Positions 1-64,000 of a stretch of 64,000 bases of DNA are shown in pieces. Both the position numbers and the translations under genes were made by a program. Below the pieces are notes generated by a model. That model saw nothing but the letters and a program-made list of their open reading frames with translations, did not search any database and was not told the origin of the DNA. Source of the DNA: Actinomycetota bacterium (lineage in GTDB: Bacteria; Actinomycetota; Acidimicrobiia; Acidimicrobiales; Poriferisodalaceae). The stretch covers positions 57,637-121,636 of the forward strand of contig JBCDAU010000012.1 of assembly GCA_039185015.1 (NCBI GenBank). The letters are read 5' to 3'. How positions within the stretch are numbered: position 1 is the first letter of the stretch; each line of letters opens with the position of its first letter.

Positions 1-556
1 TCAGGTACTCCATGTGCCGGTTGCCCGCCTCGTCGTACGGGTGCATCAGCGCATCGGCGCGGCCGTCGAAGTCGAGCACCTTGGTGCCGAAGCGCTCGCA
101 CAGCTCGACGTTGAACGCCGATGACGCCTTCCTCCACGCACCGTCGAGGTGCAGCTCGCTGTACCCGTGCCAGGCGAACACGTCGGTGCCCATCACCGCG
201 AGGAGCTTCTCGCTGGACAGGTGGTTGCGGACGTCGGCGAACCCCAGTCGCGCCGGGATGCCGGCCGCCCGCGCCGTCGCCGTCAGCAGGACGGACTTCG
301 GGACGCACCAGCTCGAGCTCGTGTCGAGGATCGCGCTGGCCCGGTAGTCGTCGGGGTTCCGGCTCGTGTCGTACGGGTCGTACCGGTAGCCGTCGCGGAC
401 GGCCAGGAACAGGGCGACGGCCCGCTCGCGGTCGTCGGTGGCCGCAGCGCGGTCCATCACGTCCTCGGTGAAGGCGACCACGGCGGGGTGATCGCTGTCG
501 ACGTAGTGACCGGGCGCCAGGTCCTCCTCACCGACCGGACGCTCTCCTTCGGACAT
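1..556 (-). CDS. transglutaminase-like (cysteine peptidase fold) domain protein; 3' end lies beyond the window start
   Basis: The minus-strand frame is open to the window edge, which is why it is absent from the ORF track. It translates MSEGERPVGE...SSWCVPKSVLLTATARAAGIPARLGFADVRNH...WHGYSELHLDGAW with ATG at 554-556. The Cys-containing motif followed by the GIPAR segment is typical of the transglutaminase core. The overlapping plus-strand ORFs are Arg/Pro-rich artefacts. Confidence 0.55.
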   Translation of the reverse strand, partial: MSEGERPVGEEDLAPGHYVDSDHPAVVAFTEDVMDRAAATDDRERAVALFLAVRDGYRYDPYDTSRNPDDYRASAILDTSSSWCVPKSVLLTATARAAGIPARLGFADVRNHLSSEKLLAVMGTDVFAWHGYSELHLDGAWRKASSAFNVELCERFGTKVLDFDGRADALMHPYDEAGNRHMEYL

Positions 557-763
557 GTGCTCCCCCTCCGCCGATCCGTGCGAGACGGTACCGGGCCCCG
601 GCCACGGAAGGTGCCGTGTGCGGACCCTCGACGCCGGTCGGTACCACTCTGCGTCGATCGCCACCCACCCACAGCGGGTCTGCGGTATCTTGCGGCCTGA
701 TGAACGGCGGAGCAACGCTTCGTCGACCTGGTCGTCCATCTGCTCATCGAGTCGGAAGGTCCC

Positions 764-2944
764 ATGCCTGCATCCATTCGCCGGTCGCGCGTCATCGCGC
801 TCCTGCTCGCCGGCCTCACCCTGGCCGTCGTGGCCATCGGCTTCAGCCCCTCGTCATCGGCGGCGCCGGTCGGTTGGCACGAGGGTCGTCACACCCACCG
901 CATCATCGTCACGGTCACCAACGACGCGACCCCGAAGGTCGATGCGCTGGTGGAGGTCGGGTTTCCGACGAACCCCGCCAACCTGCTGCCCGAGACCGTT
1001 CGGGTGACCGAGGTGTCGAGCACTGACCCGACGACCAACGTCGAGGTCGAGGCCGACGTCCCGGTCCAGGTCGACGGCGGCGACACCGTGGTCTTCATGA
1101 TCGACGGCGCGCTCGGCGCCAACGAGACGCGGTTCTTCCACGTCTACTTCGGTTCCGACCGCGCTCAGTCTCCGGGCTTCATCGACACCACCGCCGCCGC
1201 GACGAAGCGGGCCGTCTCGGTCACGCTCCTCTCCGCGACGGCGGCCGGCAACCCGTACGGCGTGGCGATGTACGAGATCGAGACCCGCGCCGGCACCTGG
1301 TACTTCGACCCGAACGGCGGCGGCTTCGCCGGCCTCGTCGATGCCGACGACAACGACTGGATCGGCTGGGACCCGGACCTGCCCGACGAGGGCGGCGAGT
1401 TCCGTGGCATCCCCAAGGCACGGCTCGACACCGCGGAGTACGGAAACGATGAAGGACCGTTCTCGCCCGGCTCGAACGACACCCTGAGCAACATCGTCGA
1501 TCAGGGTCCGGTCCGGGTCACGTTCCGCTCGCAGAGTCGGGACTTCGCCGACCTCAGCGTCGATGGCAACTGGGTCGCCGAGTTCGCGGTCGGCCCGCGA
1601 TCCATGACCTTCGAGATGACGACGGCGCAGAGCGGCGTCGAGTGGCGTTCGCTCTACCAGGGCGAGCCCGGCGGTTCGCTCACGAACGCCGACCAGATCA
1701 TCCTCTCGGGCCAGAACGGCAACGCCCCGACCCAGCTGAACCTGACCAACTTCAGCGGCGCCTCGCTCGGCTCCCCGGAGTGGGCGGCGTTCCTCGACGG
1801 ACCGACCACCCGCTCGCTGGTCGTCTCGGCCACCACCAACCCCGAGGTCGACCTGGCGACGAGCCGGACCACGGCCGAGGGATCGACGACCATCTTCGGC
1901 TTCGGTCGCGCCTCCTCGGCGCAGAACAGCCACGAGCTGACCGGCACCGGCGACGTGTTCACCTACGGCCTCGTCGACTCGAAGACCTCCGGCACCCTCG
2001 AGGCCCGCGCCAACGACTTCCGGGCCGGCGCGATCGGTGACGGCGGGGGGACGGCGACGGCAGCGGCGATCGAGGTGAACACCGACGTCGACACCCCGGA
2101 CGACGCCCCCGAAGCGACGACCACCACGGTGATCACCACCCCCGACACCATCCCGCCGCTGCCGCTCTCGGGCTACCGACTGCTCGACCAGCGGGGCGAC
2201 GTCTACGTGTTCGGCGAGGCCACATTCCTCGGTGAGGCCCGCGGCGACAACGCCCTCCCGGGGACTCCGGTCGACATCGAGTCCACCCCGTCCAACCGCG
2301 GGTACTGGATCATCGACGACCAGGGCAACATCCGAGCCTTCGGCGACGCCACGAACGCCCTCGGAGGCGTGACCACAGCGCTCGATCCGGGCGAGACGGT
2401 GTCGACGATGTCGGCCACGCCGACCGGCGGTGGATACTGGATCTTCACCACCAAGGGTCGAGTGCTCACCTTCGGCGACGCGGGTGACTTCCAGGACCTG
2501 TTCGACATCACCGACGCCAACGGCAACGTGATCGCGAACATCCTCAACGGTCCGATCGTCGACTCGGTGGCCACGCCCTCCGGCAACGGGTACTGGATGG
2601 TCGGCTCCGACGGTGGCGTGTTCACCTTCGGCGACGCCCAGTTCTTCGGCTCGATGGGCAGCACACCCCTCAACCAGCCGGTGAACGGCCTCGTGCCCGA
2701 CCCCGACAACGTCGGGTACTGGCTGGTCGCCGGCGACGGTGGCGTGTTCGCCTTCGACGCCGAGTTCCGGGGCTCCATGGGCAGCATCCCGCTGAACCGA
2801 CCCGTGGTCGGCATGGTGTCCTACGGCAACGGCTACCTGATGGTCGGCGCCGACGGCGGCGTGTTCAACTTCTCCGACCTGCCCTTCGACGGCAGCCTCG
2901 GTGACAACCCGCCAACGGTCCCGGTGGTGGCCATCACCGCCTGA
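764..2944 (+). CDS. secreted protein with an N-terminal signal peptide and six C-terminal ~45-aa tandem repeats (GYW...GGVFxFGDA...GSxG), predicted beta-propeller; function unknown
   Basis: RBS ggaagg lies before the ATG. Signal peptide MPASIRRSRVIALLLAGLTLAVVAIGFSPSSSAAP. Repeat units are visible directly in the translation between residues ~470 and 726. Confidence 0.7.
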   Translation: MPASIRRSRVIALLLAGLTLAVVAIGFSPSSSAAPVGWHEGRHTHRIIVTVTNDATPKVDALVEVGFPTNPANLLPETVRVTEVSSTDPTTNVEVEADVPVQVDGGDTVVFMIDGALGANETRFFHVYFGSDRAQSPGFIDTTAAATKRAVSVTLLSATAAGNPYGVAMYEIETRAGTWYFDPNGGGFAGLVDADDNDWIGWDPDLPDEGGEFRGIPKARLDTAEYGNDEGPFSPGSNDTLSNIVDQGPVRVTFRSQSRDFADLSVDGNWVAEFAVGPRSMTFEMTTAQSGVEWRSLYQGEPGGSLTNADQIILSGQNGNAPTQLNLTNFSGASLGSPEWAAFLDGPTTRSLVVSATTNPEVDLATSRTTAEGSTTIFGFGRASSAQNSHELTGTGDVFTYGLVDSKTSGTLEARANDFRAGAIGDGGGTATAAAIEVNTDVDTPDDAPEATTTTVITTPDTIPPLPLSGYRLLDQRGDVYVFGEATFLGEARGDNALPGTPVDIESTPSNRGYWIIDDQGNIRAFGDATNALGGVTTALDPGETVSTMSATPTGGGYWIFTTKGRVLTFGDAGDFQDLFDITDANGNVIANILNGPIVDSVATPSGNGYWMVGSDGGVFTFGDAQFFGSMGSTPLNQPVNGLVPDPDNVGYWLVAGDGGVFAFDAEFRGSMGSIPLNRPVVGMVSYGNGYLMVGADGGVFNFSDLPFDGSLGDNPPTVPVVAITA

Positions 2945-3051
2945 TCGGCGACCCAACCGAGAACGACTCCATCGGGGCGGTGCTTCGGCGCCGCCCCGAT
3001 GCGCGCCCCTGGAAGCGGTCTCCTCCCCGCTCGGCGACTACACATGTCGCC

Positions 3052-6000
3052 ATGGAGAGGGGCCTGCTCGTCGCCAACCGCGCCGAGATCGCGATCCGCA
3101 TCGCTCGCACCGCAGCGGAGCTCGGTGTCCGCACGGTCGGTGTCCACGCCGTCGACGAGCCCGAACCGCTCCACGTGCGTCGCTGCGACGACCGCCGGAC
3201 GCTGCCCGGCGCCGGCCCGGCGGCCTACCTGGACGTCGACGCACTGGTCGCGGCCGCCGTCGATGCCGACTGCGAGGCGCTGCATCCCGGGTACGGCTTC
3301 GCCAGCGAGCGGGCTGAGCTGGCAGCCGCGTGCGAGGCGGCTGGCGTCACCTTCGTCGGCCCGACCCCGGACACGCTTCGCCGCTTCGGCGACAAGGGCA
3401 CGGCCCGCACGCTCGCCCGCGAGCTCGATGTCCCCGTGCCCGAGGGCACCGACGGGGCGACGACGCTGGCCGAGGCGGCCGAGGTCCGGGCCCGGCTGGG
3501 CGACCGGCCGATGATGATCAAGGCCATCGGTGGCGGTGGCGGACGGGGCATGCGGATCGTCGGCCCCGAGGACGACCTCGAGTCGGCCTTCGAGCGCTGC
3601 GCCTCCGAGGCGTCGGGCTCCTTCGGTGACGATCGGCTCTTCGTCGAGGAGCTCCTCCCGTCCGCTCGTCACGTCGAGGTCCAGCTGATCGGTGATGGCA
3701 CCGGAGCCGTCGCCGTCCTCGGCGACCGCGAGTGCAGCGTGCAGCGTCGCCGCCAGAAGCTCGTCGAGGTCGGTCCCGCGCCCGGGCTCAGCACCGGCGT
3801 CCGCCAGCAGCTCCACGACGCGGCCCGCTCGCTGGGGTCCGCCGTGCAGCTGCGCAGCCTCGCCACCGTCGAGTTCCTCGTCGCCGGTGATCGCATCGCC
3901 TTCCTCGAGGTGAACCCCCGCCTCCAGGTCGAGCACACCGTCACCGAGGAGACGACCGGGCACGACCTCGTCGCCCTGCAGCTGGAGATCGCCGACGGCG
4001 CAGACCTCGCGTCGCTCGGCATCGTCGACGACGGCGCAGCTCCCGCCGCCGACGGCACGGCGATCCAGTGCCGGGTGCTCGCCGAGGTGATCACCGCCGA
4101 CGGCTCCATCCGGCCGGCCGCCGGGCGCATCGACGCGATGGAGGTTCCGAGTGGGCCCGGGGTCCGCCTGGACTCCGCCGTCCACGTCGGCCTCGCACCT
4201 CATCCGGCGTTCGACTCGCTCCTCGGCAAGCTGATCGTGCACGTTCCCGGCGGCGACCTCGCCGCCGCGGCGCGCCGCGCCGATCGCTCGATCGCCGAGC
4301 TCGGACTCCACGGGCTGGAGACCAACCAGGGCCTGCTGCGGGCCGTGCTCCGCCATCCCACCTTCGTCGACGCGGCGAGCACCACCACCTGGTTCGACGT
4401 CGCGGTGGCGGAGCTCGTCGAGGCGGCAGCCGGGCTCGCCCCGGCGGCAGCTCCCCAGGTGGGAGGCGGCATCGGAGCCACCGTCGATGCCGTCGATCCG
4501 CTCGCCGTGCTCGATCACGGCCGCTCGAACGGCCGCGCGAGCGCCGTGGGATCTCCCGACGCAGCTCAGGAGGGAGACGTCGCCGCACCGCTGCAGGGCA
4601 CGGTGATCTCGGTGTCGGTGGTTCCCGGCGACGAGGTGCACGCGGGTGCCGAGCTCGTCGTGCTCGAGGCCATGAAGATGGAGCACGTCGTCCACGCCGA
4701 GGTGGCCGGGCGGGTCAGCGCCGTGCTGGTCGCGGCCGGGACGACCGTCGCCGACCGCCAGCTCCTCGTCCGGGTCGAACCGTCCGGTCACGATGCGGGC
4801 GGCGCGGTCGTCGAGGACGACGTCGACCTCGACCACGTCCGGCCCGACCTCGCCGAGGTCCACGAGCGGCACGACCTCGGTCTCGACCACCGACGGCCGG
4901 CCGCGGTCGAGCGCCGCCGACGGACCGAGCAGCGCACCGCCAGGGAGAACGTCGCCGACCTCGTCGACGACGGCACCTTCGTCGAGTACGGGCCGCTCGT
5001 GCTCGCGGCCCAGCGACGCCGCCGGTCCGTCGAGGAGCTCATCGAGAAGACGCCGGCCGATGGCCTCGTCGGCGGGATCGGCTCGGTCAACGGCGACCTG
5101 TTCTCCGACCGCGACGCCCGCTGCGTCGTGATGTCCTACGACTACACCGTCCTCGCCGGCACGCAGGGCAACCAGAACCACCGCAAGAAGGACCGCCTCT
5201 TCGAGGTCGCCGCCCGCCAGCAGCTGCCCGTGGTCCTCTTCAGCGAGGGTGGTGGCGGTCGCCCCGGTGACACCGACGGTCTCGGCGTCGCCGGCCTGGA
5301 CTGCCTCGCGTTCCGCCTGTTCGGGGAGCTCAGCGGTCTCGTCCCGCTGATCGGGATCAACTCCGGTCGATGCTTCGCCGGCAACGCCGCGCTGCTCGGT
5401 TGCTGCGACGTCGTCATCGCCACCGCCGACTCGAACATCGGGATGGGTGGCCCGGCGATGATCGAGGGCGGCGGCCTCGGCGTGTTCCGGCCCGAGGACG
5501 TGGGCCCGATGGGCGTGCAGGTCGCCAACGGCGTCGTCGACATCGCGGTCGCCGACGAGGCCGAGGCGGTGGAGGTCGCGAAGCGGTACCTCTCGTACTT
5601 CCAGGGTTCGATCGCCGACTGGGACTGCGTCGACCAGCGACGTCTCCGCAGCGCCATCCCCGAGAACCGTCTGCGCGCCTACGACATCCGTCGGGTGATC
5701 GCCGACCTCGCCGACACCGGGTCCGTGCTCGAGCTCCGCTCGGGCTTCGGTCCGGGCATGGTGACGGCGCTCGCCCGGATCGAGGGCCGCCCGACGGGCA
5801 TCGTGGCCAACGATCCGACCCACCTCGGCGGGGCGATCGACTCCGACGGCGCCGACAAGGCCGCCCGCTTCCTCCAGCTCTGCGACGCCTTCGACGTCCC
5901 CGTCGTCTTCCTGTGCGACACGCCGGGCATCATGGTCGGCCCCGAGGCCGAGACCACCGGGACCGTCCGCCACGCGAGCCGACTCTTCGTCGTCGGCGGC

Positions 6001-6393
6001 AGCCTGTCGGTGCCGTTCGTGACCGTCGTGCTCCGCAAGGGCTACGGCCTCGGCGCCCAGGCGATGGCCGGTGGCAGCTTCCATGCGCCGCTGTTCACGG
6101 TCGCCTGGCCCACCGGTGAGTTCGGCGGCATGGGACTCGAGGGAGCCGTGAAGCTCGGCTACCGGGACGAGCTCGCCGCCGTCGAGGACACCGAGGAGCG
6201 GCGGCAGCTCTTCGAGGAGATGGTCGCCCGGATGTACGAGCACGGGAAGGCGCTGAACTTCGCCACCCACTTCGAGATCGACGATGTGATCGACCCGGCC
6301 GACACCCGCCGCTGGATCACGACCGCGCTGGCGTCGGCTCCGCCGCCGGCGCCCCGCACCGGCAAGAAGCGTCCCTGCATCGACACCTGGTGA
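3052..6393 (+). CDS. single-chain multidomain acyl-CoA carboxylase (biotin carboxylase - BCCP - carboxyltransferase fused; LCC-like)
   Basis: BC domain: MERGLLVANRAEIAIR... with glycine loop MMIKAIGGGGGRGMRIV. Biotinyl domain: VLEAMKMEH. CT domain: YTVLAGTQGNQNHRKKD...FSEGGGGRPGD and ...VFLCDTPGIMVGPEAE. The track ORF starts at 2980, but ATG 3052 matches the canonical BC N-terminus. Confidence 0.85.
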   Translation: MERGLLVANRAEIAIRIARTAAELGVRTVGVHAVDEPEPLHVRRCDDRRTLPGAGPAAYLDVDALVAAAVDADCEALHPGYGFASERAELAAACEAAGVTFVGPTPDTLRRFGDKGTARTLARELDVPVPEGTDGATTLAEAAEVRARLGDRPMMIKAIGGGGGRGMRIVGPEDDLESAFERCASEASGSFGDDRLFVEELLPSARHVEVQLIGDGTGAVAVLGDRECSVQRRRQKLVEVGPAPGLSTGVRQQLHDAARSLGSAVQLRSLATVEFLVAGDRIAFLEVNPRLQVEHTVTEETTGHDLVALQLEIADGADLASLGIVDDGAAPAADGTAIQCRVLAEVITADGSIRPAAGRIDAMEVPSGPGVRLDSAVHVGLAPHPAFDSLLGKLIVHVPGGDLAAAARRADRSIAELGLHGLETNQGLLRAVLRHPTFVDAASTTTWFDVAVAELVEAAAGLAPAAAPQVGGGIGATVDAVDPLAVLDHGRSNGRASAVGSPDAAQEGDVAAPLQGTVISVSVVPGDEVHAGAELVVLEAMKMEHVVHAEVAGRVSAVLVAAGTTVADRQLLVRVEPSGHDAGGAVVEDDVDLDHVRPDLAEVHERHDLGLDHRRPAAVERRRRTEQRTARENVADLVDDGTFVEYGPLVLAAQRRRRSVEELIEKTPADGLVGGIGSVNGDLFSDRDARCVVMSYDYTVLAGTQGNQNHRKKDRLFEVAARQQLPVVLFSEGGGGRPGDTDGLGVAGLDCLAFRLFGELSGLVPLIGINSGRCFAGNAALLGCCDVVIATADSNIGMGGPAMIEGGGLGVFRPEDVGPMGVQVANGVVDIAVADEAEAVEVAKRYLSYFQGSIADWDCVDQRRLRSAIPENRLRAYDIRRVIADLADTGSVLELRSGFGPGMVTALARIEGRPTGIVANDPTHLGGAIDSDGADKAARFLQLCDAFDVPVVFLCDTPGIMVGPEAETTGTVRHASRLFVVGGSLSVPFVTVVLRKGYGLGAQAMAGGSFHAPLFTVAWPTGEFGGMGLEGAVKLGYRDELAAVEDTEERRQLFEEMVARMYEHGKALNFATHFEIDDVIDPADTRRWITTALASAPPPAPRTGKKRPCIDTW

Positions 6394-6406
6394 GAGAGGA
6401 GACCCC

Positions 6407-7612
6407 ATGGTCGCCCCGTTGGACGGCGTGAAGGTCGTCGAGATCGCGAGCTGGATGGCGGCGCCGAGCGCGTGCGCGATCCTCGCCGACCTCGGCGCCG
6501 ACGTGGTCAAGCTCGAGCCGCTCGAGGGCGACCCGATGCGCAACAAGGGCCGCCAACCGAAGGTGGCCGACCGCCCGATGATCGACGAGCCCTTCCAGGT
6601 CGACAACCGGGGCAAGCGGGGCATCGCGATCGCGCTCGACGACGCGGAGGGAGCCTCCCTCGCCGCCCGCCTGATCTCCCACGTCGACGTGCTCGTCACC
6701 AACCTGCTCCCCCATCGACAGGCCCGCTTCGGGCTCACGCCCGACGAGCTGTTGGCCGCGCACCCGCGCCTCGTCCACGCCACGCTGTCGGGCTACGGCC
6801 TCGACGGGCCCGAAGCCACCCGAGCCGGGTTCGACGTCACCGCCTTCTTCGGCCGCGCCGGCCTGTCCGACTCACAGCGCGAGCCGGACGGCCCACCCGT
6901 CTTCCCTCGTCCCGCCCAGGGCGACCACACGACCGGTCTGGCGTTGGTGGCCGGAGTCCTGTCCGCGCTCCGCCTGGTCGAGCAGACCGGTGAGGGCCAG
7001 GTGGTCGATGTCAGCCTGTTCGGGACCGCCGTGTGGACGATGGCGACGGACCTCTCCGCCACGGTGATCGACCGGCGTCAGCCGCGGCGCCGGGGCCGCC
7101 ATCAGCTCATCACGCCGCTCGCCAACCGGTTCCCGTGCGGCGACGGCAAGTGGGTGTTCCTCCAGATGCCGGAGGACCGCTGGTGGCCGCGGTTCTGCGA
7201 AGCCGTGGGCCGGGAGGAGTGGTTGGCCGACGAACGGCTCCAGACCACGAAGGGCCGCTTCGACAACATGGCCGAGCTCGTCGACGGCATCGACGAGACC
7301 TTCTCGACCCGCTCGCGGGACGAGTGGGCGAAGATCTTCGACGATGCCGGCCTGATCTGGGGACCGATCAACGATCTGGCGGACGTCGTCGAGGACCCGC
7401 AGGCGGAGGCCGCCGGCCTCTGGGCCGAGATCGAGCATCCCGATGTCGGTTCGTTCGAGACGGTCGCCAACCCCATCGGCATCCGAGGGGTCGACACCGG
7501 ACCGCGGGGCCGGGCGCCGGCGGTCGGTGAGCACACCGGTGAGCTCCTCGCCGATCTCGGCCTGGACGCCGACGAGATCGACCGCCTCCGTTCGAGCGGC
7601 ATCGTCTCGTGA
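6407..7612 (+). CDS. family III CoA-transferase (CaiB/BaiF family)
   Basis: Strong RBS gagaggag. The N-terminus MVAPLDGVKVVEIASWMAAPSACAILADLGADVVKLEP is the family-III CoA-transferase signature. It starts 13 bp after the carboxylase stop. Confidence 0.85.
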   Translation: MVAPLDGVKVVEIASWMAAPSACAILADLGADVVKLEPLEGDPMRNKGRQPKVADRPMIDEPFQVDNRGKRGIAIALDDAEGASLAARLISHVDVLVTNLLPHRQARFGLTPDELLAAHPRLVHATLSGYGLDGPEATRAGFDVTAFFGRAGLSDSQREPDGPPVFPRPAQGDHTTGLALVAGVLSALRLVEQTGEGQVVDVSLFGTAVWTMATDLSATVIDRRQPRRRGRHQLITPLANRFPCGDGKWVFLQMPEDRWWPRFCEAVGREEWLADERLQTTKGRFDNMAELVDGIDETFSTRSRDEWAKIFDDAGLIWGPINDLADVVEDPQAEAAGLWAEIEHPDVGSFETVANPIGIRGVDTGPRGRAPAVGEHTGELLADLGLDADEIDRLRSSGIVS

Positions 7613-8523
7613 ACGAGGTCCGGGTCGGCCTCTCCATCACGTCCGCGCTCCCGGTCGACGACCCGCGCGACGGAGCCACCGACCTGATCGCCCGAGCCGA
7701 GGCTGCCGATCGGGCCGGCCTCGACCTGCTCTGCATCGGCGACCAGCACACCACCCCGATCCCGTACTTCCAGAACGTGCCCACGCTCGCGCGGCTCTCG
7801 GCCGCCTTCAGTGGTCCGCAGCTCGGAGCGCTGTTCCTCGTCCCACTGTGGCATCCGGTCCTGCTGGCCGAGCAGATCGGCACGCTGGCCGCCTTCGCTC
7901 CCGGTCGGTTCGTCGTGCAGGCCGGCCTCGGCGGTGGACGCGGGCAGTTCGCCGCCATGGGCATGCCCTACGCCGGTCGAGCCGCCCGCTACGACGAGGC
8001 GCTCCGGATCGTCGATGCGCTCCTGGCCGGCGAGACCGTCTCGAGCGAGATGTTCGACGTCGTCGACGCCCGCATCGCCCCGATCCCGGTGGAGCCGGTC
8101 GAGTGGTGGCTGGGGGCCGGCGGCGAGCGGGCCCTCGATCGCGTCGCTCGGCGTCAGGCGACCTGGTACGGCAACGCCGACCTCACCCCGACCACCGCGG
8201 CGGAGCGGCTGGCGGTGTTCCGCGTGGCCTGCGAGCGCCACGGCCACGAGCCCGAGCGCATCGCTGTCCGGACCGACGTGATCGTGCTCGACGACGACGC
8301 CGAGGCCCGGCGGCTCGGCGACGACCTGATGGCCGGCGGCTACCGAGGCCTGTCGGCCGACGCGGTGGCCTACGGGTCACCCACCTCGGTCGCCGAGCAA
8401 CTGGAGCCGTACGTCGAGCTCGGCTTCACCGACCTCGTCGTGCGGACGATGGCCGTCCCGCCCGAGACCGCGCAGCGGAGCATCGAACTCACGGGAGAAG
8501 TGCGCCGACTGCTCCGAGCCTGA
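7609..8523 (+). CDS. LLM-class (luciferase-like) flavin/F420-dependent oxidoreductase
   Basis: GTGA start/stop overlap with the CoA-transferase. Sequence ...DLLCIGDQHTTP...WWLGAGGERALDRVARRQATWYGN is typical of the LLM family. Confidence 0.8.
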   Translation: MNEVRVGLSITSALPVDDPRDGATDLIARAEAADRAGLDLLCIGDQHTTPIPYFQNVPTLARLSAAFSGPQLGALFLVPLWHPVLLAEQIGTLAAFAPGRFVVQAGLGGGRGQFAAMGMPYAGRAARYDEALRIVDALLAGETVSSEMFDVVDARIAPIPVEPVEWWLGAGGERALDRVARRQATWYGNADLTPTTAAERLAVFRVACERHGHEPERIAVRTDVIVLDDDAEARRLGDDLMAGGYRGLSADAVAYGSPTSVAEQLEPYVELGFTDLVVRTMAVPPETAQRSIELTGEVRRLLRA

Positions 8524-8532
8524 ACGCCGACG

Positions 8533-9429
8533 TCACCGTGTGGGCGCCGCCGGCATCGCACCCACGAGCCCGATCCAGTTCTCGTTCTGCCGTTCGAGGA
8601 TCGATTCGGCCGCTCCGACGAAGGCAGCGGCGTCCACCGCGTCTGCGACGTCGTAGCGGTCGAGCAGCTCGTCGAGCCTCCGGGCGGTCGTCGCGTAGCC
8701 GGCCGCGATCTGGGTGTGTCGGGTGGCATCGAGGTGCGCGGCGACCGCCGAACCGATGGTCGTGGCGACGCCGATCCACACCCCGAACGCCGAGGAGTCG
8801 AGGAGCGACGCGATCCCGGTGAGGGCGGCCCCGGCGAGGGTCGCGGCCAGCTCGAGTCGTCGAAGCCGGCGGGCCGCGCCTCGGTGCTCGGAGATCTTCC
8901 CGTCGTGCCACCTCGCCTGACCCCTGACGCGGAGCTCGACGTAGCTGGCGAGGTCGGACACCGCGGGCAACGGATCGTCCGGACCCTCGACGTCGACCAG
9001 CTCGACGTCGAGGGTGCGGACGGTCTCGGCGATGCGCTCGGACACGGTGGCGAGATCCTCGTCGCGACCATGGTCGTCGAACGGTGGCGTGCCGACGAGG
9101 TACTCGTGCACGGCCGCCCGGAGCGCCTCGGCCGCGCCGCGCGCCATCGTCCATCGCTCGGCGTGGCCCGACGCCGCCTCCCGCTGCGCGAAGCCGGCGA
9201 GGAGCAGCGCACCGGCGCCGGCCGCGCCGACCACCGCGGTCACCGCTCGCGGCAACGACTGCGCGGCGATCGCTCCGAGGAGCGCACCCGTGCCGAGCAG
9301 CACGAGGTTCGCCAGCCGGAGCCGGTCGAGCCGTGCCCTGGTCCTCACCGCCAGCCGGTCGTAGGCCTGCTGGCGGGCCCAGACGCGCTCGACGGCGCTG
9401 CGGTCGTCAGGAGCCTCGCTCGTGTCCAC
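8533..9429 (-). CDS. membrane protein with two tandem SLATT-like (DUF4231-like) modules, each a 2TM hairpin followed by an E/W/R/Y-rich helix
   Basis: Start GTG at 9429 preceded by ggagga. Module 1: LANLVLLGTGALLGAIAAQSLPRAVTAVVGAAGAGALLLAGF then AERWTMARGAAEALRAAVHEYL. Module 2: LAGAALTGIASLLDSSAFGVWIGVATTIGSAV then IAAGYATTARRLDELL. The domain assignment is from memory of the family pattern, not a search. Confidence 0.5.
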   Translation of the reverse strand: MDTSEAPDDRSAVERVWARQQAYDRLAVRTRARLDRLRLANLVLLGTGALLGAIAAQSLPRAVTAVVGAAGAGALLLAGFAQREAASGHAERWTMARGAAEALRAAVHEYLVGTPPFDDHGRDEDLATVSERIAETVRTLDVELVDVEGPDDPLPAVSDLASYVELRVRGQARWHDGKISEHRGAARRLRRLELAATLAGAALTGIASLLDSSAFGVWIGVATTIGSAVAAHLDATRHTQIAAGYATTARRLDELLDRYDVADAVDAAAFVGAAESILERQNENWIGLVGAMPAAPTR

Positions 9430-9449
9430 TGATCCTCCGTTCGCCGGTC

Positions 9450-10610
9450 CTAGCGCTCGGCGTACACGGCAGTCTCGAGCTCCATGAACAGCTCGACGCT
9501 GCCGGGATCGGCGAACGGCAGGATCTGCGACAGGTACGCGCCACCGATGCCGTTGGTGCGGTCGATCCAGAAGTAGCTGTTGGCGAGACCGGCCCACATC
9601 AACGTCCCGGCCGGGCGACCCGTCGAGCCCGCCTGCTCGTGGATCTGGAACGTGAGCCCCCAGGACTTCTCCTCGCCCGGGAAGAGCTCGGCGTCGTTGG
9701 AGAACGGCGGCATCGCCGTCAGCAGCTCGTTCACCCGCAACGGACCGATGTGGTTGACCACCATGTCGGCCACGGTGTCGGTGCCGAGGACGCGGGTGCC
9801 GTCGAGCTCACCGTCGTTGAGGACCATCTGGATGAAGCGGCCGTAGTCGGTCATCGTGCCCTGCAGTCCGCCACCGCCCATCTCGAACTCCGGCGCCTCG
9901 GGAGCGGGCAGCTCCATCGGGGCGAAGCTGCCGTCGGGCATGCGGGCGTGCACGCCGCAGGCTCGCTCGAGCATCGACGGGGTGTGGGCGAAGGCCGTGT
10001 CGGCCATGCCGAGCGGACCGGTGAGGTGCTCGGCGAAGTACTCCCCGAGGGTCTGCCCGGTGACCGCCTCGATCATCAGGCCGGCCCAGTCGATGCCGAT
10101 GCCGTACTCCCATGCCGTGCCCGGGTCGAAGGCGAGCGGTGTGCGCAGTGCCTCCTTCTGGAGCGTGAAGAGCGAGAGCGCCCCGGTGGCCTCGCTCCAC
10201 CGCACCTGCCGCTCGTTCCAGATGTCGTAGACGAAGCCGGAGGTGTGCGTGAGCAGGTTCCGCAGCGTGATGTCACCGACGGCGGGTCGCAGGATCGGCT
10301 GGCCATCATCGTCGAGGCCGTCGAGCACCTGTGGATCGGCCAGCTCGGGCAGCACCTTCGACGCCGGAGCATCGAGCGAGAGGTGCCCCTGCTCGACCAG
10401 CTGCATCGCCGCCGCACCGGTGATGGCCTTGGTCATGGAGAAGATGGCCCCGACGGAGTCCGGCGTCATCGCGACGTCGCCGCCGATCGCTCGTGCGCCG
10501 GCCGCTCCCTCGTACGTCGCTCCGTCGCGGTCGACGACGACGAACGACGCTCCCGGTGCCGCTCCCCGCTCGATCCCCGCCGCGAGCACCTCGTCGAGAC
10601 GATCTTTCAT
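9450..10610 (-). CDS. serine hydrolase, beta-lactamase/transpeptidase fold (class C beta-lactamase / EstB-like esterase family)
   Basis: SxxK motif SMTK, plus YxN-like and HTSG motifs. 386 aa. Confidence 0.85.
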   Translation of the reverse strand: MKDRLDEVLAAGIERGAAPGASFVVVDRDGATYEGAAGARAIGGDVAMTPDSVGAIFSMTKAITGAAAMQLVEQGHLSLDAPASKVLPELADPQVLDGLDDDGQPILRPAVGDITLRNLLTHTSGFVYDIWNERQVRWSEATGALSLFTLQKEALRTPLAFDPGTAWEYGIGIDWAGLMIEAVTGQTLGEYFAEHLTGPLGMADTAFAHTPSMLERACGVHARMPDGSFAPMELPAPEAPEFEMGGGGLQGTMTDYGRFIQMVLNDGELDGTRVLGTDTVADMVVNHIGPLRVNELLTAMPPFSNDAELFPGEEKSWGLTFQIHEQAGSTGRPAGTLMWAGLANSYFWIDRTNGIGGAYLSQILPFADPGSVELFMELETAVYAER

Positions 10611-10752
10611 GGCTTCCCCCTCGTGCCGCCGCGGAGCCTACGCGTGCCACCGATCCGGGCGCTCGGACGGCTGGTGCCGCACGCGCCTCGCCCGAGGCCG
10701 AGCCCGCGGGCGGGCTGTTCCGGCCATCCGCCGGCTCGGCCAGACTGCGGGC

Positions 10753-12633
10753 GTGCCTCGCACGCTCCTCGGTCCCGCCCACCCCTCGTTACCCACCGGG
10801 GTCGAGCTCGACGACGAGGGTGACCGTCTCGTCCTCCGCGCCACGGAGCCAGCGACCGACCTCGCGAGCGGAGTGTTCGCCTCGCCCGGCGCCCACGTCG
10901 CCTTCCGCGTCGACGAGCTCGCCGGTGGGCCGGTCGAAGCGCTCGGCTTCGCGTTCACCCAGTTCGCCATGCCGGTGCGCACCGTCCTCCCGGCTCCGTT
11001 CGAGTTCGCGCCGTCGTCGGCCCTCGCGTCGCCGCCGGCGGTGGTGCCGCTCCTGCTCCGCGCCGGCGGCACGGTGACGCTGCTCGCGCCGCTCGACCAC
11101 GTCCACGATCACGTGATCGGGGTCGTCCAGGACGAGCGGCACGTCACGGAGCTGCGCTGGGGCTGGCACGGTGACCTGGACGAGGTGCCCGACGGGTACG
11201 CCACAACCCTCGGCATCTACGAGGGCGGCTCGGTCGCCGAGGTCCTGACCCGCTGGGGCGCCGAGCTCCAGGAGGCCGCCGGTACCCGGCGGCTCGGTCG
11301 CGCCGACTCGCCCCTCACCGAGCAGCTCTCCTACTGGACCGACAACGGGGCGGCCTATTGGTACCGCACGGAGCCGGGGCTCGATCTGCCGACGACGCTC
11401 GAACGCAAGCTCGACGAGCTCCGGTCGGCGGGCGTCCCGATCGGCGCCGTCGAGCTCGACTCGTGGTTCTACCCGCACGAGACCAGCCGGCCCGTTCTCG
11501 AGGTCGGCTACACCGAACAGGTCCCGCCCACCGGGATGCTCGAGTGGACCGCTCGGTCCGACGTGCTCCCCGACGGGGTGGACGGCCTCGCCGACCGCCT
11601 GGGTCGCCCGCCGCTCGTGCTGCACAGCCGCCACATCTCGACCGCCTCGCCGTACCTGGACGAGGGCGAGTGGTGGACCGAGCTCGCAGCGCAACCGGTG
11701 GACCCGCGGTTCTTCGCCCGCTGGTTCGACGACGCGGCGAGCTGGGGAGCGACCTGCATCGAGCAGGACTGGCTCCTCTTGTACTGGTGGGGCACGGCCG
11801 AGCTCCGACGGATCCCCGGACGGGTCCGCGAGTGGCAGACCACCCTCGATCGACTCGCCGCCGAGCGCGACCAGACGCTGCTGTGGTGCATGGCCACACC
11901 CGCCGACCTCATCGCCACCGTCGAGCTCGGCCGCATCGTCGCCGTCCGCACCAGCGACGACTACCGGTACGCCGACGATCCCGCCTTCCTCTGGCAGTGG
12001 TACCTGGCGGTGAACGCGCTCGCATCCGCGCTCGGCCTCGCGACGTTCAAGGACTGCTCCTTCACCGCCGGGCTGGAGCCGGGTGACGAGGTGATCGACG
12101 GTGACCCGTACCCCGAGGTCGAGGCCGTGCTGCAGGCGCTCTCGGCCGGTGTCGTCGGCATCGGCGATCGGATCGGTCGGACCGACGCCGACGTGGTCGG
12201 ACGACTCCTCCGACCCGACGGCACCCTCGCCACGTCCGACACGCCGGTCACCGTCCACGAACGCTCGGCGTTCCGCCCGTGGGACGCCGACGGCGAGCTG
12301 ACGTGGGCGACCGCCTGGTGCGGCGCCCATCACTACGTGCTCGCACTCCACGCCGCGGCGACCGACGCCCCGATCAGCGACGGACTCGACCTCGACGGCG
12401 AGTGGCTCGTCTACGACTGGCGCTCCGGGACGGCGAGGCCCAGCGGACGTGTCGACGCCGAGCTCGATCATCGCGGCTGGGCCCTGTTCGTCTGCTGCCC
12501 GCTCTCCGGTGCGACCCCCGACCGGTCGGCCGTCGTCGGCGACCCGGACCGCTACGTCACGATGTCGGGCGTCGTCGGCGACGAGCCCGGACTGCTGCGG
12601 TGGACCGAGGGCACCGGCCTCACCCGCTCCTGA
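10753..12633 (+). CDS. hypothetical protein (~626 aa), possibly glycoside-hydrolase-like; function unknown
   Basis: Long ORF with good codon bias (high GC3). The start is uncertain: GTG 10753 is the first in-frame start after the divergent hydrolase gene. The track ORF from 10243 would overlap that gene. Confidence 0.5.
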   Translation: MPRTLLGPAHPSLPTGVELDDEGDRLVLRATEPATDLASGVFASPGAHVAFRVDELAGGPVEALGFAFTQFAMPVRTVLPAPFEFAPSSALASPPAVVPLLLRAGGTVTLLAPLDHVHDHVIGVVQDERHVTELRWGWHGDLDEVPDGYATTLGIYEGGSVAEVLTRWGAELQEAAGTRRLGRADSPLTEQLSYWTDNGAAYWYRTEPGLDLPTTLERKLDELRSAGVPIGAVELDSWFYPHETSRPVLEVGYTEQVPPTGMLEWTARSDVLPDGVDGLADRLGRPPLVLHSRHISTASPYLDEGEWWTELAAQPVDPRFFARWFDDAASWGATCIEQDWLLLYWWGTAELRRIPGRVREWQTTLDRLAAERDQTLLWCMATPADLIATVELGRIVAVRTSDDYRYADDPAFLWQWYLAVNALASALGLATFKDCSFTAGLEPGDEVIDGDPYPEVEAVLQALSAGVVGIGDRIGRTDADVVGRLLRPDGTLATSDTPVTVHERSAFRPWDADGELTWATAWCGAHHYVLALHAAATDAPISDGLDLDGEWLVYDWRSGTARPSGRVDAELDHRGWALFVCCPLSGATPDRSAVVGDPDRYVTMSGVVGDEPGLLRWTEGTGLTRS

Positions 12634-13003
12634 GCCGGGGCTCCCGTCCCAGGAGTCGGTGCAAGACGCCACGGCGCGGCGGAGCGCTCGCGTCCCTGAT
12701 GGCCGTGCGGAGGCCGGCCGCGGGTGTCGCTCCGACGAACCGATCGACGAGCTGCCCCTCACGGAAGACCAACAGCGTCGGCACCGACATCACCCGGTAC
12801 CGCTCGCCGAGCTCGCGCTGCTCGTCCACGTTGACCTTGGCCACGAGGACGCCGTCGTCCCGGTGCTCGGCGGCGACGCGCTCGAGGTCGGGGGCCATCG
12901 TCCGGCACGGCCCGCACCACGGAGCCCAGAAGTCGACGATCGCCACGTCGGCGTCGGCGACAGCGGTGTCGAAGTCGGACTCGGTCAGGGGTCGTGCAGC
13001 CAT
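12620..13003 (-). CDS. thioredoxin
   Basis: WCGPC active site within FWAPWCGPCRTMAP. 127 aa. Confidence 0.85.
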   Translation of the reverse strand: MAARPLTESDFDTAVADADVAIVDFWAPWCGPCRTMAPDLERVAAEHRDDGVLVAKVNVDEQRELGERYRVMSVPTLLVFREGQLVDRFVGATPAAGLRTAIRDASAPPRRGVLHRLLGREPRLRSG

Positions 13004-13039
13004 CGGGTGACGGAACCCGCCTCCGCCGCCGACGATTCC

Positions 13040-13411
13040 TCAGGTCGCAGCCCAGGGGCCGTCGACCGGCACCGCCTCGTCGTCGCCGGGCCAGACGGGG
13101 CTCGTCGTCCCGACGATCTCGAGTGGCTCGTCACCGTCGCAGCGGAACTGGAACGACGTCCCGACCGGGATGTCGAGACAGCGCTTCGGCACCAGCTCGA
13201 CAACCTCCTCACCGTCCTCGTCCCGGCGCCACATGCGTCCGCGTCCCGCGAGCACGAACCACACCTCGTCGACGCTGCGGTGCCGGACGGCGGCGGCCAC
13301 GGCGCCCGGGCCGAGCTCGAAGTGGGCCACCGACGCACCACGAGCGGCGAGCAACACCCGCACGTCACTGCCGTCGGGGGCTGCGACCGTCGGCTCGTCG
13401 GGCAGGTCCAT
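13040..13411 (-). CDS. cupin-domain protein
   Basis: MDLPDEPTVAAPDGSDVRVLLAARGASVAHFELGPGAVAAAVRHRSVDEVWFVLAGRGRMW... The upstream part of the track ORF is antisense to the Rieske gene and was trimmed. Confidence 0.6.
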   Translation of the reverse strand: MDLPDEPTVAAPDGSDVRVLLAARGASVAHFELGPGAVAAAVRHRSVDEVWFVLAGRGRMWRRDEDGEEVVELVPKRCLDIPVGTSFQFRCDGDEPLEIVGTTSPVWPGDDEAVPVDGPWAAT

Positions 13412-13513
13412 CGTCGAGAAGCTCACCCCGCCAGCATGGCCCGAGGCGGCGCCCGTCCCGTATCGACTCCGTCGGGGAACGTGCCCGGCGACGGGTACCG
13501 ACGAGGGGACGCC

Positions 13514-14866
13514 ATGACCGACCTGGCCGACGCCGATCTGGAACACCTGCGTGGCGGGATCGACCGCACGAAGGCACCCGAGCCGGAGCTCACGTCCAAC
13601 CCGATCACGGGCGATCGCTACTGGTCGAAGGACTTCCACCAGCAGGAGTGGGACCACCTCTGGACCAAGGTCTGGCTCATCGCCGGCATGGTCGATCAGC
13701 TCCGGAAGCCGGGCGACTTCTTCACCTACCAGCTCGGCCGCGAGTCGATCCTGTGCACCCGGGGCGACGACCTGCGGATCCGCGCCTTCTACAACGTGTG
13801 CCAGCACCGTGGGAACCAACTCGTGCACGCCGAGTCGGGGTCAGCCGCAAGTGGACAGTTCCAGTGCGCCTACCACGGGTGGCGCTTCGGCGGAGACGGC
13901 ACGCTGCTGTGGGTCCACGACGAGGAGGACTTCCCGCAGGGCACACCGTGCGGTCAGCGCAACCTGGTCGAGATCCCGTGCGACACCTGGGGCGGGTTCG
14001 TCTGGATCAACCTCGACGAGGGGTGCGACTCGCTCGCCGACTACCTCGACCCCGTCGCCGGGCAGCTCGACTGCTACCGGATGGAGCGCATGAAGCGCAC
14101 CCACTGGGTCACCCTCGAGGGTGACTTCAACTGGAAGTGCGTGCAGGACAACTTCAACGAGAGCTACCACCTGCCCTTCGTCCACCCGCAGACCCTGCCG
14201 GTGATGAACGAGCACCACACCGGCTGCCAGTTCGACCTCTACCCGAGCGGCCACTGCCGGATGTTCATGCCGGGCGCCGGTCCCGGCCCGCACTACCGAG
14301 GCAAGGCCGACCGCACCTTCCAGAGCATGAAGCAGGAGCTCCAGTTCTGGGAGCTCGACCCCGAGCCGTACCGGGAGGACCTCCCCGGCCTGCGCCTCGC
14401 CCTGCAGCAGAAGAAGCGGGAGCTCGGCGCCTCGAAGGGCTACGACTTCTCGTTCTACTCCGACGAGCAGCTCACCGATCACTACCACTACACGGTCTTC
14501 CCGAACGTCTCGTTCAGCATGAAGCCGGATGGGTGCATCTTCCTCAAGGCCGACCCGCATCCCACCGACCCCGAGCGGTGCCTGTTCCACATGTGGTACC
14601 TGACCCTGTTCCCGGAGGGGTCGACGGAGTACTACTCGAACTCGATGCGCGACTGGGTCTCGGTCGACCACCAGGTCGAGCACCAGACCGGGGCCGTCGG
14701 CGAGGTCTCCTGCGGCCCGGGCATCGACCAGGACGTCGCCATCTGGTCCTCGCAACAGGCCGGGCTCCGGTCCCGGGGCTACCGGGGCGAGTACCTGCCG
14801 TGGCAGGAGCGACGCATCCGGTACTTCCACGACAACATCGACCGCCACCTCGCGGCCGGTTCGTGA
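13514..14866 (+). CDS. Rieske [2Fe-2S] aromatic-ring-hydroxylating oxygenase, alpha (catalytic) subunit
   Basis: RBS aggggac. Rieske motifs CQHRGNQL...CAYHGWRF. Mononuclear-iron region ...NESYHLPFVHPQT... 450 aa. Confidence 0.85.
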   Translation: MTDLADADLEHLRGGIDRTKAPEPELTSNPITGDRYWSKDFHQQEWDHLWTKVWLIAGMVDQLRKPGDFFTYQLGRESILCTRGDDLRIRAFYNVCQHRGNQLVHAESGSAASGQFQCAYHGWRFGGDGTLLWVHDEEDFPQGTPCGQRNLVEIPCDTWGGFVWINLDEGCDSLADYLDPVAGQLDCYRMERMKRTHWVTLEGDFNWKCVQDNFNESYHLPFVHPQTLPVMNEHHTGCQFDLYPSGHCRMFMPGAGPGPHYRGKADRTFQSMKQELQFWELDPEPYREDLPGLRLALQQKKRELGASKGYDFSFYSDEQLTDHYHYTVFPNVSFSMKPDGCIFLKADPHPTDPERCLFHMWYLTLFPEGSTEYYSNSMRDWVSVDHQVEHQTGAVGEVSCGPGIDQDVAIWSSQQAGLRSRGYRGEYLPWQERRIRYFHDNIDRHLAAGS

Positions 14867-14917
14867 GCCGCACGGCGCAGGCGACCGCCCGCCCGCTGGC
14901 GACCGCCCGAGCATGAC

Positions 14918-15286
14918 ATGAGCGACGAGGTCGACCTCGGAGACCTGTCCACGCTCGCCGACGGCGAGATGCGGGCGTGCGAGGCGGGCGGCGTCGAGCT
15001 GCTGGTGTGCCGGGTGCAGGGGGAGCTGTTCGCGCTCGAGGACGTCTGCAGCCACGCCGACACGCCGCTCAGCGAGGGCACGCTGTCCGGTCACCTCGTC
15101 GCCTGCCCGCTGCACGCCGCGCAGTTCGACGTGCGCGACGGCTCCCACACGGGCCCGCCGGCCTACACCGGCGTGCGCTGCTTCGACGTCAGCGAGGGAC
15201 CGGCCGGTGCTCGCATCGACCTGTCCTCGGGCGCCGACGACGGCGACGACGACGGCCCTCCATCGGGGTACTTCCAGACCCGTTGA
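14918..15286 (+). CDS. Rieske-type ferredoxin component
   Basis: CSHADTPL...CPLHAAQF (CxH...CxxH). 122 aa. Immediately downstream of the oxygenase. Confidence 0.8.
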   Translation: MSDEVDLGDLSTLADGEMRACEAGGVELLVCRVQGELFALEDVCSHADTPLSEGTLSGHLVACPLHAAQFDVRDGSHTGPPAYTGVRCFDVSEGPAGARIDLSSGADDGDDDGPPSGYFQTR

Positions 15287-15332
15287 CCCGTCGTGGCGCC
15301 GCGAGCGCTCCAGCAGTGACATCCTCGGGTGC

Positions 15333-16178
15333 ATGGCAGTGGACGACGAGCACGATCTCGTGGACTGGCCGAGGCCGGCGGGACCGGAGCACTACCGCTC
15401 CGATGGCCGACTGAAGAAGGACTTCTACGAGCAGGAGATGGCCCGCCTGCAAGAGGAGCTCGTCAAGCTCCAGTACTGGGTGCAGCGCGAGGGACTGCGC
15501 GTCCTCGTGATCTTCGAGGGCCGCGGCTCAGCCGGCAAGGGCGGCGTCATCAAGCGCATCAGCGAGCGCACCAGCCCTCGCATCGTGCGGACCGAGGCGC
15601 TCCCGAAGCCGACCGAGCGCGAGCAGACGCAGTGGTACTTCCAGCGCTACGTGCCCCTGCTCCCCTCCGGCGGCGAGATCGTCCTGTTCGACCGCAGTTG
15701 GTACAACCGTTCGAACGTCGAGTGGGTCATGGGCTTCTGCACCGAGGAGCAGCACCAGGAGTTCCTGCGGACCTGTCCCGAGTTCGAGCGGATGCTCGTC
15801 CGCTCCGGGATCATCGTGCTCAAGTACTGGTTCTCGGTCAGCTACGAGGAGCAGAAGCGGCGGTTCACCGCCCGCAACGAGGAGCCGCTCAAGCGGTGGA
15901 AGCTGTCCGACATGGACCTCGAGGAGCATCGCCTCTACGTGCGCTACTCGATGGCCAAGGACACGACCTTCCAGCACACCGACATCAAGCAGGCGCCCTG
16001 GTACGTCGTGCCGTCCGACGACAAGCGGCGTGCGCGGCTCAACTGCATCAGCCACCTCCTCGCCAACATCCCGTACGAGGACGTGGTGCCGGACCCGGTC
16101 GACATCCCCGATCGCGAGGACGAGCCCTACATCCGTCCCCCGCAGTCCGATCAGACCCTGGTCGACCAGCTCTACTGA
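15333..16178 (+). CDS. ppk2: polyphosphate kinase 2 (PPK2 family, single-domain)
   Basis: Walker A-like FEGRGSAGKGG. ...FDRSWYNR.... PPK2 C-terminal region ...KQAPWYVVPSDDKRRARLN. Confidence 0.85.
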   Translation: MAVDDEHDLVDWPRPAGPEHYRSDGRLKKDFYEQEMARLQEELVKLQYWVQREGLRVLVIFEGRGSAGKGGVIKRISERTSPRIVRTEALPKPTEREQTQWYFQRYVPLLPSGGEIVLFDRSWYNRSNVEWVMGFCTEEQHQEFLRTCPEFERMLVRSGIIVLKYWFSVSYEEQKRRFTARNEEPLKRWKLSDMDLEEHRLYVRYSMAKDTTFQHTDIKQAPWYVVPSDDKRRARLNCISHLLANIPYEDVVPDPVDIPDREDEPYIRPPQSDQTLVDQLY

Positions 16179-16186
16179 GTTGCCGT

Positions 16187-16708
16187 CTACGGCCGGGGCA
16201 TGATCGCCGGGTCGCCGGGGCGGTACAGCTCGTGGGCCCGACGCCAGCTCGCGAAGGCGGCGAGGATGTGCTTCGGATCGCCGTGGATCTCGGTGAAGCA
16301 CCCGTTGACCGAACGGGTGTCGAAGTAGGAGGCGTTGACCCCGTCGGCGTACAGCTCGCACGCCGCGTCGAAGCCCTGGTCGAGCAGGCGCTGCCGCTCG
16401 TCCTCGAAGTCGTGCACGAGCACGCCGACGTGGTGGAAGCCCTCCTGACCGGCGGCGAACATGTCGCGATAGATCGACGGCGTGTCGTCGTGCTGGACGA
16501 TGAACTGGATCATCAGGTCGCCGAGGTAGCCGAACGCATAGGAGACGTCGGCCTCCTGGTCGGTCCCCCGGTAGCTGAAGGTGTCGGTCGTGTGGTGCTC
16601 GGTCACCACGAACGGTCCGGCACCGAAGAGCCGGTTCCATCCGTCGATGGCCTTCTCGAGGTCGTTGACCAGGTAGGCGTGCTGGAACAGCGGGTACGTC
16701 GTGAGCAT
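16187..16708 (-). CDS. VOC (glyoxalase/bleomycin-resistance/dioxygenase) family protein
   Basis: ATG at 16708 preceded by ggagggg. Paired beta-alpha-beta-beta-beta modules, including GFHHVGVLVHDFE. Confidence 0.65.
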   Translation of the reverse strand: MLTTYPLFQHAYLVNDLEKAIDGWNRLFGAGPFVVTEHHTTDTFSYRGTDQEADVSYAFGYLGDLMIQFIVQHDDTPSIYRDMFAAGQEGFHHVGVLVHDFEDERQRLLDQGFDAACELYADGVNASYFDTRSVNGCFTEIHGDPKHILAAFASWRRAHELYRPGDPAIMPRP

Positions 16709-16746
16709 CTCGGATCCCCTCCTCACGTGGAACCTAGCCTTCGCCC

Positions 16747-18081
16747 ATGGCACGGGTGTTCTTGTCGTATCGCCGGGCCGACGGGCCCTACGCCGTCGGC
16801 TGGATCTCCGAACGACTCGCCCGCCTGGACGAGGTGACCGAGGTCCGCACCGCCTACTACGACACCGAGCTCCGTGCCGGCGACTCGTTCCCCGACGCGC
16901 TCGACGCCGCCGTCGACGGGTGCGACGTCCTGCTCGCCGTCATCGGACCGGAGTGGGCCGGGCATCGGGCGGACGGCTCCTCGCGCATCTGCGAGCCCGA
17001 CGACTGGGTCGCACGAGAGATCGGCGCGGCGCTCTCGCGCGAGGTCGTCGTGCTCCCGGTGCTCGTCGATGGGGCTGCTCCGCTCTCCGCGTCGATGCTC
17101 CCCGCAGCGTTGGTGCCGTTGGTCGACAAGCACGCGCTCCGCTTCGACGGCACCGACGAGCTGGACACGATCGCCACCCACCTGCGGTCCCACCTCGACG
17201 AGATCGATCGGGGTCGTGCGGCGCGGCGAGGCCTCCTCGAGCCGGTGTCGCCGCCGTCGATGCTGCCCCGACGCCGAGCCCTCGCCGAGGCCGGAGCCGC
17301 TGCGCTCGTCGCTGGCCTCGTCGCCTGGTTCGTCTTCTCGTGGTTCGCCTCGGGCATCGATGCGGCCGACGCCGACCTCGACGGCTGGGTCACCGCCACC
17401 ACCCTGCTGTGGTCGCTGTCGGCTGCGCTGGGGGTGCTGGGAGCCGGGGCCGCTCGCCGCTACTTCCGCGACGGCGTGCGGATCCGGTGGCCACCGATCA
17501 TCACGGCGGCGGTGGCGACCTCCGCCGTGCTCGTGTGGACGGGACTCCAACCGAGCGCCGACCGGGATGCGCGGCTCGAGGTCGGCCAGTGGCTCGGCTC
17601 GGCCGGCGGTGTCGTGCTCGCCTCGCCGTGGGTCCTGACGCTCGCCGGCTCGGCGTGGACGACCATCACGGCCGACGAGCGCGACCTCGGAGCCCGCGCG
17701 GGCGTCATCGCTCGGCTCGGCCAGGCCTCGCTGGTGTCGGCCGCCGCCCTCGCGGTCGCCGCCTCGGCCGGCATCATCACGACGGCATTCGCCGGTGCGC
17801 TCGCGGAACGGACCGGGTTCGGCGAGCAGCTGCGCCTCATCGGACAGGGCGCGCTCTTCGCCGGCCTGCTGGCGGTGGTGCTGGTCTGGAGCCGCACCCG
17901 GCTGGAGCGATCGTCGATCGAGCTGCGGACCGACCTCGCCACCGTGCCACCGGAGTACCGGCGCCACGCCGAGCCGGTCCTGCTCACCGAACCGCTCGAT
18001 CGACGGGCCCGCTGGATCGTGGTGGCGCTCGCGCTCCCCCTCGTCGCCGGAATCGTCGCCGCTGTCACGATCGCCACCTGA
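16747..18081 (+). CDS. TIR-domain protein fused to a C-terminal polytopic (about 7 TM) membrane domain
   Basis: N-terminus MARVFLSYRRADGPYAVGWISERLA is the FxSYRR.D TIR_2 signature. DDWVAREIG gives W-x3-E at the position of the TIR catalytic Glu. Residues ~175-440 form repeated 18-25-aa hydrophobic stretches. Confidence 0.8.
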   Translation: MARVFLSYRRADGPYAVGWISERLARLDEVTEVRTAYYDTELRAGDSFPDALDAAVDGCDVLLAVIGPEWAGHRADGSSRICEPDDWVAREIGAALSREVVVLPVLVDGAAPLSASMLPAALVPLVDKHALRFDGTDELDTIATHLRSHLDEIDRGRAARRGLLEPVSPPSMLPRRRALAEAGAAALVAGLVAWFVFSWFASGIDAADADLDGWVTATTLLWSLSAALGVLGAGAARRYFRDGVRIRWPPIITAAVATSAVLVWTGLQPSADRDARLEVGQWLGSAGGVVLASPWVLTLAGSAWTTITADERDLGARAGVIARLGQASLVSAAALAVAASAGIITTAFAGALAERTGFGEQLRLIGQGALFAGLLAVVLVWSRTRLERSSIELRTDLATVPPEYRRHAEPVLLTEPLDRRARWIVVALALPLVAGIVAAVTIAT

Positions 18082-18115
18082 TCGCTGCCACACCCCGGGC
18101 GTAGCGTGCTCGAAC

Positions 18116-18634
18116 ATGGGTGAGTTCCGACGTGCAGTCCGACGTGACCGTCCGCAGATGCCCGAGGGGTATGGCGTCCCCGAGTCCGACGACGGGCTCC
18201 TGGAGTGGGCCGAGGTCGAGCCCCGGCTCGTGGAGTCGACGCAGTACTGGATGGCCACGACCCGACCAGACGGCCGGCCCCACGTCGTGCCCCGATGGGG
18301 CGTCTGGCTCGACGGCGGGCTGTTCTACGACGGTGCGCCGACCACGTTCCACGTGCGCAACCTCGTCGCCAACCCGGCGTGCACGCTGCACCTGGAAGAC
18401 GGCTGGCAGGCGGTGATCGTCGAGGGGACCTCGGGGCCGACGTCCTCACCGGGGCTCGAGCTCGGCGGGCGCATCGCCGCCGAGCTGACGCGCAAGTACG
18501 GCGAGCAGGGCTACTCCCCCGAGCCCGACGCCTGGGAGGGCGACGGAGCCGGCGGTCTGTGCCGCTTCGAACCGAGCCGGGTGCTGGCCTGGTTCGACTT
18601 CCCCACCGACATGACGAGGTTCCGCTTCGACTGA
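18116..18634 (+). CDS. pyridoxamine 5'-phosphate oxidase-family (split-barrel FMN/F420-binding) protein
   Basis: ...WMATTRPDGRPHVVPRWGVWLDGGLFYDG... 172 aa. Starts 34 bp after the TIR gene stop. Confidence 0.7.
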   Translation: MGEFRRAVRRDRPQMPEGYGVPESDDGLLEWAEVEPRLVESTQYWMATTRPDGRPHVVPRWGVWLDGGLFYDGAPTTFHVRNLVANPACTLHLEDGWQAVIVEGTSGPTSSPGLELGGRIAAELTRKYGEQGYSPEPDAWEGDGAGGLCRFEPSRVLAWFDFPTDMTRFRFD

Positions 18635-18682
18635 TGGCAAAGGCCTCAGGGCCGGCGGGGCCTCCCGGTAACCTCGGCCACC

Positions 18683-19138
18683 ATGAGCAGCCTCGAGGAG
18701 CGGATCCGCGCCGATCTCACCACCGCCATGCGCGAGCGCGACAAGGGACGCACCAGCGCGCTCCGGATGCTGATCGCCGCCATCGGCGAGGAGAAGGTCG
18801 CCGGCGACGCGGCCAAGGAGCTCACCGACGACGACGTCGAGAAGATCATCCAGCGCCTCGCCAAGCAGCGCTCCGAGGCCGCCGACGCCTACGCCGAGGC
18901 CGGCCGCGACGAGCAGGCGGCCGCCGAGCTCGCCGAGCGCGAGGTGCTGGCGGTCTACCTGCCCGAGCCACTGGGCGAGGAGGAGCTCGCCGCGCTCGTC
19001 GCCGAGGTACTGGCCGCCGAGGGCTTCGACGCGCCGTCACAGATGGGTCAGGCGATGAAGGCCGTCCAGCCGAAGATCGCCGGCCGAGCCGAGGGCAAGG
19101 CGGTCGCCGCCGCCGTCAAGGCCCACCTCGCCGGCTGA
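18683..19138 (+). CDS. GatB/YqeY domain protein
   Basis: The 151-aa protein MSSLEERIRADLTTAMRERDK...AAELAEREVL... matches the YqeY family. Confidence 0.85.
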   Translation: MSSLEERIRADLTTAMRERDKGRTSALRMLIAAIGEEKVAGDAAKELTDDDVEKIIQRLAKQRSEAADAYAEAGRDEQAAAELAEREVLAVYLPEPLGEEELAALVAEVLAAEGFDAPSQMGQAMKAVQPKIAGRAEGKAVAAAVKAHLAG

Positions 19139-19142
19139 CGAC

Positions 19143-22100
19143 GTGACCGAGGCGGCTCCGGCACCGACCGTCGCCGACCTCCGGCGGCGCCTGGGCGACC
19201 TCACCGTCGTCGACGCCGACCGACTCCGCCGGCGCCTCGACCGGGAACAGCGGCAGCCGGACCCCGAAGCGCTCGCCGCGATCGCCGACGATCTCGACGC
19301 GGCCGGGGCGCACATCGCCATGCGGCGAGCGGCCGTTCCCGACCTCCGCTACCCCGGCGAGCTCCCCGTCACCGAGCGGCGACACGACCTGCTGGAGGTC
19401 CTGCGCGGCAACCAGGTCGTGGTCGTCGCCGGTGAGACCGGATCGGGCAAGAGCACGCAGCTGCCGAAGCTCCTGCTCGAGACCGGCCGAGGCGTGCGGG
19501 GGATGATCGCCCACACCCAACCCCGCCGCCTCGCGGCGCGTTCGGTCGCCGAGCGCATCGCCCACGAGGTCGGCACCGACCTCGGCGGGGCGGTCGGATA
19601 CGCCGTTCGCTTCACCGACCAGGTGAGCGATCGCACACTCGTGAAGGTGATGACCGACGGGCTGTTGCTCGCCGAGATCCAGCGCGACCCGCTGCTACGT
19701 CGCTACGACGCCGTCGTCGTCGACGAGGCCCACGAGCGCAGCCTCAACATCGACTTCCTGCTCGGCTACCTCCACCGTCTGCTCCCCCGCCGTCGGGATC
19801 TGCAGGTCGTCATCACGTCCGCGACGATCGACACCGAGCGGTTCGCCGAGCACTACGACGCCCCGGTGGTCGAGGTCAGCGGCCGGACCTACCCCGTCGA
19901 GGTCCGCTACCGACCGTTCGGGGCCGACGTCGGCGACGACCGCGATCAGGTCCAGGCCATCGGTGACGCGGTGGTCGAGCTCTGGACCGAGGGCACCGGC
20001 GACGTGTTGGTGTTCTGCAGTGGCGAACGTGAGATCCGCGACGCCGCCGACCACCTCCGCCGGATGAACCTGCCCGACACCGAGGTCCTGCCGCTCTACG
20101 CCCGGCTCTCGGCCAGCGAGCAGCACAAGATCTTCCGGCCGCATCCCGGGCGTCGCCGGGTCGTCGTCGCCACCAACGTCGCCGAGACCTCCCTCACCGT
20201 TCCCGGGATCGAGTACGTCGTCGACAGCGGCACCGCCCGGATCAGCCGGTACTCCCGGCGGCTCAAGGTGCAGCGGCTCCCGATCGAGCAGGTCTCGCAG
20301 GCCAGCGCCAACCAGCGCGCCGGTCGCAGCGGTCGTGTCGCTCCCGGCATCTGCATACGGCTCTACGACGAGGACGGCTTCCTCGAACGCCCCGAGTTCA
20401 CCGAACCCGAGATCCTCCGCACGAACCTGGCGTCGGTCGTGCTCCAGATGGCGGCGCTCAAGCTCGGCGAGGTCGACGACTTCCCGTTCGTCGAGCCACC
20501 CGACCGCCGCTCGGTCGCCGACGCCGTGAAGCTGCTCGAGGAGCTCGGCGCCTTCGACCCCGACGAGCCCGACCCGAAGCGACGGCTCACCCAGCTCGGC
20601 CGTCGCCTGTCCCGCCTGCCGCTCGACCCCCGTCTCGGGCGGATGGTGCTCGAGGCCGAGCGAGAAGGCTGCGTGCGCGAGGTGCTGATCATCGCGACGG
20701 CGCTGTCGATCCAGGACCCCCGCGAGCGACCGGCCGACCAGGCCGGCACCGCCGACGAGCTGCACCGCCGCTTCGAGGTCGAGGGGTCGGACTTCCTCGC
20801 CTTCCTCCGCCTCTGGGACCACGCCCGTGACCGCCAGCGGGCACTGTCGGGCAACCAGTTCCGCAAGCTCTGCAGGGCCGAGCACCTCCACCACCTCCGG
20901 ATCCGGGAGTGGCAGGACCTCGAACGTCAGCTCAGGCGGGTGGCCGCCGACCTGGGCATCCGCCACTCGTCGGCCGCCGACGACCCGGACGCCATCCATC
21001 GTGCGCTCCTCTCGGGCCTGCTCTCGCAGATCGGCGTGCGCGACGGGGAGTCGAAGGAGTACCGGGGCACCCGCAACGCCCGCTTCTCGATCGGACGGGG
21101 AAGCTCGCTGGCGAAGCAAGGGCCGCGCTGGGTCATGGTCGGCGAGCTGGTCGAGACCAACCGCCTGTGGGGTCGGGTCGCCGCCCAGATCCGGCCGGAG
21201 TGGGCCGAAGCGCTCGCCGACCACCTGGTGAAGCGCAGCTACGGCGACCCGGAATGGGACGCCGAGGCAGGCCGCGCGGTCACCACCGAGCGCGTCACCC
21301 TCTACGGCCTGCCGATCGTGGTCGACCGAACCGTCGGCTACGACCGGGTCGAAGGGGGCATCGCCCGCGACCACTTCCTCCACCACGCCCTCGTCGAGCG
21401 CGACACCGAGCTCCGCCAGCGGGTGGTCGAGGAGAACCGGCTGCTGTTCGATCGCACCCGTGAGCGGGCCGACCGCGCCCGGCGTGGCCAGCACCTGGTA
21501 CCCGACGAGGTGCTGTTCGACTTCTACGACCGACGGGTCGGCGACGACGTCGTCTCCCGTGGCCACTTCGACCGGTGGTGGAAGCGCAACGTCGGCAACG
21601 AGGCCGATCTCCTCCGCCTCACCGAGAACGACCTGATCGATGACGCCGACGAGCTCGACTCCGACGACTTCCCCGACCACTGGGCGCAGGACGACCTGGT
21701 CCTCGACGTCAGCTACGAGTTCGACCCCGGCTCACCGCACGACGGTGTCACCGTCCACGTGCCGCTGGAGGTCCTGAACCGCCTCCGCCCCGACCGGTTC
21801 GACTGGCAGGTGCCGGGACTCCGGGACGAGCTGGTCGTGGCGCTGTTGCGGTCGCTGCCGAAGGTGATCCGTCGCCGCCTGCTGCCCCTCGCCGACCGGG
21901 CCGCCGAGTTCAGCGCAACCGCCGGGCCCGACGACGGTCCGATGGTCGAGGTGCTCAGCCGCTTCGTCGCCGGCGTGACCGGCGACCAGGTCTCGGCCGA
22001 CGACTGGCGGTGGGAGCAGGTCCCACCGCACCTCGTCGTCAGGTTCGAGGTCGATCGCGGCGATGGCACGGTCCTCCGCTCCGAGGACCTCGATGCCCTC

Positions 22101-23021
22101 CGCCGGGAACTGCGGGGCGACGTGCAGGCCGTCCTCTCCGAGGCCGCCGGCGGCGTCGAGGCGAGCGGGCTGTCGTGTTTCCCGTCGACCCCGGTGCCGC
22201 AGGTCGTCGAGACCGTGCGCAACGGCCAGCCCCTGACCGGCTACCCGGCGCTCGTCGACGAGGGCGATGCCGTGTCGGTCCGGGTGCTCGACGACCCCGA
22301 AGCGCAGCGTCGTGCGATGATCGCCGGCACCCGGCGGCTGATCCTGCTGGCCCTTCCCTCGCCGCGGAAGGCCGTCGCCGGCCGGCTCGGTCGAGACACC
22401 CAGCTGCTGTTGGCCCGGGGGGTCACCGGTCGCCTGACCGACCTCCTCGACGACGCCGTCGCCGTCGCCATCGACCAGCTCGTGCACGAGGCCGGCGGTC
22501 CCGTCTGGACCGACGACGACTTCGAACGGCTCCTCGGACAGGTCCGCCCCGACGTGGTCGACCGAGCGGGTGACCTGCTGAGCACGGTCGCTCCCGCGCT
22601 CGACGCCGCGAGCCGGGTCCGCGAGCGGATCGACTCCATCGACGACCCGCTCCTGGCTCCGTCGATCGCGGACATCGAGGCCCAGCTCGATCACCTCGTC
22701 GGCGAGGGCTTCCTCGGCCGGGCGGGCAGCGAGTGGCTCCCCCACCTCGCCCGCTACCTGGAGGCGCTCACCCAACGCACCGATCGGCTCGTCCTCAACC
22801 CTCGGCGGGACCTGGAGCACGTCACCACGGTCGCCGGCGTCCTCCGCGACCTCACCGACGCTCGGGCGAGGGTGCCGGAGCATCGGCTGCCGGAGCTCGA
22901 CCGCATCGGCTGGCTGGTCGAGGAGCTCCGGGTGAGCCTCTTCGCCCAGCAGCTCGGCACGTCGACGACGGTCAGTGCCAAGCGCCTCCGCCGCTCGATC
23001 GCCGAGGTCGTCACATCCTGA
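19143..23021 (+). CDS. hrpA: ATP-dependent RNA helicase HrpA (DEAH-box)
   Basis: GETGSGKSTQLPK, DEAHERS, SAT and QRAGRSGRVAPG motifs. 1292 aa with the HrpA-specific C-terminal extension. Confidence 0.9.
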   Translation: MTEAAPAPTVADLRRRLGDLTVVDADRLRRRLDREQRQPDPEALAAIADDLDAAGAHIAMRRAAVPDLRYPGELPVTERRHDLLEVLRGNQVVVVAGETGSGKSTQLPKLLLETGRGVRGMIAHTQPRRLAARSVAERIAHEVGTDLGGAVGYAVRFTDQVSDRTLVKVMTDGLLLAEIQRDPLLRRYDAVVVDEAHERSLNIDFLLGYLHRLLPRRRDLQVVITSATIDTERFAEHYDAPVVEVSGRTYPVEVRYRPFGADVGDDRDQVQAIGDAVVELWTEGTGDVLVFCSGEREIRDAADHLRRMNLPDTEVLPLYARLSASEQHKIFRPHPGRRRVVVATNVAETSLTVPGIEYVVDSGTARISRYSRRLKVQRLPIEQVSQASANQRAGRSGRVAPGICIRLYDEDGFLERPEFTEPEILRTNLASVVLQMAALKLGEVDDFPFVEPPDRRSVADAVKLLEELGAFDPDEPDPKRRLTQLGRRLSRLPLDPRLGRMVLEAEREGCVREVLIIATALSIQDPRERPADQAGTADELHRRFEVEGSDFLAFLRLWDHARDRQRALSGNQFRKLCRAEHLHHLRIREWQDLERQLRRVAADLGIRHSSAADDPDAIHRALLSGLLSQIGVRDGESKEYRGTRNARFSIGRGSSLAKQGPRWVMVGELVETNRLWGRVAAQIRPEWAEALADHLVKRSYGDPEWDAEAGRAVTTERVTLYGLPIVVDRTVGYDRVEGGIARDHFLHHALVERDTELRQRVVEENRLLFDRTRERADRARRGQHLVPDEVLFDFYDRRVGDDVVSRGHFDRWWKRNVGNEADLLRLTENDLIDDADELDSDDFPDHWAQDDLVLDVSYEFDPGSPHDGVTVHVPLEVLNRLRPDRFDWQVPGLRDELVVALLRSLPKVIRRRLLPLADRAAEFSATAGPDDGPMVEVLSRFVAGVTGDQVSADDWRWEQVPPHLVVRFEVDRGDGTVLRSEDLDALRRELRGDVQAVLSEAAGGVEASGLSCFPSTPVPQVVETVRNGQPLTGYPALVDEGDAVSVRVLDDPEAQRRAMIAGTRRLILLALPSPRKAVAGRLGRDTQLLLARGVTGRLTDLLDDAVAVAIDQLVHEAGGPVWTDDDFERLLGQVRPDVVDRAGDLLSTVAPALDAASRVRERIDSIDDPLLAPSIADIEAQLDHLVGEGFLGRAGSEWLPHLARYLEALTQRTDRLVLNPRRDLEHVTTVAGVLRDLTDARARVPEHRLPELDRIGWLVEELRVSLFAQQLGTSTTVSAKRLRRSIAEVVTS

Positions 23022-23991
23022 CGACGACCTTGCCGGCGTAGGCGTTGGCCTCCATCCGCTCGTGGGCGGCGGGGAGATCCTCGAACGCGATGACCTCGTC
23101 GATGCCGGCCGCGTAGGTGCCGTCGGCGACGCGGTCGACGACCGCTTGGAGGGTTGCGGTGTCGTGAGCCGCGTCGAGCTCCTCGCTCGAGTAGAAGCCG
23201 ACGTCGTCCCGAGCGAAGTAGCCGCCGACGGTCGCGGTCTCACCGGTCCCGTAGCTGTCGGCCAGCGAGCCGGAGACGCAGATGCGGCCGCCGTCGGCGA
23301 GCAGGTCGAGGTCGTCGGCGAGGCTGACGTCGCTGGCGATGGTGTCCACCACACCCGTGGCACCGTCCGGCCAGCGGTCCCGCACCGCCGCGACGACGGG
23401 GCCGTCGGCGACGAGCACCTCGGTGAAGCCCCGCTCGATCAGCCGATCCCGCTTCGACGCCGATCTGGTGACGCCGATGACCTCGCCACCGTCCGCGACG
23501 ACGATCTGGGCGATCGCCAGTCCGAGCGCCGAGGCACCCGGACGCACGAGCATCCTGACCCCCCGGCCGGACCCACCGGCGACCTGCACGGACCCCCACG
23601 CCGTGAAGAAGGTCTCGGGAACGGCGCCGAGCACCTCCCAAGCGAGCGTGGTGTCGAGCGGGAACACGTTCGATCGGGGCACCGAGGTCTCCTCGGCGTA
23701 GGAGCCGTCGTACGCACGTCCCATCCCACCCATGGCGGCGGCGACCGTCTGCCCGACGGTGAGGCCCGTGCCACCGGCGTCGAGCACCCGACCGACGCAC
23801 TCGATGCCGATCACCCGGGGGAACGGCACGGCGTCGCCGGAACCACCGGCCCTGGTGACGGCCTCGGCTCGGTTGAGTCCGAACGCCTCGATGCCGATCC
23901 GGACCCGACCGGGTTCGTCGACCGGCCTGGGCACCTCGCCCAGCTCGAGCACCTCGGGCCCACCGGGACGGCTGACGACGAACGCGCGCAT
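23011..23991 (-). CDS. zinc-type alcohol dehydrogenase / quinone oxidoreductase (MDR superfamily)
   Basis: MRAFVVSRPGGPEVLELGEVPRP...GLNRAE... Its stop overlaps the hrpA 3' end by 11 bp (convergent). Confidence 0.8.
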   Translation of the reverse strand: MRAFVVSRPGGPEVLELGEVPRPVDEPGRVRIGIEAFGLNRAEAVTRAGGSGDAVPFPRVIGIECVGRVLDAGGTGLTVGQTVAAAMGGMGRAYDGSYAEETSVPRSNVFPLDTTLAWEVLGAVPETFFTAWGSVQVAGGSGRGVRMLVRPGASALGLAIAQIVVADGGEVIGVTRSASKRDRLIERGFTEVLVADGPVVAAVRDRWPDGATGVVDTIASDVSLADDLDLLADGGRICVSGSLADSYGTGETATVGGYFARDDVGFYSSEELDAAHDTATLQAVVDRVADGTYAAGIDEVIAFEDLPAAHERMEANAYAGKVVVRM

Positions 23992-23992
23992 C

Positions 23993-24388
23993 TCAGACCT
24001 CGCCGACGACGTGGCTGGAGTTCACCACGATCCGATTGCCCTCGGGATCGGTCAGGTCGAAGATCCGGTGCGGAAACCGGCGGCGAATGGGTGTCGGCTC
24101 GGCCCCGAGGCCGGCGACGTGGTCGCGCATGGCTTCGAGGTCGTCGACCATCAGGTCGAGCGTGCCCTCCCCGGCCGGTCCGGAGGTGATGGCGAGGTGC
24201 GTTCCACCTCGGACCTCGAGGATGGCGACGCCGGGCATGCGTGCGACCCGTCGCATGCCGAGGTCGACGTAGAAGTCGGCGAGACGACCGACGTCATCGC
24301 CGGTGAGCGAGACATGTCCGAAGGCGATCGGCGGACGGCCGTCGTCGGTGTCGGAGGTGCGGGATCGGGAGGCGAGGAGGCTGCGCAT
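23993..24388 (-). CDS. VOC family protein
   Basis: 131 aa. Its stop abuts the downstream dehydrogenase start, indicating an operon. Confidence 0.7.
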   Translation of the reverse strand: MRSLLASRSRTSDTDDGRPPIAFGHVSLTGDDVGRLADFYVDLGMRRVARMPGVAILEVRGGTHLAITSGPAGEGTLDLMVDDLEAMRDHVAGLGAEPTPIRRRFPHRIFDLTDPEGNRIVVNSSHVVGEV

Positions 24389-24401
24389 GCCCCATTCATA
24401 T

Positions 24402-24418
24402 CGAGACGAACCGTCTCG
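24402..24418. promoter_or_regulatory. perfect 7-bp inverted repeat cgagacg-aac-cgtctcg in the divergent VOC/TetR intergenic region (candidate TetR operator)
   Basis: Seen directly in the sequence; lies between divergent starts at 24388 and 24457. Confidence 0.35.
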
Positions 24419-24456
24419 TCAACCTCGGAGCCACGATTTTCGCTACATTGTGACTC

Positions 24457-25041
24457 ATGACCACCACCCGGCCGGTCGGACGTCCACCGGGCCCCCACGA
24501 GGACACCCTCGCCAAGATCCTCCCCGTGGCGCTGCGCTTGTTCCTCGACGAGGGTGGCGCCGCGCTCACGCCGACCCGGCTCCATCAGGAGACGGGCGTG
24601 GCGCGGGCGACGATCTACCGCAACTGGCCCGACGCCGCCGACCTGATCGAGGTCATGTTGAGTCGGGCCACCCAGCCACCGCCCGACGACCTGTTCACCG
24701 GCGAGCTGCATGCCGACCTCCACGCCGCAGCGGAGTTCCTGGTCTGGCGGTTCACCGACCGTCCAGCGCGGGCGTTCTTCGGCGCATGCCTCGACTCCGC
24801 CCGACACAACGAGCGCGTCGCCGCTGCGGCCGAGTCGTTCATCGCCGGCATCCTCGATCCGTTCCGTTCGGTGATCACCGATGCGGTCGAGCGGGGCGAG
24901 CTCGACGGTGATGTCGAACAGATGGTGAGCGAGATCGCGGGACCGCTGATCCTCGACCACGTCGTGCTCGGCAGGACCGTGACCACGGCCCGCGCACGCC
25001 AGATCGTCGACAACGTCCTGTCGTACTCCACGAAGTCGTAG
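24457..25041 (+). CDS. TetR/AcrR family transcriptional regulator
   Basis: HTH region ...TPTRLHQETGVARATIYRNWPD... Confidence 0.85.
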   Translation: MTTTRPVGRPPGPHEDTLAKILPVALRLFLDEGGAALTPTRLHQETGVARATIYRNWPDAADLIEVMLSRATQPPPDDLFTGELHADLHAAAEFLVWRFTDRPARAFFGACLDSARHNERVAAAAESFIAGILDPFRSVITDAVERGELDGDVEQMVSEIAGPLILDHVVLGRTVTTARARQIVDNVLSYSTKS

Positions 25042-25071
25042 CCACCACCGAGCCTGGTCCAGACTTCACCG

Positions 25072-26040
25072 GTGACCGATCGAGCCACTGCCGGGGCGGC
25101 CGCCGACCATCCGGACATCGACCTCGCGGAGCTCGATCGTGGACCCGCGGCGAGGCAGCGGACAATGGCGGCGATCCGCTCCGCCTTCGAAGACGTCGGC
25201 TACTTCTACGCCGCCAACTTCGGACCGTCGCAGGCGTCGGTCGACGCCGTCTTCGAGCAGGCCCGCCGCTTCCACGACCTGCCCGACGACCACAAGCGCT
25301 CGGCGTTCCAGGACGCCGACGGATCGCAGCGAGGCTGGATCCCGCTCGGGACCGAGCCGGCCTACGAGCCCGGCACCGTCTCCCGGTGCGAGTCCTTCGA
25401 CCTCGCGATGGACCTGCCGGCCGAGTCGAGCACCAAGTTCGGCGGGCTCGGCGCCAACGTCTGGCCGGCTGACCTGCCTGGCTTCCAGGAGACCGTCTAC
25501 GGCTGGTACCTCGAGGCCAGGGCTGCGGCACGTCGGCTGTTCGTCGCCTTCGCCGAGATGTACGAACTGGAGCACGACGCCTTCGCCCGATACGAGAGCG
25601 AGCGGGCGTCCTCGATGATGCGGCTGCTCCGGTACCCGTCTCGGGAGGTGGAACACCGTGGCCTGAACGTGGTGGGCATCAGCGCCCACACCGACTACGA
25701 GGCGTTCACGCTCATGGCGCAGACGGCGCCCGGGCTCGAGCTCCGCACCCGGAACGGCACCTGGATCGAGCCGCCGGTCGTGCAGGATCGCTTCGTCGTG
25801 ATCGTCGGCGACATGCTGGAGCGCCTCACCAACGGCGCCCTGCAGGCCACCCGGCACCGGGTCCGGGACACCGAGTGGGAGCGGTTGAGCCTCATCCTGT
25901 TCAACGCCTTCGATGCCGACGCCGTGATCGAGCCCTTGCCCGAGTTCTGCGGCCCCGACTCGCCACCCCGCTACGCGCCGACCACGCAGGTCGACCACAT
26001 CGACGCGGAGGTCAGCGCCGCCGTCGCCAACCGCAGCTGA
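25072..26040 (+). CDS. 2-oxoglutarate/Fe(II)-dependent oxygenase (isopenicillin N synthase-like family)
   Basis: HxD...H iron-binding region ISAHTDYEAFTL...ATRHRV. 322 aa. Confidence 0.8.
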   Translation: MTDRATAGAAADHPDIDLAELDRGPAARQRTMAAIRSAFEDVGYFYAANFGPSQASVDAVFEQARRFHDLPDDHKRSAFQDADGSQRGWIPLGTEPAYEPGTVSRCESFDLAMDLPAESSTKFGGLGANVWPADLPGFQETVYGWYLEARAAARRLFVAFAEMYELEHDAFARYESERASSMMRLLRYPSREVEHRGLNVVGISAHTDYEAFTLMAQTAPGLELRTRNGTWIEPPVVQDRFVVIVGDMLERLTNGALQATRHRVRDTEWERLSLILFNAFDADAVIEPLPEFCGPDSPPRYAPTTQVDHIDAEVSAAVANRS

Positions 26041-26133
26041 CCGCCGATCCCGTCAGACCGGCCGGACGTCGATCGGTGCATCGACCTGAGCTGCGAGACG
26101 GCTGATGTCCTCCTCGTGCTCAGGTCGGTCACC

Positions 26134-29100
26134 TCAGCCCTCGTCGAGCGCCGCGACGATCCGGTCCAGCGCGGCGACGACCGGGGCCGACGGATCGGCG
26201 GCGGTGCGGGCCGCCCAGCGGTCGCAGATCTCCGCCCAGCGCTGCGCGTCCTCCGGTGACAGGGCATCCCGCAGGGCCCCCAGCGCCAGGAGGTTCTGCT
26301 CGGCCCGGTCGGTGAGCGTCTGCGCCTCGGAGGCGTAGTGCTCGTCGACCGCCTCGTCGAGCTCGTCCTCGGTCATCGCCGGCACCACCTGGGCGGCGAT
26401 GCGGGCCATGTTGCGGTACGAGCCCTGGAGCAGGAACGGCGGCGCGACACGGTCCTCGTCGCTCGTCGCCGCCGAGGCGACGTAGGCGCCGTTGACCTGC
26501 ATCAGGACCGCCTGCGCTCGGCGCACCAGCCGCAGCACCCGCACCGCCTCGTCGAGCTCACCCGGCTCCCACCGGTGGGCCAGCCCGTCGGTGGTGGGGG
26601 CCCGTCGGCCGTCGGCCATGGCCACCAGCGGCTCGACGTCGTCGAGGAGCCTGGCGGCGTGCGCCGCCAGCGCCGGAGTCGCCGTCAGGCTGTTCTCGAC
26701 GTAGGAGAGCGCGAACTCGGCGGCGTACTCGTCGGCGACGTCGCCGAGGTTGTGGACGTCGGCGCGGTTCACGAGCATGTCCGGCAGCTCGAAACGGGCC
26801 CCGCCGGTGGAGTACGGGTTGCCGGCCATCACGACGGCGAAGCGCCGGCCCCGCAGGTCGAAGGTGCGGGACGCGCCGTCGACGACGCCCTCGATGCGGC
26901 GGGTCGCGTCCGCCAACGGGATGAACCGGGACAGCAGATCGGGACTCGTGAACTGGATGTCGTCGATGAACAGCAGGACGTTGCGGCCCATCTGCAGCGC
27001 CAGGTTGATCTTGGCCACCTCGGCCCGTGCGGCGGCATTCGGCGCATCGGCCGGATCGAGCGACGTCGTCGCCGTGCCCAGCGCCGGACCGTTCACCTTG
27101 ACCATCAGCATCCCGAGCCGATCGGCGACCCACGACATCAACGTGGTCTTGCCGTAGCCGGGCGGGGAGGTCAGCACGAGCAGACCAGAGCGGGCGAGGT
27201 CGGTGGCATCGACGGCGCCGATCTGCCGGGCCAGGTTCGTGCCGACGAGTGGGAGCAGCGCCCGGTCGATGAGGCGGTTCCGGACGAACCCGGCCATCAC
27301 CTTCGGCCGATGCTCGTCGAGATCGACGGCGGCGCGCACCTCCTCGACGACGGCCTTCCGGGCCTCCTGGTAGGCCGGCCAGCGCTCGGCCATCCGCGTC
27401 AACTCGCCGCCGACGCGGTCTGCGAGCTCGTCGAAGCGCACCGCGAGCGAGCCGTCGGCGAGCTGTGGATGGTCGCCGACCAGACCCTCGACGGTGACCG
27501 TGCCGGGATGGCGGATCTCGCGAACGTCGACCTCGGGAGCGGCGAGCAACGAGGCGGCCTCGTCAACGTCGAACGCGAGATCCTCGAGCCCCTCGGCGCG
27601 CACCAGCCCCGCCACCCAGTCCCGGGCCACGAGGAAGCGGTCGACGGCAGCGTCGTTCGCCTCGATGGCGAGCTCGAGCTCGCGACGGCCCTCCTCCCCC
27701 AGCTTGTCCCGGAGGCGGCGCACCAGATCGGCGGCGGTCGATGCTGCGGCCACGGCGTCGCCGTCACGGCCGAGCTCGTCCACCAGGAACGCGGCGACTC
27801 GATCGATCTCCGGCATGCCATCGAGGCCGGCGAGCTCCTCGACCACCTCGACTCGGAGACGATCGAGGCCGTCGGCGACGCCGACCCGCTCCTGAGCCGC
27901 GCGGGCGGAGCGGGCGCGGGCGACCAGCGCCGTGCGCTTCGCCTCGGTCAGCCCTCGCACGGCGACACGACCCCACGCCCGGGCCGCACCGGGATGGCGC
28001 AACACCGGATCGGTCGCCCCGCGGGGCAGCACCGCACCGAGGATGCGGGCCGCGTCGTGATCGTGCACTCCGACCTCGTACCCCTCGCCGTGACGGCGCT
28101 CGGCCTCGGTCCGGCACCGGGCTGCGATCTGGTCGGGCACCGCGGCCGCCGACACGAGGTCGGCGAGTCCCTCGGCGCCTGCCGCGTCGACCACGGCCCA
28201 GGCCAGGTACTCGCCTCGGTAGATCGAGGCCGTCTCGGACGGGTGCGGTCGGTCGAGGAGGTCGGCGAACTCATCGAGTCGCTCCGTGACGTCGAGGCGG
28301 AACTCGGTTCCGGTGACCGCGACCTCGACGCCGCCGTCGGACGACGGCGCCAGCACGAGCTCGACCGGTTGCGCGTTGGGGGCGAAGCGAGACCCACCGA
28401 AGGCGATCGCGCCGTCATCGGCCACGAGGTCGGCGGTGTCGCGGACCCGGCGTCGGGCCTCCTCTGCGGCCGCGGCGAGGGCCGACCGAACCTCGGCGGC
28501 CTGCCCGGTCTCGCCGAGGTCGTCGAGCTCGGTGGCCAGGTCGCGGACGCGGGCGACCATCTGGTCGGCGGCGAAGAAGCCGGCGATGCCGGCCTCGTCC
28601 TCGGCTTCGGCGGCACGTCGGGTGATCGTCACCAACAGGCGATCGGCGGCCTCGGCGATGCGGCGTGCCCGCCGGTTGCGTTCATCGACGAGCTCGGACC
28701 GGCGCGCGCCGAACGCCTCGTTGATCCGGTCACGGAGCTCCGCCACGCGGACGACGCGCTCGGGGTCGTCGGCGTAGCGGGCGTCGATGCGCTCGGCGTT
28801 GACGAGCAGACGGGCGAGCTCGGCGTCGCACTGCTCTGGGGTGGAGGCAGCGACCACGGCGCCGGACAACGTCTGTTCGACCAACGCGAGCTCGGCGTCG
28901 AACGCCTCGGCCGACTCGGCGTCGCGGCGGCGACGTTCCTGACCGTCGAGCACCGCCCGGGCGCGGTTGGCGGCGGCGGACACGTCGGCCACTCGTCGGA
29001 CGATCCGCGTGCGCGCCGTCGGGTCGCCGCCGTCGAGCGAGGAGACCGCATCGACGACGGCATCGAGATCACCGGTGACCTCGTCGAGCCGCTCTGCGAC

Positions 29101-30984
29101 GGCGGCGACCTCGGCGGCGGTCGGCGCAGACTCGCCCTCCGCGACGAGGCCGTCGAGACGGGTCGAGAAGTCGGCGAACGCGGTGTCGCTGTCGAGTACG
29201 GACGCCGCCCGCTCGGCCAGCTCGCCGATGGCGCCGTCGAGCCGCTCTACGAGCGCCCCGATCCGTTCGTCGTCGGCCTGCGGAACGTCCAGCAGCAGCG
29301 CGGCCTCGCCACGGGATCGCCGCAGCGCACCCAGGGCGGAGACGACCTCGGTCGGCGTCGATGCCTGCCCGGCGGAGTCGACGACGCGCTGCGCAGTGCG
29401 CTCGGCGTCGCCGACGGTGGTCTCCGCCTCGGCCTGCTGGCGGCGGACCTTGGCGTACTCGTCGACGATCTGCCCGGCGGTGTCGACCACACCCCGGAGT
29501 CCCTCGTGGACGCCGGCAGCCTGCTCGTCGATGAGCCAGAGGTGGGTGTCGAGAGCGCGTCGGGCGGCCGAGATGATCGACTCCCAGGTGCGCTCGGACG
29601 GCTCGGCCTCCTCGACCAGGCGGGCGACGTCGTAGGCGTCGCCGAGACCGCGGACGAGGTCGGCGTTCCCGACGCGACGGACCCACGGGTCGCCCTCCTC
29701 GCTGCCGACGACCCGGTGGTCGGGATCGGCGAACGCGGTCTCCCACCACTGCACGGGGTGCACCATCGAGGGCTCGGAGTCCTGCGCAGCCGCCCGGAAG
29801 AGCACCGTCGTCCCGTCGCCGAACGGTGCGAACCCATGGCACGGGATCAGCTGGGCGATCTCCTTCCGGACGAGGTTGTACGGCGCCAGGAGGTAGTCCC
29901 CGCCGTCCCGCTCGTGGAAGACGTACAGCACGTCCTCGCCGTTCGGAGCGACCAACGCCTCCTCGAAGATCATGTCCGTCGCGGCGACGTCGAACAGGCG
30001 CGTGCCGGTCGTGGCGAGGTGGTAGCCACCGGGGAACACCACGCCGTCACCGCCCGGGAGGACGCGGCACGCCTCCAGCACGGCGTCGACGCGGGTCACG
30101 AGCCGCGTGCGGCGACCCATCACGTAGCAGCGCTCGGGCTCGGCGTAGAGCGCGACACGCACGAGCAGCACCTCGCCGACGACGGCGTAGGCGACCGTGA
30201 CGTCGGCCAACGACTGCCCGGGCACCTCGACCGCCTCATCGATCTCGATGCGGCCGTCGGGCCGTCCGTCGTCGACCCGCACCTGAAGTCGACCACCGCG
30301 AAAGCCGACAAACGCCTCGCCGCTCACCGACACGACCGGATGGGCGCCGGCGACCTGATCCTCACGGGTGCAGGCGATCCAGTCGAAGTCCTGCGCCGGC
30401 GGCCAGACGTAGTCCCGATCGCCGCGGGCGTCGAGAAAGGTGACGGAGCCGTCCGGTTCGATCGCCCACCGGAGCACGGTGAGGTCGTCGAGGCGGTCGC
30501 CGATGCGGAACGCGGCGAGCAGCTGGCCGCCGGCGACGCGGAGGTCGGCGAAGCGGGCCTTGCCGTAGAAGCGATAGAGCTTGTCGAACTCCTCGCGGAA
30601 CGCCGGGTCGGTGAGGAAGTTGGCCGGGTCGTCGGCGGCGACGGGCACGAGGTCGGGCGTGTCGCCGCCCGAGTCGACCCGCCGGTAGAGCGCGAGGACG
30701 TGCTCGGGCTCGATGCCGGCCAGGTCGAGCGACACGTTGTAGCCGAGCACGAGGAGGTCGCCGACCCGGACGAGGTCACGGGCCTCGCAGGCGACCTCCG
30801 TCTGGAGCCGGTCGGAACCGAGCAGGCGCAGCGTCGATGAGCCGAAGGCCTCGGTGCGAAGCGCGTCGATGGCGGCCGCGGCCTCGCTCAGCTCGCGGGC
30901 GGTGGTGACGAGGCGCCGACGCAGCAGGTCGTAAGACCCGCCGGTCGGCGCCGCCCCCGGATCGTCGGTGGCGGTGTCGGTCAC
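26134..30984 (-). CDS. giant (1616-aa) AAA+ ATPase-domain protein. The N-terminal ~1100 aa have no recognisable domain and the AAA module is near the C-terminus.
   Basis: Walker A LVLTSPPGYGKTTL, Walker B NVLLFIDDIQ, sensor RFAVVMAGNP. Its start lies 8 bp after the flotillin stop on the same strand. Confidence 0.8.
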   Translation of the reverse strand: MTDTATDDPGAAPTGGSYDLLRRRLVTTARELSEAAAAIDALRTEAFGSSTLRLLGSDRLQTEVACEARDLVRVGDLLVLGYNVSLDLAGIEPEHVLALYRRVDSGGDTPDLVPVAADDPANFLTDPAFREEFDKLYRFYGKARFADLRVAGGQLLAAFRIGDRLDDLTVLRWAIEPDGSVTFLDARGDRDYVWPPAQDFDWIACTREDQVAGAHPVVSVSGEAFVGFRGGRLQVRVDDGRPDGRIEIDEAVEVPGQSLADVTVAYAVVGEVLLVRVALYAEPERCYVMGRRTRLVTRVDAVLEACRVLPGGDGVVFPGGYHLATTGTRLFDVAATDMIFEEALVAPNGEDVLYVFHERDGGDYLLAPYNLVRKEIAQLIPCHGFAPFGDGTTVLFRAAAQDSEPSMVHPVQWWETAFADPDHRVVGSEEGDPWVRRVGNADLVRGLGDAYDVARLVEEAEPSERTWESIISAARRALDTHLWLIDEQAAGVHEGLRGVVDTAGQIVDEYAKVRRQQAEAETTVGDAERTAQRVVDSAGQASTPTEVVSALGALRRSRGEAALLLDVPQADDERIGALVERLDGAIGELAERAASVLDSDTAFADFSTRLDGLVAEGESAPTAAEVAAVAERLDEVTGDLDAVVDAVSSLDGGDPTARTRIVRRVADVSAAANRARAVLDGQERRRRDAESAEAFDAELALVEQTLSGAVVAASTPEQCDAELARLLVNAERIDARYADDPERVVRVAELRDRINEAFGARRSELVDERNRRARRIAEAADRLLVTITRRAAEAEDEAGIAGFFAADQMVARVRDLATELDDLGETGQAAEVRSALAAAAEEARRRVRDTADLVADDGAIAFGGSRFAPNAQPVELVLAPSSDGGVEVAVTGTEFRLDVTERLDEFADLLDRPHPSETASIYRGEYLAWAVVDAAGAEGLADLVSAAAVPDQIAARCRTEAERRHGEGYEVGVHDHDAARILGAVLPRGATDPVLRHPGAARAWGRVAVRGLTEAKRTALVARARSARAAQERVGVADGLDRLRVEVVEELAGLDGMPEIDRVAAFLVDELGRDGDAVAAASTAADLVRRLRDKLGEEGRRELELAIEANDAAVDRFLVARDWVAGLVRAEGLEDLAFDVDEAASLLAAPEVDVREIRHPGTVTVEGLVGDHPQLADGSLAVRFDELADRVGGELTRMAERWPAYQEARKAVVEEVRAAVDLDEHRPKVMAGFVRNRLIDRALLPLVGTNLARQIGAVDATDLARSGLLVLTSPPGYGKTTLMSWVADRLGMLMVKVNGPALGTATTSLDPADAPNAAARAEVAKINLALQMGRNVLLFIDDIQFTSPDLLSRFIPLADATRRIEGVVDGASRTFDLRGRRFAVVMAGNPYSTGGARFELPDMLVNRADVHNLGDVADEYAAEFALSYVENSLTATPALAAHAARLLDDVEPLVAMADGRRAPTTDGLAHRWEPGELDEAVRVLRLVRRAQAVLMQVNGAYVASAATSDEDRVAPPFLLQGSYRNMARIAAQVVPAMTEDELDEAVDEHYASEAQTLTDRAEQNLLALGALRDALSPEDAQRWAEICDRWAARTAADPSAPVVAALDRIVAALDEG

Positions 30985-30991
30985 CGGGCCG

Positions 30992-33010
30992 TCAGTCGCG
31001 GCCGTCGAGGAGCTCGCCGACCGAGCGGTCGCCGAGCCCGCCGTCGGTCACCGCCTGCCGCAGCCGGGTGGCGAGCTCGCCCCCGGACGAGCCGAGGTTG
31101 GCGCTCAACCGGGTGACGAGGTCGGCGATGGTGAGGTCTCGGACTCCGGCGGCTCCGACACCGCCCAGTCCCTCGGAGACGTCGCTCACGATGTTGCCGT
31201 TCCCCTCGAGATAGGGAGCGAGCAGCCGCTTGCCGGTCGCTCCGTTGTCGACGAACCCGTCCAGCGCCTGGCCGTGACCGGCCGCGGACAGGATCCGCTC
31301 GACGATGCCCTCGTCGGAGACGATCTGCATGTCGGCGTTGGACAACGACTCGCCGAGCGCGGACGCCGCCGACTTGGCGACGTCGGCCCGTGCCTCGATG
31401 GCGGCGAGGTCGATCTCCCGCTCGACGTCGAGCCGCAGGCGGAACTCCTCGTGGTCCTGCCCGGCGGCGGTCATCGCACCGACACCCTCGGACTTGGCCT
31501 TGAGCCCCTCGCCCTCGCCCTCCAATCGGGCCTGGGTCGCGTCGCCCTCGGCGACGCCGAGCTCGCGCACCGCCTCGGCCTGGGCCCGCTGGACCTCGAC
31601 GTCGGCGAGGCCGGTGGCCCGGATGGCATCGGCCCGCTCGCGCTCGACCTGCACGTCGGCGAGCCCGTCGGCCGCCGACTCGGCCTGCGTGCCCTCGGCC
31701 CGCCGCTTGGACGCCTCCATCTCCTGGGAGGCGGCATCGGCCTCGGCGCGGGCGAGGATCGTGCGTCGCTCGGCCTCGGATCCCGCTGCCTGCTTGTCGG
31801 CGTCGGCTTCCTTCACCTTGGCGATGAAGGCCGCCTCGGCGGTGCCCTCGGCCGACTTCACCTCGGCGGTGGCGTGGCGCTGGGCGTCCTCGACGACGCG
31901 CAGGGTCGCGATCTCCTCTTCCTTCTGGGCGACGCCGAGATCGGCCTCGACCCGACCGCGTGCGACCTCGGCGAGCTCACGGGACCGCAGCTCCTTCTCC
32001 TGACCGGCCTCTGCCACCGCGGTGTCGCGGCCGACGACGGCGAGCAACCGGTCGCGCTCGATCTCCTCGGTCTGGACGGCGATCACGCGCTGACGGTTCG
32101 CGTCGGCGAGAGCGACCTCGCGGTCCTTGTTCTGCTCGGCGACGCCGATGCCCTGATCGGTCGTGATCCGGGCCTCCTCGGCCAGCCGCCTGGACTCGGC
32201 CTCGACCTCCGAGGCCGACGCCTCCGCGCGGGCCTGCACGGTGCGGATCTCCTGCTGCTGGCGCGCCTCGGCCTCGGCCCGGTCGCGCTCCATCTCGAAG
32301 ACGGCCTTGTCGGCATCGGTCGTCCGCCGGGTGGTCTCCTCGCGCTCGCGCTCCTGCGCGTCGTTGGTGCGGATGTGCTGGTCGGCGGTGCGCTCGGTGA
32401 TCTTCCGGATGCCGTCGGCGTCGAGGATGTTGTCGGGGTCGAGCGCCTCGATCGGCGTCTGCTCCAGGTAGTCGATGGCGACGTCCTCGAGGACGTACCC
32501 GTTCAGGTCCTGCCCGATGATCTCGATGATGGCGTCCTTGAACTCCTGCCGGGAGATGTAGAGCTCCTCGAACTCGAACTGCTTGCCGGCGGTCTTCAGG
32601 GCCTCGGAGAACTTGGCGGCGAAGAGGTCGCGCATCGTGGCGATGTCGGAGGCGCGCTCGCAGCCGACCTGCTGGGCGACTCGGATGACGGCAGCCTCGG
32701 TCTTGTCGACCTTCACGTAGAACTCGACGGCGATGTCGGCCCGGACGTTGTCCTTGCAGACCAGGCCGTCCTTGCCTCGCCGATCGATCTGGATGTTCTT
32801 GACCGAGATGTCCATGGTCTCGGCCTTGTGGATCACGGGGATCACGACCTGTCCGGTGAAGGTGACCACGACGGTCCTCCACTTGGAGACGACGAGCGCC
32901 TGGCCCTGCGGGACCTTGCGGAACAGTCGCGTGACGATCAGCGCCAACCCGAGGATGACGACGAGGGCGATCGCGATGGCGACGCCGGCAGCGGTGAGGA
33001 TCCCATCCAT
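30992..33010 (-). CDS. flotillin-family (SPFH/band-7) protein with a long Ala/Glu-rich coiled-coil tail
   Basis: Start MDGILTAAGVAIAIALVVILGL (TM anchor). SPFH core ...VPQGQALVVSKWRTVVVTFTGQVVIPVIHKAETMDISVKNIQI... The upstream part of the track ORF was trimmed. Confidence 0.85.
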   Translation of the reverse strand: MDGILTAAGVAIAIALVVILGLALIVTRLFRKVPQGQALVVSKWRTVVVTFTGQVVIPVIHKAETMDISVKNIQIDRRGKDGLVCKDNVRADIAVEFYVKVDKTEAAVIRVAQQVGCERASDIATMRDLFAAKFSEALKTAGKQFEFEELYISRQEFKDAIIEIIGQDLNGYVLEDVAIDYLEQTPIEALDPDNILDADGIRKITERTADQHIRTNDAQEREREETTRRTTDADKAVFEMERDRAEAEARQQQEIRTVQARAEASASEVEAESRRLAEEARITTDQGIGVAEQNKDREVALADANRQRVIAVQTEEIERDRLLAVVGRDTAVAEAGQEKELRSRELAEVARGRVEADLGVAQKEEEIATLRVVEDAQRHATAEVKSAEGTAEAAFIAKVKEADADKQAAGSEAERRTILARAEADAASQEMEASKRRAEGTQAESAADGLADVQVERERADAIRATGLADVEVQRAQAEAVRELGVAEGDATQARLEGEGEGLKAKSEGVGAMTAAGQDHEEFRLRLDVEREIDLAAIEARADVAKSAASALGESLSNADMQIVSDEGIVERILSAAGHGQALDGFVDNGATGKRLLAPYLEGNGNIVSDVSEGLGGVGAAGVRDLTIADLVTRLSANLGSSGGELATRLRQAVTDGGLGDRSVGELLDGRD

Positions 33011-33017
33011 CGGTGAC

Positions 33018-33635
33018 TCAATCTCCTGTTTCCGGGAACATGTCGGACTCGCGGACCACCGTGTAGGTCGACGCCTCCGGGTCGAACTCGACGAGTCGGA
33101 TGCGGTCGCCGGCGGCGAGGCCGAGCGACTTCTCGTCACGGATCTCGATGCGCGACTGGGAACCGTCCTCCCAGTCGGCGTCGGCGTAACCGAAGCGGCC
33201 GTCGACGCGACCGGAGCGGACGACGGCGGGCTGACCGATGAGCTCCCGGCCGTGCGGTGCACGAGCGGTCTCGAGACGATCGCCGAGCGGGCGGGCGATG
33301 CGCGCGCCGAGCAGGACGCCTCCGGCCAACGCGACCGCGGCGACCACCAGGCCGACCACGATCGCCGCGGCGCCGTCGAGCGGATCGACCACGACGAGCT
33401 GGCCGACGATCGCCAGGAACCACCCGATCAGCGTGACGATGCTCACGACGACCAGCGGGGGGACGCCGGCGACGCCGAGCGACTCGAACGCCTCGTCGAG
33501 CGCACCTTCTCCGGCGTCCGACTCGAGGTCGAGGAAGCCGACGATCGAGATCGCCCACAGGACGAGGCAGATCACCAGCGGGACACCGAACACCAACCCG
33601 AGCGGACTCGTCGCCGCATCCCAGAACTCGGTCAC
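33018..33635 (-). CDS. NfeD-family membrane protein (TM N-terminus plus C-terminal OB-fold)
   Basis: Hydrophobic N-terminus, then ...AVVRSGRVDGRFGYADADWEDGSQSRIEIRDE...GDRIRLVEFDPEASTYTV. Sits directly upstream of the flotillin gene, which is the classic pairing. Confidence 0.7.
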   Translation of the reverse strand: MTEFWDAATSPLGLVFGVPLVICLVLWAISIVGFLDLESDAGEGALDEAFESLGVAGVPPLVVVSIVTLIGWFLAIVGQLVVVDPLDGAAAIVVGLVVAAVALAGGVLLGARIARPLGDRLETARAPHGRELIGQPAVVRSGRVDGRFGYADADWEDGSQSRIEIRDEKSLGLAAGDRIRLVEFDPEASTYTVVRESDMFPETGD

Positions 33636-33790
33636 CGCTCCCCCAGCCCCCGGATGCCACCCGCCATGTCTTCGAAGATACCGACGGCACGGCCCGGTCC
33701 GGGCTGGGGACCACCACCCATGGTGCCACCGCCCTCGCAGTGCTCCGGCTGGCCCGACATCGGCGTCCACCCCTCGGGCAGACTGCTCCG

Positions 33791-34171
33791 ATGGCCGGGG
33801 ATCCGCACGCCGACGTCGAGACCCTCCACCAGTTCGCGTTGACGCTGCCCGAGGCATGGCCCGACGAGCCATGGGGCGACCGGGTCGTCAAGGTGAAGAA
33901 GAAGATCTTCCTCTTCGTCAGCGGCACCGACTCCGAACGAGCCGTCGCCACCTGCAAGCTGCCCGAGTCACGCGAGCACGCGCTGTCCTACCCGGAGGCG
34001 TTCCCGACCAGGTACGGCCTCGGGAAGCACGGCTGGGTCACGATGTTCGTCGACACGGTGCCGATCGAGGAACGTGAGGTCCTGCTCGACTTCGTCGAGG
34101 AGAGCTATCGAGCGGTCGCCACGAAGACCCTCGTCAAGCGCCTCGACGAGGAGCTCGCCGCCGAGAGCTGA
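33791..34171 (+). CDS. MmcQ/YjbR-family protein
   Basis: ...PWGDRVVKVKKKIFLFVSG...HGWVTMFVD... 126 aa. Confidence 0.7.
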   Translation: MAGDPHADVETLHQFALTLPEAWPDEPWGDRVVKVKKKIFLFVSGTDSERAVATCKLPESREHALSYPEAFPTRYGLGKHGWVTMFVDTVPIEEREVLLDFVEESYRAVATKTLVKRLDEELAAES

Positions 34172-34213
34172 TCTCGTCGTCCCCGCGCTGGTCTCGCTTC
34201 CTCGATGCTCCAC

Positions 34214-34228
34214 CCCACCTCCGGTGGG
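34214..34228. terminator. GC hairpin cccacc-tcc-ggtggg between convergent genes (candidate terminator; no U-tract)
   Basis: Perfect 6-bp stem seen in the sequence. Confidence 0.25.
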
Positions 34229-34268
34229 TCTGCGCATCCGCTCGCTCGACGGGCCGCTCGGGCCCTGG

Positions 34269-34649
34269 TCAGCTCAGCCTTCGCCGGAAGCGTCCGGCTC
34301 CGAGGGTCACGACCCCCGGGGCGAGCCGGTCGATGAGGCCACGGTCGGAGGTCACGACCGTCACCTCGGACGGCACGATGTCGACCAGCGCGTCTTCGAC
34401 GATCTCGACCACGCGGTCATCGGCGGCGTCGCGTCCCCGCCGGCTCGCGAACTCGACCTGGAGGTTGCCGCCGGCCAGCACCCTCAGGCGTTCGTGCGAG
34501 GCACCGTCGTAGACCACCACCACGTCGTCGTCATGGTCTCGCGCCCACACCGCGATCTGCTGGGTCAGCCGTTCGGCCGCGCCGAGCGGGTCGTTCCACC
34601 ACCCGTCGCCGGCCGCTCCCATCACGTTGTTGCCGTCGATGACCCACAC
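34269..34649 (-). CDS. NYN-domain (YacP-like) protein
   Basis: MWVIDGNNVMGAAGDGWW...VVVVYDG... 126 aa. Confidence 0.7.
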   Translation of the reverse strand: MWVIDGNNVMGAAGDGWWNDPLGAAERLTQQIAVWARDHDDDVVVVYDGASHERLRVLAGGNLQVEFASRRGRDAADDRVVEIVEDALVDIVPSEVTVVTSDRGLIDRLAPGVVTLGAGRFRRRLS

Positions 34650-34676
34650 CGGGTCGGGACCCTACGCTGCTCGGTC

Positions 34677-35114
34677 GTGACGACGCTCGTGACCGTCCTG
34701 ATCGCCGTCGGCGTGGCGCTCCTCCTCATCGGTCTCCTCGCCATGCGCTGGCTGCGCGGAGCCCGCGCCGGCGCGATCGCCGCCGGTGAGCGGCTGCTCG
34801 GCGGGTGGGAACCGGTGGTCGTGGACACCGCGGCCAACTGCTTCGGCCTCGCCTCCTCCGGTCCGGGCCAGGTCCGCGGCAACGGCTACCTCGCGGCCAC
34901 CGAGGACGTCGTCGTCTTCGTCATGTGGGTGCCGCGCCGCGAGGTGAAGATCCCGCGGCCCCTCGTCGTGGAGGCGACCACGACCCGCTCCCACCTCGGC
35001 AAGACCGTGAACCGAGACCTCCTCCACCTCCGCTGGATCGCGGAGGACGGGTCCGAGGAGGACAGCGCCTTCGCCGTCAGGAACCTCGGCGCCTGGCTCG
35101 ACGAGCTCGGCTGA
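34677..35114 (+). CDS. hypothetical protein with one N-terminal TM helix
   Basis: GTG start chosen as the first in-frame start after the convergent NYN gene. VTTLVTVLIAVGVALLLIGLLAMRWL... The start is uncertain. Confidence 0.4.
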   Translation: MTTLVTVLIAVGVALLLIGLLAMRWLRGARAGAIAAGERLLGGWEPVVVDTAANCFGLASSGPGQVRGNGYLAATEDVVVFVMWVPRREVKIPRPLVVEATTTRSHLGKTVNRDLLHLRWIAEDGSEEDSAFAVRNLGAWLDELG

Positions 35115-35232
35115 GCGGGCGGCACCATCGTCGGCCCGGCCGACGGGCTCGACGAGGTGCTCCGCTGCGCCGATCGGGAGATGTACGCCGCCAAGCGGGC
35201 CGGCACGAGCCGGGCCGTGCTCGGCGTCGTCT
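35115..35232 (+). pseudogene. remnant encoding only the C-terminal ~38 aa of a GGDEF (diguanylate cyclase) domain, in frame immediately after the TGA of the preceding ORF
   Basis: Translation AGGTIVGPADGLDEVLRCADREMYAAKRAGTSRAVLGVV* matches the GGDEF C-terminal consensus (...AD.AmY.AK..GrNr...). The upstream ORF has no GGDEF motifs. Confidence 0.5.
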
Positions 35233-35247
35233 GAGGCAGCCTCCCGG

Positions 35248-36639
35248 CTACTCGCTGGGTTCGGTCGGCGGTGCCGGCGGCTCGTCGCCGGGGCACGGCG
35301 CTGCGAACAGGTGAGCCCCCGGCGTCGGATCGGTGAACCGGCACCCGTAGTCCGGAGCCGCCACGGCCGCCGGGTCGAGGATCGGGTCGCCCTCGGGACG
35401 CACGTCGTCCTCGACCCAGGTGACGAGGTCGGCGAAGGCCTGCTCGTACTCGGCGAGGGTGAAGTCGCAGTGGCCCGAGCCTCGGATGGCCCGCTGCACG
35501 AGCAGGTGCTCGCGACCCCAGGACGCCACGTCCTCGGCGTAGTCGATCTGCATGCCGAACGGCACGAACAGGTCGCCGAGGTTGTGCAGCGACAGCACGG
35601 GGTCCGAGATCCGGCCGGTGATCGCCTCGTTCTTCCGAGCCGAGGGATGGGCCGTCACGCGAGCGATCGCGTCGTTGAAGGCGGCCTCCTCGTCGCTCAC
35701 CGCAGGGTCGAGGTCGAGCTGGTACACGTCGTGGGAGTTGTCCACGACGTTCTGGCCGCCGCTGTTCGGCAGCGTGCCATCGCCGAGACCGAGGTCGAAC
35801 AGGAAGTTGCCCGGTCCGGTGCCGTTGTCGGGGAACGTGTTCCAGAAGAACCACGCCTCGTCGAAGTTCGGCCGATCGCCGCCGCTCTCCAGCTCGGCGA
35901 ACTGCTTGAACGTCTCGCCGGTCTCGTTGAGCACGGTCGGCCAGCCGTCCGGCGCGAACTCGAGCGCCGCCTTGATCGCCGGGACCGTCGCCCCGACGTA
36001 CGCCAGTGGGTCGACCGGGAAGGCCGACGTTCCGGTGCCGAGCTGCTGGGCGCCGAGGTTGAACGACAGGAAGTAGTCGAAGAGCTCGTAGTCGCCCATG
36101 ACGCCGCAGACCGGCAGGGCGCCGTCGTAGAGCCAGCGGTAGCGCTCCATCGAGTAGCCGGTGACGTGGCCACCCATCGACGCGCCGGAGAGGTAGATCC
36201 GGTCCGGCCAGTGGTCGAGCACACGGCGGCCCATGTACGAGGCCAGGATCTTGGTCGACAGCGCTCCCGAGAGGATGTCGTATCCGTTGCGGTCGTAGCT
36301 CGAGGCGGCCCACGCGTAGCCCTGCGACAGGGCGTACTCGCGGAACGGCAGGTTGTCGACGGTCAGCTCGGGGACGTCACCCCGGAACCCGTGCGCCCAC
36401 ATCACGAGGTCGCCGTTCCAGTCAGCGGGGATCTCGTAGCGGTAGGCGGCGCCTCGCCAGACACCCCAGCCCTGCTCGGCGTCCTCGAACCCGGGCAGCG
36501 GCTCGAAGGGCAACGTCGACTCGTCGACGAAGAACTGCGGCCCCTCCGGCTCGCCGGTGTCCTGCGCCGACGACGTGCCGACGGCGAGCAGGCTGGCGAG
36601 CAGCACCACGGACAGCATGAGCAACGACCTTCGACGCAT
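35248..36639 (-). CDS. secreted alpha/beta-hydrolase-fold protein
   Basis: RBS ggagggg. Signal peptide MRRRSLLMLSVVLLASLLAVGTSSA. Nucleophile elbow GASMGGH. Confidence 0.75.
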   Translation of the reverse strand: MRRRSLLMLSVVLLASLLAVGTSSAQDTGEPEGPQFFVDESTLPFEPLPGFEDAEQGWGVWRGAAYRYEIPADWNGDLVMWAHGFRGDVPELTVDNLPFREYALSQGYAWAASSYDRNGYDILSGALSTKILASYMGRRVLDHWPDRIYLSGASMGGHVTGYSMERYRWLYDGALPVCGVMGDYELFDYFLSFNLGAQQLGTGTSAFPVDPLAYVGATVPAIKAALEFAPDGWPTVLNETGETFKQFAELESGGDRPNFDEAWFFWNTFPDNGTGPGNFLFDLGLGDGTLPNSGGQNVVDNSHDVYQLDLDPAVSDEEAAFNDAIARVTAHPSARKNEAITGRISDPVLSLHNLGDLFVPFGMQIDYAEDVASWGREHLLVQRAIRGSGHCDFTLAEYEQAFADLVTWVEDDVRPEGDPILDPAAVAAPDYGCRFTDPTPGAHLFAAPCPGDEPPAPPTEPSE

Positions 36640-36667
36640 GGACCCCTCCGTTCGCGACGCCGACACG

Positions 36668-38698
36668 CTACTGCCCGCCGGACCCCCGTTCGGCCATGCC
36701 GTTCGCGGGCGGTGTCGCACGCCATGGCGCACCAGTTCGCAACCACGTGGCGAACGTCTCGCCGTCGACCGCTGAGGCCCACAGCCAACCCTGCGCTCGT
36801 TCGCAGCCGAGCGCCGCCACGAGCTCGGCCTGATCCTGCTGCTCGACCCCCTCGGCCACGACGGGCAGGCCGAGCGCCGTGGCCAGGTCCACCGTCGCCG
36901 CGACCACGGCGCGACCGGCTCCGGGGCGGAGTCCGCCGAGGAGCAGGCCCCGATCGAGCTTGAGCCCGTCGAGCGGGAGGCGAGCGAAGAGGGACAGCGA
37001 CGAGTAGCCCGTACCGAAGTCGTCCAGGTAGACGCCCACCCCTCGAGATCGGACCTCGCGGAGCACATCGACCACGCGGTCGACGTCACTGGCCACCGCG
37101 GTCTCCGTCACCTCGATGACGACCCCGTGCGGGGGACATCCCGCGTCACCGATCGCTCCGAGGAGCACCTCCATCGCCTCGGCGTCGAGCTCGCTCGGGC
37201 TCACGTTCACGTGCACGACGAAGTCGTCGTCGACGAGCCCCGCGACGCGAGCCCGGAAGGCGAACGCCTCCCGGCGCACCACGCCATCGAGCTCGGCACC
37301 GAGCCCCGCCTCCTCGGCGAGCGGGAGGAACTCCGATGCCGGACGGAGCTCGCCATCCGGTCGCGCCCATCGGGCGAGCGCTTCGGCCCCGACGATCCGA
37401 CCCGAGGTCGGATCGATCACCGGCTGGAACCGTGCGCTGAACTCCCCGGCGCTCAGGGCAGCACGGATCTCGATCTCGTCGTCGAGGCGGCGCTGGAGCT
37501 CATCGCGGAGACCCGCGTCGAAGACCGCGACCTGGTTCCGCCCCGCGGCCTTGGCGCGATATAGCGCCGCGTCGGCGTGGCGAAGCAGGTCGTCCGGTTC
37601 GTCGAGGTGGTCGCGGTCGAGGCTGACCCCGACGCTCGCCGTCATCTTGACCTCTCTCCCTTCGAGGACGAACGGAGCGGTGAACGACGAGGAGACCCGT
37701 TCGGCGACCGCGATCGCCTCCTCGGCGTCGGCAAGGTTCGTGAGCAGCACGGTGAACTCGTCGCCACCGAGTCGCGACAACGCGTCTCCCTCACGCAGGA
37801 GCGGGCGAACCCGTTCACCCACCTCACGGAGCAACGCGTCGCCCGCGGCGTGACCGAGCGAGTCGTTCACGACCTTGAACCGGTCGAGATCGAAGAAGAG
37901 CACGGCGATCGTGGAGCCCTCCCGCCGTGCTCTCGCCATGGCCGTGGTGAGGTGCTGAGTGAACAGCGAACGGTTGGCCAGTCCCGTGAGCGTGTCGTGC
38001 GTGGCCTGGTCGGCCAGTGATGCGTTGGCCGCCGCCAGCTCCTCGTTGACCTCGACGAGGCGCTCCCGCTCGCCGACGAGCTCCTCGGCCAGGACGCTCC
38101 TCTCGTGGGCGTCGACCGCCGCCCGGACGGTGTCGGCGTGACCCACGGACTGGAGGTGGATCGACACGAGCGCCCCGTAGACGACCACGCCGGCGAGCAG
38201 CTGCCCGAACGAACCTGCAGATGCGAAGCCGATCACCGACATCGTGCTCAGGACGAGGACCCCGCTGTAGAACAGCGGCCGGACGGCACCGGAGTAGATC
38301 GTCGCCGAGGCGAGCAGCCCGTAGACGAACACGACGAGCAGCGCCTGCCAGCGGGGGTCCTCGGGGAGGGCGAGCAGCGAGATCGACCCCCAGCCGGTCG
38401 ACGACACGATCTGGCCGACCACGAGCGCTCGTCGGCTGGCTCCCCGACCGTCGCCAGCGGCCATGCGCCGGGCACCGACGGTCTGGATGGTGTTGCCGAG
38501 GGCGGCGGCGAACGCCCAGAGCAACAGCCCGCCCTGATCCGCCTTCGTCCAGAACACGGAAACGACCGCGACGATCGTCGGGTAGGCGGCGAGCCCGGCC
38601 TGACCGAGCAGCGTCGCCGTACGGCCCCACAGCCGGTCCTCGACCGCCGCGCTCGCCCGATGCTCGGGAGCGTCGGCGCCGCACGGTTCGGACATCAT
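36668..38698 (-). CDS. membrane sensor diguanylate cyclase/phosphodiesterase (multi-TM N-terminus - GGDEF - EAL)
   Basis: GGDEF region: RLGGDEF, DTLTGLANR. EAL region: EALARW...DDFGTGYSSL...Q... The upstream part of the track ORF is antisense to the SDR gene and was trimmed. Confidence 0.85.
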   Translation of the reverse strand: MMSEPCGADAPEHRASAAVEDRLWGRTATLLGQAGLAAYPTIVAVVSVFWTKADQGGLLLWAFAAALGNTIQTVGARRMAAGDGRGASRRALVVGQIVSSTGWGSISLLALPEDPRWQALLVVFVYGLLASATIYSGAVRPLFYSGVLVLSTMSVIGFASAGSFGQLLAGVVVYGALVSIHLQSVGHADTVRAAVDAHERSVLAEELVGERERLVEVNEELAAANASLADQATHDTLTGLANRSLFTQHLTTAMARARREGSTIAVLFFDLDRFKVVNDSLGHAAGDALLREVGERVRPLLREGDALSRLGGDEFTVLLTNLADAEEAIAVAERVSSSFTAPFVLEGREVKMTASVGVSLDRDHLDEPDDLLRHADAALYRAKAAGRNQVAVFDAGLRDELQRRLDDEIEIRAALSAGEFSARFQPVIDPTSGRIVGAEALARWARPDGELRPASEFLPLAEEAGLGAELDGVVRREAFAFRARVAGLVDDDFVVHVNVSPSELDAEAMEVLLGAIGDAGCPPHGVVIEVTETAVASDVDRVVDVLREVRSRGVGVYLDDFGTGYSSLSLFARLPLDGLKLDRGLLLGGLRPGAGRAVVAATVDLATALGLPVVAEGVEQQDQAELVAALGCERAQGWLWASAVDGETFATWLRTGAPWRATPPANGMAERGSGGQ

Positions 38699-38819
38699 CC
38701 CCCATCGGCAGGGCCAGACCGACCGATGAGCACCACGAGGGAGCCGCAGCGTCGGCGGATCCGGATCCGCCCCAGCCGCTCGGGCGTCGCCGCCGAGGTG
38801 ACCGCTACGCTCCGCGGCG

Positions 38820-39593
38820 ATGACCGACGCACCACTGCCGAACGCATCCCATGATCTGACCGGCCGGGTGGCCATGGTCACCGGTGCCACCTCGGGGCTC
38901 GGCTGGCGATTCGCCCAGGTGCTCGCCGCCGCCGGCGCCACCGTCGTCGGGACCGGACGCCGGACGGATCGACTCGACCAGCTGGCTGCCGAATCGGCCG
39001 AGCTCGGCACGATCATCGGCGTCCAGATGGACATGACCGACACCGAGAGCATCCTCGGCGGTGTCGACACCGCCGAGGATGCCGTCGGCACGATCGACAT
39101 CCTCGTCAACAACGCCGGCGTCCCCGACGCCCAGCGGGCGCACAAGATGCCGGTCGAGCTGATCGACCGGGTGATCGACACCAACCTCCGAGGCCCGTAC
39201 GTGCTCTCGTGCGAGATCGCCCGCCGGCTGATCGCCGCCGAACGACCCGGTGCGATGGTGAACATCTCCAGCGCGTCCGGCTTCCACTACGACGGTCACG
39301 GCGCCGCGCTCTACTCGGTGACCAAGGCGGCGATCGCCCGGATGAGCGAAGCGCTCGCCGTCGAGTGGTCTCGCTACCGGATCAACGTGAACTGCATCGC
39401 TCCGGGCGCCTTCAGCTCCGAGATGATGGACGGCATGGTCGAACGCATGGGTGACATCAGCCAGCACTTCCCCCGCAAGCGGATGGGAGATCCGTCCCAG
39501 CTCGACTCGACCCTCCTCTACCTCTGCTCCCCGTCCTCCGACGCGGTCACCGGTGCCATCCTCCGCGTCGACGACGGACAAGGACCTCGCTGA
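38820..39593 (+). CDS. SDR-family oxidoreductase
   Basis: VTGATSGLG and NNAG motifs, with a YxxxK-type catalytic region. Confidence 0.85.
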   Translation: MTDAPLPNASHDLTGRVAMVTGATSGLGWRFAQVLAAAGATVVGTGRRTDRLDQLAAESAELGTIIGVQMDMTDTESILGGVDTAEDAVGTIDILVNNAGVPDAQRAHKMPVELIDRVIDTNLRGPYVLSCEIARRLIAAERPGAMVNISSASGFHYDGHGAALYSVTKAAIARMSEALAVEWSRYRINVNCIAPGAFSSEMMDGMVERMGDISQHFPRKRMGDPSQLDSTLLYLCSPSSDAVTGAILRVDDGQGPR

Positions 39594-39594
39594 G

Positions 39595-40335
39595 ATGACG
39601 CTCTCGACCGACACCTACCTCGACCACACCCGAACCGGCGGCGCCGCCTTCGCCGACGCCTTGATCGGCGCCGACGTCGATGCCCCGGTGGTCGCCTGCG
39701 GCGACTGGACGGTCGCCGACCTCGTCGGGCACATCGGCACCGTGCACCGCTGGGCGGCCGTGGCGTTGCGCGAGGGCCGGCAGCCCGGCCGCGACGACCT
39801 GGCCGACGCACCGCCCTTCGACCCATCGGACGCGTCCGGGTGGTACCGGGCCTGTCTCGACGACATCGTCGCCGAGCTCGAGGCAGCCGATCCGGTCGCC
39901 TCGTCGTGGCACCCGTTCCCCGTCGAGCAGGTCGCCGGGTTCTGGTTCCGCCGGATGGCGCACGAGATCGCCGTCCATCGCTGGGACCTCGAGCACGCCG
40001 TCTCGACGCCGACGACCATGGATCCGGCCCTCGCCTCGGACGGGATCGACGAGTACTTCGAGGTCACGATCCCACGCCTGGTCGTCCAGGGGCGGGACCT
40101 CCCGACGAGCAGCTTCCACGTGCACTGCACCGACGTCGAGGGCGAGTGGCTCGTGTGGACCGAGGACGGTGACTACCGGATGGTCCGCGAGCACCGAAAG
40201 GGCGATGCCGCGCTGCGGGGTCCGGCCGAGCAGCTGCTGCTGCGGATGTGGAACCGACCGGCGCCGGACGACGAGCTGAGCCCCGTCGGCGACGAGACCG
40301 CCTTCGTCGACTGGACGTCCCTCGGCGGTAACTGA
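39595..40335 (+). CDS. maleylpyruvate isomerase-family mycothiol-dependent enzyme (MDMPI N-terminal domain family)
   Basis: ...WTVADLVGHIGTVHRWAAVAL... The track ORF from 39451 has a Ser/Pro/Thr-rich extension overlapping the SDR gene. The ATG at 39595 immediately follows the SDR stop. Confidence 0.75.
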   Translation: MTLSTDTYLDHTRTGGAAFADALIGADVDAPVVACGDWTVADLVGHIGTVHRWAAVALREGRQPGRDDLADAPPFDPSDASGWYRACLDDIVAELEAADPVASSWHPFPVEQVAGFWFRRMAHEIAVHRWDLEHAVSTPTTMDPALASDGIDEYFEVTIPRLVVQGRDLPTSSFHVHCTDVEGEWLVWTEDGDYRMVREHRKGDAALRGPAEQLLLRMWNRPAPDDELSPVGDETAFVDWTSLGGN

Positions 40336-40350
40336 GCCCCGACCAAGCAC

Positions 40351-40517
40351 CGGCCCCCGAGCGGGCAGGAACACCGCACGGCCCGGCCGCAGCCCGCCAG
40401 GGCGAGGACCTCGGGAGGAGCTCGGGGCACCGGGCCCCCGAGCGGGCAGGAGCACAGCACGGCCCGGGCCGCAGGCCGTCAGGCCGAGGACACCGGGAGG
40501 AGGGAGGGGCTCCGGGG
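40351..40517. repeat. imperfect tandem duplication, two units of about 80-87 bp, in a convergent intergenic region
   Basis: Unit: cggcccccgagcgggcagga(a/g)cac(c/a)gcacggcccgg(g)ccgcag(c/g)ccg(c/t)cagg(g/c)cgagga... Seen directly in the sequence. Confidence 0.8.
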
Positions 40518-40535
40518 CCCCACCCGGGTATCGAC

Positions 40536-41294
40536 TCAGAACACCGTGTAGCCGCCGTCGACGCAGACCTCCTGGCCGGTGTGGAAGGTCTGGGACGGGT
40601 CGGCGAGGAAAGCACCGACCTCGCGGAACTCGACGGGCTCGGCCCATCGGCGCACCGGCGTCCGACGTACGGTCGCGTCGCGGAACTTGTCGTTCTCGTA
40701 GCCGCCCGACGCGAGCTCGGTGATCGTCCAGCCGGGCAGCAGGGAGTTCACCCGGATCCGGTGGCGGGCGAGCCCGACGGCGAGCGCCCGGACCAAACCG
40801 TTGAGCGCGGTCTTGGCGGTGCCGTACGCCTCGTTGTTGGCTGCGCCGTGGATCGCCGACGTGGAGGACACGGCGACGAGGCTGCCCCCCACGCCCTGCT
40901 CGACGAGGCGCCGGGCGCCTTCGCGCAGGGTGAGGAAGACGCCGTCGAGATTGACCTCCATGACGGCGCGCCAGTCATCGAGGGTCAGCTCGAGGAACGG
41001 GGTCCCCGTGCCACCACGGCCGGCGTTCGCGAACACGCCGTCGAGCCGGCCGAGGTCGGCGATCGAACGGTCCATGGTCTCGATCGTCTGCGCCTCGTCG
41101 GCCACATCGCAGACGTAGGCCTCGGCGGTCCCGCCGAGGGAGCGGAGCTGCTCGAGCGCCGCGCCGTTCTTCTCCTCGTTGCGTCCCCAGATCGCGATCG
41201 CGCCGCCGGCGAGCACGATGCCCTCCGCCATGCCGAGGCCGATGCCGCCGTTGCCGCCCGTGACGACGAAGACCTTGCCGCTGAGATCGATCAT
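40536..41294 (-). CDS. SDR-family oxidoreductase
   Basis: Start MIDLSGKVFVVTGGNGGIGLG. The track ORF carries an N-terminal extension. Confidence 0.85.
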   Translation of the reverse strand: MIDLSGKVFVVTGGNGGIGLGMAEGIVLAGGAIAIWGRNEEKNGAALEQLRSLGGTAEAYVCDVADEAQTIETMDRSIADLGRLDGVFANAGRGGTGTPFLELTLDDWRAVMEVNLDGVFLTLREGARRLVEQGVGGSLVAVSSTSAIHGAANNEAYGTAKTALNGLVRALAVGLARHRIRVNSLLPGWTITELASGGYENDKFRDATVRRTPVRRWAEPVEFREVGAFLADPSQTFHTGQEVCVDGGYTVF

Positions 41295-41338
41295 GCCCGG
41301 ATGCTGACAGGTCGTCGCGACGACGGCACGCTCACCCC

Positions 41339-41449
41339 GAGCGCGCCGGCCCACCCGTTCCCGATCACCCGAGCGCGCCGGCCCACCCGTTCCCGATCAC
41401 CCGTGGGTGATCGGCCTACCCGTTCCCGATCACCCGTGGGTGATCGGCC
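41339..41449. repeat. four tandem 32-33-bp units sharing cccgttcccgatcaccc. The last two form 10-bp-arm palindromes ccgatcaccc-gt-gggtgatcgg, and the array ends at the NUDIX start codon.
   Basis: Seen directly in the sequence. The second palindrome ends 4-5 nt before the ATG at 41450 and contains the only SD-like sequence (gggtga). Confidence 0.8.
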
Positions 41450-42187
41450 ATGCTGTGCGGCATGGAGGTCACCCACGACGAGGCGTTGCGCGATCGGCTC
41501 CGACGGCACCTGGCCGACCACGACGTCCGCCGGCACGGCCTCGACGGACGTCGTCACGCAGCGGTCGCCGTGGTCGTGATCGACAGCGACGCGCAGGAAC
41601 ACGGCACCGACCCGACACCGGCCGACGCCATCATCGACCTCAGCATGATCCCCGGGGACGTCGACGGACTCGACGGCCGGGTGGACGGCACCGCTGGTGG
41701 CGCGTCGGTCATCCTCACCCGTCGTCAGCCCCGGATGCGGGCCCACGCCGGGCAGTGGGCGTTCCCCGGTGGGCGAGTCGATCCCGGCGAGGATCCGATC
41801 GAGGCCGCCCGCCGCGAGGTCAGCGAGGAGATCGGGCTCGACCTCCCGGACGAGGCGCTGCTCGGGCGCCTGGACGACTATCCGACGCGGTCCGGGTACG
41901 TGATCTCCCCGTTCGTCTTCTGGGCCGGCGCCGGCGCGGAGCCGGTCGCCAACCCCGACGAGGTGGCGTCGATCCACCGGATCTCGGTGCGCGAGCTGCT
42001 GCGCCCGGACTCCCCGCGGTTCGTCGACATCCCCGAGAGCGACCGGCCCGTGATCCAGATGCCGATCGGCAGCGACCTGATCCACGCCCCGACGGGTGCG
42101 GTGCTCCACCAGTTCCGGGCCGTCGCCTACGAGGGTCGCAGCATCCGGGTCGACGGCTTCGAGCAGCCGGTCTTCGCCTGGCGCTGA
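41450..42187 (+). CDS. NUDIX hydrolase (CoA pyrophosphatase-like)
   Basis: Nudix box GGRVDPGEDPIEAARREVSEEIGL. Confidence 0.8.
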   Translation: MLCGMEVTHDEALRDRLRRHLADHDVRRHGLDGRRHAAVAVVVIDSDAQEHGTDPTPADAIIDLSMIPGDVDGLDGRVDGTAGGASVILTRRQPRMRAHAGQWAFPGGRVDPGEDPIEAARREVSEEIGLDLPDEALLGRLDDYPTRSGYVISPFVFWAGAGAEPVANPDEVASIHRISVRELLRPDSPRFVDIPESDRPVIQMPIGSDLIHAPTGAVLHQFRAVAYEGRSIRVDGFEQPVFAWR

Positions 42188-42212
42188 CCGCCCACCCGAC
42201 GAGTCGTCAGCC

Positions 42213-42364
42213 GACTCAACGCACCGAGGACAACACGAGCTCGATCGCCCAACTCAACGCACCGAGGACAACACGAGCTCGATCGCCCAACTCAACGCAC
42301 CGAGGACAACACGAGCTCGATCGCCCAACTCAACGCACCGAGGACAACACGAGCTCGATCGCCC
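42213..42364. repeat. four tandem copies of a 38-bp unit (actcaacgcaccgaggacaacacgagctcgatcgccca). The fourth copy is the 3' end (last 11 codons plus stop) of the TetR gene at 42330..42881.
   Basis: Seen directly in the sequence. The reverse complement of the unit encodes AIELVLSSVR*. Confidence 0.85.
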
Positions 42365-42881
42365 GCTCGTAGGCCGCGTCGGCGTCGATGAGCAACGGCG
42401 GCGCGAGGCCCTGCAGCTCGAGCATGACGTAGCCGTGGATGGTCGCCCACAGGTGGTAGGCGCGGTCGCCGGCGTGATCGGGTCCGAGCTCGGCGTTGAC
42501 CATCCGCACGAGCCGGTCGAACGAGGCCAACGACCGGGCGACCGCCTGCTCGCTCGGCTCGTGGCCCGGAACCGCGGACCCGAACATGATCAGGTAGTAG
42601 GTCGAGTCCGCGAGGCCCCAACGCCGGTAGGCGCGCGCCTGGGACACGAGGTCGTGATCGGCGGCGTCGAGGGCGGCGTCGAAGCGCTCGAACCCTTCCA
42701 CGTAGAGGGCGTCGACGAGCCCGCCCTTGCCTCCGAACCAGGTGTAGACGCCGGTCGTCGAGCACCCGGCGCCCGAGGCGACCCGGCGGACGGTCAGCGC
42801 GGCGGCCCCGTCGTCCTGCAGGACCGCGATCGCTGCATCGAGGATCGCCTGCCGCTGGTCGGGGGTTGACTCGTCGCTCAT
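42330..42881 (-). CDS. TetR family transcriptional regulator
   Basis: HTH ...LTVRRVASGAGCSTTGVYTWFGGKGGL... Confidence 0.85.
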   Translation of the reverse strand: MSDESTPDQRQAILDAAIAVLQDDGAAALTVRRVASGAGCSTTGVYTWFGGKGGLVDALYVEGFERFDAALDAADHDLVSQARAYRRWGLADSTYYLIMFGSAVPGHEPSEQAVARSLASFDRLVRMVNAELGPDHAGDRAYHLWATIHGYVMLELQGLAPPLLIDADAAYERAIELVLSSVR

Positions 42882-42886
42882 CGTGC

Positions 42887-42916
42887 AACAAAGTTACGCC
42901 ATAACTTAGTTACGCC
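42887..42916. promoter_or_regulatory. candidate TetR operator: inverted repeat aagtta-cgcca-taactt overlapping a direct repeat of agttacgcc
   Basis: Seen in the divergent intergenic region between the TetR gene (start 42881) and the dioxygenase (start 42942). Confidence 0.3.
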
Positions 42917-42941
42917 CAGTCAGTGAGACGAGGAGACCGTC

Positions 42942-44318
42942 GTGGCCGACATCACGATCACCGAGAACGCGTACCTCGCGGGCAACTACGCCCCCGTCGA
43001 GGAGGAGGTCACCACCCACGACCTACCGGTCGACGGTGAGCTGCCCCGCGAGCTCGAGGGCCGGTACCTGCGCAACGGCCCGAACCCGATGGACGCCCCC
43101 GATCCCTCGACCCACCACTGGTTCATGGGTGACGGCATGGTGCACGGCGTACGCCTCCGCGACGGCCGGGCGGAGTGGTACCGCAACCGGTACGTCGGGT
43201 CACCAGCGGTGAACTCGGCCCGCGGTCGGAGCGACATCGCCGGGCCGAACTGGAGCGGCACCGGGACCGGACCGAACACCAACGTCGGCGGCTTCGCCGG
43301 CACCACCTGGGCGATGGTCGAAGCCGGCGGCACCCCCGTCGAGCTGACCTACGAGCTCGAGAGCATCGCCCGCAACGACTTCAACGGCACCCTCCCGGGC
43401 GCGTTCAGCGCCCACCCGAAGTTCGACCCCGCCACCGGCGAGCTCCACGCGATGACCTACGCCTGGGCCCAGTGGCTCGATCACGTCCAGTACGTCGTCG
43501 TCGGGCCCGATGCGACGGTGTCCCGCACCGTGGACATCCCGCTGCCGGGCATGACGATGCTCCACGACATGTCGCTCACGAACCGCTTCGCGATCGTCTA
43601 CGACCAGCCGTGCACCGTCGACCTCGACCTCGCGTTCGCCGGTCGCTTCCCGTTCCGCTGGGACCCCGACTACGGCAACCGGGTCGGGCTGCTGCCACGG
43701 GAGGGGAATGCCGAGGACATCATCTGGATCGACGTCCCCAACGGATACTCCTTCCACCCGATGAACGCCTACGACGCCGAGGACGGCACGGTCGTCATCG
43801 ACCTCTGCAACTACGACGTGATGTTCGACCAGGACATCCTCGGCCCCTTCGGCGACGGCGGGCAGGCCCGGCTCGAGCGATGGGTGCTCGACCCCGACCG
43901 CCGCACCGCCTCGATCACCGTGATCGACGAGACAGCCAACGAGTTCCCCCGCCACCGCGGTTCGCTCTCGACCCGGCCGTACCGCTTCGGCTACTGCGTG
44001 GCGCCGTCGCCCGATCCGGCCGACAGCTGGCCCGTCGTCAAGCACGACCTGGTCTCCGGTGCCCGTGAGACCTTCGACCACGGGCCCGGCCGGGCCGCCG
44101 GAGAGGTCGTCTTCGTGCCGAAGGCCGACGACGACGCCGAGGACGCCGGCTGGCTCGTTGGCCTGGTGCACGACCAGGGCGAGCAGCGCACGGAGCTCTC
44201 CGTGCTCGACGCGCAGGACCTCGCTCGGGGTCCGGTCGCGACCGTCCACCTCCCCCAGCGGGTGCCCTTCGGCTTCCACGGCAACTGGGTCTCGGACTCC
44301 TCGGTCTCCCCCGACTGA
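42942..44318 (+). CDS. carotenoid cleavage dioxygenase-family (RPE65/CCD) enzyme
   Basis: GTG start with RBS gaggag. Conserved His-containing blades, for example ...HHWFMGDGMVHG..., ...FSAHPKFDP..., ...YSFHPMNAY..., ...PFGFHGNWV. Confidence 0.85.
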   Translation: MADITITENAYLAGNYAPVEEEVTTHDLPVDGELPRELEGRYLRNGPNPMDAPDPSTHHWFMGDGMVHGVRLRDGRAEWYRNRYVGSPAVNSARGRSDIAGPNWSGTGTGPNTNVGGFAGTTWAMVEAGGTPVELTYELESIARNDFNGTLPGAFSAHPKFDPATGELHAMTYAWAQWLDHVQYVVVGPDATVSRTVDIPLPGMTMLHDMSLTNRFAIVYDQPCTVDLDLAFAGRFPFRWDPDYGNRVGLLPREGNAEDIIWIDVPNGYSFHPMNAYDAEDGTVVIDLCNYDVMFDQDILGPFGDGGQARLERWVLDPDRRTASITVIDETANEFPRHRGSLSTRPYRFGYCVAPSPDPADSWPVVKHDLVSGARETFDHGPGRAAGEVVFVPKADDDAEDAGWLVGLVHDQGEQRTELSVLDAQDLARGPVATVHLPQRVPFGFHGNWVSDSSVSPD

Positions 44319-44481
44319 GCCGTCGCTCGGCCGGGGCCGTCCGGACCCACGCCGGGCGATGACGACACCTCTGGCTCGTCCGGGCCCCGCCGGGGACGTA
44401 CCGTGTGGGCGATGAGTCGGTCTGACCTCGGGCGCCCATGACACAGGCGCCATCCGCTGGACCCGGGGCATCGGGGTCCGG

Positions 44482-45777
44482 GTGAGCGGCATCTGGTTCC
44501 AGCTCGCGCTGGTCGCCGCGCTGGTCTTGCTCAACGCCGTGTTCGCCGGCTCCGAGATGGCGCTGGTCTCGCTGCGCGAAGGCCAGCTCCAGCGCCTCGA
44601 GAACGAGTCATCTCGGGGCAAGGTCCTCGGACGGCTCGCCCGCGACCCGAACCGCTTCCTCGCCACGATCCAGGTCGGCATCACCCTCGCCGGCTTCCTC
44701 GCTTCGGCGTCCGCTGCGGTCTCGCTCGCCGAACCGCTCGAAGAACCGTTGTCATTCCTCGGCGGAGCGGCGCGCCCCGGCTCGATCTTCGTCGTCACGA
44801 TCGCGCTCTCGTACCTCACGCTGGTGCTCGGCGAGCTCGCCCCGAAGCGGCTGGCGATGCAGCGCTCGGAGGGCTGGGCGCTGCTCGTGGCCCGGCCGCT
44901 GTCCGGGCTGTCCCGGATCGCCCGTCCGGCGATCTGGCTGCTGTCGGTGTCGACCGATCTGGTGGTCCGGGTCCTCGGTGGCGACCCCAACCAGGAGCGC
45001 GAGGCGGTCACCGAGGCCGAGCTGCGCGACATGGTCCGGACGCAGGAGTCGTTCACCCTGCAGCAGCGGACGATCATCAGCGGCGCCTTCGAGATCGCCG
45101 ACCGGCGACTGAGCGAGGTGATGCGGCCCCGCCCCGACGTGGTCACCCTCGACGCCGAGACGTCCTGCCCCGAGGCGCTGGCCGAGCTGGCGGCCTCCGG
45201 GCACTCGCGGGCCCCGGTGTGCGTCAACGGCACGCTGGACGAGACCGTCGGCGTCGTCCACCTCCGAGACCTGCTGCTCGACGAGCCCGGGTGCGTCGCC
45301 CGCGACGTCGCCAACCCTGCGGTCGTGCTCCCCGAGAGCGCCGGCGTGCTCGATGCGCTCCGCACGATGCAGACCGAGCGGACCCAGCTCGCCCTCGTCG
45401 TGAGCGAGCACGGCGGCGCCGAGGGGATCGTGACGGTCGAGGACCTGATCGAGGAGGTCGTCGGCGAGATCCACGACGAAACCGATCATGATCTCGAGGC
45501 GCTGCACCAGGAGGCCGACGGCAGCCTCGTGCTGACGGGCCGCTTCCCGGCCCACGAGCTCCCCGAGGTCGGCATCTCGATCCCCGAGGGCGACTACGCC
45601 ACGATCGCCGGGTTCCTCCTGTCCGAGCTGGGACGGGTCCCGAAGGAGCCGGGCGACGTCGTCGAGCACGGCCGCTGGCGCTTCGAGATCATCGAGGTCG
45701 ACGAGCGGGCCATCGCATCGGTCAGGGCCACCCAGCTGGAGGAGCCGGACGAGCCGGACGACGACGACGGCGAGTAG
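44482..45777 (+). CDS. CNNM/HlyC-CorC family membrane protein (DUF21 - CBS pair - CorC_HlyC)
   Basis: N-terminal TM domain with AGSEMALVS, CBS region, and C-terminal transporter-associated domain. Confidence 0.85.
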   Translation: MSGIWFQLALVAALVLLNAVFAGSEMALVSLREGQLQRLENESSRGKVLGRLARDPNRFLATIQVGITLAGFLASASAAVSLAEPLEEPLSFLGGAARPGSIFVVTIALSYLTLVLGELAPKRLAMQRSEGWALLVARPLSGLSRIARPAIWLLSVSTDLVVRVLGGDPNQEREAVTEAELRDMVRTQESFTLQQRTIISGAFEIADRRLSEVMRPRPDVVTLDAETSCPEALAELAASGHSRAPVCVNGTLDETVGVVHLRDLLLDEPGCVARDVANPAVVLPESAGVLDALRTMQTERTQLALVVSEHGGAEGIVTVEDLIEEVVGEIHDETDHDLEALHQEADGSLVLTGRFPAHELPEVGISIPEGDYATIAGFLLSELGRVPKEPGDVVEHGRWRFEIIEVDERAIASVRATQLEEPDEPDDDDGE

Positions 45778-45788
45778 CGGCGGCTCGC

Positions 45789-46517
45789 TCAGGCGGGGAC
45801 CGACACTGACCTCACCTCGGCCATCCCAACCTGCTCGAGACTACGGATCAGCCACCAGCCGGGATCGACCTCACCCTCGGCGAACGCGAAGTTGGCCGCC
45901 GTCGGCCGGTGGTGGTGGTTGTTGTGGAGCCCCTCACCGGCGATCAGCCAGGCGAGCAGCTGGACGTTGGTCGCGCTGTTGTCGTGGGGCCGGTCGCCGA
46001 AGGTGTGGGTCACCCCGTTGATCAGGCCGCCACCGGCCACGTAGGCCACGATGTGCGCCGCCATGATCGCGGCGGCCCGCCGCCCTCCGAGCAACCGGCC
46101 GAGCACGACCGTCGTGACGCCGAGACCGGCGAGACCGGACCGGAAGACGGTGCGGTCGAGGTGGTCGGGTGGAAGGTCGCGGGTGTAGCGCTCGACCATC
46201 TCGGTGTCGGCGGCCGCCTTCCGGTACAGCGCGACGTTCGCGAGCAGCACCCGTCGCCAACCGAGCAGCGCCGGCGAGTGCGGGTCGAGCTCGGTGTCGA
46301 GCTTGGCGTGGTGGCGCCGGTGCACAGCGACCCACTCACGCCGGTCGATCCCGGTGGTGAGCCACAGGACCGAGCGGAAGCCGCGATCGGCAGCGGGACG
46401 GACCCGGAGGGCCCGATGCGTCAGCGCCCGGTGCAGGTACACGCTGGTGGCGAGGTTTGCGGCGGTGGTCAGCGCTGCGGCGGTCCCGACGCTGGCGAGC
46501 TTGCTGCGAAACGACAC
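45789..46517 (-). CDS. membrane fatty-acid (acyl-CoA) desaturase-family protein, short form
   Basis: Three His boxes: HRALTHR, HRRHH, HNNHHH. Confidence 0.6.
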   Translation of the reverse strand: MSFRSKLASVGTAAALTTAANLATSVYLHRALTHRALRVRPAADRGFRSVLWLTTGIDRREWVAVHRRHHAKLDTELDPHSPALLGWRRVLLANVALYRKAAADTEMVERYTRDLPPDHLDRTVFRSGLAGLGVTTVVLGRLLGGRRAAAIMAAHIVAYVAGGGLINGVTHTFGDRPHDNSATNVQLLAWLIAGEGLHNNHHHRPTAANFAFAEGEVDPGWWLIRSLEQVGMAEVRSVSVPA

Positions 46518-46538
46518 GGGCGGACCGTAGCCCGGCCA

Positions 46539-47414
46539 TCATGCGCTCGCCTCGGTCCGCTCCTCGAGCGCGCGCCACCACCGCTGCGCGTGCGGGACCA
46601 GGCGAGCGCGCTCCTCGGCGAACCGGCGAGCGGCGGAGCTGCCGACCCACCCGTCGGGCAGGAGCTCGTCGGGCAGGTCCGGATCGAGGAACGGGAACCG
46701 TCGCCAGTCGTGGACCAGTCGAATGAGGCGCTCGACGGCGCAGTCATCGGAACGAGGGGCGCCACCAGACCGATCGACCTCGGCGAGGAACGACCGGTAG
46801 CTGGACGCCAGCGCCGGCAGATCCCAGGCCCGAGCGGCGAGGTCCGCGCCGGTGCCCATCGCACCGACCTCGGCGCGAAACGACATCGCCTCGACCCCGA
46901 GACCGGCGAGCGCGGCGACCGCAGCGGCCTCGCGGTCGATCCACGGGCACACCCACAGCCCATTGCCGATCGAACCGAACCCAGCCCAGCTGAGCGCCTG
47001 CCCCATCCGGTAACGAGTGGACCGATCACGTTCGGGCACCGTGGCGACCACCACGACCCATCGACCGTCCCAATCCGGCCGGCCCTGGCCGAAGCCATAG
47101 ATCCGCTCGGCGCCCGCACCGAGCAGCGCTGCCGACCCGTCGGTCAGCCGCCACCGCGTGCGCCGGCCGTGCCGCTCCCGCTCCAACCACCCCTCGTCGG
47201 CGAGCCGCGAGAGGGCCTGGCGTGCTGCCTTGTCCCGCACCCCGAGGAGCTCGAGCGCTCCGAGCAGCGGACGGGTCCAGGCCGCACCGCCGGCGGGGAG
47301 GACGAGCTCGCCGAGCACCGTGACGAGCAGCCCGCGCGTCGAGTCGGCCTGCGCCGTGCCGTCGCGTCGAGCACCGAGGACGGGGGCCAACGACTCCGTT
47401 CGGGGCGACGCCAT
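46539..47414 (-). CDS. PaaX-family transcriptional regulator
   Basis: ...GLLVTVLGELVLPAGGAAWTRPLLGALELLGVRDKAARQALSRLADEGWLERERHGR... Divergent from boxC. Confidence 0.8.
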   Translation of the reverse strand: MASPRTESLAPVLGARRDGTAQADSTRGLLVTVLGELVLPAGGAAWTRPLLGALELLGVRDKAARQALSRLADEGWLERERHGRRTRWRLTDGSAALLGAGAERIYGFGQGRPDWDGRWVVVVATVPERDRSTRYRMGQALSWAGFGSIGNGLWVCPWIDREAAAVAALAGLGVEAMSFRAEVGAMGTGADLAARAWDLPALASSYRSFLAEVDRSGGAPRSDDCAVERLIRLVHDWRRFPFLDPDLPDELLPDGWVGSSAARRFAEERARLVPHAQRWWRALEERTEASA

Positions 47415-47498
47415 CACCGCATCATATTCCACAAGTGGTTGACGAGCCACCAACGATACGTAGTATGTCTGCAGGCCGACGGACCACCAGGGGGACCC

Positions 47499-49166
47499 GT
47501 GACCGAACCGATCGTCGAGTTCGACACCGACCCGTCGCGCTACCACCACTGGCGCCTCGAGGTCGACGGACCGGTCGCCACGCTGACGATGGCGGTCGAG
47601 CCGGACGCCGGACTTCGCGACGACTACGAGTTGAAGACCAACTCCTACGACCTTGGCGTCGATGTCGAGCTCCACGACGCCGCCCAGCGCCTCCGCTTCG
47701 AGCACCCCGAGGTGAAGGTCGTGGTCGTCACGGGCGGGTACGACAAGGTGTTCTGCGCAGGCGCCAACATCCAGATGCTCGCCGGGGCGAGCCACGCTCA
47801 CAAGGTGAACTTCTGCAAGTTCACCAACGAGACCCGCAACGGGATCGAGGACGCCACGGCGAACTCTCGCCAGACCTGGATCGCTGCCGTCAACGGCACC
47901 GCAGCGGGCGGAGGGTACGAGCTGGCCCTCGCCTGCGACGAGATCCTGCTCGTCGACGACCGCTCGTCGGCGGTCTCGCTGCCCGAGATCCCCCTGCTCG
48001 CCGTGCTGCCCGGCACCGGTGGGCTCACCCGCGTCGTCGACAAGCGCCACGTCCGCCGCGACCTCGCCGATGCCTTCGCCACCCGCACCGAGGGGGTCCG
48101 CGGCAACGCAGCGCTCGACTGGGGCCTGGTCGACCACCTCGCGCCGGCGAGCGGCTGGGACGCGCTGATCGCCGAGCGCGTGGCAGCCCGCCTCGCCGAC
48201 AGCGACCGCCCCGACCAGGGACCTGGCGTGCCGCTCGGTCCGCTCCAGCGGTCCGTCGACGGCGACCGCATCGACTACGGCAACGTGGCCGTCGAGCTCG
48301 ACCGCGACAAGGGCGCTGCGACGTTCACCGTCAGCGCACCGGTCGCCGACCAGCCGTCGACCGGCGACGACCTCGTGGCGGCGGGCGACAGCAGCTGGCT
48401 GCTCCGCACGGTACGCGAGCTCGACGACGCGATCGTGCGGCTCCGCTTCGACGAGCCCGAGCTCGGCACCTGGGTCCTCCGCACCGCGGGCGATGTCGAC
48501 CGGGTGGCGCAGGCCGACGCCGTCCTCGGCGCCGAGCCGGATCACTGGCTCGTCCGCGAGGTTCGCCTGTTCTGGTCGCGGACGCTCTCGCGGCTCGACG
48601 TGTCCTCTCGCACGCTCGTCACCCTCGTCGAGCCCGGGAGCTGCTTCGTCGGCACCCTCGCCGAGCTGCTGCTCGTCGCCGACCGCAGCTTCATGCTCGA
48701 CGGCACCTGGGAGGACCTCGACGATCCCCCTCCCCCGGCGAGGGTCCGACTCACCGAGGCCAACCTCGGCTGGTACCCGATGGCGAACGACCTCACCCGG
48801 CTCCGCACCCGCTTCTGGGGCCGCGACGACACCTTCGAACGGGCGAGCGCCCTCGCGGGCAAGGACCTGCTCGCCGCCGAGGCCGCCGAGGCCGAGCTCG
48901 TCACCTTCACCCCGGACGACCTCGACTGGGACGACGAGGTGCGGCTGACCCTCGAGGAGCGGAACAGCTTCAGCCCCGACGCCCTCACCGGCATGGAGGC
49001 CAGCTACCGCTTCGTCGGCCCCGAGACCATGACCACCAAGATCTTCGCCCGGCTCACCGCATGGCAGAACTGGATCTTCCAACGACCGAACGCCGTCGGC
49101 CCCGACGGTGCGCTCCGCCGGTTCGGTACCGGCTCCCGTCCCGACTACGACCGCAGGAGAGTCTGA
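47499..49166 (+). CDS. boxC: benzoyl-CoA-dihydrodiol lyase (2,3-epoxybenzoyl-CoA dihydrolase), crotonase superfamily
   Basis: 555 aa from GTG 47499. Crotonase core ...KVFCAGANIQML...GGGYELALACDEILLVDD... Confidence 0.8.
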   Translation: MTEPIVEFDTDPSRYHHWRLEVDGPVATLTMAVEPDAGLRDDYELKTNSYDLGVDVELHDAAQRLRFEHPEVKVVVVTGGYDKVFCAGANIQMLAGASHAHKVNFCKFTNETRNGIEDATANSRQTWIAAVNGTAAGGGYELALACDEILLVDDRSSAVSLPEIPLLAVLPGTGGLTRVVDKRHVRRDLADAFATRTEGVRGNAALDWGLVDHLAPASGWDALIAERVAARLADSDRPDQGPGVPLGPLQRSVDGDRIDYGNVAVELDRDKGAATFTVSAPVADQPSTGDDLVAAGDSSWLLRTVRELDDAIVRLRFDEPELGTWVLRTAGDVDRVAQADAVLGAEPDHWLVREVRLFWSRTLSRLDVSSRTLVTLVEPGSCFVGTLAELLLVADRSFMLDGTWEDLDDPPPPARVRLTEANLGWYPMANDLTRLRTRFWGRDDTFERASALAGKDLLAAEAAEAELVTFTPDDLDWDDEVRLTLEERNSFSPDALTGMEASYRFVGPETMTTKIFARLTAWQNWIFQRPNAVGPDGALRRFGTGSRPDYDRRRV

Positions 49167-49167
49167 G

Positions 49168-50583
<1,416 letters not shown>

Positions 50584-50715
50584 GCGGCTGACCCGCCGAC
50601 GCGGGTGAGGCCGCCCCCGGCGGACGGGGACGGCCTCGGGAAAACGCGAACGAGGCCGGCCCCGGAGGGTCGGCCTCGTCGCCGGGCGGCTCGGGCGGAG
50701 CCATGCGGAATGATC

Positions 50716-50828
50716 AGGCCCAGCTGACGCCCTTGGCCCAGCTCGCACCCTTCGCCCAGCTCGCACCCTTGGCCCAGCTGGCACCCTTGGCCCAGCTCGC
50801 ACCCTTTGCCCAGCTCGCACCCTTGGTC
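50716..50828. repeat. six to seven tandem copies of the 18-bp unit cccttggcccagctcgca in an intergenic region
   Basis: Seen directly in the sequence. Both strands give repeat-peptide ORFs (GASWAK / LAQLAP). Confidence 0.8.
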
Positions 50829-50941
50829 TGCATCGTCATCGATCCTTCGTCTCGGTGGGCGCTCCGCTGTGGTGTCTCGCAGCGCCTCGTGTGGTGTGAC
50901 ATCACGATGCGACAGATCCCGGCCGAGCGGATCGGTCAGAT

Positions 50942-51024
50942 GACGTATCCGCGACGTACGTCATGACGTAGTTCTGCGTACGTCGGTCCGAGGCGAGGAC
51001 ACTTTCGACCCCTTTCCGTACGTT
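50942..51024. promoter_or_regulatory. cluster of CGTACG-centred palindromes (gacgtacgtc perfect 10-mer, plus two more cgtacg boxes) upstream of the LuxR-family regulator gene
   Basis: Seen directly in the sequence. Lies 90-170 bp upstream of the ATG at 51111. Confidence 0.35.
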
Positions 51025-51110
51025 TTCGTGCCACACCTGTTGCCAGGCTGTTGTGCGTCTACCGCTCAAGTACGGTCAGGGGCACCGGACACCCGAACAA
51101 GACTGTCTCG

Positions 51111-54080
51111 ATGCCAGCTGCAGCCCCCGGGGTCGGTGACGAGCTGGTCGGCCGAGAGGCCGAACTGGCCCGCCTCCGCGACCTCGCCGATCTCTCGGTC
51201 GAGCACGGGGCCCAGCTCGCCCTCGTGACCGGTGAGGCGGGCATCGGCAAGACCACGATGACCTCGGCGTTCGTCCGCAGCCTCGCCGAGTCCGGCTGGG
51301 GCGCCCACGTCGGGCACAGCATCGAGTACGCCGACCGGACCCTCCCCCTCGGACCGATCATCGCGATCGTGAGCTCGGTCCTGCGAGGCGACGCGGACGA
51401 CACGGACGCCCTCGTCGGTCCCCACCGGGCCGACCTCGCCGCCCTCTTACCCGAGCTCGACTGGGGCGACCAGGGCGTCGATGCGGGCAGCGACGTCGGG
51501 CGACTCTTCGACGCCATCACCCACCTGCTCATCGCCGCGGCCCGCCGCCGGCCGCTGGTCCTGGTCGTCGAGGACATCCACTGGGCCGATGCGGCGACCC
51601 GTGACGTGCTCTCCTCGCTCGTCCACACCCTGCGGGACGCGCGCGTGCTGATCCTGGTCACGGAGCGGGCCGGCGCGACCAGCCGCGACCACCCGCTCCG
51701 GGGCTGGATCGCCGAGATGCGCCGCCTCGTCAACGCCCACGCGCTCGAGCTGAGCGGCCTGACCCGGGGCGAGCTCGAGGAACAGGCCACCCGTCTGCTC
51801 GACGAGCACCCCGACCCCGCCCTCATCGACGACCTGGTCGAGCGGACCGGCGGCAACCCCTACTTCTCCCGTGAGCTGGTGCTCACCCGACAGAGCGGCG
51901 GCATGGCGCTGCCCGTCTCGCTCGTCGAGTTCCTGACCGCACGGGTGAACCGGCTGGAGGCCGACGAACGGGAACTGCTCCGAGCCCTCGCCGTGGTCGG
52001 CGGCGTCGCCGACCACCGCCTCCTCGCGGCGATGCTGCCCGACCTCGACGTCAGCCGGCTGCTCCGCAGCCTCTTCGACGCCTCCATCCTCGAGGTCTCC
52101 GGGAACGAGCTGGCCTTCGGCCACGCCCTGCTCCGTGAGGCCATCCTCCGAGAGGTCCTGCCCTTCGAGGCCGAAGACCTCCATCGCAGCGCCGCCGAGG
52201 CGATCGAGGCCGACCCACGTCGGGGTGAGTCGTTGAGCGACCTCACCAGCCTGGCGGTGCACTGGTCGAACGCCGGCGACCACGATCGCAGCCTCGCCGC
52301 AGCCGTCCGAGCCGCAGAGGCCGCGGCCGCCGTCGCCGCGAGCGAGGCCGCCGCCGAGCTGTCGTTGCAGGCCCTCCACGAGTGGCCGGCGGCCGGCGAC
52401 CCCGAGGCATTGACCGGCACGACCAGGCTGGAGCTGCTCACCGACACCGCCGACCGGCTCGCGGCGTGCCTCCGAAGCACCGAGGCCCTCGCGATGGTCG
52501 ACGAGGCGCTGGCCGGGTGGGCCCGCCAGCTCCGTCCGGCCGAGCGAGCCCTGCTGCTCGCGTGGAAGGCCCCCGTCCACTGGCACATGGGCAACCCCGA
52601 CGAGACGGCTCGCCTGCTCGTCGAGGCCGAGCAGCTGGTCGACGACGACGTGTCGGCCGCCGCTGCTCAGGTCCACCACCGCATCTCCAAGCAGGCGCTC
52701 GCCGACGGACTCGTGACGCCCGCGCTGGCCGCAGCCGAGCGGGCCATCAGCATCGCCGAGAGCGAGGGCCCCGAGGTCGCGCTCGTCGAGGCCATGACGG
52801 CCAAGGCGTTGGCGGTCGGTGTCACCTCCGACCTGGACGCCGGGGTCGAGCTCGCCCGCGACGCCCGGGCCACGGCGCTGCGCCAGCACCTCGTCCCCCA
52901 GGTCGCCAACGCGTTCCGGACCGAGATGCTCATCATCGTGTTCCAGGCGGGCAGGACGGAGGACTCGCTCGAGGTCTCCCGGCAAGCCCTGGCCTACGCC
53001 GAGCTGCACTGCGGTCCGAGGTGGCGAGCCGAGCTGCAACTCGACCTCTGCTTCGGCTACCTCGACGCCGGCCGGTACGCTGAGGCCGAAACCCTCCTCG
53101 ATCAGCTGCTCGAGACCGAGCTCGAGGACCTCGCCAGCCTGACCGTGCTGCAGTCCTCGGCCGTACACGCGCTGGGCATCGGCGACCTCGACCGGGCGGC
53201 CACCCACCTCGACCGAGCCGACGAGATCGCCGACCGATACCAGTCCTCGCAGGAGACCGGGTTTCAGGCGCGACTCCGCTCCGAGCTGGCCCGACGACGG
53301 GCTCGGCCCGACGAGGCGCTCCACCACGTCGACATCGCACTGGAGCTGCACTTGTCCGGCGACAACCTCACCTACACCCGCGAAGCGATCGTCGAGAAGC
53401 TCCGCGTCCTGCGGCTGCGGCGCGACAGCGGGCTCGACGATCCACCCGAGGTGGTGGACGACATCGCCGCACAGGTGGAGGGGTTCGACGACGACGGCGT
53501 GGCCAACCGCGCCATGCGAGCCCAGATGGACCTCGAGCTCGCAGCGCTCCGCGGAGACGTCGACGTCGAGCAGGGTGAGGCTGCGGCGGAGGCGCTCGAG
53601 GCCGTGGGCTACCTCCACGAGGCGGCGCAGGCGCTGCTGCTCGTCGCCGAGCGCCTGGCGTCGACCAACGACGATGCCGAACCCGTGGTGCGCCGCCTCG
53701 CCGACCTCACCGCCCAGCACGGCATGACGGTCCTCGCCGAGCGGACGCGCTCGCTGGCCGCCGTCTCCCGCATCGACCTGACCGACGGTGAGGTCGATCA
53801 GACCCCGGCGACCGACGGCGCTCCAGCTCCGCTCCCGCTGCAGTTGACGCCCCGCGAGGTGGAGGTGATGGCGCTGGTCGCCGAAGGCCTCACCAACAAG
53901 GCGATCGGCGAACGCCTCTTCCTCAGCCACCGCACGGTGAGCACCCACATCTCCAACCTCCTCGCCAAGCTGGGCGTCGCCAACCGGGGCGAGGCCGCGG
54001 CCGCCTTCCACCGGCTCGGGCTCGCCGAGGTCATCGACCTCCGCGACTCCGAGCAGGCGTCCGAGTCGAGGGCGGGCTGA
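51111..54080 (+). CDS. large ATP-binding LuxR-family regulator (LAL/MalT-like): N-terminal P-loop NTPase, TPR-like middle, C-terminal LuxR HTH
   Basis: Walker A GEAGIGKTT, Walker B LVLVVEDIHWAD, C-terminal LTPREVEVMALVAEGLTNKAIGERLFLSHRTVSTHISNLLAKLGV. Confidence 0.85.
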   Translation: MPAAAPGVGDELVGREAELARLRDLADLSVEHGAQLALVTGEAGIGKTTMTSAFVRSLAESGWGAHVGHSIEYADRTLPLGPIIAIVSSVLRGDADDTDALVGPHRADLAALLPELDWGDQGVDAGSDVGRLFDAITHLLIAAARRRPLVLVVEDIHWADAATRDVLSSLVHTLRDARVLILVTERAGATSRDHPLRGWIAEMRRLVNAHALELSGLTRGELEEQATRLLDEHPDPALIDDLVERTGGNPYFSRELVLTRQSGGMALPVSLVEFLTARVNRLEADERELLRALAVVGGVADHRLLAAMLPDLDVSRLLRSLFDASILEVSGNELAFGHALLREAILREVLPFEAEDLHRSAAEAIEADPRRGESLSDLTSLAVHWSNAGDHDRSLAAAVRAAEAAAAVAASEAAAELSLQALHEWPAAGDPEALTGTTRLELLTDTADRLAACLRSTEALAMVDEALAGWARQLRPAERALLLAWKAPVHWHMGNPDETARLLVEAEQLVDDDVSAAAAQVHHRISKQALADGLVTPALAAAERAISIAESEGPEVALVEAMTAKALAVGVTSDLDAGVELARDARATALRQHLVPQVANAFRTEMLIIVFQAGRTEDSLEVSRQALAYAELHCGPRWRAELQLDLCFGYLDAGRYAEAETLLDQLLETELEDLASLTVLQSSAVHALGIGDLDRAATHLDRADEIADRYQSSQETGFQARLRSELARRRARPDEALHHVDIALELHLSGDNLTYTREAIVEKLRVLRLRRDSGLDDPPEVVDDIAAQVEGFDDDGVANRAMRAQMDLELAALRGDVDVEQGEAAAEALEAVGYLHEAAQALLLVAERLASTNDDAEPVVRRLADLTAQHGMTVLAERTRSLAAVSRIDLTDGEVDQTPATDGAPAPLPLQLTPREVEVMALVAEGLTNKAIGERLFLSHRTVSTHISNLLAKLGVANRGEAAAAFHRLGLAEVIDLRDSEQASESRAG

Positions 54081-54097
54081 GCCACGACCGCACCTCG

Positions 54098-55360
54098 GTG
54101 AGCTCGAACCATCCGCTGCGCTCGCTCAAGGAGCGCAACGCCCGAGTGTTCTTCGCCGGGCTCGGGCTGTCGGCGATCGGCACCTGGGCCCACAACACCG
54201 CCGTCGTGCTGCTCGTGCGGGAGCTCGGCGGCGGAGGTCTCGAGCTGGGCATCGCCGCCGCCTGCCAGTTCGGGCCGATGCTCCTCTTCGGGCTCCACGC
54301 CGGCGCGTTCGCCGACCGCTCCGACCGGTTCCGCCTCACGATCCGGCTCCAGATGGCCCTGGCGGTCGTCGCGTTCGGGCTCGGGATCATCGTGCTCACG
54401 GACAACGCGACGCTCTCGATCGTCTACGGGGCGACCGTGGTCTTCGGTGGTCTCACCGCCCTCGAGAACCCGACGAGGCGGACCTTCGCCACCGAGCTGG
54501 TCCCACCGGAGAACCTCGGCAACATCCTCGCGCTCAACACCTCGGTCATGACCGGCGCCCGCATCTTCGGCCCAGCGCTCGCCGCGCTGCTGGCGGAGGT
54601 CACCAGCACGGCCTGGGTGTTCCTCGGCAACGGCATCAGCTACGCCGCGGTGCTGGTCGCGCTCCTCCGGATGGACCAGACCCGCCTGCACCGGCTCGAG
54701 CGGGCGAGGCCGAGCGGGTCGCCCGTGCGCGACGTGCTCCGCGAGCTGTGGGGCATCCCGACGCTGCGGATCACGCTCATCGCCTTCGCCGTCATCTCGA
54801 CCTTCGCCTACAACCACTCGGTCTCGTTGCCCCTGCTCGTCTCCGATCGGCTGCAGGAGGACGACGCCGTCTTCGGGTGGTTGCTGTCGGCCATGAGCGT
54901 CGGCAACGTGATCGGCGCGCTGACCGTCGCCCGCTTCGACCGCACACCGAACGCCTGGGTCTTCGGCGCCGCCGGCGCGCTCGCGCTCAGCCTCGGCGCG
55001 CTGTCGTTCTCGACGTCGCTCGCGATCGCCATCCCGCTCGTGATCGCCTTCGGCATCTCGGCGACCGCGTTCGTCAACTCCTCGAACAACGTCGTGCAGG
55101 AGCGGATCGACCCGACCTTCCGGAGCCGGGCGTTGGCCCTCACGAGCGTGCTCTTCATCGGCAGCACGCCGATCGGCGGGCCGATCACGGGGATCATCGG
55201 CGACACCGCCGGGGCGGTCTGGGCGAACCTCTACGGCGCGATCATCAGCGCCGTCGCGGCGACGGTGGGCTGGTTCGTGCTGCGGCGGGTGCTGGCCACT
55301 GATGGGGTTGGACGAGGTGCGGTCGGGCACGATGGAGGATCCCAGCGTCCCGTGAGGTGA
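54098..55360 (+). CDS. MFS transporter
   Basis: 12 predicted TM segments. GTG start. Confidence 0.85.
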   Translation: MSSNHPLRSLKERNARVFFAGLGLSAIGTWAHNTAVVLLVRELGGGGLELGIAAACQFGPMLLFGLHAGAFADRSDRFRLTIRLQMALAVVAFGLGIIVLTDNATLSIVYGATVVFGGLTALENPTRRTFATELVPPENLGNILALNTSVMTGARIFGPALAALLAEVTSTAWVFLGNGISYAAVLVALLRMDQTRLHRLERARPSGSPVRDVLRELWGIPTLRITLIAFAVISTFAYNHSVSLPLLVSDRLQEDDAVFGWLLSAMSVGNVIGALTVARFDRTPNAWVFGAAGALALSLGALSFSTSLAIAIPLVIAFGISATAFVNSSNNVVQERIDPTFRSRALALTSVLFIGSTPIGGPITGIIGDTAGAVWANLYGAIISAVAATVGWFVLRRVLATDGVGRGAVGHDGGSQRPVR

Positions 55361-55363
55361 CCC

Positions 55364-56623
55364 GTGCCCGCATCAGCATCCCGACTGGTCGACACCGCCT
55401 TCTGGCAGCTTCCCCTGCACGAGCGGATGCTCGAGATCGAGGAGATGCGGGAGCAGGCTCCGATCCACACGGTGGGCTACGTCAACGAGCTGATCGACGC
55501 CCACGAGGAGTTCCACGCGGTCCTCACCTTCGACGAGGCCGTGCACATCTCCAAGAACCCGAAGGACTTCTGCTCGGGCAAGGGAGCGACATCCATCGTC
55601 GATCTCCCTGCCGAGATGCTCGAGTACTTCGGCGGGTTCATCAACATGGACGACCCGCGCCACGCACGGCAGCGCACGATCGTCGCTCGGACCTTCACCC
55701 CGAAGTCGCTGCAGGGCGTGCTCGACTCGGTCGAGACGATCTGCGCCGAGGTCATCGACGGCTTCTGCGAGCAGGGCGAGGTCGACCTGGTCGAGGCGCT
55801 CTCCCAGCCGTTCCCGCTCCTGGTCATCTGCGACATGATGGGCATCCCCCGCAGCGACTTCGACCGGGTGCTGCGGGCGACCAACGTCATCCTCGGCGCC
55901 GGCGACCCTGAGTTCCTCGAGGGTCGGGACCCGATGCAGGCAGCGATCGAGTCCGGCATCGAGCTCGTCACGTTGATGAACGAGCTGGCGGCGCACAAGC
56001 GGGCCAATCCTGCCGATGACCTCACCTCGAAGCTCGTCAACCAGGAGTTCGACGAGGACGTCCTGACGCCGGAGGAGCTCGGCTCGTTCTTCATCCTCCT
56101 GGCGGTCGCCGGCAACGACACCACCCGCAACGCCACGACCTACGCCGTCGATCTGCTCTCGCGGCACCCCGATCAGCGGGCGATCCTGATGGACGATCTC
56201 GAAGGCGTCGGGCCGACGGCGGTCGAGGAGATCGTTCGGGCATCGTCGCCGGTCAACTTCATGCGGCGGACCGTGACCCACGACCTCAGCATCGGCGGCC
56301 GGGACTTCACCGAGGGCGACCGCATGATCCTCTTCTACGGTGCCGCCAACCGCGACCCGAAGACGTTCACGGATCCGCATCGGTTCGACGTGCAGCGCGA
56401 CCCCAACCCCCACGTCGGGTTCGGCGGCCCCGGCCCGCACTTCTGCCTCGGGGCCCACCTCGCCCGCCGCGAGGTCAACGTGATGCTCCGACAGCTCTAC
56501 TCGCGGCTGCCCGACATCGAGACCGCCGGCGAGCCGGTCCCGCTCGAGGCCGCCGGCGTGCCGCTCGTGACCGGCATCAAGCGGCTGCCGGTCACCTTCA
56601 CGCCGAGCGCGCCGGTCGGCTGA
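55364..56623 (+). CDS. cytochrome P450
   Basis: Heme loop FGGPGPHFCLGAHLAR, I-helix AGNDTT, ExxR present. Confidence 0.9.
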   Translation: MPASASRLVDTAFWQLPLHERMLEIEEMREQAPIHTVGYVNELIDAHEEFHAVLTFDEAVHISKNPKDFCSGKGATSIVDLPAEMLEYFGGFINMDDPRHARQRTIVARTFTPKSLQGVLDSVETICAEVIDGFCEQGEVDLVEALSQPFPLLVICDMMGIPRSDFDRVLRATNVILGAGDPEFLEGRDPMQAAIESGIELVTLMNELAAHKRANPADDLTSKLVNQEFDEDVLTPEELGSFFILLAVAGNDTTRNATTYAVDLLSRHPDQRAILMDDLEGVGPTAVEEIVRASSPVNFMRRTVTHDLSIGGRDFTEGDRMILFYGAANRDPKTFTDPHRFDVQRDPNPHVGFGGPGPHFCLGAHLARREVNVMLRQLYSRLPDIETAGEPVPLEAAGVPLVTGIKRLPVTFTPSAPVG

Positions 56624-56635
56624 CGCGACGGCCGA

Positions 56636-57568
56636 TCAGCCCCGGAGCGCCGCCAGCTGCTCGGTGTGCGCCGGGAGGTGGCGGGTGGCCTGGATCTCGA
56701 TGGCGATCGTGCCCCACGGCATCGGCTGTTCGAGCACGACCTCGCCATCGCTGACGAAGCGGCAGGGCACGGCCGTCGCTCGCTGATCGGGATCGAGGCG
56801 ACGAGCGGCGCCGATCGCCTGGGCCGCTGCAGCTCGGGCGAAGGCCAGCAACCCGGCCCGGTCGCCCGCTGCGTCGATCACGGAGCGGAGGACCTCCGGG
56901 CGCTGGCACACCTCGTTGTCGAACGTCGGCGACCGCTGGTGGATGAGCGCGTGGGCGACAGCGGTCAGGCTGAGATCGTTCAGCGCGACGTGGGCCAGCA
57001 CCTCGTCGGCGCCCCACTGGCCCGGATCGGCCGCACCGAACCCGTCGCGGTCGGCCTCGGCGAGGAACGCTTCATAGGCGGAGCGCAGCGGCTCGAGGTC
57101 GGCGCCGTCCGCCGGCTCCTCGACCCCGTCGGCGAAGTGGTCGAGCACGTGCCCCCAGGCCGACGGGCCGACGTAGCTGCGGCGATGACCGAACCCGTCC
57201 TCGCCGAAGGACTCCCATCCGTCGTGGCGTATCTGGACCCGGGTCCCTGCGTCGACCTGCTCGAAGGTGACCTCGACCCGACTGGACGAGGCCTCGTCGC
57301 GCCCCGGGTGCCAGGCGAGCACGAAGCCCGTTGGCGGATCCCAACCGAGCACCTCGGCCCAGATGGCTTGCCGCCCATCCGTGGCCGTCTCGACGACCTG
57401 ACCGTCGACGAAGCGCACGCCGCCGGAGTCGGCCTGGAAGATCCCGTGGGAGGGCAGGGGCCACCAGGCGCCGATCTCGTCGACGAAGGCCCGGAAGGTC
57501 CGCTCGGGATCGCGTGCCACCGTGGCGGTGCGGATGACCGGCGGGGCCGGCTGGATCGTCGGGCTCAT
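56636..57568 (-). CDS. SRPBCC (AHSA1/activator-of-Hsp90-ATPase-like) domain protein with a C-terminal DinB-like extension
   Basis: N-terminus ...IRTATVARDPERTFRAFVDEIGAWWP... ATGA overlap with the upstream ArsR gene. Confidence 0.6.
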   Translation of the reverse strand: MSPTIQPAPPVIRTATVARDPERTFRAFVDEIGAWWPLPSHGIFQADSGGVRFVDGQVVETATDGRQAIWAEVLGWDPPTGFVLAWHPGRDEASSSRVEVTFEQVDAGTRVQIRHDGWESFGEDGFGHRRSYVGPSAWGHVLDHFADGVEEPADGADLEPLRSAYEAFLAEADRDGFGAADPGQWGADEVLAHVALNDLSLTAVAHALIHQRSPTFDNEVCQRPEVLRSVIDAAGDRAGLLAFARAAAAQAIGAARRLDPDQRATAVPCRFVSDGEVVLEQPMPWGTIAIEIQATRHLPAHTEQLAALRG

Positions 57569-57885
57569 GAGGTCGCTCCCGTGTCGTCGCTGGACTCGAC
57601 GTGATCGACGAAGGCGGTCAGGACGTCGTCCCAGAACGAGTCCACCCACGCCCGAACCTCGCCGAGCGTGCCGAGGTCGACGGAGTAGAGCCGTCGGGTC
57701 CCGTGTTCCCGCACTCGAACCAGGCCGGCGTCGTGCAGCACCCGGAGGTGCTGCGACACGGCGGACTGCGTCACCGGCAGGGCGTCGGTCAGCTCGCGCA
57801 CGGTCTGCTCGCCGTCGCGGAGCAGTCGGAGGACCGCCCTGCGGTTCGGGTTGCCCAGCGCATCGAGCGCCGCTTCATCAGTCAC
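57565..57885 (-). CDS. ArsR/SmtB-family transcriptional regulator
   Basis: ...LGNPNRRAVLRLLRDGEQTVRELTDALPVTQSAVSQHLRVLHDAGLV... Confidence 0.85.
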   Translation of the reverse strand: MTDEAALDALGNPNRRAVLRLLRDGEQTVRELTDALPVTQSAVSQHLRVLHDAGLVRVREHGTRRLYSVDLGTLGEVRAWVDSFWDDVLTAFVDHVESSDDTGATS

Positions 57886-57901
57886 AACTAATGATTAGCA
57901 T

Positions 57902-58507
57902 CTACTGATGGAAGGTGCAACCGCCCGACGAGGTGGATGGCGGGTTCCAGTCGGGGGCGATCGAACGCAGGACGGTCCGGGCATGCTCGGCGAGCTCGGT
58001 CGCCGGCGCGCTGCGCCTGGCGTGGACCATGAGCCCCTGGAAGGCGAGGTCGACCGAGACCGTCGCCGAGCCGGCGTCGACACCGGGCGCGAGCTGCCCG
58101 GCCGCAGCCGCCCGCTCGAACTGCGCGGCGAAGCCGTCACGGATCATCGCGAAACCGCGGGCCATCACATCGTCGAGCTCGGCGGCGAGGGCGGGGTGCT
58201 CGGTCGCCGTCGCCGTGAGGAGGCATCCCGTCAACCGATCGCCGTCGGCCGGTGGCACGAGGGCGGAGTCGAGGAAGCGCCAGACGTTGTCGAGGGGGTC
58301 GCCGTCGGCGGGCAGGTACCGCTCGATGCGACGGCCGATGACCTGATCGACGTACTGCTCGAGCACGACCCGGGCGAGACCGTCCTTGCTCCCGAAGCGC
58401 CGATAGATGGACGGCGCCTTCAGCTCCAGCTCCGACTCGAGCTCGCGGATCGAGGTGGCCGACCAGCCTCGGCGCCAGAAGGCCCGCATGGCGCGATCGA
58501 CCACCAC
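57902..58507 (-). CDS. TetR/AcrR family transcriptional regulator
   Basis: HTH ...WSATSIRELESELELKAPSIYRRFGSKDGL... GTG start, so the N-terminus is uncertain. Confidence 0.8.
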   Translation of the reverse strand: MVVDRAMRAFWRRGWSATSIRELESELELKAPSIYRRFGSKDGLARVVLEQYVDQVIGRRIERYLPADGDPLDNVWRFLDSALVPPADGDRLTGCLLTATATEHPALAAELDDVMARGFAMIRDGFAAQFERAAAAGQLAPGVDAGSATVSVDLAFQGLMVHARRSAPATELAEHARTVLRSIAPDWNPPSTSSGGCTFHQ

Positions 58508-58580
58508 GTCCTCGTCGAACTTCGGTGCTCTCGGCAGGTGCGCGTCCTTCCCGCTTCCGGTGGTTGACGATGATAGCGAG

Positions 58581-58592
58581 CGTTACCTAACG
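58581..58592. promoter_or_regulatory. palindrome cgtta-cc-taacg in the divergent TetR/dehalogenase intergenic region (candidate operator)
   Basis: Seen in the sequence, 29 bp upstream of the dehalogenase ATG. Confidence 0.3.
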
Positions 58593-58620
58593 TCCGCCAC
58601 AACGAGCCCGAGGGAGCCCG

Positions 58621-59493
58621 ATGTCCGACTTCGATGCCACACCACTGACCAAGTCCCACGCCACCGTCGACGGCAAGCGCATGGCGTACCACGAGCGCGG
58701 CGAGGGCGACCCGGTGGTCTTCCTCCACGGCAACCCGACGTCGTCGTACCTCTGGCGCAACATCATCCCGCACGTCGCCGACCGCGCCCGCTGCATCGCC
58801 CCGGACCTCATCGGGCAGGGCGACTCCGACAAGCTCGACGACACCGGACCCGACTCGTACCGCTTCGTCGAGCACCGTCACTACCTCGACGGGCTCCTCG
58901 ATCAGCTCGACCTGGGCGACCGCGTCACCCTCGTGATCCACGACTGGGGGTCGGCGCTCGGCTTCGACTGGGCCAATCGCCACCGCGACCGCGTCGCGGG
59001 CATCGCCTTCATGGAGGCGCTCGTCCGCCCGGTGACCTGGGCGGAGTGGCCCGAGGCGGCGACCGACATCTTCCAGGCCTTCCGCTCCCCTGCCGGTGAG
59101 GACATGGTCATCGGCAAGAACCTCTTCGTGGAGGCGGTGCTGCCGGGCTCGATCCAGCGGGAGCTCACCGAGGAGGAGATGAACGAGTACCGGCGCCCGT
59201 TCGTCGAGCCCGAGCACCGGCGCCCGACGCTGACCTGGCCGCGACAGATCGCCATCGACGGCGAGCCTGCCGACGTCCACGACATCAAGGCGGCCTACGC
59301 CGAGTGGCTGCCGACCGCGCCGTTCCCGAAGCTGTTCGTCAACGCAGAACCGGGCGCGATCCTCACCGGCGAGGTACGGGAGTTCGTGCGCACGTGGTCG
59401 AACCTGACCGAGGTCACCGTCGCCGGGAGCCACTTCGTCCAGGAGGACAGCCCGCACGAGATCGGCCAGGCGATCGCCGACTGGATGGGTTGA
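58621..59493 (+). CDS. haloalkane dehalogenase (HLD-II, DhaA/LinB-like alpha/beta hydrolase)
   Basis: [12 protein letters not shown], nucleophile region [11 protein letters not shown], and C-terminal [12 protein letters not shown] (catalytic His). Confidence 0.85.
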
Positions 59494-59497
59494 GGGC

Positions 59498-60676
59498 TCA
59501 GACCACGCGCCGGCGCCGGTCGAGCGCGGTCAGCGCCTCGTCGAGCTGAGCGTTCGTCCAACCCTCGTCGAGGGCTCGCCGGACGATGTCGGCCTGGGTC
59601 GCCGGGGCGAGTCCGTCGACCGGCGGGTCGTTGTCGAGGTCGCTGGGGAACGCGTAGCCCTCCGCCGCGGCGCCGAGCGCAGCGCCGACCGCCCGCTCCG
59701 ACCAGCCGGCGTCGCGTCGACGGCGGAGCGCGGGGTAGATCGCCCGCACGACGGCGGTGCGGTCGACGCGCTCCATCGCCCGCCCGAGCGGACTGGAGAC
59801 CTGCAGCAGGTTCGCCACGCGCCGCACGTCTGCGCTGCGGTTGTCGCCGGCTGCGTGGAGGAGCGCGGGATTGAAGAACACGGCGTCACCGACGTCCAGC
59901 GGGAGCTGCACGAACCGCTCCTCGAACGCCGCCGCCACCTCGGGCTGCCGGTACGCCAGGTACCCGAGCGGGTACTTCTGCGAGTGGGGCAGCAGCTTGG
60001 TCGGCCCGGACTCGATCGGCATCTCGCAGTGCGCGACCGCCCCCTGGAGGGTGAGCATCGGCGACATGGTGTGGACGTGATGTGGGAACCGGGCCACCTC
60101 GTCGTCGGTCATGAAGCCGAGGTGGTAGTCGCGGTGCGGTGCCTGGGCCGCCCCGCCGGGGTTCACGACGTTGATCTGAGCGGTGACCTGGTACCCCGGG
60201 CCGAGCCACGCCTCGGACGCCAGCGCGATCGTCTCGCTGGCGTAGTAGTCGACGAAGGTGCCCGGGTCGTCCAGGGCGAGCTTCTCGAGGGTGTTCCAGG
60301 CTCGTTCGTTGGCGCCGGCGACCGCGAAGTGGTCGGCGGCGCTGATGCCCGCCTCACGCTCCCGTCGAAGGATCGTGTCGCAGACCGCGCTGGAGCGATG
60401 GACCGCGTCGGGGTCGACCGCACCGCGGAAGGCGACGACGCCAGGCCCGGCGCCGATCGCGTGGGCGATCTCCCCCAGCACGCGCCGACGACGGTCGAGG
60501 TCGTCGACGATCTCCTCGACGGCGGCCGCGTCGTAGACGATGACGCCGGACTCGACGCCGATCGCGTGCTCGTAAAGAGACTCGTCGGTGTCGACGTCGA
60601 CGACGCGGAGGAGGTCGTCGAGATCGACGTCGCTCACGGTCCAGAAGCCGTCGTGGGAGCGCACCCGGTGGTCCAT
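59498..60676 (-). CDS. phytanoyl-CoA dioxygenase (PhyH)-family Fe(II)/2OG oxygenase
   Basis: ...PHRDY... then ...H... facial triad in a PhyH-like context. 392 aa from ATG 60676. Confidence 0.75.
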   Translation of the reverse strand: MDHRVRSHDGFWTVSDVDLDDLLRVVDVDTDESLYEHAIGVESGVIVYDAAAVEEIVDDLDRRRRVLGEIAHAIGAGPGVVAFRGAVDPDAVHRSSAVCDTILRREREAGISAADHFAVAGANERAWNTLEKLALDDPGTFVDYYASETIALASEAWLGPGYQVTAQINVVNPGGAAQAPHRDYHLGFMTDDEVARFPHHVHTMSPMLTLQGAVAHCEMPIESGPTKLLPHSQKYPLGYLAYRQPEVAAAFEERFVQLPLDVGDAVFFNPALLHAAGDNRSADVRRVANLLQVSSPLGRAMERVDRTAVVRAIYPALRRRRDAGWSERAVGAALGAAAEGYAFPSDLDNDPPVDGLAPATQADIVRRALDEGWTNAQLDEALTALDRRRRVV

Positions 60677-60756
60677 GGGCGGCAGTTTAGAGCGCTCCAA
60701 CGCGGGCTGCCCGAAAACCGCCGGTGGGGTCGAAGCTCCGGTGCGAGGGTGATGCC

Positions 60757-61542
60757 ATGACGATCGACCCCGCCACCGCATCCGACCTCGGCGCCCGGTT
60801 CGCCGAGCTGCACGCCGAGGGCACCTTCCTCCTCGTGAACGTGGCCGACCCCGTCACCGCGGCGGCGGTCGTCGCCGCCGGGGCGCGGTCGATCGCGACC
60901 TCCAGCGGTGCCCACGCCGCCCTGATCGGACGCCGGGACGCCGCCGGCGCCGTCTCGATGGACGAGCACGCCGAGCACACCGAGCAGCTCGTCGCCGCCG
61001 CATCGACCGTCCCCTGCAACGTCGACGCCGAGAACGGCTACGGCCACGAGCCCGAGGACGTCGCTGCGGCCGTCCGACGCTTCGCGGCCACCGGAGCGGC
61101 AGGCATGGGGATCGAGGACTGGTCGGGCGACGCCGACCGAGGCGTGTACGACCGAGCCCTGACCGTCGCTCGCATCGAGGCAGCGGTCGAGGCCGCAGCG
61201 GCGCTGGACCGTCCCTTCCTCGTCACGGGCCGGACCGAGGTCCTGCTCTACGACCTCGACGGCGGCATCAGCGAGGCCCTTGCCCGGCTCCAGGGGATGG
61301 CCGAGGTCGGCGCGCACTGCCTCTACGCCCCCGGCACGAGGAGCCTCGATTCGGTGCGAACGGTCGTGGCGGACGCCGGCGGTCCCGTGAACGTCCTCGC
61401 CGCGCCGTGGCGTGACGGCGCGCCGACCGTCGCCGAGATCGCCGAGGCCGGCGCTCGCCGCATCAGCCTGGGCGGCGCGCTCTTCACCGCCCAGGTGAAG
61501 TTCGCCGCAGCCGAGGTCGGGCGCCTGGTCGACGAGCTCTGA
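60757..61542 (+). CDS. isocitrate lyase/PEP mutase-family enzyme (2-methylisocitrate lyase / carboxyvinyl-carboxyphosphonate phosphorylmutase-like)
   Basis: RBS gagggtg. ...VADPVTAAAVVAAGARSIATSSGAHA... and ...CNVDAENGYG...GIEDW... Confidence 0.7.
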   Translation: MTIDPATASDLGARFAELHAEGTFLLVNVADPVTAAAVVAAGARSIATSSGAHAALIGRRDAAGAVSMDEHAEHTEQLVAAASTVPCNVDAENGYGHEPEDVAAAVRRFAATGAAGMGIEDWSGDADRGVYDRALTVARIEAAVEAAAALDRPFLVTGRTEVLLYDLDGGISEALARLQGMAEVGAHCLYAPGTRSLDSVRTVVADAGGPVNVLAAPWRDGAPTVAEIAEAGARRISLGGALFTAQVKFAAAEVGRLVDEL

Positions 61543-61569
61543 TGCCCTCGGCCCGACCTCGCCGACCGG

Positions 61570-62334
61570 TCATCGGGCGGTGTAGCCGGCATCGACGTGG
61601 ACGATCTCGCCGGTGACGTAGCTGGCGTCGTCCGAGGCGAGGAACGCGACGACCTTGGCGACCTCGATCGGTTCGGCGAGGCGCTTCATCGGGATCGTGG
61701 CATCGGCGAGCGCCTGGAGCTCGTCCTCGGTCGGTGAGGTCGGACGGTGCGAGGACAGCATGGGGGTGCGCACCTCCCCCGGGGCGACCGCGTTGGCCCT
61801 GATGCCCTGCTCGACGTGGTCGAGGGCGAGCGCACGGGTGAGTTGGTGCACGGCGCCCTTCGAGGCGCAGTAGGCCAGGGCGCCCGCCGACCCGACCGCT
61901 CCCCAGATCGATCCGAAGTTCACGATGGCCCCGAAACCGGCGTCGATCATCGGTCCGAGGGCGGCCCTGCAGCAGTAGAAGGTGCCGTCGACGTTGATGC
62001 TCATCACCCGATGCCAGTCGTCGTCGGAGGTCTCCGTCGCTCCGGCTCGGTGGATCGTCCCGGCGGCGTTCACGAGCACGTCGAGGCGACCGAACCGCTC
62101 CACGACGTCGGCGACCAACTCGTCGCAGAACGCCGACCGGCTGACGTCACCGGTTCGCACGAGCACGCCGGGAGCGCCACGGTCATGGCAGTCCCGCCCC
62201 ACGGCCGTCGCCCCGGCCTCGTCGATGTCGACCACGACGACCGCGTCGCCCCCTTCGGCGAGGAGGCGAGCCGTCGCTGCCCCCATGCCCGACGCTCCCC
62301 CGGTCACGACGGCCACCCGATCGGAGCGGGTCAC
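61570..62334 (-). CDS. SDR-family oxidoreductase
   Basis: VAVVTGGASGMGAATA, NAAG, and a YxxxK region. Confidence 0.85.
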   Translation of the reverse strand: MTRSDRVAVVTGGASGMGAATARLLAEGGDAVVVVDIDEAGATAVGRDCHDRGAPGVLVRTGDVSRSAFCDELVADVVERFGRLDVLVNAAGTIHRAGATETSDDDWHRVMSINVDGTFYCCRAALGPMIDAGFGAIVNFGSIWGAVGSAGALAYCASKGAVHQLTRALALDHVEQGIRANAVAPGEVRTPMLSSHRPTSPTEDELQALADATIPMKRLAEPIEVAKVVAFLASDDASYVTGEIVHVDAGYTAR

Positions 62335-63095
62335 CCGCCGTCCCTCGCTGCGACCGGATCGAAGAACATCCCGCCGTACGCCTGGCCGGTCGGTTGGAGC
62401 TCGATCCGATTGACGTTCACGTGTGGAGGGACGGCGACGGCGTAGTGGATGGCGTCCGCGATCTCGGCGGCGGTGACCTCCTCGATCCCCGTGTCCGTCG
62501 CGGCCGCACGTCGGTCAGGATCGCTGATCGCCACGTCGTAGAACTCGGTGGTGACCCGCCCGGGACAGATCTCCGTGACGCGCACGCCGCTCCCGCGCAG
62601 CTCCAGCCGGAGGTTCGTGCTCAGCCGGTGGATGGCGGCCTTCGAGGCGCCGTAGAGGGCGTTGGGCGCGGCGTAGAGCGCGGTGACGGAACCGACGTTG
62701 ACGATGTGCCCGGAACGACGCTCGACCATCCCGCGGAGGACGGCGCCGGTGACCACGAGCAGCGCGGTCACGTTGGTCTCGATGGTGACGGCGATGTCGT
62801 CGATCGAGGACTCGGCGAGCGTGCCGTCCATCCGACCGAGACCGGCGTTGTTCACGAGGACGTCGATCCTGCCGATGCCCGCGGCGAGCGCCGACATCGC
62901 TTCGGTGTCGCGAACGTCGAGGGCGTGGGTGGTGCACCCGGTGCGCTCGGCGAGCGACGCGAGGCGGTCGACGCGGCGGGCCGTCGCGTGCACGGTGAAC
63001 CCCTCCGCGGCGAGACGCTCGGCGGTCGCCCGACCGATCCCGCTCGACGCACCCGTGACGAGCGCGACGGGCGACGACGGGCTGCTGCTCGACAC
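62331..63095 (-). CDS. SDR-family oxidoreductase
   Basis: ALVTGASSGIGRATA, NNAG. ATGA overlap with the downstream SDR gene. GTG 63095 was chosen over ATG 63209. Confidence 0.75.
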   Translation of the reverse strand: MSSSSPSSPVALVTGASSGIGRATAERLAAEGFTVHATARRVDRLASLAERTGCTTHALDVRDTEAMSALAAGIGRIDVLVNNAGLGRMDGTLAESSIDDIAVTIETNVTALLVVTGAVLRGMVERRSGHIVNVGSVTALYAAPNALYGASKAAIHRLSTNLRLELRGSGVRVTEICPGRVTTEFYDVAISDPDRRAAATDTGIEEVTAAEIADAIHYAVAVPPHVNVNRIELQPTGQAYGGMFFDPVAARDGG

Positions 63096-63211
63096 GGCGT
63101 CACGGTAGTCCGACCGAGCTCGGGTCGAGCTTGCCCGGCCGTGTCTCACTGCTACGTTCGACGCCGCCACGGCGACGGCAGTCGTCGCCCGGACCGAGGA
63201 GCGCAGCACCG

Positions 63212-63865
63212 GTGAAAGGCGACGTCGTCGTCATCGAGGAGCACCACCGGCAGGCCGCGGCCGTCATCGCCCCGGTGGTCGCCCCGGCGGTGAGAGCCAA
63301 GCAGGGTCGGTACACGATCACCGTCGCCGGCGAGTCCGGGAGCGGGAAGTCCGAGACCGCCAACGCCATCGCCGAGGCCCTGGCGGCCGAGGGGATGCGC
63401 GCGGTGGTGCTGGGCCAGGACGACTACTTCGTGCTGCCGCCCCGCAGCAACGATGCCAGGCGCCGAGAGGACCCAGCCTGGCTCGGGCCGCACGTCGAGG
63501 TCCGACTCGACGTGCTCGAGCAGAACCTCATCGACGCGATCGCCGGCGAACCCTCGATCACGAAGCCGTTGGTCGACTACGACGCCGACTCGGTCGAGGA
63601 CGAGACGCTCGACCTGGGCGGTGTCGATGCCGTCATCGCCGAGGGCACCTACACCTCGCTGCTGCGCCACGTCGACACCCGGGTCTTCATCGCCCGGAAC
63701 CGCCTGGAGACCCTCGCGCATCGGCAGAAGCGCAACCGGGGCGACGAGGTCGGCGACCCGTTCATCGAGGCCATCCTCGAGACCGAGCACAAGATCATCG
63801 CCGGCCACCGGAACCTCGCCGACTTCGTGATCACCCGCGACTACGAGGTGCTCGTCGCTCCCTGA
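63212..63865 (+). CDS. P-loop kinase of the uridine kinase/phosphoribulokinase family
   Basis: ITVAGESGSGKSE Walker A. The GTG start is uncertain. Confidence 0.6.
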   Translation: MKGDVVVIEEHHRQAAAVIAPVVAPAVRAKQGRYTITVAGESGSGKSETANAIAEALAAEGMRAVVLGQDDYFVLPPRSNDARRREDPAWLGPHVEVRLDVLEQNLIDAIAGEPSITKPLVDYDADSVEDETLDLGGVDAVIAEGTYTSLLRHVDTRVFIARNRLETLAHRQKRNRGDEVGDPFIEAILETEHKIIAGHRNLADFVITRDYEVLVAP

Positions 63866-64000
63866 TCGGCGGCCGACCAGCGCCGCTCACCGTCGCCGTC
63901 GAGGTGGCTGACGAGGAAGGTCGCCGCGGCGAGGTCGGCCTCGAGCCGGGCGGTCGCGCCGTCCCCGGTCCACTCGAGGACGATCTCGTGCTCGTCGGGC
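63841..64000 (-). CDS. 3' end of a minus-strand gene extending beyond the window (C-terminus ...FLVSHLDGDGERRWSAADQGATSTS*)
   Basis: This frame shows high third-position GC and non-degenerate composition. Stop at 63841-63843. Overlaps the convergent kinase gene by 25 bp. Confidence 0.3.
   Translation of the reverse strand, partial: PDEHEIVLEWTGDGATARLEADLAAATFLVSHLDGDGERRWSAADQGATSTS

What the first reader, a model, noticed from the sequence alone, without database searches (positions are those of the whole stretch)
3052..8523. Single-polypeptide BC-BCCP-CT acyl-CoA carboxylase in an operon with a family-III CoA-transferase and an LLM oxidoreductase
All three catalytic components of a biotin-dependent acyl-CoA carboxylase are fused in one 1113-aa chain. 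ATP-grasp biotin carboxylase, AMKM biotinyl domain and both halves of the 12S carboxyltransferase are each visible in the translation. Such single-chain enzymes (long-chain acyl-CoA carboxylase type) are rare compared with the multi-subunit ACC/PCC of actinobacteria. Here it is translationally coupled (13-bp gap, then a GTGA overlap) to a CaiB/BaiF-type CoA-transferase and a luciferase-like flavin/F420 oxidoreductase. That grouping points to a dedicated carboxylation / CoA-transfer / oxidation pathway on an unknown acid substrate rather than housekeeping fatty-acid synthesis.
Basis: partly seen in the sequence, partly recalled or inferred. Interest (0 to 1): 0.55.

Follow-up and report, generated by a model that had tools for sequence, protein, structure and literature searches.

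The report
Single-chain acyl-CoA carboxylase with CoA-transferase
This is an intact but ordinary member of the already described single-chain "long-chain acyl-CoA carboxylase" family, packed tightly with a CoA-transferase that is probably a real partner and a flavin/F420 oxidoreductase whose presence is specific to this lineage.

Summary
Bases 3052-6393 encode an 1113-aa protein with biotin carboxylase, an AMKM biotinyl domain and a complete carboxyltransferase. A 13-nt gap carrying AGGAG leads to a family-III CoA-transferase (6407-7612). A GTGA overlap then leads to a 304-aa luciferase-like oxidoreductase (7609-8523).

The carboxylase is not new. It matches the solved M. avium LCC (PDB 4RCN) over its full length at 1106 bits. 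Its CT domain scores 686 bits against LCC but only about 200 bits against PccB and AccD5. Full-length relatives at 59-78% identity come from many phyla, so the type is not rare.

The three-gene unit is kept only in three close relatives (LCC 73-74% identical), and these share wider synteny. Across 62 LCC loci from other species, no orthologue of this LLM lies within 10 kb. LLM orthologues at 56-58% identity sit alone in unrelated contexts.

The CoA-transferase link is better supported:
- An orthologous LCC...CoAT pair survives in a relative whose LCC is 60% identical.
- Non-orthologous family-III transferases lie next to LCC in 5 of 62 species (about 0.75 expected).
- AMP-forming acyl-CoA ligases lie directly beside LCC on the same strand in 6 of 62 species.

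Likely model: an acid is activated to its CoA thioester and then carboxylated. The substrate is unknown and interest is low to moderate.

The parts
3052..6393 (+). LCC-type single-chain acyl-CoA carboxylase, 1113 aa
   Evidence: Pfam domains. [quoted passage not shown]
3061..4398 (+). Biotin carboxylase (ATP-grasp) domain, residues 4-449
   Evidence: Biotin_carb_N, CPSase_L_D2 and Biotin_carb_C. The glycine-rich loop GGGGRGMR (161-168) and K115, K157, H207, E274, E286, N288, R290, E294 and R341 are invariant among 17 family members.
4579..4773 (+). BCCP / biotinyl domain, residues 510-574; the biotinyl-lysine K542 codon is at 4675-4677
   Evidence: Biotin_lipoyl, E 1.9e-13. E539-A-M-K542-M-E-H is invariant.
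4930..6333 (+). Carboxyltransferase domain (both 12S-type halves), residues 627-1094
   Evidence: Carboxyl_trans covering 7-476 of 493 positions, E 3e-75. The CT region (residues 585-1113) queried alone against PDB gives 686 bits to 4rcn, 639 bits to 5fif and 229 bits or less to all multi-subunit CTs.
6394..6406 (+). 13-nt intercistronic gap with a Shine-Dalgarno-like AGGAG at 6397-6401
   Evidence: Read directly from the sequence. The same junction is a 10-nt gap in L081, L082 and L083.
6407..7612 (+). Family-III (CaiB/BaiF) CoA-transferase, 401 aa; the putative catalytic Asp173 codon is at 6923-6925
   Evidence: CoA_transf_3 over positions 1-366 of 366, E 1.6e-104. Best NCBIfam hits are succinate-glutarate, formyl-CoA and mesaconate transferases, all far below their cut-offs. 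D173 is invariant in 13 orthologues.
7609..7612 (+). GTGA start/stop overlap between the CoA-transferase and the LLM
   Evidence: Read directly from the sequence. The same junction ranges from a 4-nt overlap to a 3-nt gap in L081-L083.
7609..8523 (+). Luciferase-like (LLM) oxidoreductase, 304 aa, probably F420-dependent
   Evidence: Bac_luciferase, E 1.9e-32. The top NCBIfam hits are all F420-LLM subfamilies, but all fall below their cut-offs. The best PDB relatives are Mer and F420-dependent hydroxymycolic acid dehydrogenase.

Best explanation
The locus encodes an intact member of the known LCC family of single-chain, biotin-dependent acyl-CoA carboxylases.

Mechanism, taken from established knowledge of the family and not shown here:
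- The N-terminal ATP-grasp BC domain uses ATP and bicarbonate to carboxylate biotin attached to K542 of the BCCP domain.
- The BCCP domain swings to the C-terminal CT domain.
- The CT domain transfers the carboxyl group to the alpha-carbon of an acyl-CoA, giving a 2-alkylmalonyl-CoA.

The carboxylase is very probably co-transcribed and translationally coupled with a family-III CoA-transferase. My inference is that this transferase supplies the carboxylase's thioester substrate. It would move CoA from a donor such as succinyl-CoA onto a free carboxylic acid. This is the same job that AMP-forming acyl-CoA ligases appear to do when they sit next to LCC in other species.

The luciferase-like oxidoreductase is probably F420-dependent. 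It is a lineage-specific third cistron. It may modify the same unknown acid, for example at a keto or hydroxy group, but nothing beyond co-location in one narrow clade links it to the carboxylase.

The physiological substrate is unknown. It is more likely a catabolic or specialised acid than the housekeeping malonyl-CoA supply.

Confidence by step:
- LCC membership: about 0.95
- Functional LCC-CoAT coupling: about 0.55
- LLM participation: about 0.3
For: LCC membership:
- Domain order and sizes.
- 1106-bit full-length match to 4rcn.
- The CT domain scores three times higher against the LCC and D. radiodurans single-chain carboxylases than against any PCC, ACC, MCC or 12S.
- Catalytic and biotinylation residues are invariant.

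Operon-like packing:
- 13-nt gap with AGGAG, and a GTGA overlap.
- A convergent gene lies downstream.
- The same spacing is kept in L081, L082 and L083.

LCC-CoAT coupling:
- L164 keeps an orthologous LCC (59.5% identical) followed by an orthologous CoAT (65.8% identical), even though a toxin-antitoxin pair and a reverse transcriptase have been inserted between them.
- In an NJ tree of CT domains, the window clade, L164, L005 and L051 group together, and all of them have a family-III CoAT close by: adjacent in the window clade, L005 and L051, about 3 kb downstream in L164. L009 joins the same group without one.
- In the CoAT tree, the LCC-linked CoATs form a subclade with one exception (P0131). 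This subclade is separate from the CoATs that sit next to enoyl-CoA hydratase.
- Among 62 LCC loci, a family-III CoAT lies within 300 bp in 5, against about 0.75 expected from the density in the outer flanks (rough Poisson P about 0.001).
- Every LCC-adjacent CoAT that was tested scores best to the transferase models (succinate-glutarate, mesaconate, formyl-CoA) of NCBIfam.

Acid-activation theme:
- AMP-binding acyl-CoA ligases are among the most frequent LCC neighbours. They occur in 10 of 62 loci, and in 6 they lie within 100 bp on the same strand.
Against: - No transcript or biochemical data exist for this locus.
- The three close relatives that keep the unit also share synteny over several upstream genes. 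Conservation there may therefore reflect recent common ancestry rather than selection on the unit.
- LCC homologues at 65% identity (P0007, P0010) have no CoAT neighbour.
- CoAT orthologues at 62-65% identity mostly sit elsewhere, next to leuS, an enoyl-CoA hydratase and an AMP-ligase, or next to methylmalonyl-CoA mutase.
- The LCC-adjacent CoATs in other lineages are only 23-30% identical to this one, and they differ in position and orientation.
- The enrichment estimate rests on very small counts and on loci that are not phylogenetically independent.
- The NJ trees have no support values.
- LLM orthologues outside the narrow clade are never next to LCC or CoAT. LLMs found beside other LCCs (L062, L175, L055) belong to different subfamilies, at 26-28% identity where compared, and their adjacency is not significant (P about 0.09).
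Confidence: 0.6

Rival explanations
1. The genes are co-located without a shared pathway. The three genes may be co-transcribed, but the CoA-transferase and the LLM act on substrates unrelated to the carboxylase. The unit persists in relatives only because of recent common ancestry.
For: - The unit is found intact only in genomes with 73-74% LCC identity, and these also keep the upstream secreted protein, transglutaminase-core and nitroreductase genes.
- The nearest species-representative LCCs (L061, L062) and the 65%-identical P0007 and P0010 lack the CoAT.
- Most CoAT and LLM orthologues lie in other contexts.
- Family-III CoATs and LLMs are multi-copy families in these genomes. For example, a second LLM lies 6 kb upstream in L081 and L082.
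Against: - The start/stop overlap and the 10-13-nt gaps are preserved, while the downstream region has been remodelled by gain or loss of a SLATT/TIR island.
- The orthologous LCC...CoAT order survives at 60-66% identity in L164, across an insertion.
- CoAT adjacency is enriched across unrelated lineages.
Confidence: 0.25
2. The CoA-transferase acts after the carboxylase. It would use the 2-alkylmalonyl-CoA product as a CoA donor, releasing free alkylmalonate and recharging a new acid molecule in a catalytic CoA cycle. Alternatively, it would shift CoA between the two carboxyl groups, which amounts to epimerisation at C2.
For: - All the closest characterised relatives of this CoAT, and of the other LCC-adjacent CoATs, act on dicarboxylates or their CoA esters: succinate-glutarate, succinyl-CoA:mesaconate, formyl-CoA:oxalate, SUGCT, and 2-methylfumaryl-CoA isomerase as an intramolecular example.
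- The carboxylase product is itself a dicarboxylic acid mono-CoA ester.
- The CoAT gene lies downstream of LCC.
Against: - All matches are far below the equivalog cut-offs, for example 192 bits against a cut-off of 750, so substrate class cannot be transferred from these relatives.
- In four other lineages (L013, L038, L043, L051) the CoAT lies upstream of LCC.
- There are no biochemical data.
Confidence: 0.12
3. The enzyme is a housekeeping acetyl- or propionyl-CoA carboxylase. It would supply malonyl- or methylmalonyl-CoA for lipid synthesis, and the neighbouring genes would be incidental.
For: According to Livieri et al. 2019 (PMC6491548), summarising Tran et al. 2015, LCC enzymes are active on substrates from C2 to C16. 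The window contains no other carboxylase.
Against: - The CT domain groups with LCC, not with PccB, AccD or AccB.
- The same source reports a Km for palmitoyl-CoA 350-fold lower than for acetyl-CoA.
- LCC neighbours in other species are catabolic-type genes: acyl-CoA ligase, acyl-CoA dehydrogenase, enoyl-CoA hydratase and SDR.
- The remainder of the genome was not available, so I could not check for a conventional ACC.
Confidence: 0.05

Closest known systems
Long-chain acyl-CoA carboxylase of Mycobacterium avium subsp. paratuberculosis (MapLCC, PDB 4RCN; Tran et al., Nature 2015)
   Same: The domain order (BC, linker/BT, BCCP, CT) and the length (1113 vs 1093 aa) match. The alignment is full-length at 1106 bits. 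The AMKM motif and the catalytic residues are the same.
   Different: The host is an uncultured Actinomycetota MAG, and the gene neighbourhood differs. Oligomeric state and chain-length preference were not tested here.
Deinococcus radiodurans single-chain carboxylase (PDB 5FIF for the CT, 5H80 for the BC)
   Same: The CT domain scores 639 bits and the BC domain 395 bits, which places them in the same single-chain family.
   Different: It is more distant than MapLCC. The PDB entries name only 'Carboxylase', so no substrate can be transferred.
SACE_3154 of Saccharopolyspora erythraea (group III CT, LCC-type; Livieri et al. 2019, PMC6491548)
   Same: It is an actinobacterial single-chain LCC orthologue that is likewise distinct from the essential ACC.
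   Different: I did not compare it by sequence here. That paper calls LCCs rare, which the present searches do not bear out.
Multi-subunit PCC/ACC of actinobacteria (PccB 1XNV, AccD5 2A7S, AccA3)
   Same: The chemistry and the domain folds are the same. The BC domain scores about 310 bits and the CT domain about 200 bits.
   Different: Those enzymes have separate alpha and beta subunits. The CT here scores three times lower against them than against LCC, so it is not a member of that group.
Succinate-glutarate / succinate-hydroxymethylglutarate CoA-transferases (NF052585; human SUGCT, PDB 9BR6) and formyl-CoA transferase
   Same: They share the family-III fold over the full length, and they are the best-scoring characterised relatives of the CoAT.
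   Different: The scores are 192 bits against a cut-off of 750, and 182 bits against 442. The CoAT is therefore not an equivalog, and its substrate is unknown.
F420-dependent LLM oxidoreductases (TIGR03619 Rv2161c family; Mer; hydroxymycolic acid dehydrogenase, PDB 9FP4)
   Same: They share the Bac_luciferase TIM-barrel, and they are the best-scoring subfamilies and solved structures for the LLM.
   Different: Every subfamily cut-off is missed (84.9 bits against 166.9). Cofactor and substrate are not established.

Membership tests
LCC (single-chain long-chain acyl-CoA carboxylase) | One polypeptide of about 1100 aa with the order BC, BCCP, CT | tested here: met
   Pfam domains at residues 4-449, 510-574 and 627-1094 of an 1113-aa protein.
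LCC (single-chain long-chain acyl-CoA carboxylase) | Full-length sequence similarity to MapLCC that exceeds similarity to any other carboxylase class | tested here: met
   4rcn_A scores 1106 bits over both halves. For the CT domain alone, 4rcn scores 686 bits, against 229 bits for 12S and 203 bits for AccD5.
LCC (single-chain long-chain acyl-CoA carboxylase) | Biotinylation motif (A/V)MKM and an intact BC active site | tested here: met
   EAMK542MEH is present. GGGGRGMR, K115, K157, H207, E274, E286, N288, R290, E294 and R341 are invariant in a 17-sequence alignment.
LCC (single-chain long-chain acyl-CoA carboxylase) | Domain-swapped homo-hexameric holoenzyme | not testable with these tools
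   This needs SEC-MALS, cryo-EM or crystallography.
LCC (single-chain long-chain acyl-CoA carboxylase) | Kinetic preference for long-chain acyl-CoA | not testable with these tools
   This needs enzyme assays. The property is known only from the literature, as summarised in PMC6491548.
Propionyl-/acetyl-CoA carboxylase beta subunit (PccB/AccD) | The CT domain is closest to PccB/AccD-type carboxyltransferases | tested here: not met
   PccB scores 196 bits and AccD5 203 bits, against 686 bits for LCC.
Pyruvate carboxylase (NF009554 / TIGR01235) | Whole-protein score above the curated cut-off | tested here: not met
   The score is 542 bits against a cut-off of 965. Only the BC part (residues 4-450) matches.
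Family-III CoA-transferase (CaiB/BaiF) | Full-length CoA_transf_3 domain | tested here: met
   The match covers positions 1-366 of 366, with 350 bits against a cut-off of 23.3.
Family-III CoA-transferase (CaiB/BaiF) | Catalytic aspartate (Asp169 of Frc) | tested here: inconclusive
   D173 in the motif QGDH is invariant in 13 orthologues. Query residues 1-205 align to Frc residues 1-201, which is consistent with D173 matching D169. I did not inspect the residue-level alignment to Frc.
Succinate-glutarate CoA-transferase (NF052585) / formyl-CoA transferase (NF003809, TIGR03253) | Score above the curated cut-off | tested here: not met
   The scores against their cut-offs are 192.5 vs 750, 182.3 vs 442 and 176.3 vs 504.
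Luciferase-like monooxygenase/oxidoreductase (LLM) superfamily | Bac_luciferase domain | tested here: met
   113 bits against a cut-off of 27.9.
F420-dependent LLM subfamilies (TIGR03619, TIGR03854 and others) | Score above the subfamily cut-off, which would imply F420 use | tested here: inconclusive
   The six best hits are all F420-LLM models, but all fall below their cut-offs, for example 84.9 vs 166.9. The cofactor needs a binding assay.

The most novel reading that the evidence does not exclude
In one LCC subclade, the carboxylase and a dicarboxylate-type family-III CoA-transferase would form a catalytic CoA shuttle. The transferase would take CoA from the 2-alkylmalonyl-CoA product and place it on a fresh molecule of free acid. 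The pair would then carboxylate a free carboxylic acid to a free alkylmalonate, at the cost of one ATP and with only catalytic amounts of CoA. The F420-type LLM would then redox-tailor that product. This would give LCC, whose physiological role is still undefined, a concrete pathway.
Probability: 0.1. Interest if true: 0.55.

Novelty: new member of a known kind. Interest (0 to 1): 0.25.

Why it matters
The physiological substrate and role of LCC-type single-chain carboxylases remain undefined. [quoted passage not shown]

The useful outcome here is a context clue rather than a new enzyme. LCC genes recur next to acid-activating enzymes, either AMP-forming ligases or family-III CoA-transferases. 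In the subclade containing this window, the CoA-transferase pairing appears to be inherited.

That suggests a testable two-enzyme module (acid to acyl-CoA to alkylmalonyl-CoA) and gives a short list of proteins to express together. It does not change the picture of biotin carboxylases. NCBI already annotates the source genes generically as 'carboxyl transferase domain-containing protein', 'CoA transferase' and 'LLM class flavin-dependent oxidoreductase'.

Tried and rejected
- Metagenome scan with a CoAT alignment. The back-translated patterns fell on the generic N-terminal family-III motif, so the 80 loci were mostly paralogues at 30-50% identity. None had a single-chain LCC nearby. This says little about true orthologues.
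- Tran et al. 2015 could not be read, either by PMC id or by DOI. Literature searches for LCC plus CoA-transferase operons, and for the Deinococcus single-chain carboxylase, returned nothing.
- The sigma-70 promoter and intrinsic-terminator scan of 400-9800 found nothing. It is uninformative for a sequence at 71% GC. Rfam and tRNA scans of the whole window also found nothing.
- The representative-library search with the LCC-specific linker and CT N-terminal segment gave 318 clusters at E<=1e-30. The family is so conserved that 50% clustering collapses it, and many representatives are fragments. The number is therefore not a usable abundance estimate.
- L061 is the nearest LCC among the species-representative genomes, at 78% identity in the CT half. 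Its LCC is split by frameshifts, probably assembly errors, and its neighbouring ORFs gave no Pfam hits. It served only as a negative for the CoAT and LLM.
- I considered whether the upstream 726-aa gene belongs to the unit and rejected this. It encodes a signal-peptide protein with C-terminal GYW...DGGVF...FGDA repeats and has no metabolic domain. It is separated from LCC by 107 bp here and by an extra 159-aa gene in relatives.
- I considered pyruvate or urea carboxylase, which are the top NCBIfam names, and rejected them. Only the BC part matches those models.

Full report
**1. What is in the sequence**

The window has about 71% GC. Codon-position GC analysis picks out three consecutive plus-strand genes with GC3 of 0.87-0.91.

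The first gene runs from ATG 3052 to TGA 6393 and encodes 1113 aa. Its Pfam domains are:
- Biotin_carb_N, residues 4-109
- CPSase_L_D2 / ATP-grasp, residues 114-320
- Biotin_carb_C, residues 339-449
- Biotin_lipoyl, residues 510-574
- Carboxyl_trans, residues 627-1094, covering 7-476 of the 493-position model

The biotinylation motif EAMK542MEH is present, as is the glycine-rich loop GGGGRGMR.

- After the stop codon comes 'gagaggagacccc', with AGGAG five bases before the ATG at 6407.
- The 401-aa product of 6407-7612 matches CoA_transf_3 end to end (E 1.6e-104).
- Its TGA (7610-7612) overlaps the GTG (7609-7611) of a 304-aa Bac_luciferase protein that ends at 8523.
- The next gene, a SLATT-domain protein at 8533-9597, is on the opposite strand.
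- Upstream, 107 bp separate the carboxylase from a 726-aa secreted repeat protein with no Pfam match.

**2. What the carboxylase is**

[quoted passage not shown] It scores 1106 bits in two stretches that together cover both proteins. The next hits are the CT (5fif) and BC (5h80) fragments of another single-chain carboxylase.

The CT region (residues 585-1113) was also searched on its own:

| PDB entry | Enzyme | Bits |
|---|---|---|
| 4rcn | MapLCC | 686 |
| 5fif | D. radiodurans single-chain carboxylase | 639 |
| 1on3 | 12S transcarboxylase | 229 |
| 2a7s | AccD5 | 203 |
| 1xnv | PccB | 196 |
| various | MCC/GCC beta | 134 or less |

NCBIfam names such as pyruvate carboxylase match only the BC part and miss their cut-offs. 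The protein is therefore a member of the LCC family described by Tran et al. in 2015. That paper could not be opened here. Its content is taken from Livieri et al. 2019, PMC6491548, and from my own recollection. According to these, LCCs are homo-hexamers active on C2-C16 acyl-CoAs, with a much lower Km for palmitoyl-CoA, and their physiological role is only vaguely assigned.

An alignment of 17 family members shows 73% mean column identity, and all expected catalytic residues are invariant.

**3. How common it is**

The exact protein is already in NCBI, from an Actinomycetota MAG contig of 138,986 bp. All 120 listed database hits are full-length proteins of 1102-1169 aa at 59-78% identity. They are labelled Actinomycetota, Acidimicrobiales, Binatia, Dehalococcoidia, Myxococcota and Proteobacteria.

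**4. Is the three-gene unit conserved?**

*Close relatives.* Three contigs have an LCC that is 73-74% identical to this one. They keep the order LCC, CoAT, LLM, with 10-nt gaps at the first junction and between a 4-nt overlap and a 3-nt gap at the second. CoAT identity is 73-87% and LLM identity 66-69%. They also keep the upstream secreted protein and several further genes, so shared ancestry alone could explain the conservation. The region downstream of the LLM differs between them. A SLATT gene follows the LLM in the window, SLATT and TIR genes follow it in L081, and neither is present in L082.

*Across the family.* In the 62 LCC loci from other species:
- tblastn finds family-III CoATs in only a few loci, at 23-30% identity, and finds no orthologue of this LLM.
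- Clustering of the neighbouring ORFs shows no universal partner. The commonest neighbours are AMP-binding acyl-CoA ligases (10 loci), SDRs (10), acyl-CoA dehydrogenases (10), family-III CoATs (6) and enoyl-CoA hydratases (6).
- Six of the ligases lie within 100 bp of LCC on the same strand.

*From the partners' side.* CoAT orthologues at 62-66% identity were looked up on long contigs:
- One (L164) lies 3 kb downstream of an LCC that is 59.5% identical. A PemK toxin-antitoxin pair and a reverse transcriptase are inserted between the two genes.
- Three others sit next to leuS, an enoyl-CoA hydratase and an AMP-ligase.
- One sits next to methylmalonyl-CoA mutase.
- LLM orthologues at 56-58% identity are isolated genes in unrelated contexts.
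- LCCs at 65% identity (P0007, P0010) have no CoAT. One of them has a divergently oriented LLM of a different subfamily.

*HMM survey.* Home-built CoAT and LLM profiles were run on the 62 loci:

| Neighbour type | Loci with one within 300 bp of LCC | Expected from outer-flank density | Rough Poisson P |
|---|---|---|---|
| Family-III CoAT | 5 (4 upstream on the same strand) | about 0.75 | about 0.001 |
| LLM | 2 | about 0.5 | 0.09 |

The counts are small, and the loci are not phylogenetically independent.

*Trees.* In an NJ tree of CT domains, the window clade, L164, L005 and L051 form one group, which L009 joins. Every member of that group except L009 has a CoAT close to its LCC, adjacent in all but L164. 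In a CoAT tree, the LCC-linked CoATs form a subclade, with P0131 as the one exception. That subclade is distinct from the CoATs linked to enoyl-CoA hydratase. The trees carry no support values.

*Conclusion.* The LCC-CoAT link is probably real and inherited within a subclade, and it recurs with non-orthologous transferases elsewhere. The LLM is a lineage-specific addition.

**5. Likely mechanism**

*Shown.* All catalytic modules of a biotin carboxylase are intact. The CT domain is LCC-type. The gene is tightly packed with a CoAT and an LLM.

*From established knowledge of the family.* The BC domain carboxylates biotin on K542 using ATP and bicarbonate. The BCCP domain moves to the CT domain, which carboxylates the alpha-carbon of an acyl-CoA.

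*Inferred.* LCC recurrently sits beside acid-activating enzymes, either ligases or CoA-transferases. The CoAT here therefore most plausibly makes the acyl-CoA substrate from a free acid and a CoA donor.

*An alternative.* All LCC-adjacent CoATs score best to dicarboxylate-type transferases, although far below their cut-offs. The transferase could therefore act on the dicarboxylic product, either as a CoA shuttle or through an intramolecular shift that amounts to epimerisation.

*The LLM.* It scores best to F420-LLM subfamilies, to Mer and to F420-dependent hydroxymycolic acid dehydrogenase, all below their thresholds. A redox step on a keto or hydroxy acid is possible but unsupported.

**6. 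Comparison, novelty and verdict**

The carboxylase passes every membership test for LCC that can be run on sequence. Oligomeric state and substrate preference cannot be tested with these tools. It fails the tests for PccB/AccD and for pyruvate carboxylase. The CoAT and the LLM belong to their superfamilies but to no defined equivalog.

This is a new member of a known kind. Its claims of rarity and of a dedicated three-step pathway are overstated.

Interest is low to moderate (0.25). The value lies in a modest context clue to the still unknown physiological role of LCC.

Noticed in passing
window 764-2944 (+): A 726-aa protein with a signal peptide and no Pfam or NCBIfam match. Its C-terminal third contains 5-6 repeats of about 40 aa of the form 'GYWxxxxDGGVFxFGDAxFxGS'. 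It is conserved at 64-69% identity directly upstream of LCC in L081-L083, where a further 159-aa gene without a Pfam match lies between it and LCC.
   Followed up: partly
window 8533-9597 (-); compare L081 13481-17895 and L082: A SLATT_1/DUF4231 two-transmembrane effector-type protein lies immediately downstream of the LLM. L081 has SLATT, a TIR_2 protein and a 705-aa protein at the same spot, and L082 has none of them. This looks like a variable defence-type islet inserted between the LLM and the thioredoxin/Rieske genes.
   Followed up: partly
window 16738-18081 (+): A 447-aa protein with an N-terminal TIR_2 domain, which may be another defence-type gene.
   Followed up: no
window 26134-31047 (-) and 30992-33427 (-): A 1637-aa protein with DUF3686 ('ATPase involved in DNA repair'), DUF7902 and a C-terminal AAA domain. 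It is adjacent to an 811-aa ORF with no Pfam match.
   Followed up: no
window 9450-10610 (-), 12449-15286 (+), 14922-16178 (+): A beta-lactamase-family serine hydrolase, a Rieske/Ring_hydroxyl_A oxygenase alpha subunit with a Rieske ferredoxin, and a PPK2 polyphosphate kinase. The longest-ORF calls overlap one another, so the true start codons are later than those listed.
   Followed up: no
L164 5021-7484: In the relative whose LCC is 60% identical, a small antitoxin-like gene, a PemK toxin and an RVT_1 reverse transcriptase (group II intron or retron type) are inserted between the LCC and its orthologous CoA-transferase.
   Followed up: no
L005 13467-16046 (-) and 16118-18679 (-): In Candidatus Poriferisodalis, two proteins of about 855 aa lie next to the LCC. 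Each appears to be a fusion of two family-III CoA-transferase domains: Pfam confirmed the pair in the first, and tblastn found two CoAT hits in each.
   Followed up: partly
L082 11350-12552 compared with window 6407-7612: Divergence within the unit is uneven. The L082 CoA-transferase is 87% identical to the window's, while the flanking LCC is 74% identical and the LLM 66%. Possible causes are stronger constraint on the transferase or recombination.
   Followed up: no
L062 8587-9966, L175 4648-5838, L055 9863-10975: LLM-class oxidoreductases lie directly next to LCC genes in three other lineages, in same-strand, divergent and convergent orientation respectively. The L062 and L175 proteins are only 26-28% identical to each other and to the window's LLM where compared; the L055 protein was not compared. 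The enrichment is not significant (P about 0.09).
   Followed up: partly
window 36668-39286 (-), 42927-44318 (+), 59498-60853 (-): A GGDEF-EAL signalling protein, an RPE65-type carotenoid oxygenase and a PhyH-family dioxygenase. These are ordinary chromosomal content and show no link to the finding.
   Followed up: no

Follow-up and report, generated by a model that had tools for sequence, protein, structure and literature searches.

A tandem SLATT gene behind an AcmB-like hydrolase gene in an actinobacterial genome probably encodes an orphaned ThsH-like effector

Introduction

Does a gene for a membrane protein of the SLATT superfamily that lies directly behind a serine hydrolase gene belong to a new two-gene conflict system, or has it come to stand there by an accident of gene order? 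The question is raised by a stretch of 64,000 nucleotides from an actinobacterial contig (assembly GCA_039185015.1, contig JBCDAU010000012.1), referred to here as the window. Genes sharing an operon are often functionally linked, and the initial annotation of this DNA, made from the sequence alone, regarded a tandem SLATT protein with a hydrolase partner as an undescribed arrangement. The two genes and their junction are as follows.

8533..9429, minus strand: tandem SLATT gene, 298 aa, ThsH-like, DUF4231/SLATT_3 + SLATT_1 (ORF, Pfam, NCBIfam, AF2, hhalign)
9430..9449, minus strand: hydrolase-SLATT spacer of 20 nt, holding the Shine-Dalgarno sequence GGAGGA (sequence read)
9450..10610, minus strand: AcmB-like beta-lactamase-fold serine esterase/hydrolase, 386 aa, with the motif S58-M-T-K61 (Pfam, NCBIfam)

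Results

The 298-aa product consists of two homologous SLATT modules

The ORF at 8533-9429 on the minus strand is a real gene. It begins with a GTG start codon, with the Shine-Dalgarno sequence GGAGGA 5 nt upstream, its GC3 (0.90) is similar to that of neighbouring genes, and an identical 298-aa product has been annotated by NCBI in the MAG GCA_039196055.1. Two SLATT-like 2TM modules had been proposed for the product, and both were recovered by profile searches and hydropathy analysis.

9004..9366, minus strand: N-terminal SLATT module, aa 22-142 (Pfam DUF4231 and SLATT_3, hydropathy)
9259-9315, minus strand: TM1, aa 39-57 (hydropathy)
9184-9246, minus strand: TM2, aa 62-82 (hydropathy)
8575..8943, minus strand: C-terminal SLATT module, aa 163-285 (Pfam/NCBIfam SLATT_1, conserved columns, homology to the N module)
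8800-8856, minus strand: TM3, aa 192-210 (hydropathy)
8731-8787, minus strand: TM4, aa 215-233 (hydropathy)

In Pfam, the N module matched DUF4231 (PF14015, aa 23-120, 51.5 bits against a cutoff of 24.7) and SLATT_3 (PF18184, aa 22-142, 31.4 bits against 26.3), and the C module matched SLATT_1 (PF18181, aa 163-285, 77.8 bits against 26.3). The NCBIfam profile of SLATT_1 scored 99.2 bits (cutoff 41), while that of SLATT_3 scored 34.7 bits, under its cutoff of 45. By hydropathy, the four hydrophobic helices form two tight hairpins with 4-residue loops and Arg/Lys-rich flanks. The N module runs from an Arg-rich lead-in helix through TM1 and TM2 to a conserved helix after TM2 that carries the R97/E101 motif; the C module has a lead-in helix (Y163, R167, Q171), TM3, TM4 and a post-TM helix (H232, Y245, E275, W285). 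When profiles of the N-half and the C-half were aligned with hhalign, they were colinear across 105 columns (probability 93%, E 3e-7), and the two halves are mutually homologous. The features that mark the SLATT superfamily were thus found, namely profile matches above curated cutoffs, two close TM helices per module and cytoplasmic helical flanks. The AF2 model of the protein is all-helical (pLDDT 91.2, pTM 0.85), with helices at H12-55, H61-85, H160-210 and H216-261.

Membership of a known transporter family, which the initial annotation had named as a finding that would speak against its reading, was not observed: the protein matched no transporter family and had no match in the PDB by sequence or fold, and it is not a transporter. 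A tblastn search of a plasmid collection returned no match.

The tandem arrangement is typical of a large family

Searches for relatives yielded 923 cluster representatives at E<=1e-3, a number that fell to 428 when the threshold was tightened to E<=1e-10; of the best 150, about 130 aligned end to end. Both modules were present in 45/45 aligned homologues. By sequence comparison, then, the members of a large family normally have SLATT_3/DUF4231 followed by SLATT_1, and the tandem itself is not unusual; the same architecture is also encoded beside a type VII-like ThsB gene (see below). Across the 45 homologues E101 is invariant and R97 nearly so; all four invariant residues of the family (E101, P155, R167 and E275) are kept in the window copy. 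For the patterns of the genome-contig scan an alignment of 10 sequences was used, the 45-sequence alignment being too diverse. A metagenome scan with the single SLATT protein found no relative, and a rescan with an alignment gave 47 loci.

Close relatives are few: only 3 proteins are more than 50% identical to the window SLATT, compared with thousands for the neighbouring hydrolase. The two closest relatives show 63% and 56% identity, and the gene upstream of each was found to be neither a hydrolase nor a TPR-S gene. In locus L020 the upstream gene differs from that of the window and overlaps the SLATT start. Locus L021, which holds the closest syntenic relative, keeps the downstream genes of the window (a luciferase-like protein with 67% identity and a CoA-transferase) behind an unrelated upstream gene. 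Between the same two genomes the SLATT proteins are 55% identical, against 67% for the luciferase-like neighbour, so SLATT evolves faster, while a partial comparison of the CoA-transferases gave only 57%. The SLATT gene of L021 is frameshifted at residue 235/236, so the gene may be decaying in this lineage rather than functional, although faulty assembly of this one short-read contig may also account for the shift.

The upstream hydrolase is an AcmB-like enzyme and a positional neighbour

The initial annotation had correctly placed a gene of beta-lactamase fold 20 bp upstream on the same strand: the hydrolase stop codon occupies 9450-9452, SLATT starts at 9429, and the hydrolase scored 193.8 bits with Pfam Beta-lactamase. 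A scan of 8300-10900 detected no promoter-like or terminator-like site, and because a spacer of 20 nt is too short for a promoter or terminator of its own, co-transcription of the two genes is likely. This operon-like spacing to the hydrolase is a feature that sits against the gene being an orphaned ThsH-like effector.

The description of the hydrolase as class-C-like had to be given up, since the profile bla_class_C scored 17.4 bits, far below its cutoff of 415. The closest family is the AcmB methyl acetate hydrolase (NCBIfam NF052559), which contains the SxxK motif present here and aligned end to end (aa 2-384 against profile positions 7-390) with 459.8 bits, below the equivalog cutoff of 550. 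More than 6500 homologues were found, the best with about 70-73% identity, and many of them carry the JGI name 'methyl acetate hydrolase'.

No SLATT gene was found beside the hydrolase orthologues (3 orthologues with 72-73% identity, on seven contigs); these stand in varied metabolic contexts, where the next gene encodes a Cu-amine oxidase, an amidase or an ATC hydrolase. Conversely, a hydrolase homologue was present in none of the 65 related SLATT loci. The pairing therefore does not recur across genomes (0/65 SLATT loci; 0/3 hydrolase orthologue loci), and a lack of synteny between SLATT homologues and the hydrolase is what the initial annotation itself had named as refuting its proposal. 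From these sequence comparisons we judge the hydrolase to be a positional neighbour rather than a functional partner, and its adjacency to be a one-off accident of gene order.

Related SLATT genes are usually associated with TPR-S

TPR-S was adjacent to SLATT or fused with it in 43/52 informative related loci (42 by script, plus L005, which was added since its called genes adjoin). Fusions of TPR-S and SLATT exist (for example P0021 and P0051), about 20 of them in the actinobacterial branch, and TIR genes lie within 5 kb (<=5 kb) of SLATT in 12 loci. The dominant contexts of the family are of conflict type, including TPR-S, TIR, nSTAND1-WD40, MoxR-like AAA and LSDAT SLOG; a few relatives adjoin genes of other kinds, such as those for a GMC oxidoreductase, a permease or THAP4-like proteins. 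According to Burroughs & Aravind 2020 (J Bacteriol 202:e00365-20), as cited in bioRxiv 10.64898/2025.12.03.692087, TPR is predicted to join in TIR signalling.

Searched with an HMM of 11 TPR-S partners, the 64-kb window showed no TPR-S (PF20308), the best E being 0.036 for the luciferase-like gene; this too sits against an orphaned ThsH-like effector. The SLATT gene is flanked by the hydrolase and a luciferase-like monooxygenase, in a metabolic neighbourhood with genes for a carboxylase, a CoA-transferase, the luciferase-like monooxygenase and Rieske oxygenases. The 20.9-kb locus with about 10 kb on each side of SLATT (L001) contains no SMODS nucleotidyltransferase or SLOG gene by Pfam. A 626-aa protein at 10753-12633 had no Pfam, NCBIfam, PADLOC or PDB match; it was compared with the 626-aa protein of L005 and is not the same. 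No tRNA was found in the window.

A single TIR protein with a multi-TM region lies 7.3 kb away

16747..18081, plus strand: TIR_2 domain (aa 4-113) with about 5 C-terminal TM segments, 444 aa (Pfam, TM segments)

The TIR-membrane protein that had been noticed 7 kb away was recovered at 7.3 kb from the SLATT start, on the opposite strand, with a TIR_2 match of 44.9 bits in Pfam. The 64-kb window contains no other TIR, and no TIR gene was found in 37 kb of control loci. Eight unrelated genes, mostly metabolic, lie between SLATT and TIR. SLATT thus has no adjacent TIR gene, and the nearest one is on the other strand and of the TIR_2 family, an observation unfavourable to an orphaned ThsH-like effector. 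The best local matches of the N-terminal domain of the window TIR are TIRs in L061, L004, L030 and L029, located 0.2-3 kb from related SLATT genes; this TIR domain is 42% identical to the TIR adjoining the SLATT of L004, and in L004, L029 and L030, three of the four loci, the SLATT is among those most similar to that of the window. Nothing comparable to the C-terminal multi-TM region of the window TIR was seen in the SLATT loci. The WVAREI motif of the window TIR contains a conserved Glu, which we take to have a catalytic role as in TIR NADases, and the TIR protein is regarded as a candidate producer of a signal that would act in trans.

Profile homology connects the window protein with ThsH

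As a reference, the validated Pseudohongiella type VII ThsB (Table S1 of bioRxiv 10.64898/2025.12.03.692087) was used. A ThsB 90% identical to it was found in locus L076, where the next gene overlaps by 8 nt and encodes a 294-aa SLATT_3+SLATT_1 protein. Since the validated effector sequences are missing from the supplements, the ThsH architecture is that read from this gene beside the 90%-identical ThsB. The window family aligned with the ThsH-like protein of L076 over its full length (hhalign, probability 97.3%, E 1.7e-11, 268 columns). Pairwise BLASTP of the two proteins gave weak similarity (E 0.005), so a shared function is inferred only from profile-level homology together with shared architecture. 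The PADLOC library dates from 2023, which explains why it recognised none of the three window genes (SLATT, hydrolase and TIR) and also missed the ThsH-like protein of L076.

Discussion

A probable orphaned effector and the alternatives to it

The SLATT product is most likely an orphaned ThsH-like effector, probably expressed from the hydrolase transcript, which may respond in trans to the TIR protein. ThsH is predicted to bind canonical cADPR, to oligomerise and to form a membrane-breaching assembly, and type VII Thoeris needs no more than a TIR and a tandem SLATT for defence (bioRxiv 10.64898/2025.12.03.692087). By analogy, the window protein would be inactive in the membrane at rest; an NAD-derived nucleotide made by a TIR, which in type VII is canonical cADPR, would bind its cytoplasmic helices, and the nucleotide-bound protein would oligomerise, breach the membrane and abort infection. 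The usual TPR-S neighbour would have been lost here and the gene would have landed 20 nt behind an AcmB-like metabolic esterase, from whose transcript it is probably transcribed. If SLATT is still used, the signal would most plausibly come in trans from the TIR-multi-TM protein encoded at a distance of 7.3 kb.

A bolder proposal, compatible with this explanation and claiming more, is that SLATT is the working effector of the TIR at 16747-18081, the two being a Thoeris-like pair split by rearrangement and linked by a diffusible NAD-derived nucleotide. We hold it as a tentative possibility: the sufficiency of TIR and tandem SLATT for type VII defence, the 42% identity with the L004 TIR and the similar SLATTs of three of the four best-match loci, the sole occurrence of a TIR in the window and its absence from the control loci, and the WVAREI motif with its conserved Glu all argue for such a pair, whereas the 7.3 kb, the opposite strands, the eight intervening genes and the multi-TM region without a counterpart in the SLATT loci argue against it, and chance could account for the proximity, given how common TIR_2 proteins are in Actinomycetota. 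Alternatively, the gene might be the remnant of a lost TPR-S/TIR/SLATT system that is no longer triggered and is drifting towards a pseudogene. The absence of TPR-S, which is present in most informative loci, the frameshift in L021 and the rarity of close relatives (only 3 proteins above 50% identity) would fit such decay, but the window SLATT is of full length, with a GC3 of 0.90, a good Shine-Dalgarno sequence, all four invariant residues and a confidently predicted fold, and with the L021 frameshift itself possibly an assembly error we consider decay unlikely.

That the protein is a housekeeping membrane protein outside defence, such as a signalling or envelope-stress component sharing the SLATT fold, appears improbable; the metabolic neighbourhood, the synteny with the luciferase-like and CoA-transferase genes, which a related organism shares, and the few relatives adjoining GMC oxidoreductase, permease or THAP4-like genes would agree with it, but the contexts of the family are mainly of conflict type, its relatives are sparsely distributed and SLATT evolves faster than the luciferase-like neighbour, though the partial comparison of the CoA-transferases gave only 57%. 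The hydrolase and the tandem SLATT might also form a new two-gene conflict module in which the hydrolase makes, degrades or senses a signal, or acts as co-effector or antitoxin. Such a module has the shared strand, the 20-nt gap with no promoter or terminator in it and the hydrolase-type effectors known in some conflict systems (PMC7159879) in its favour; we give it very little credence in view of its absence from all 65 related loci, the different genes upstream of the nearest SLATT relatives even where downstream synteny stays, the metabolic setting of the window, and the membership of the hydrolase in an abundant, strongly conserved AcmB-like family that occurs in varied metabolic neighbourhoods without SLATT. 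A lineage-specific version, with the esterase hydrolysing or generating a small-molecule trigger or restraining the pore protein, is equally hard to credit, as only the operon-like 20-nt spacing supports it and comparative genomics argues against it; if true, it would be a SLATT system without a TIR, SMODS, SLOG or TPR-S partner.

An orphaned ThsH-like effector would add one more divergent, actinobacterial copy to a known membrane effector family; comparative genomics had predicted the role of this family, and experiments on ThsH of type VII Thoeris demonstrated it in 2025 (bioRxiv 10.64898/2025.12.03.692087). It would also illustrate that orphan effector genes can settle in metabolic operons and mimic new 'systems'. 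The tight association of the actinobacterial branch with TPR-S, including its roughly 20 fusions, supports a model in which TPR-S is the sensor and passes its signal to a SLATT pore, and the window may hold a dispersed TIR-TM/SLATT pair.

Comparison with known systems

The SLATT effectors of CBASS, RADAR, UG17/DRT10, AbiA and UG23, for which a pore-forming, cell-killing role has been proposed (PMC9226505; bioRxiv 10.64898/2026.04.29.721553), share the SLATT 2TM hairpin fold with the window protein. However, the SLATTs of CBASS, RADAR and the RT systems belong to other families (for example SLATT-5 in UG17), usually have one module where the window protein has two, and are partnered by SMODS, RT or adenosine deaminase genes, none of which was found among the Pfam-annotated genes about 10 kb either side of SLATT.

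The nearest sequence relatives are in the TPR-S-linked tandem SLATT systems of Actinomycetota (47-49% identity; L004, L006, L029 and L030), which have the same protein length and the same conserved residues. In those loci a 650-730-aa TPR-S lies directly upstream, convergently downstream or fused, and TIR_2 genes are often 0.2-3 kb away, whereas the window has no TPR-S in 64 kb and its TIR is 7.3 kb away.

In type VII Thoeris, ThsB adjoins the effector, whereas the window SLATT has no adjacent ThsB and its nearest TIR is of TIR_2 rather than ThsB_TIR type; the N module of the window protein also scores higher with DUF4231 than with SLATT_3. At very low pairwise identity, ThsH and the window protein nevertheless share full-length profile homology, a length of about 290-300 aa and the same order of two modules, SLATT_3/DUF4231 and then SLATT_1.

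The tandem SLATT gene and its surroundings

The window is high-GC DNA (~71% GC) from an Actinomycetota metagenome-assembled genome and contains the following features.

764-2944, plus strand: 726-aa called gene beside an acyl-CoA carboxylase gene, without a precomputed Pfam family
8533-9429, minus strand: tandem SLATT membrane protein, 298 aa
9450-10610, minus strand: beta-lactamase-fold hydrolase, 386 aa; stop 20 nt before the SLATT start
10753-12633, plus strand: 626-aa protein, divergent from the hydrolase-SLATT pair
16747-18081, plus strand: TIR_2-multi-TM protein, 444 aa

The longest stop-to-stop form of the minus-strand ORF ending at 8533 is 354 aa, while the credible form is 298 aa with a GTG start at 9429. 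This start was preferred because a Shine-Dalgarno sequence (GGAGGA) lies 5 nt 5' of the GTG, the 298-aa form has a GC3 of 0.90 (0.83 with the upstream extension), homologues start at about residue 10-13, and an identical 298-aa product is annotated by NCBI (GCA_039196055.1, contig JBCCVA010000009.1). A luciferase-like monooxygenase gene is convergent with the SLATT gene, 9 nt from its stop. Given the 20-nt gap to the hydrolase gene and a site scan that found no promoter-like or terminator-like site around the junction, the SLATT gene probably rides on the hydrolase transcript. The copy looks intact, and the invariant family residues in the homologue alignment (E101, P155, R167 and E275) are all kept. 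The 626-aa protein has a coding-like GC3 (0.90) and no match in Pfam, NCBIfam, PADLOC or PDB sequences.

The initial annotation described the product as two SLATT-like (DUF4231) modules of two TM helices each, and both the architecture and the family assignment were borne out. Residues 22-142 matched DUF4231 (51.5 bits) and SLATT_3 (31.4 bits), and residues 163-285 matched SLATT_1 (77.8 bits), all above the Pfam gathering scores; NCBIfam SLATT_1 scored 99.2 bits. By hydropathy, the hydrophobic helices form two tight hairpins (aa 39-57/62-82 and 192-210/215-233) with 4-residue loops and Arg-rich flanks, and this arrangement fits a cytoplasmic location of both termini and all soluble helices. 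An AlphaFold2 model built from the 45-member alignment was confident and all-helical (pLDDT 91.2, pTM 0.85). Profiles of the two halves from the same alignment were colinear (hhalign probability 93%, E 3e-7), so the protein is a single SLATT unit duplicated internally.

When 1.84 billion cluster representatives were searched exhaustively with HMMER, 923 relatives passed E<=1e-3, of which 428 passed E<=1e-10. Of the 150 best, about 130 have a length of 285-315 aa and an alignment that spans roughly residues 10-290, and SLATT_1 and DUF4231 are both present in all 45 aligned homologues. The tandem form is thus the norm of the family, and the two-module labelling of homologues was already present in the source databases.

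Genomic neighbours of the family

A set of 65 non-self loci (designated L) was drawn from look-ups of encoding contigs, from GTDB genomes and from JGI metagenomes, and the ORFs of these loci were searched with local HMMs for TPR-S (PF20308), TIR and the window hydrolase. Of the 52 loci whose upstream sequence was usable, 43 have TPR-S next to SLATT, either immediately upstream, convergent downstream or as a fusion within one ORF. The fusion with tandem SLATT occurs in ~20 of the 65 loci (L010, L014, L016, L037, L041-L043 and others) as ORFs of ~990 aa, also seen as the 990-aa proteins P0021 and P0051; P0025, P0027 and P0035 are shorter fusions (~430-490 aa) with a C-terminal TPR piece only. 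In the actinobacterial branch of the family, SLATT effector and TPR-S protein are habitually combined. The TPR-S partners at L004:1402-3366 and L005:4126-6324 weakly match the C-terminal non-TIR part of PADLOC PDLC00733 ('TIR effector'; E values 1e-5 and 3e-4).

TIR genes lie within 5 kb of SLATT in 12 loci, although most contigs are short, and in L018 the SLATT ORF begins 1 nt after the end of a TIR gene. Among loci without TPR-S, conflict-type partners were found: TIR_2 and nSTAND1(-WD40) in L017 and L075, a MoxR-like AAA protein and a 1383-aa protein in L008, and a prokaryotic LSDAT SLOG protein in L040. In L054, L068 and L072/L073, SLATT lies among ordinary genes. The order tandem SLATT, TIR_2, nSTAND1 NTPase recurs at L017:5443-11887 (with WD40 repeats on the NTPase) and L075:7725-14384, and a phage-tail-sheath-like gene lies just upstream in L019 and L075.

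The hydrolase was rejected as a partner. A tandem SLATT paired with a hydrolase had been proposed as an undescribed arrangement, but no hydrolase homologue was found among the ORFs of the 65 loci. The most informative cases are the two closest relatives. In P0002 (63% identity to the window SLATT), the stop of the upstream gene overlaps the SLATT start, and the final 64 residues of its product show no relationship to the hydrolase. The contig of P0012 (56% identity; 55% over 235 aligned residues by BLASTP) shares the downstream luciferase-like (67% identical) and CoA-transferase genes, and its upstream gene, for a protein of 320 aa or more, is unrelated. The junction upstream of SLATT is thus a breakpoint, not a conserved operon. 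More than 6500 homologues of the hydrolase were found, the closest ~70-73% identical, and many of them bear the name methyl acetate hydrolase; among NCBIfam families the hydrolase scores best with AcmB (459.8 bits, cutoff 550). In three orthologues on long contigs the next gene encodes a Cu-amine oxidase, an amidase or an ATC hydrolase, and never SLATT. Only three SLATT proteins exceed 50% identity to that of the window, against thousands of hydrolase orthologues, and this imbalance alone excludes a conserved pair.

Possible role of the gene in the window

HMM searches found no TPR-S in the window, which also has no second SLATT gene; the one conflict-type gene near SLATT is the TIR_2-multi-TM protein. 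This protein carries TIR_2 at its N terminus and about five TM helices at its C terminus, and stands alone among metabolic genes. Its TIR domain shares 42% identity with the TIR next to the L004 SLATT, and its best local matches are all from related SLATT loci (L061, L004, L030 and L029), three of which (L004, L029 and L030) have SLATTs among those most similar to the window's. Its TM region has no match in the SLATT loci. The resemblance between TIR domains hints modestly that both genes come from one system and might still function in trans, which we regard as possible but rather unlikely. The SLATT gene may equally be a remnant: the copy in its closest syntenic relative (L021, encoding P0012) is frameshifted at residue 235/236, so that either the copy is a pseudogene or the assembly is at fault. 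In that Logan contig (ERR11443729, L021:1008-1890), the frameshift lies at about nt 1715-1717 and the last 57 residues are in another frame.

Relationship to Thoeris effectors

Type VII Thoeris was defined in a December 2025 preprint as a TIR protein, ThsB, with a 'SLATT' effector, ThsH; its TIRs reportedly produce canonical cADPR, and AlphaFold3 models ThsH as a homo-oligomer that spans the membrane and has positively charged pockets between its protomers (bioRxiv 10.64898/2025.12.03.692087). Because its supplements give TIR sequences and no effector sequences, ThsH was approached from the TIR side. Using the validated Pseudohongiella ThsB as a query, a 90%-identical ThsB was found, and the next gene, overlapping by 8 nt, encodes a 294-aa SLATT protein (SLATT_3 146 bits, SLATT_1 112.7 bits). 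The window-family profile aligned with this protein over 268 columns (hhalign probability 97.3%, E 1.7e-11), while pairwise BLASTP of the window protein was marginal only. Judged by this profile alignment, the window protein is a distant member of the ThsH architecture. It adds a new, divergent and seemingly orphaned member to a known effector family.

In Pseudoalteromonas viridis (CP072425.1, L078:2758-4429), a ThsB_TIR 72% identical to type VII ThsB is partnered by a 413-aa TPR-S protein, with no SLATT; an IS (rve) element follows the pair. The type VIII effector is described as 'CMP hydrolase and TPR', and both effector types answer the same signal (bioRxiv 10.64898/2025.12.03.692087). The P. 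viridis pair matches this type VIII effector, and since ThsB_TIR is paired there with TPR-S, the TPR of type VIII Thoeris is likely Pfam TPR-S.

Follow-up and report, generated by a model that had tools for sequence, protein, structure and literature searches.

A YqiJ-like protein, a flotillin, and a DUF3686 AAA+ ATPase encoded as a conserved three-gene unit in an actinobacterial genome

Organization of the locus and its two membrane proteins

The window (the whole stretch of DNA analyzed, 64,000 nucleotides in length) carries a three-gene operon whose open reading frames lie co-directionally on the minus strand at 33635-33018, 33010-30992, and 30984-26134, as the initial annotation had described, and whose neighbors within the window are housekeeping genes. 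The gaps had been given as 7 and 8 bp; the first figure stands, but when read directly from the sequence both spacers are 7 nt long (CGGCCCG and GTCACCG), one reaching from the TGA stop codon of gene 1 to the ATG of gene 2 (33011..33017, minus strand), and the other from the TGA of gene 2 to the GTG of gene 3 (30985..30991, minus strand). Genes 1 and 2 each have a Shine-Dalgarno-like GGAG motif ahead of the start codon, and an AGGAG lies inside the end of gene 1, ahead of the gene 2 ATG. In the reading frames of the two large genes, GC3 is 0.91-0.92 and GC2 is 0.49-0.51, and homologues number in the hundreds for each of the three proteins; these are therefore more than chance open reading frames. 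A plus-strand shadow ORF at 26338..30840 (1500 aa) fails the GC3/GC2 filter.

Gene 1 (33018..33635, minus strand) encodes a YqiJ/YuaF-type (NfeD-like) small membrane protein of 205 aa, with a GTG start following GGGGGAG. Its hydrophobic region (residues 6-115; 33291..33620, minus strand) comprises an N-terminal transmembrane helix, an acidic linker, and two further transmembrane helices, with three hydrophobic segments peaking at 2.4-2.8 on the Kyte-Doolittle scale (19-residue windows), and the orthologue alignment (A2) has a conserved N-terminal motif, FPTVVFTxLL..YWL. The soluble C-terminal domain (residues 125-205; 33021..33263, minus strand) is presumed to adopt an NfeD/YqiJ-type OB-fold, and aligns to the part of Escherichia coli YqiJ that Pfam calls YqiJ_OB. 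Single-sequence searches are largely silent: the gene 1 protein has no Pfam or NCBIfam match, neither it nor 19 orthologues match NfeD (PF01957) at E≤1, and in this protein and its orthologues alike YqiJ_N, YqiJ_OB, and NfeD fall short of their Pfam thresholds. A Deinococcus orthologue reaches PF01957 at a sub-threshold level (E 0.0078, 16.8 bits; cut-off, 29.1), and a Hymenobacter orthologue is named 'DUF1449 family protein' in RefSeq. A profile of 20 gene 1 orthologues nevertheless aligns with E. coli YqiJ over 130 columns (hhalign probability 94.3%, E 1e-7), and YqiJ has been argued in print to be an NfeD homologue. On these two grounds the NfeD-like designation proposed initially holds as a relationship through YqiJ, but not as a match to the NfeD Pfam family. 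Judged by profile-profile comparison, which alone detects the similarity, gene 1 is related to YqiJ, which is NfeD-like and pairs with the flotillin YqiK.

Gene 2 (30992..33010, minus strand) encodes a YqiK-type flotillin (SPFH2 class) of 672 aa when the ATG at 33010 is taken as the start; the mechanical ORF extends upstream to 33262. It is similar to E. coli YqiK by BLASTP (482 aa aligned at 26% identity, E 8e-34), and the family profile aligns to YqiK with high significance (hhalign probability 99.8%, E 1.8e-30). A single hydrophobic segment at the N terminus (residues 1-28; 32927..33010, minus strand; Kyte-Doolittle peak, 3.06) serves as the membrane anchor and is followed by the basic residues TRLFRK; by the positive-inside rule, the rest of the protein would thus lie in the cytoplasm. 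The SPFH/Band_7 domain (PF01145) occupies residues 32-216 (32363..32917, minus strand) and is recovered with a query limited to the N-terminal 264 aa (E 1.2e-10, 42.1 bits; cut-off, 23.6). A routine Pfam scan of the full-length flotillin gives no match, which is probably a filtering artefact of the coiled-coil composition; the truncated query and the YqiK profile alignment together bear out the original flotillin call.

The Ala/Glu/Arg-rich stretch noted at the outset is likewise present, as a coiled coil of about 330 residues (230-560; 31331..32323, minus strand; A 22%, E 16%, R 11%) that aligns with the YqiK coiled coil. The Gly-rich C-terminal tail (residues 561-672; 30995..31330, minus strand) has no Pfam match and fails to align by hhalign with the C-terminal part of YqiK. 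The Flot domain (PF15975) spans residues 406-530 of E. coli YqiK, and the hhalign alignment enters it by 30 residues only; flotillin residues 550-672 scanned alone do not match it. Among 73 orthologues, the Band_7 domain is the best-conserved part of the flotillin (mean identity, 0.62), and the tail is the least conserved (0.21-0.31).

Architecture of the large ATPase

Gene 3 (26134..30984, minus strand; GTG start) encodes a DUF3686-DUF7902-AAA+ ATPase of 1616 aa, predicted to be soluble, with no transmembrane segment by hydropathy, and 100% identical to an NCBI protein from an Actinomycetota metagenome-assembled genome. The AAA+ module had been thought its sole recognizable part and the N-terminal region unnameable; this is not so, as the N-terminal ~700 residues match DUF3686 (PF12458; E 1.7e-132, 442.6 bits; cut-off, 25) and DUF7902 (PF25472; E 7.7e-20, 71.3 bits; cut-off, 26), and the N-terminal 1100 aa find 883 clusters at 50% identity (E≤1e-3). 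A well-characterized enzyme family in this region, which would have made the protein an ordinary fusion, was looked for and not found. The DUF3686 region (residues 31-481; 29542..30894, minus strand) is predicted to contain an N-terminal helix, a beta-propeller-like domain, and helices packing back onto the first helix, and in structural prediction the N terminus is thus a helical bundle with a beta-propeller-like domain. DUF7902 (residues 602-684; 28933..29181, minus strand) falls within a long helical stalk (about residues 520-850), which appears as continuous long helices in an AlphaFold2 model of residues 417-1616. The helical middle domain contains an invariant motif, GYEVGVHDHDA (residues 968-978; 28051..28083, minus strand). 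Across 45 family members with identities down to 25%, G972, H974, and D977 never vary and D975 shows at least 90% conservation; a Pfam scan gives no match in this region.

The AAA+ motifs quoted originally are all present in the translation. The alpha/beta core is of the MoxR/AAA_5 type (residues 1266-1412; 26749..27189, minus strand) and contains a Walker A motif, PPGYGKTT (residues 1274-1281; 27142..27165, minus strand). In alignment A7, G1276-T1280 are invariant and T1281 reaches at least 90% conservation; in alignment A1, T1281 is invariant. The Walker B motif, VLLFIDD (residues 1336-1342; 26959..26979, minus strand), has Asp-Asp in place of Asp-Glu; the canonical hhhhDE is absent, D1341 and D1342 are both invariant, and hydrolysis could therefore be slow or regulatory. 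Between Walker B and sensor 1 the AlphaFold2 model places two antiparallel strands (E947-952 and E955-960 in model numbering), a predicted pre-sensor-1 beta-hairpin (residues 1363-1376; 26857..26898, minus strand). The sensor-1 region (26764..26835, minus strand) runs from VVMAGNP (residues 1384-1390) through LPDMLVNR and resembles the MoxR motif 'ATxNP...LPxAxxDRF'; G1388, N1389, P1390, P1401, D1402, M1403, L1404, N1406, and R1407 are invariant, with N1406 and R1407 forming a candidate arginine finger. Members with identities as low as 25% still retain Walker A, Walker B, sensor 1, and N1406-R1407 unchanged. The C-terminal helical region (residues 1413-1616; 26137..26748, minus strand), all-helical in the model and not matched by Pfam, includes an invariant QGSYR (residues 1520-1524), a possible sensor 2.

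Assignment of the AAA+ clade, one of the analyses proposed initially, points to the MoxR/AAA_5 type as the closest by fold. The AAA_5 profile (PF07728) scores 21.6 bits against a curated cut-off of 22 and covers positions 3-130 of 139, AAA_3 (PF07726) gives an E value of 0.028, and both align weakly over their whole length; MoxR-family members are, by a clear margin, the best structural matches to the AAA+ core and lid. On this modelled fold the C-terminal module is MoxR-type; the AlphaFold2 model is a monomer and is silent on ring formation. The module shares with the MoxR family (CbbQ, NorQ, and RavA), midasin, and the dynein AAA modules the core-and-lid fold, the predicted pre-sensor-1 hairpin, and the sensor-1 'NP', but departs from MoxR proteins in its Walker B DD. 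The MoxR chains matched are 254-267 residues long, whereas the module in the window lies C-terminal to a 1,250-residue propeller/helical extension. To our knowledge, characterized MoxR ATPases work with a VWA-domain partner, and no VWA/MIDAS partner is present among the scanned neighbors.

Conservation and genomic context of the unit

The three genes are an obligate unit. A member of the flotillin subfamily lies directly upstream of the ATPase gene in 80/80 testable loci (those with enough upstream DNA present), an adjacency named beforehand as a test of the association, and in 71 of the 76 loci testable for it a gene 1 homologue precedes the flotillin gene; any further gene family is common to 27 of the 80 loci at most. 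Among 72,556 plasmid records, those holding the ATPase and those holding the flotillin subfamily are identical (13/13 both ways). The SPFH matches in these 13 share 44-65% identity, compared with no more than 34% in plasmid records lacking the ATPase; within this plasmid collection the ATPase-linked flotillins thus stand apart from other flotillins as a subfamily of their own. Actinomycetota, Myxococcota, Pseudomonadota, Bacteroidota, and Deinococcota all keep the unit as a block, as does one Clostridia-labelled metagenome-assembled genome; the operon is spread over at least six bacterial phyla. At least 566 relatives were confirmed among the 600 pattern matches listed from 185,579 species (one genome each), and the branches of the ATPase tree group mostly by phylum.

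Some members have a longer operon. DUF2170 (CesT/Tir-like) and PspA_IM30 genes are directly upstream of the triad in three loci (L055, L076, and L079), and a Hymenobacter plasmid (L088) has genes for a 'Chaperone Tir', PspA, and a DUF1449 protein ahead of the flotillin-ATPase pair; these four have the full five-gene form (CesT/Tir, PspA, YqiJ-like, flotillin, and ATPase). In a further locus (L083), PspA is adjacent without DUF2170, and on plasmid pQBR103 a PspA-led operon runs into the triad. Overall, PspA adjoins the triad in only 5 of 87 loci, in hosts that include Gammaproteobacteria and Bacteroidota, and there is no PspA or DUF2170 homologue within the 64-kb window. The actinobacterial version in the window is the minimal three-gene form.

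Although the initial annotation implied that the arrangement was new, the operon has already been described by comparative genomics (Ravi et al., mSystems 2024; PMC11237479), as YqiJ/YuaF, Band-7/flotillin, and a beta-propeller/coiled-coil AAA+ ATPase, for example in the neighborhood of Dokdonia donghaensis ANH61663.1. The window has the same three components, gene order, and domain architectures, and the family includes Bacteroidota members; without an adjacent PspA, CesT/Tir, or phospholipase D gene, it fits the 'abbreviated operon' of that study. That study lists no Pfam accession for its ATPase, whose identity with the DUF3686 family we infer from architecture, gene order, and phylum rather than from direct comparison with the Dokdonia protein. 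No experimental study of the operon was found in the literature searched.

A proposed flotillin-based assembly and competing interpretations

The first two genes recapitulate known pairs. YqiJ-YqiK of E. coli and YuaF-FloT of Bacillus subtilis have the same module order, a small transmembrane protein with a C-terminal beta domain and then a membrane-anchored coiled-coil flotillin, and have been classed as SPFH2 'p-flotillins' with NfeD-like partners (Hinderhofer et al. 2009; PMC2636767). Unlike the window, E. coli YqiJ-YqiK has no ATPase gene downstream. The best-established precedents for an SPFH scaffold coupled to a membrane AAA+ machine are HflK/C-FtsH and prohibitin-m-AAA. FtsH, however, is membrane-anchored and has a protease domain, whereas the ATPase in the window has neither a transmembrane segment nor a peptidase domain; HflK/C face the periplasm and the flotillin is predicted to be cytoplasmic, and the AAA+ clade differs too. 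HflK/C-FtsH is therefore an analogue of the locus, which is not itself a member of that system.

SPFH/NfeD pairs such as QmcA-YbbJ and flotillin-1/2 are built as domed or cage-like oligomers on the cytoplasmic membrane face. By analogy, the gene 1 protein and the flotillin probably form a similar oligomer there, and the soluble ATPase probably docks on this scaffold by way of its N-terminal half, which comprises the propeller and helices; it would thereby be physically anchored to the flotillin. The AAA+ module would then spend ATP in remodelling the scaffold or proteins held on it, candidate clients being unfolded membrane proteins or PspA/IM30 polymers, and the purpose would be membrane maintenance in envelope stress. 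Related activities have been reported, in that Staphylococcus aureus FloA-NfeD stabilizes unfolded proteins without ATP (PMC11222466), and an SPFH protein is needed for recruitment of PspA to the membrane in B. subtilis (PMC8581546). The functions first offered were membrane remodelling, stress, or defence; the first two are favored because PspA/IM30 adjoins the triad in five loci, and defence finds no support (see below). Several observations count against an assembly of this kind: the flotillin C-terminal tail, the obvious candidate docking site, is the least conserved part of the protein, PspA adjacency is rare and absent from the window, and both the Walker B DD and the lack of a VWA partner are atypical. 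Weighing these, we consider the chances evenly balanced that the locus encodes a membrane-associated, ATP-driven assembly on a flotillin scaffold, remodelling for membrane-stress handling, which nonetheless ranks first among the explanations considered.

The PspA neighbors could alternatively reflect a Vps4 analogue, in which the ATPase assembles or disassembles PspA/IM30 polymers at damaged membrane, with PspA encoded next door or elsewhere and the flotillin and YqiJ-like proteins serving as platform only. Vps4/ESCRT-III (archaea and eukaryotes) and PspF/PspA (Proteobacteria) are both cases of an AAA+ protein coupled genomically to an ESCRT-III-superfamily protein, as in the gammaproteobacterial and Bacteroidota loci with PspA_IM30 and a CesT/Tir-like gene directly upstream and in the longer pQBR103 operon. 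SPFH-ESCRT-III links have been noted in archaea and B. subtilis, and according to a 2025 review bacteria appear to have no Vps4-like ATPase. Nonetheless, PspA is adjacent in 5/87 loci when the flotillin is present in all those testable, there is no PspA gene in the window, and the link is facultative. The ATPase also lacks an MIT domain by Pfam and is not a classical-clade AAA protein, and no DNA-binding domain such as that carried by PspF was detected in it by Pfam. We regard this explanation as unlikely.

Defence systems commonly include large NTPases that carry repeat-type sensor domains, and an anti-phage or abortive-infection role, with the propeller sensing infection and the ATPase triggering membrane perturbation via the flotillin and YqiJ-like protein, would suit this architecture, the presence of the triad on some megaplasmids including pQBR103, and its status as an accessory rather than universal locus. 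The three proteins, whole or segmented, have no significant match in PADLOC-DB v2, however (best, DruC, E 0.0057, 13 bits; generic P-loop matches to TRIP13/IetA, E≥0.0017), there are no homologues in 50,697 phage records, and Pfam picked up no effector domain of any kind (nuclease, protease, NADase, or other). The housekeeping neighborhood and a tree that tracks taxonomy, unlike the scattered transfer typical of defence islands, also argue against it, and where an extra partner is conserved it is PspA and not a defence gene; a defence role is very improbable.

Public databases (NCBI annotation and the Pfam description) name the family 'DNA repair ATPase' or 'ATPase involved in DNA repair', and the ATPase has weak sequence and Foldseek matches to RuvB, but the RuvB sequence match does not extend beyond the Walker A region, Pfam gave neither a DNA-binding nor a nuclease domain, the invariant partners are two membrane proteins, and no paper linking DUF3686 to DNA repair was found in the literature searched, such that the name appears unsupported and a repair or nucleoid-associated function is scarcely credible.

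A more far-reaching reading, which we offer as doubtful though conceivable, is that the DUF3686 ATPase supplies the energy so far missing for bacterial membrane remodelling by flotillin and ESCRT-III (PspA/IM30). It would be a MoxR/dynein-type counterpart of Vps4, with its own propeller/coiled-coil adaptor docking on the flotillin dome, and may act where the membrane is damaged, driving assembly, disassembly, or client extraction there.

Gene layout and the two membrane proteins

The three genes are co-directional on the minus strand of the window, which is ~71% G+C, and are as tightly spaced as the initial annotation had proposed. Gene 1, a small ORF, ends at 33018 and most plausibly starts at a GTG at 33635, preceded by GGGGGAG; the gene 2 flotillin ORF runs from an ATG at 33010, with AGGAG just upstream, to 30992; and gene 3, a 1,616-aa ORF with a GTG start, occupies 26134 to 30984. 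Direct reading of the gene 1-gene 2 junction gives a TGA, the 7-nt spacer GTCACCG, and then the ATG at 33010, and that of the gene 2-gene 3 junction gives a TGA, the 7-nt spacer CGGCCCG, and then the GTG at 30984; one gap had been put at 8 bp, and this figure needs correction, both spacers being 7 nt. The two large genes have GC3 values of 0.91 to 0.92 and GC2 values of 0.49 to 0.51, a codon-position bias typical of genuine high-GC genes, and an opposite-strand 1,500-aa ORF fails the codon-position filter that both of them pass. Promoter and terminator scans were uninformative, and no tRNA gene was found in the window.

The full-length product of gene 2 matches nothing in Pfam, even at E = 10; its Ala/Glu/Arg-rich coiled coil probably trips the HMMER composition filter. 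When the first 264 residues are scanned alone, Band_7/SPFH is matched at E = 1.2e-10, and BLASTP aligns the protein with Escherichia coli YqiK, whose annotation is that of an inner membrane protein of the flotillin family, at E = 8e-34 (26% identity over 482 residues). A profile of 73 flotillin orthologues aligns to YqiK residues 10 to 435 with an hhalign probability of 99.8%. The N-terminal Band_7 match and the YqiK homology uphold the original call of a flotillin, with a single N-terminal membrane anchor (residues 1 to 28), an SPFH domain (residues 32 to 216), a coiled coil (residues about 230 to 560), and a Gly-rich C-terminal tail. We considered the tail as a conserved docking module and dropped the idea, since it is the least conserved region of the protein. 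A PDB sequence search with the flotillin returned nothing useful. The precomputed Pfam field of the Flammeovirga orthologue is also empty and, with two full-length members of this flotillin subfamily lacking a Pfam match, automated annotation probably misses it systematically.

No Pfam or NCBIfam match was found for the product of gene 1, for 19 of its orthologues scanned singly, save for one weak match to YqiJ_N, or for four further orthologues. A profile of 20 orthologues aligns with E. coli YqiJ, which carries Pfam YqiJ_N and YqiJ_OB, at an hhalign probability of 94.3% (E = 1e-7), and the alignment spans the last two transmembrane helices and the C-terminal beta domain; a PDB sequence search with the YqiJ-like profile gave no useful match. 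The Hymenobacter orthologue is named 'DUF1449 family protein' in RefSeq, the Deinococcus orthologue has a below-threshold NfeD match, and Hinderhofer et al. (2009, PMC2636767) have argued that YqiJ is homologous to NfeD. Because of the YqiJ profile match, the DUF1449 name, and the subthreshold Deinococcus match, the earlier term 'NfeD-like' is valid only in a loose, YqiJ/YuaF-type sense; the protein itself fails to match the Pfam NfeD model. Routine Pfam/NCBIfam annotation thus misses both membrane partners, the flotillin needing a truncated query and the small protein needing hhalign.

Architecture of the ATPase

The gene 3 protein is 100% identical to an NCBI Actinomycetota MAG protein named 'DNA repair ATPase'. 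Its N-terminal part was previously thought to hold no nameable domain, a view that is overturned by Pfam matches to DUF3686 (residues 31 to 481, E = 1.7e-132) and DUF7902 (residues 602 to 684, E = 7.7e-20); Pfam AAA is matched weakly. The motifs reported for the ATPase module do translate from the sequence, as PPGYGKTT, VLLFIDD, and VVMAGNP. The protein has no transmembrane segment; it is a soluble ATPase whose nucleotide site is intact and MoxR-like, and we assign its motor to the MoxR clade. Pfam searches with segments 880 to 1260 and 1420 to 1616 gave no match, and a PDB sequence search with the ATPase returned either nothing or Walker A matches only.

The AlphaFold2 model of residues 1 to 520 is confident (pLDDT 92.8, pTM 0.91), and has a long N-terminal helix (16 to 47), ~27 beta-strands (53 to 415), and helices at 433 to 519. 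The model of residues 417 to 1616 (pLDDT 82.1, pTM 0.67) has long helices to ~850, then a small beta unit and a middle domain made of helices; its AAA+ core (1266 to 1412) carries a two-stranded insertion ahead of sensor 1, and the C-terminus is helical. Dynein heavy chains are the top Foldseek matches, but these reflect an AAA module together with long helices and give no indication of a dynein-like architecture, with TM scores of 0.13 to 0.14 normalized to the query and 0.05 normalized to the target.

Across 45 ATPases, down to 25% identity, the invariant residues are Walker A G1276-T1280, D1341-D1342, N1389-P1390, N1406-R1407, and Q1520-R1524, together with G972, H974, and D977 of a G-x-H-D-x-D motif in the middle domain. 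This motif, GYEVGVHDHDA (28051-28083, minus strand; residues 968 to 978), lies in a helical domain with little conservation elsewhere and no Pfam match; it might bind a metal, form a catalytic site, or contact the AAA+ module. Some homologues are longer, at 1,800 to 2,000 aa, with an extra 200- to 400-residue C-terminal extension; these come from Gammaproteobacteria, myxobacteria, and a MAG labeled Clostridia (loci L055, 7905-13406; L076, 7669-13677; L079, 7929-13337; L071, 7998-13559; and L070, 7881-13733). The extensions at L055, L070, and L076 have no Pfam match.

Conservation of the triad and its neighboring genes

Scanning one genome from each species gave 80 loci, among the matches listed, in Actinomycetota (Streptomyces, Micromonospora, Nonomuraea, Ilumatobacter, and others), Myxococcota, Gamma- and Betaproteobacteria, and one MAG labeled Clostridia, to which we added loci from Flammeovirga and Hymenobacter (both Bacteroidota), Deinococcus, Proteus, Vibrio, Halomonas, and the Pseudomonas fluorescens plasmid pQBR103. 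A same-strand flotillin orthologue lies upstream of the ATPase in all 80 of the 80 loci with sufficient upstream DNA. Only in Myxococcales bacterium 68-20 (L070) is the flotillin-ATPase pair split; four co-directional envelope-related genes intervene there (1945-7877), encoding an OmpA-family protein with thrombospondin repeats, a DUF11 surface protein, a LamG-like protein, and a CopD-like membrane protein. The Clostridia occurrence is from a MAG named 'uncultured Clostridia bacterium' (L071; 64% G+C), and because, in the tree, its ATPase groups with that of a deltaproteobacterial MAG, the presence of the triad in Bacillota is on weak ground; the contig may be misbinned, or the locus may be the product of horizontal transfer.

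The YqiJ-like gene is found in 71 of 76 testable loci, and the five in which it is undetectable upstream of the flotillin are all Streptomyces (L021, L034, L049, L064, and L067). At three other Streptomyces loci (L011, L030, and L040) alignment of the YqiJ-like protein is limited to its N-terminal transmembrane part, which suggests that the C-terminal domain has been lost or has diverged in the Streptomyces lineage. All-against-all ORF clustering, which is noisy from shadow ORFs in high-GC DNA and was used solely to establish the absence of a widely kept fourth gene, showed that any further gene family is shared by at most 27 of the first 80 loci.

The association also holds in the reverse direction. 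The ATPase occurs in 13 of 72,556 plasmid and chromid records, and the 13 best SPFH matches in such records (44 to 65% identity) come from the same 13; in records without the ATPase, SPFH identity drops sharply to ≤34%. Because this correspondence is two-way and the identity gap is wide, the ATPase-linked flotillins are a distinct subfamily with an obligate partner. E. coli yqiJK has no ATPase gene of this kind. The proposal that flotillin and ATPase form one machine thus gains strong backing from synteny in both directions.

Genes for PspA accompany some loci. DUF2170 and PspA_IM30 genes lie directly upstream of the triad in three gammaproteobacterial loci, and the order on a Hymenobacter plasmid is 'molecular chaperone Tir', PspA/IM30, DUF1449, an SPFH protein annotated 'hypothetical protein', and 'DNA repair ATPase'. 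A PspA-led operon with a glutathionylspermidine-synthase-like gene continues into the triad on pQBR103, a P. fluorescens SBW25 megaplasmid (L083; NC_009444.1, 85443-100966), where the triad closes a long co-directional run of genes for PspA/IM30, a rhomboid protease, DUF2491, DUF350, DUF1190, and the glutathionylspermidine-synthase-like protein, and a gene of the MvaT/MvaU family comes next, on the opposite strand. There is no PspA gene in the 64-kb window, and the PspA link of the triad is facultative.

The neighbors of the triad in the window are housekeeping genes, encoding an HrpA-type helicase, a dehydrogenase, a TetR regulator, a 2OG oxygenase, YjbR, an NYN-domain protein, and a GGDEF-EAL protein. 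The GGDEF-EAL gene (36668-39265, minus strand) lies upstream of a high-GC3 613-aa ORF (35248-37089) on the same strand in a different frame; its 3' end is overlapped by ~420 nt of this ORF, which has no Pfam match and a start probably misplaced by the mechanical ORF call. The protein encoded at 39451-40335 (plus strand) combines mycothiol-dependent maleylpyruvate isomerase (MDMPI_N/C) and DinB-superfamily domains, which fits an actinobacterial origin of the window. The closest relatives of the window ATPase are in Ilumatobacter-like Acidimicrobiia (55% identity).

Prior description, candidate function, and significance

Literature searches found no paper on DUF3686, PF12458, or DUF7902, none joining 'DNA repair ATPase' with flotillin or SPFH, and no experimental study of the triad. 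Ravi et al. (mSystems 2024, PMC11237479) describe an operon combining CesT/Tir and PspA with triad-type elements, and report that abbreviated operons without PspA are more widespread; a supplementary table has the same gene order in Dokdonia donghaensis. The triad association is therefore already in print, as an observation from computation together with a generic suggestion about function. By architecture and gene order, the triad is a minimal, actinobacterial representative of an operon type cataloged by Pfam and one comparative-genomics paper; it is not categorically new, and its existence will not surprise a specialist. The finding is robust, and adds to the published description the one-to-one, two-way correspondence between ATPase and flotillin, the assignment of the motor to the MoxR clade, a high-confidence DUF3686 model, invariant residues that can be mutated, and evidence against the database name.

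We envisage that the two membrane proteins would form a cytoplasm-facing SPFH/NfeD-type scaffold, on which the ATPase may dock through its propeller and helical half, and that ATP hydrolysis would remodel the scaffold or the cargo it holds, in the handling of envelope stress; we regard this as about evenly poised between right and wrong. Work on Bacillus subtilis reports that recruitment of PspA to the membrane depends on an SPFH protein (PMC8581546). A variant with PspA as the true substrate of the ATPase is conceivable, if unlikely. A role in defense, raised in the initial annotation, is very improbable, as PADLOC gave no match beyond generic P-loop noise, no homologue was found in 50,697 phage records, and a neighbor-joining tree of the ATPase N-terminal region largely tracks phylum boundaries. 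Hardly any weight attaches to DNA repair, with the RuvB sequence match confined to the Walker A region, and the name 'DNA repair ATPase' is probably wrong. Some probability is reserved for explanations not foreseen here.

The role of bacterial flotillins is still debated. For the flotillin (SPFH2) class, no report of a partner that consumes energy was found, whereas HflK/C has FtsH. A report on Staphylococcus aureus FloA-NfeD describes stabilization of unfolded proteins without ATP (PMC11222466), and a recent review states that bacteria appear to be without a Vps4-like ATPase for the ESCRT-III proteins PspA and Vipp1. The triad, with its strictly co-inherited flotillin-ATPase pair and occasional hard-wired PspA link, is a concrete candidate for both gaps, the energy partner of flotillins and the ATPase for PspA/Vipp1. 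It is present in the genetically tractable genera Streptomyces, Myxococcus, and Proteus, and on P. fluorescens plasmid pQBR103, and offers a well-defined, tractable way into bacterial flotillin function and the power source of ESCRT-III-like remodeling.
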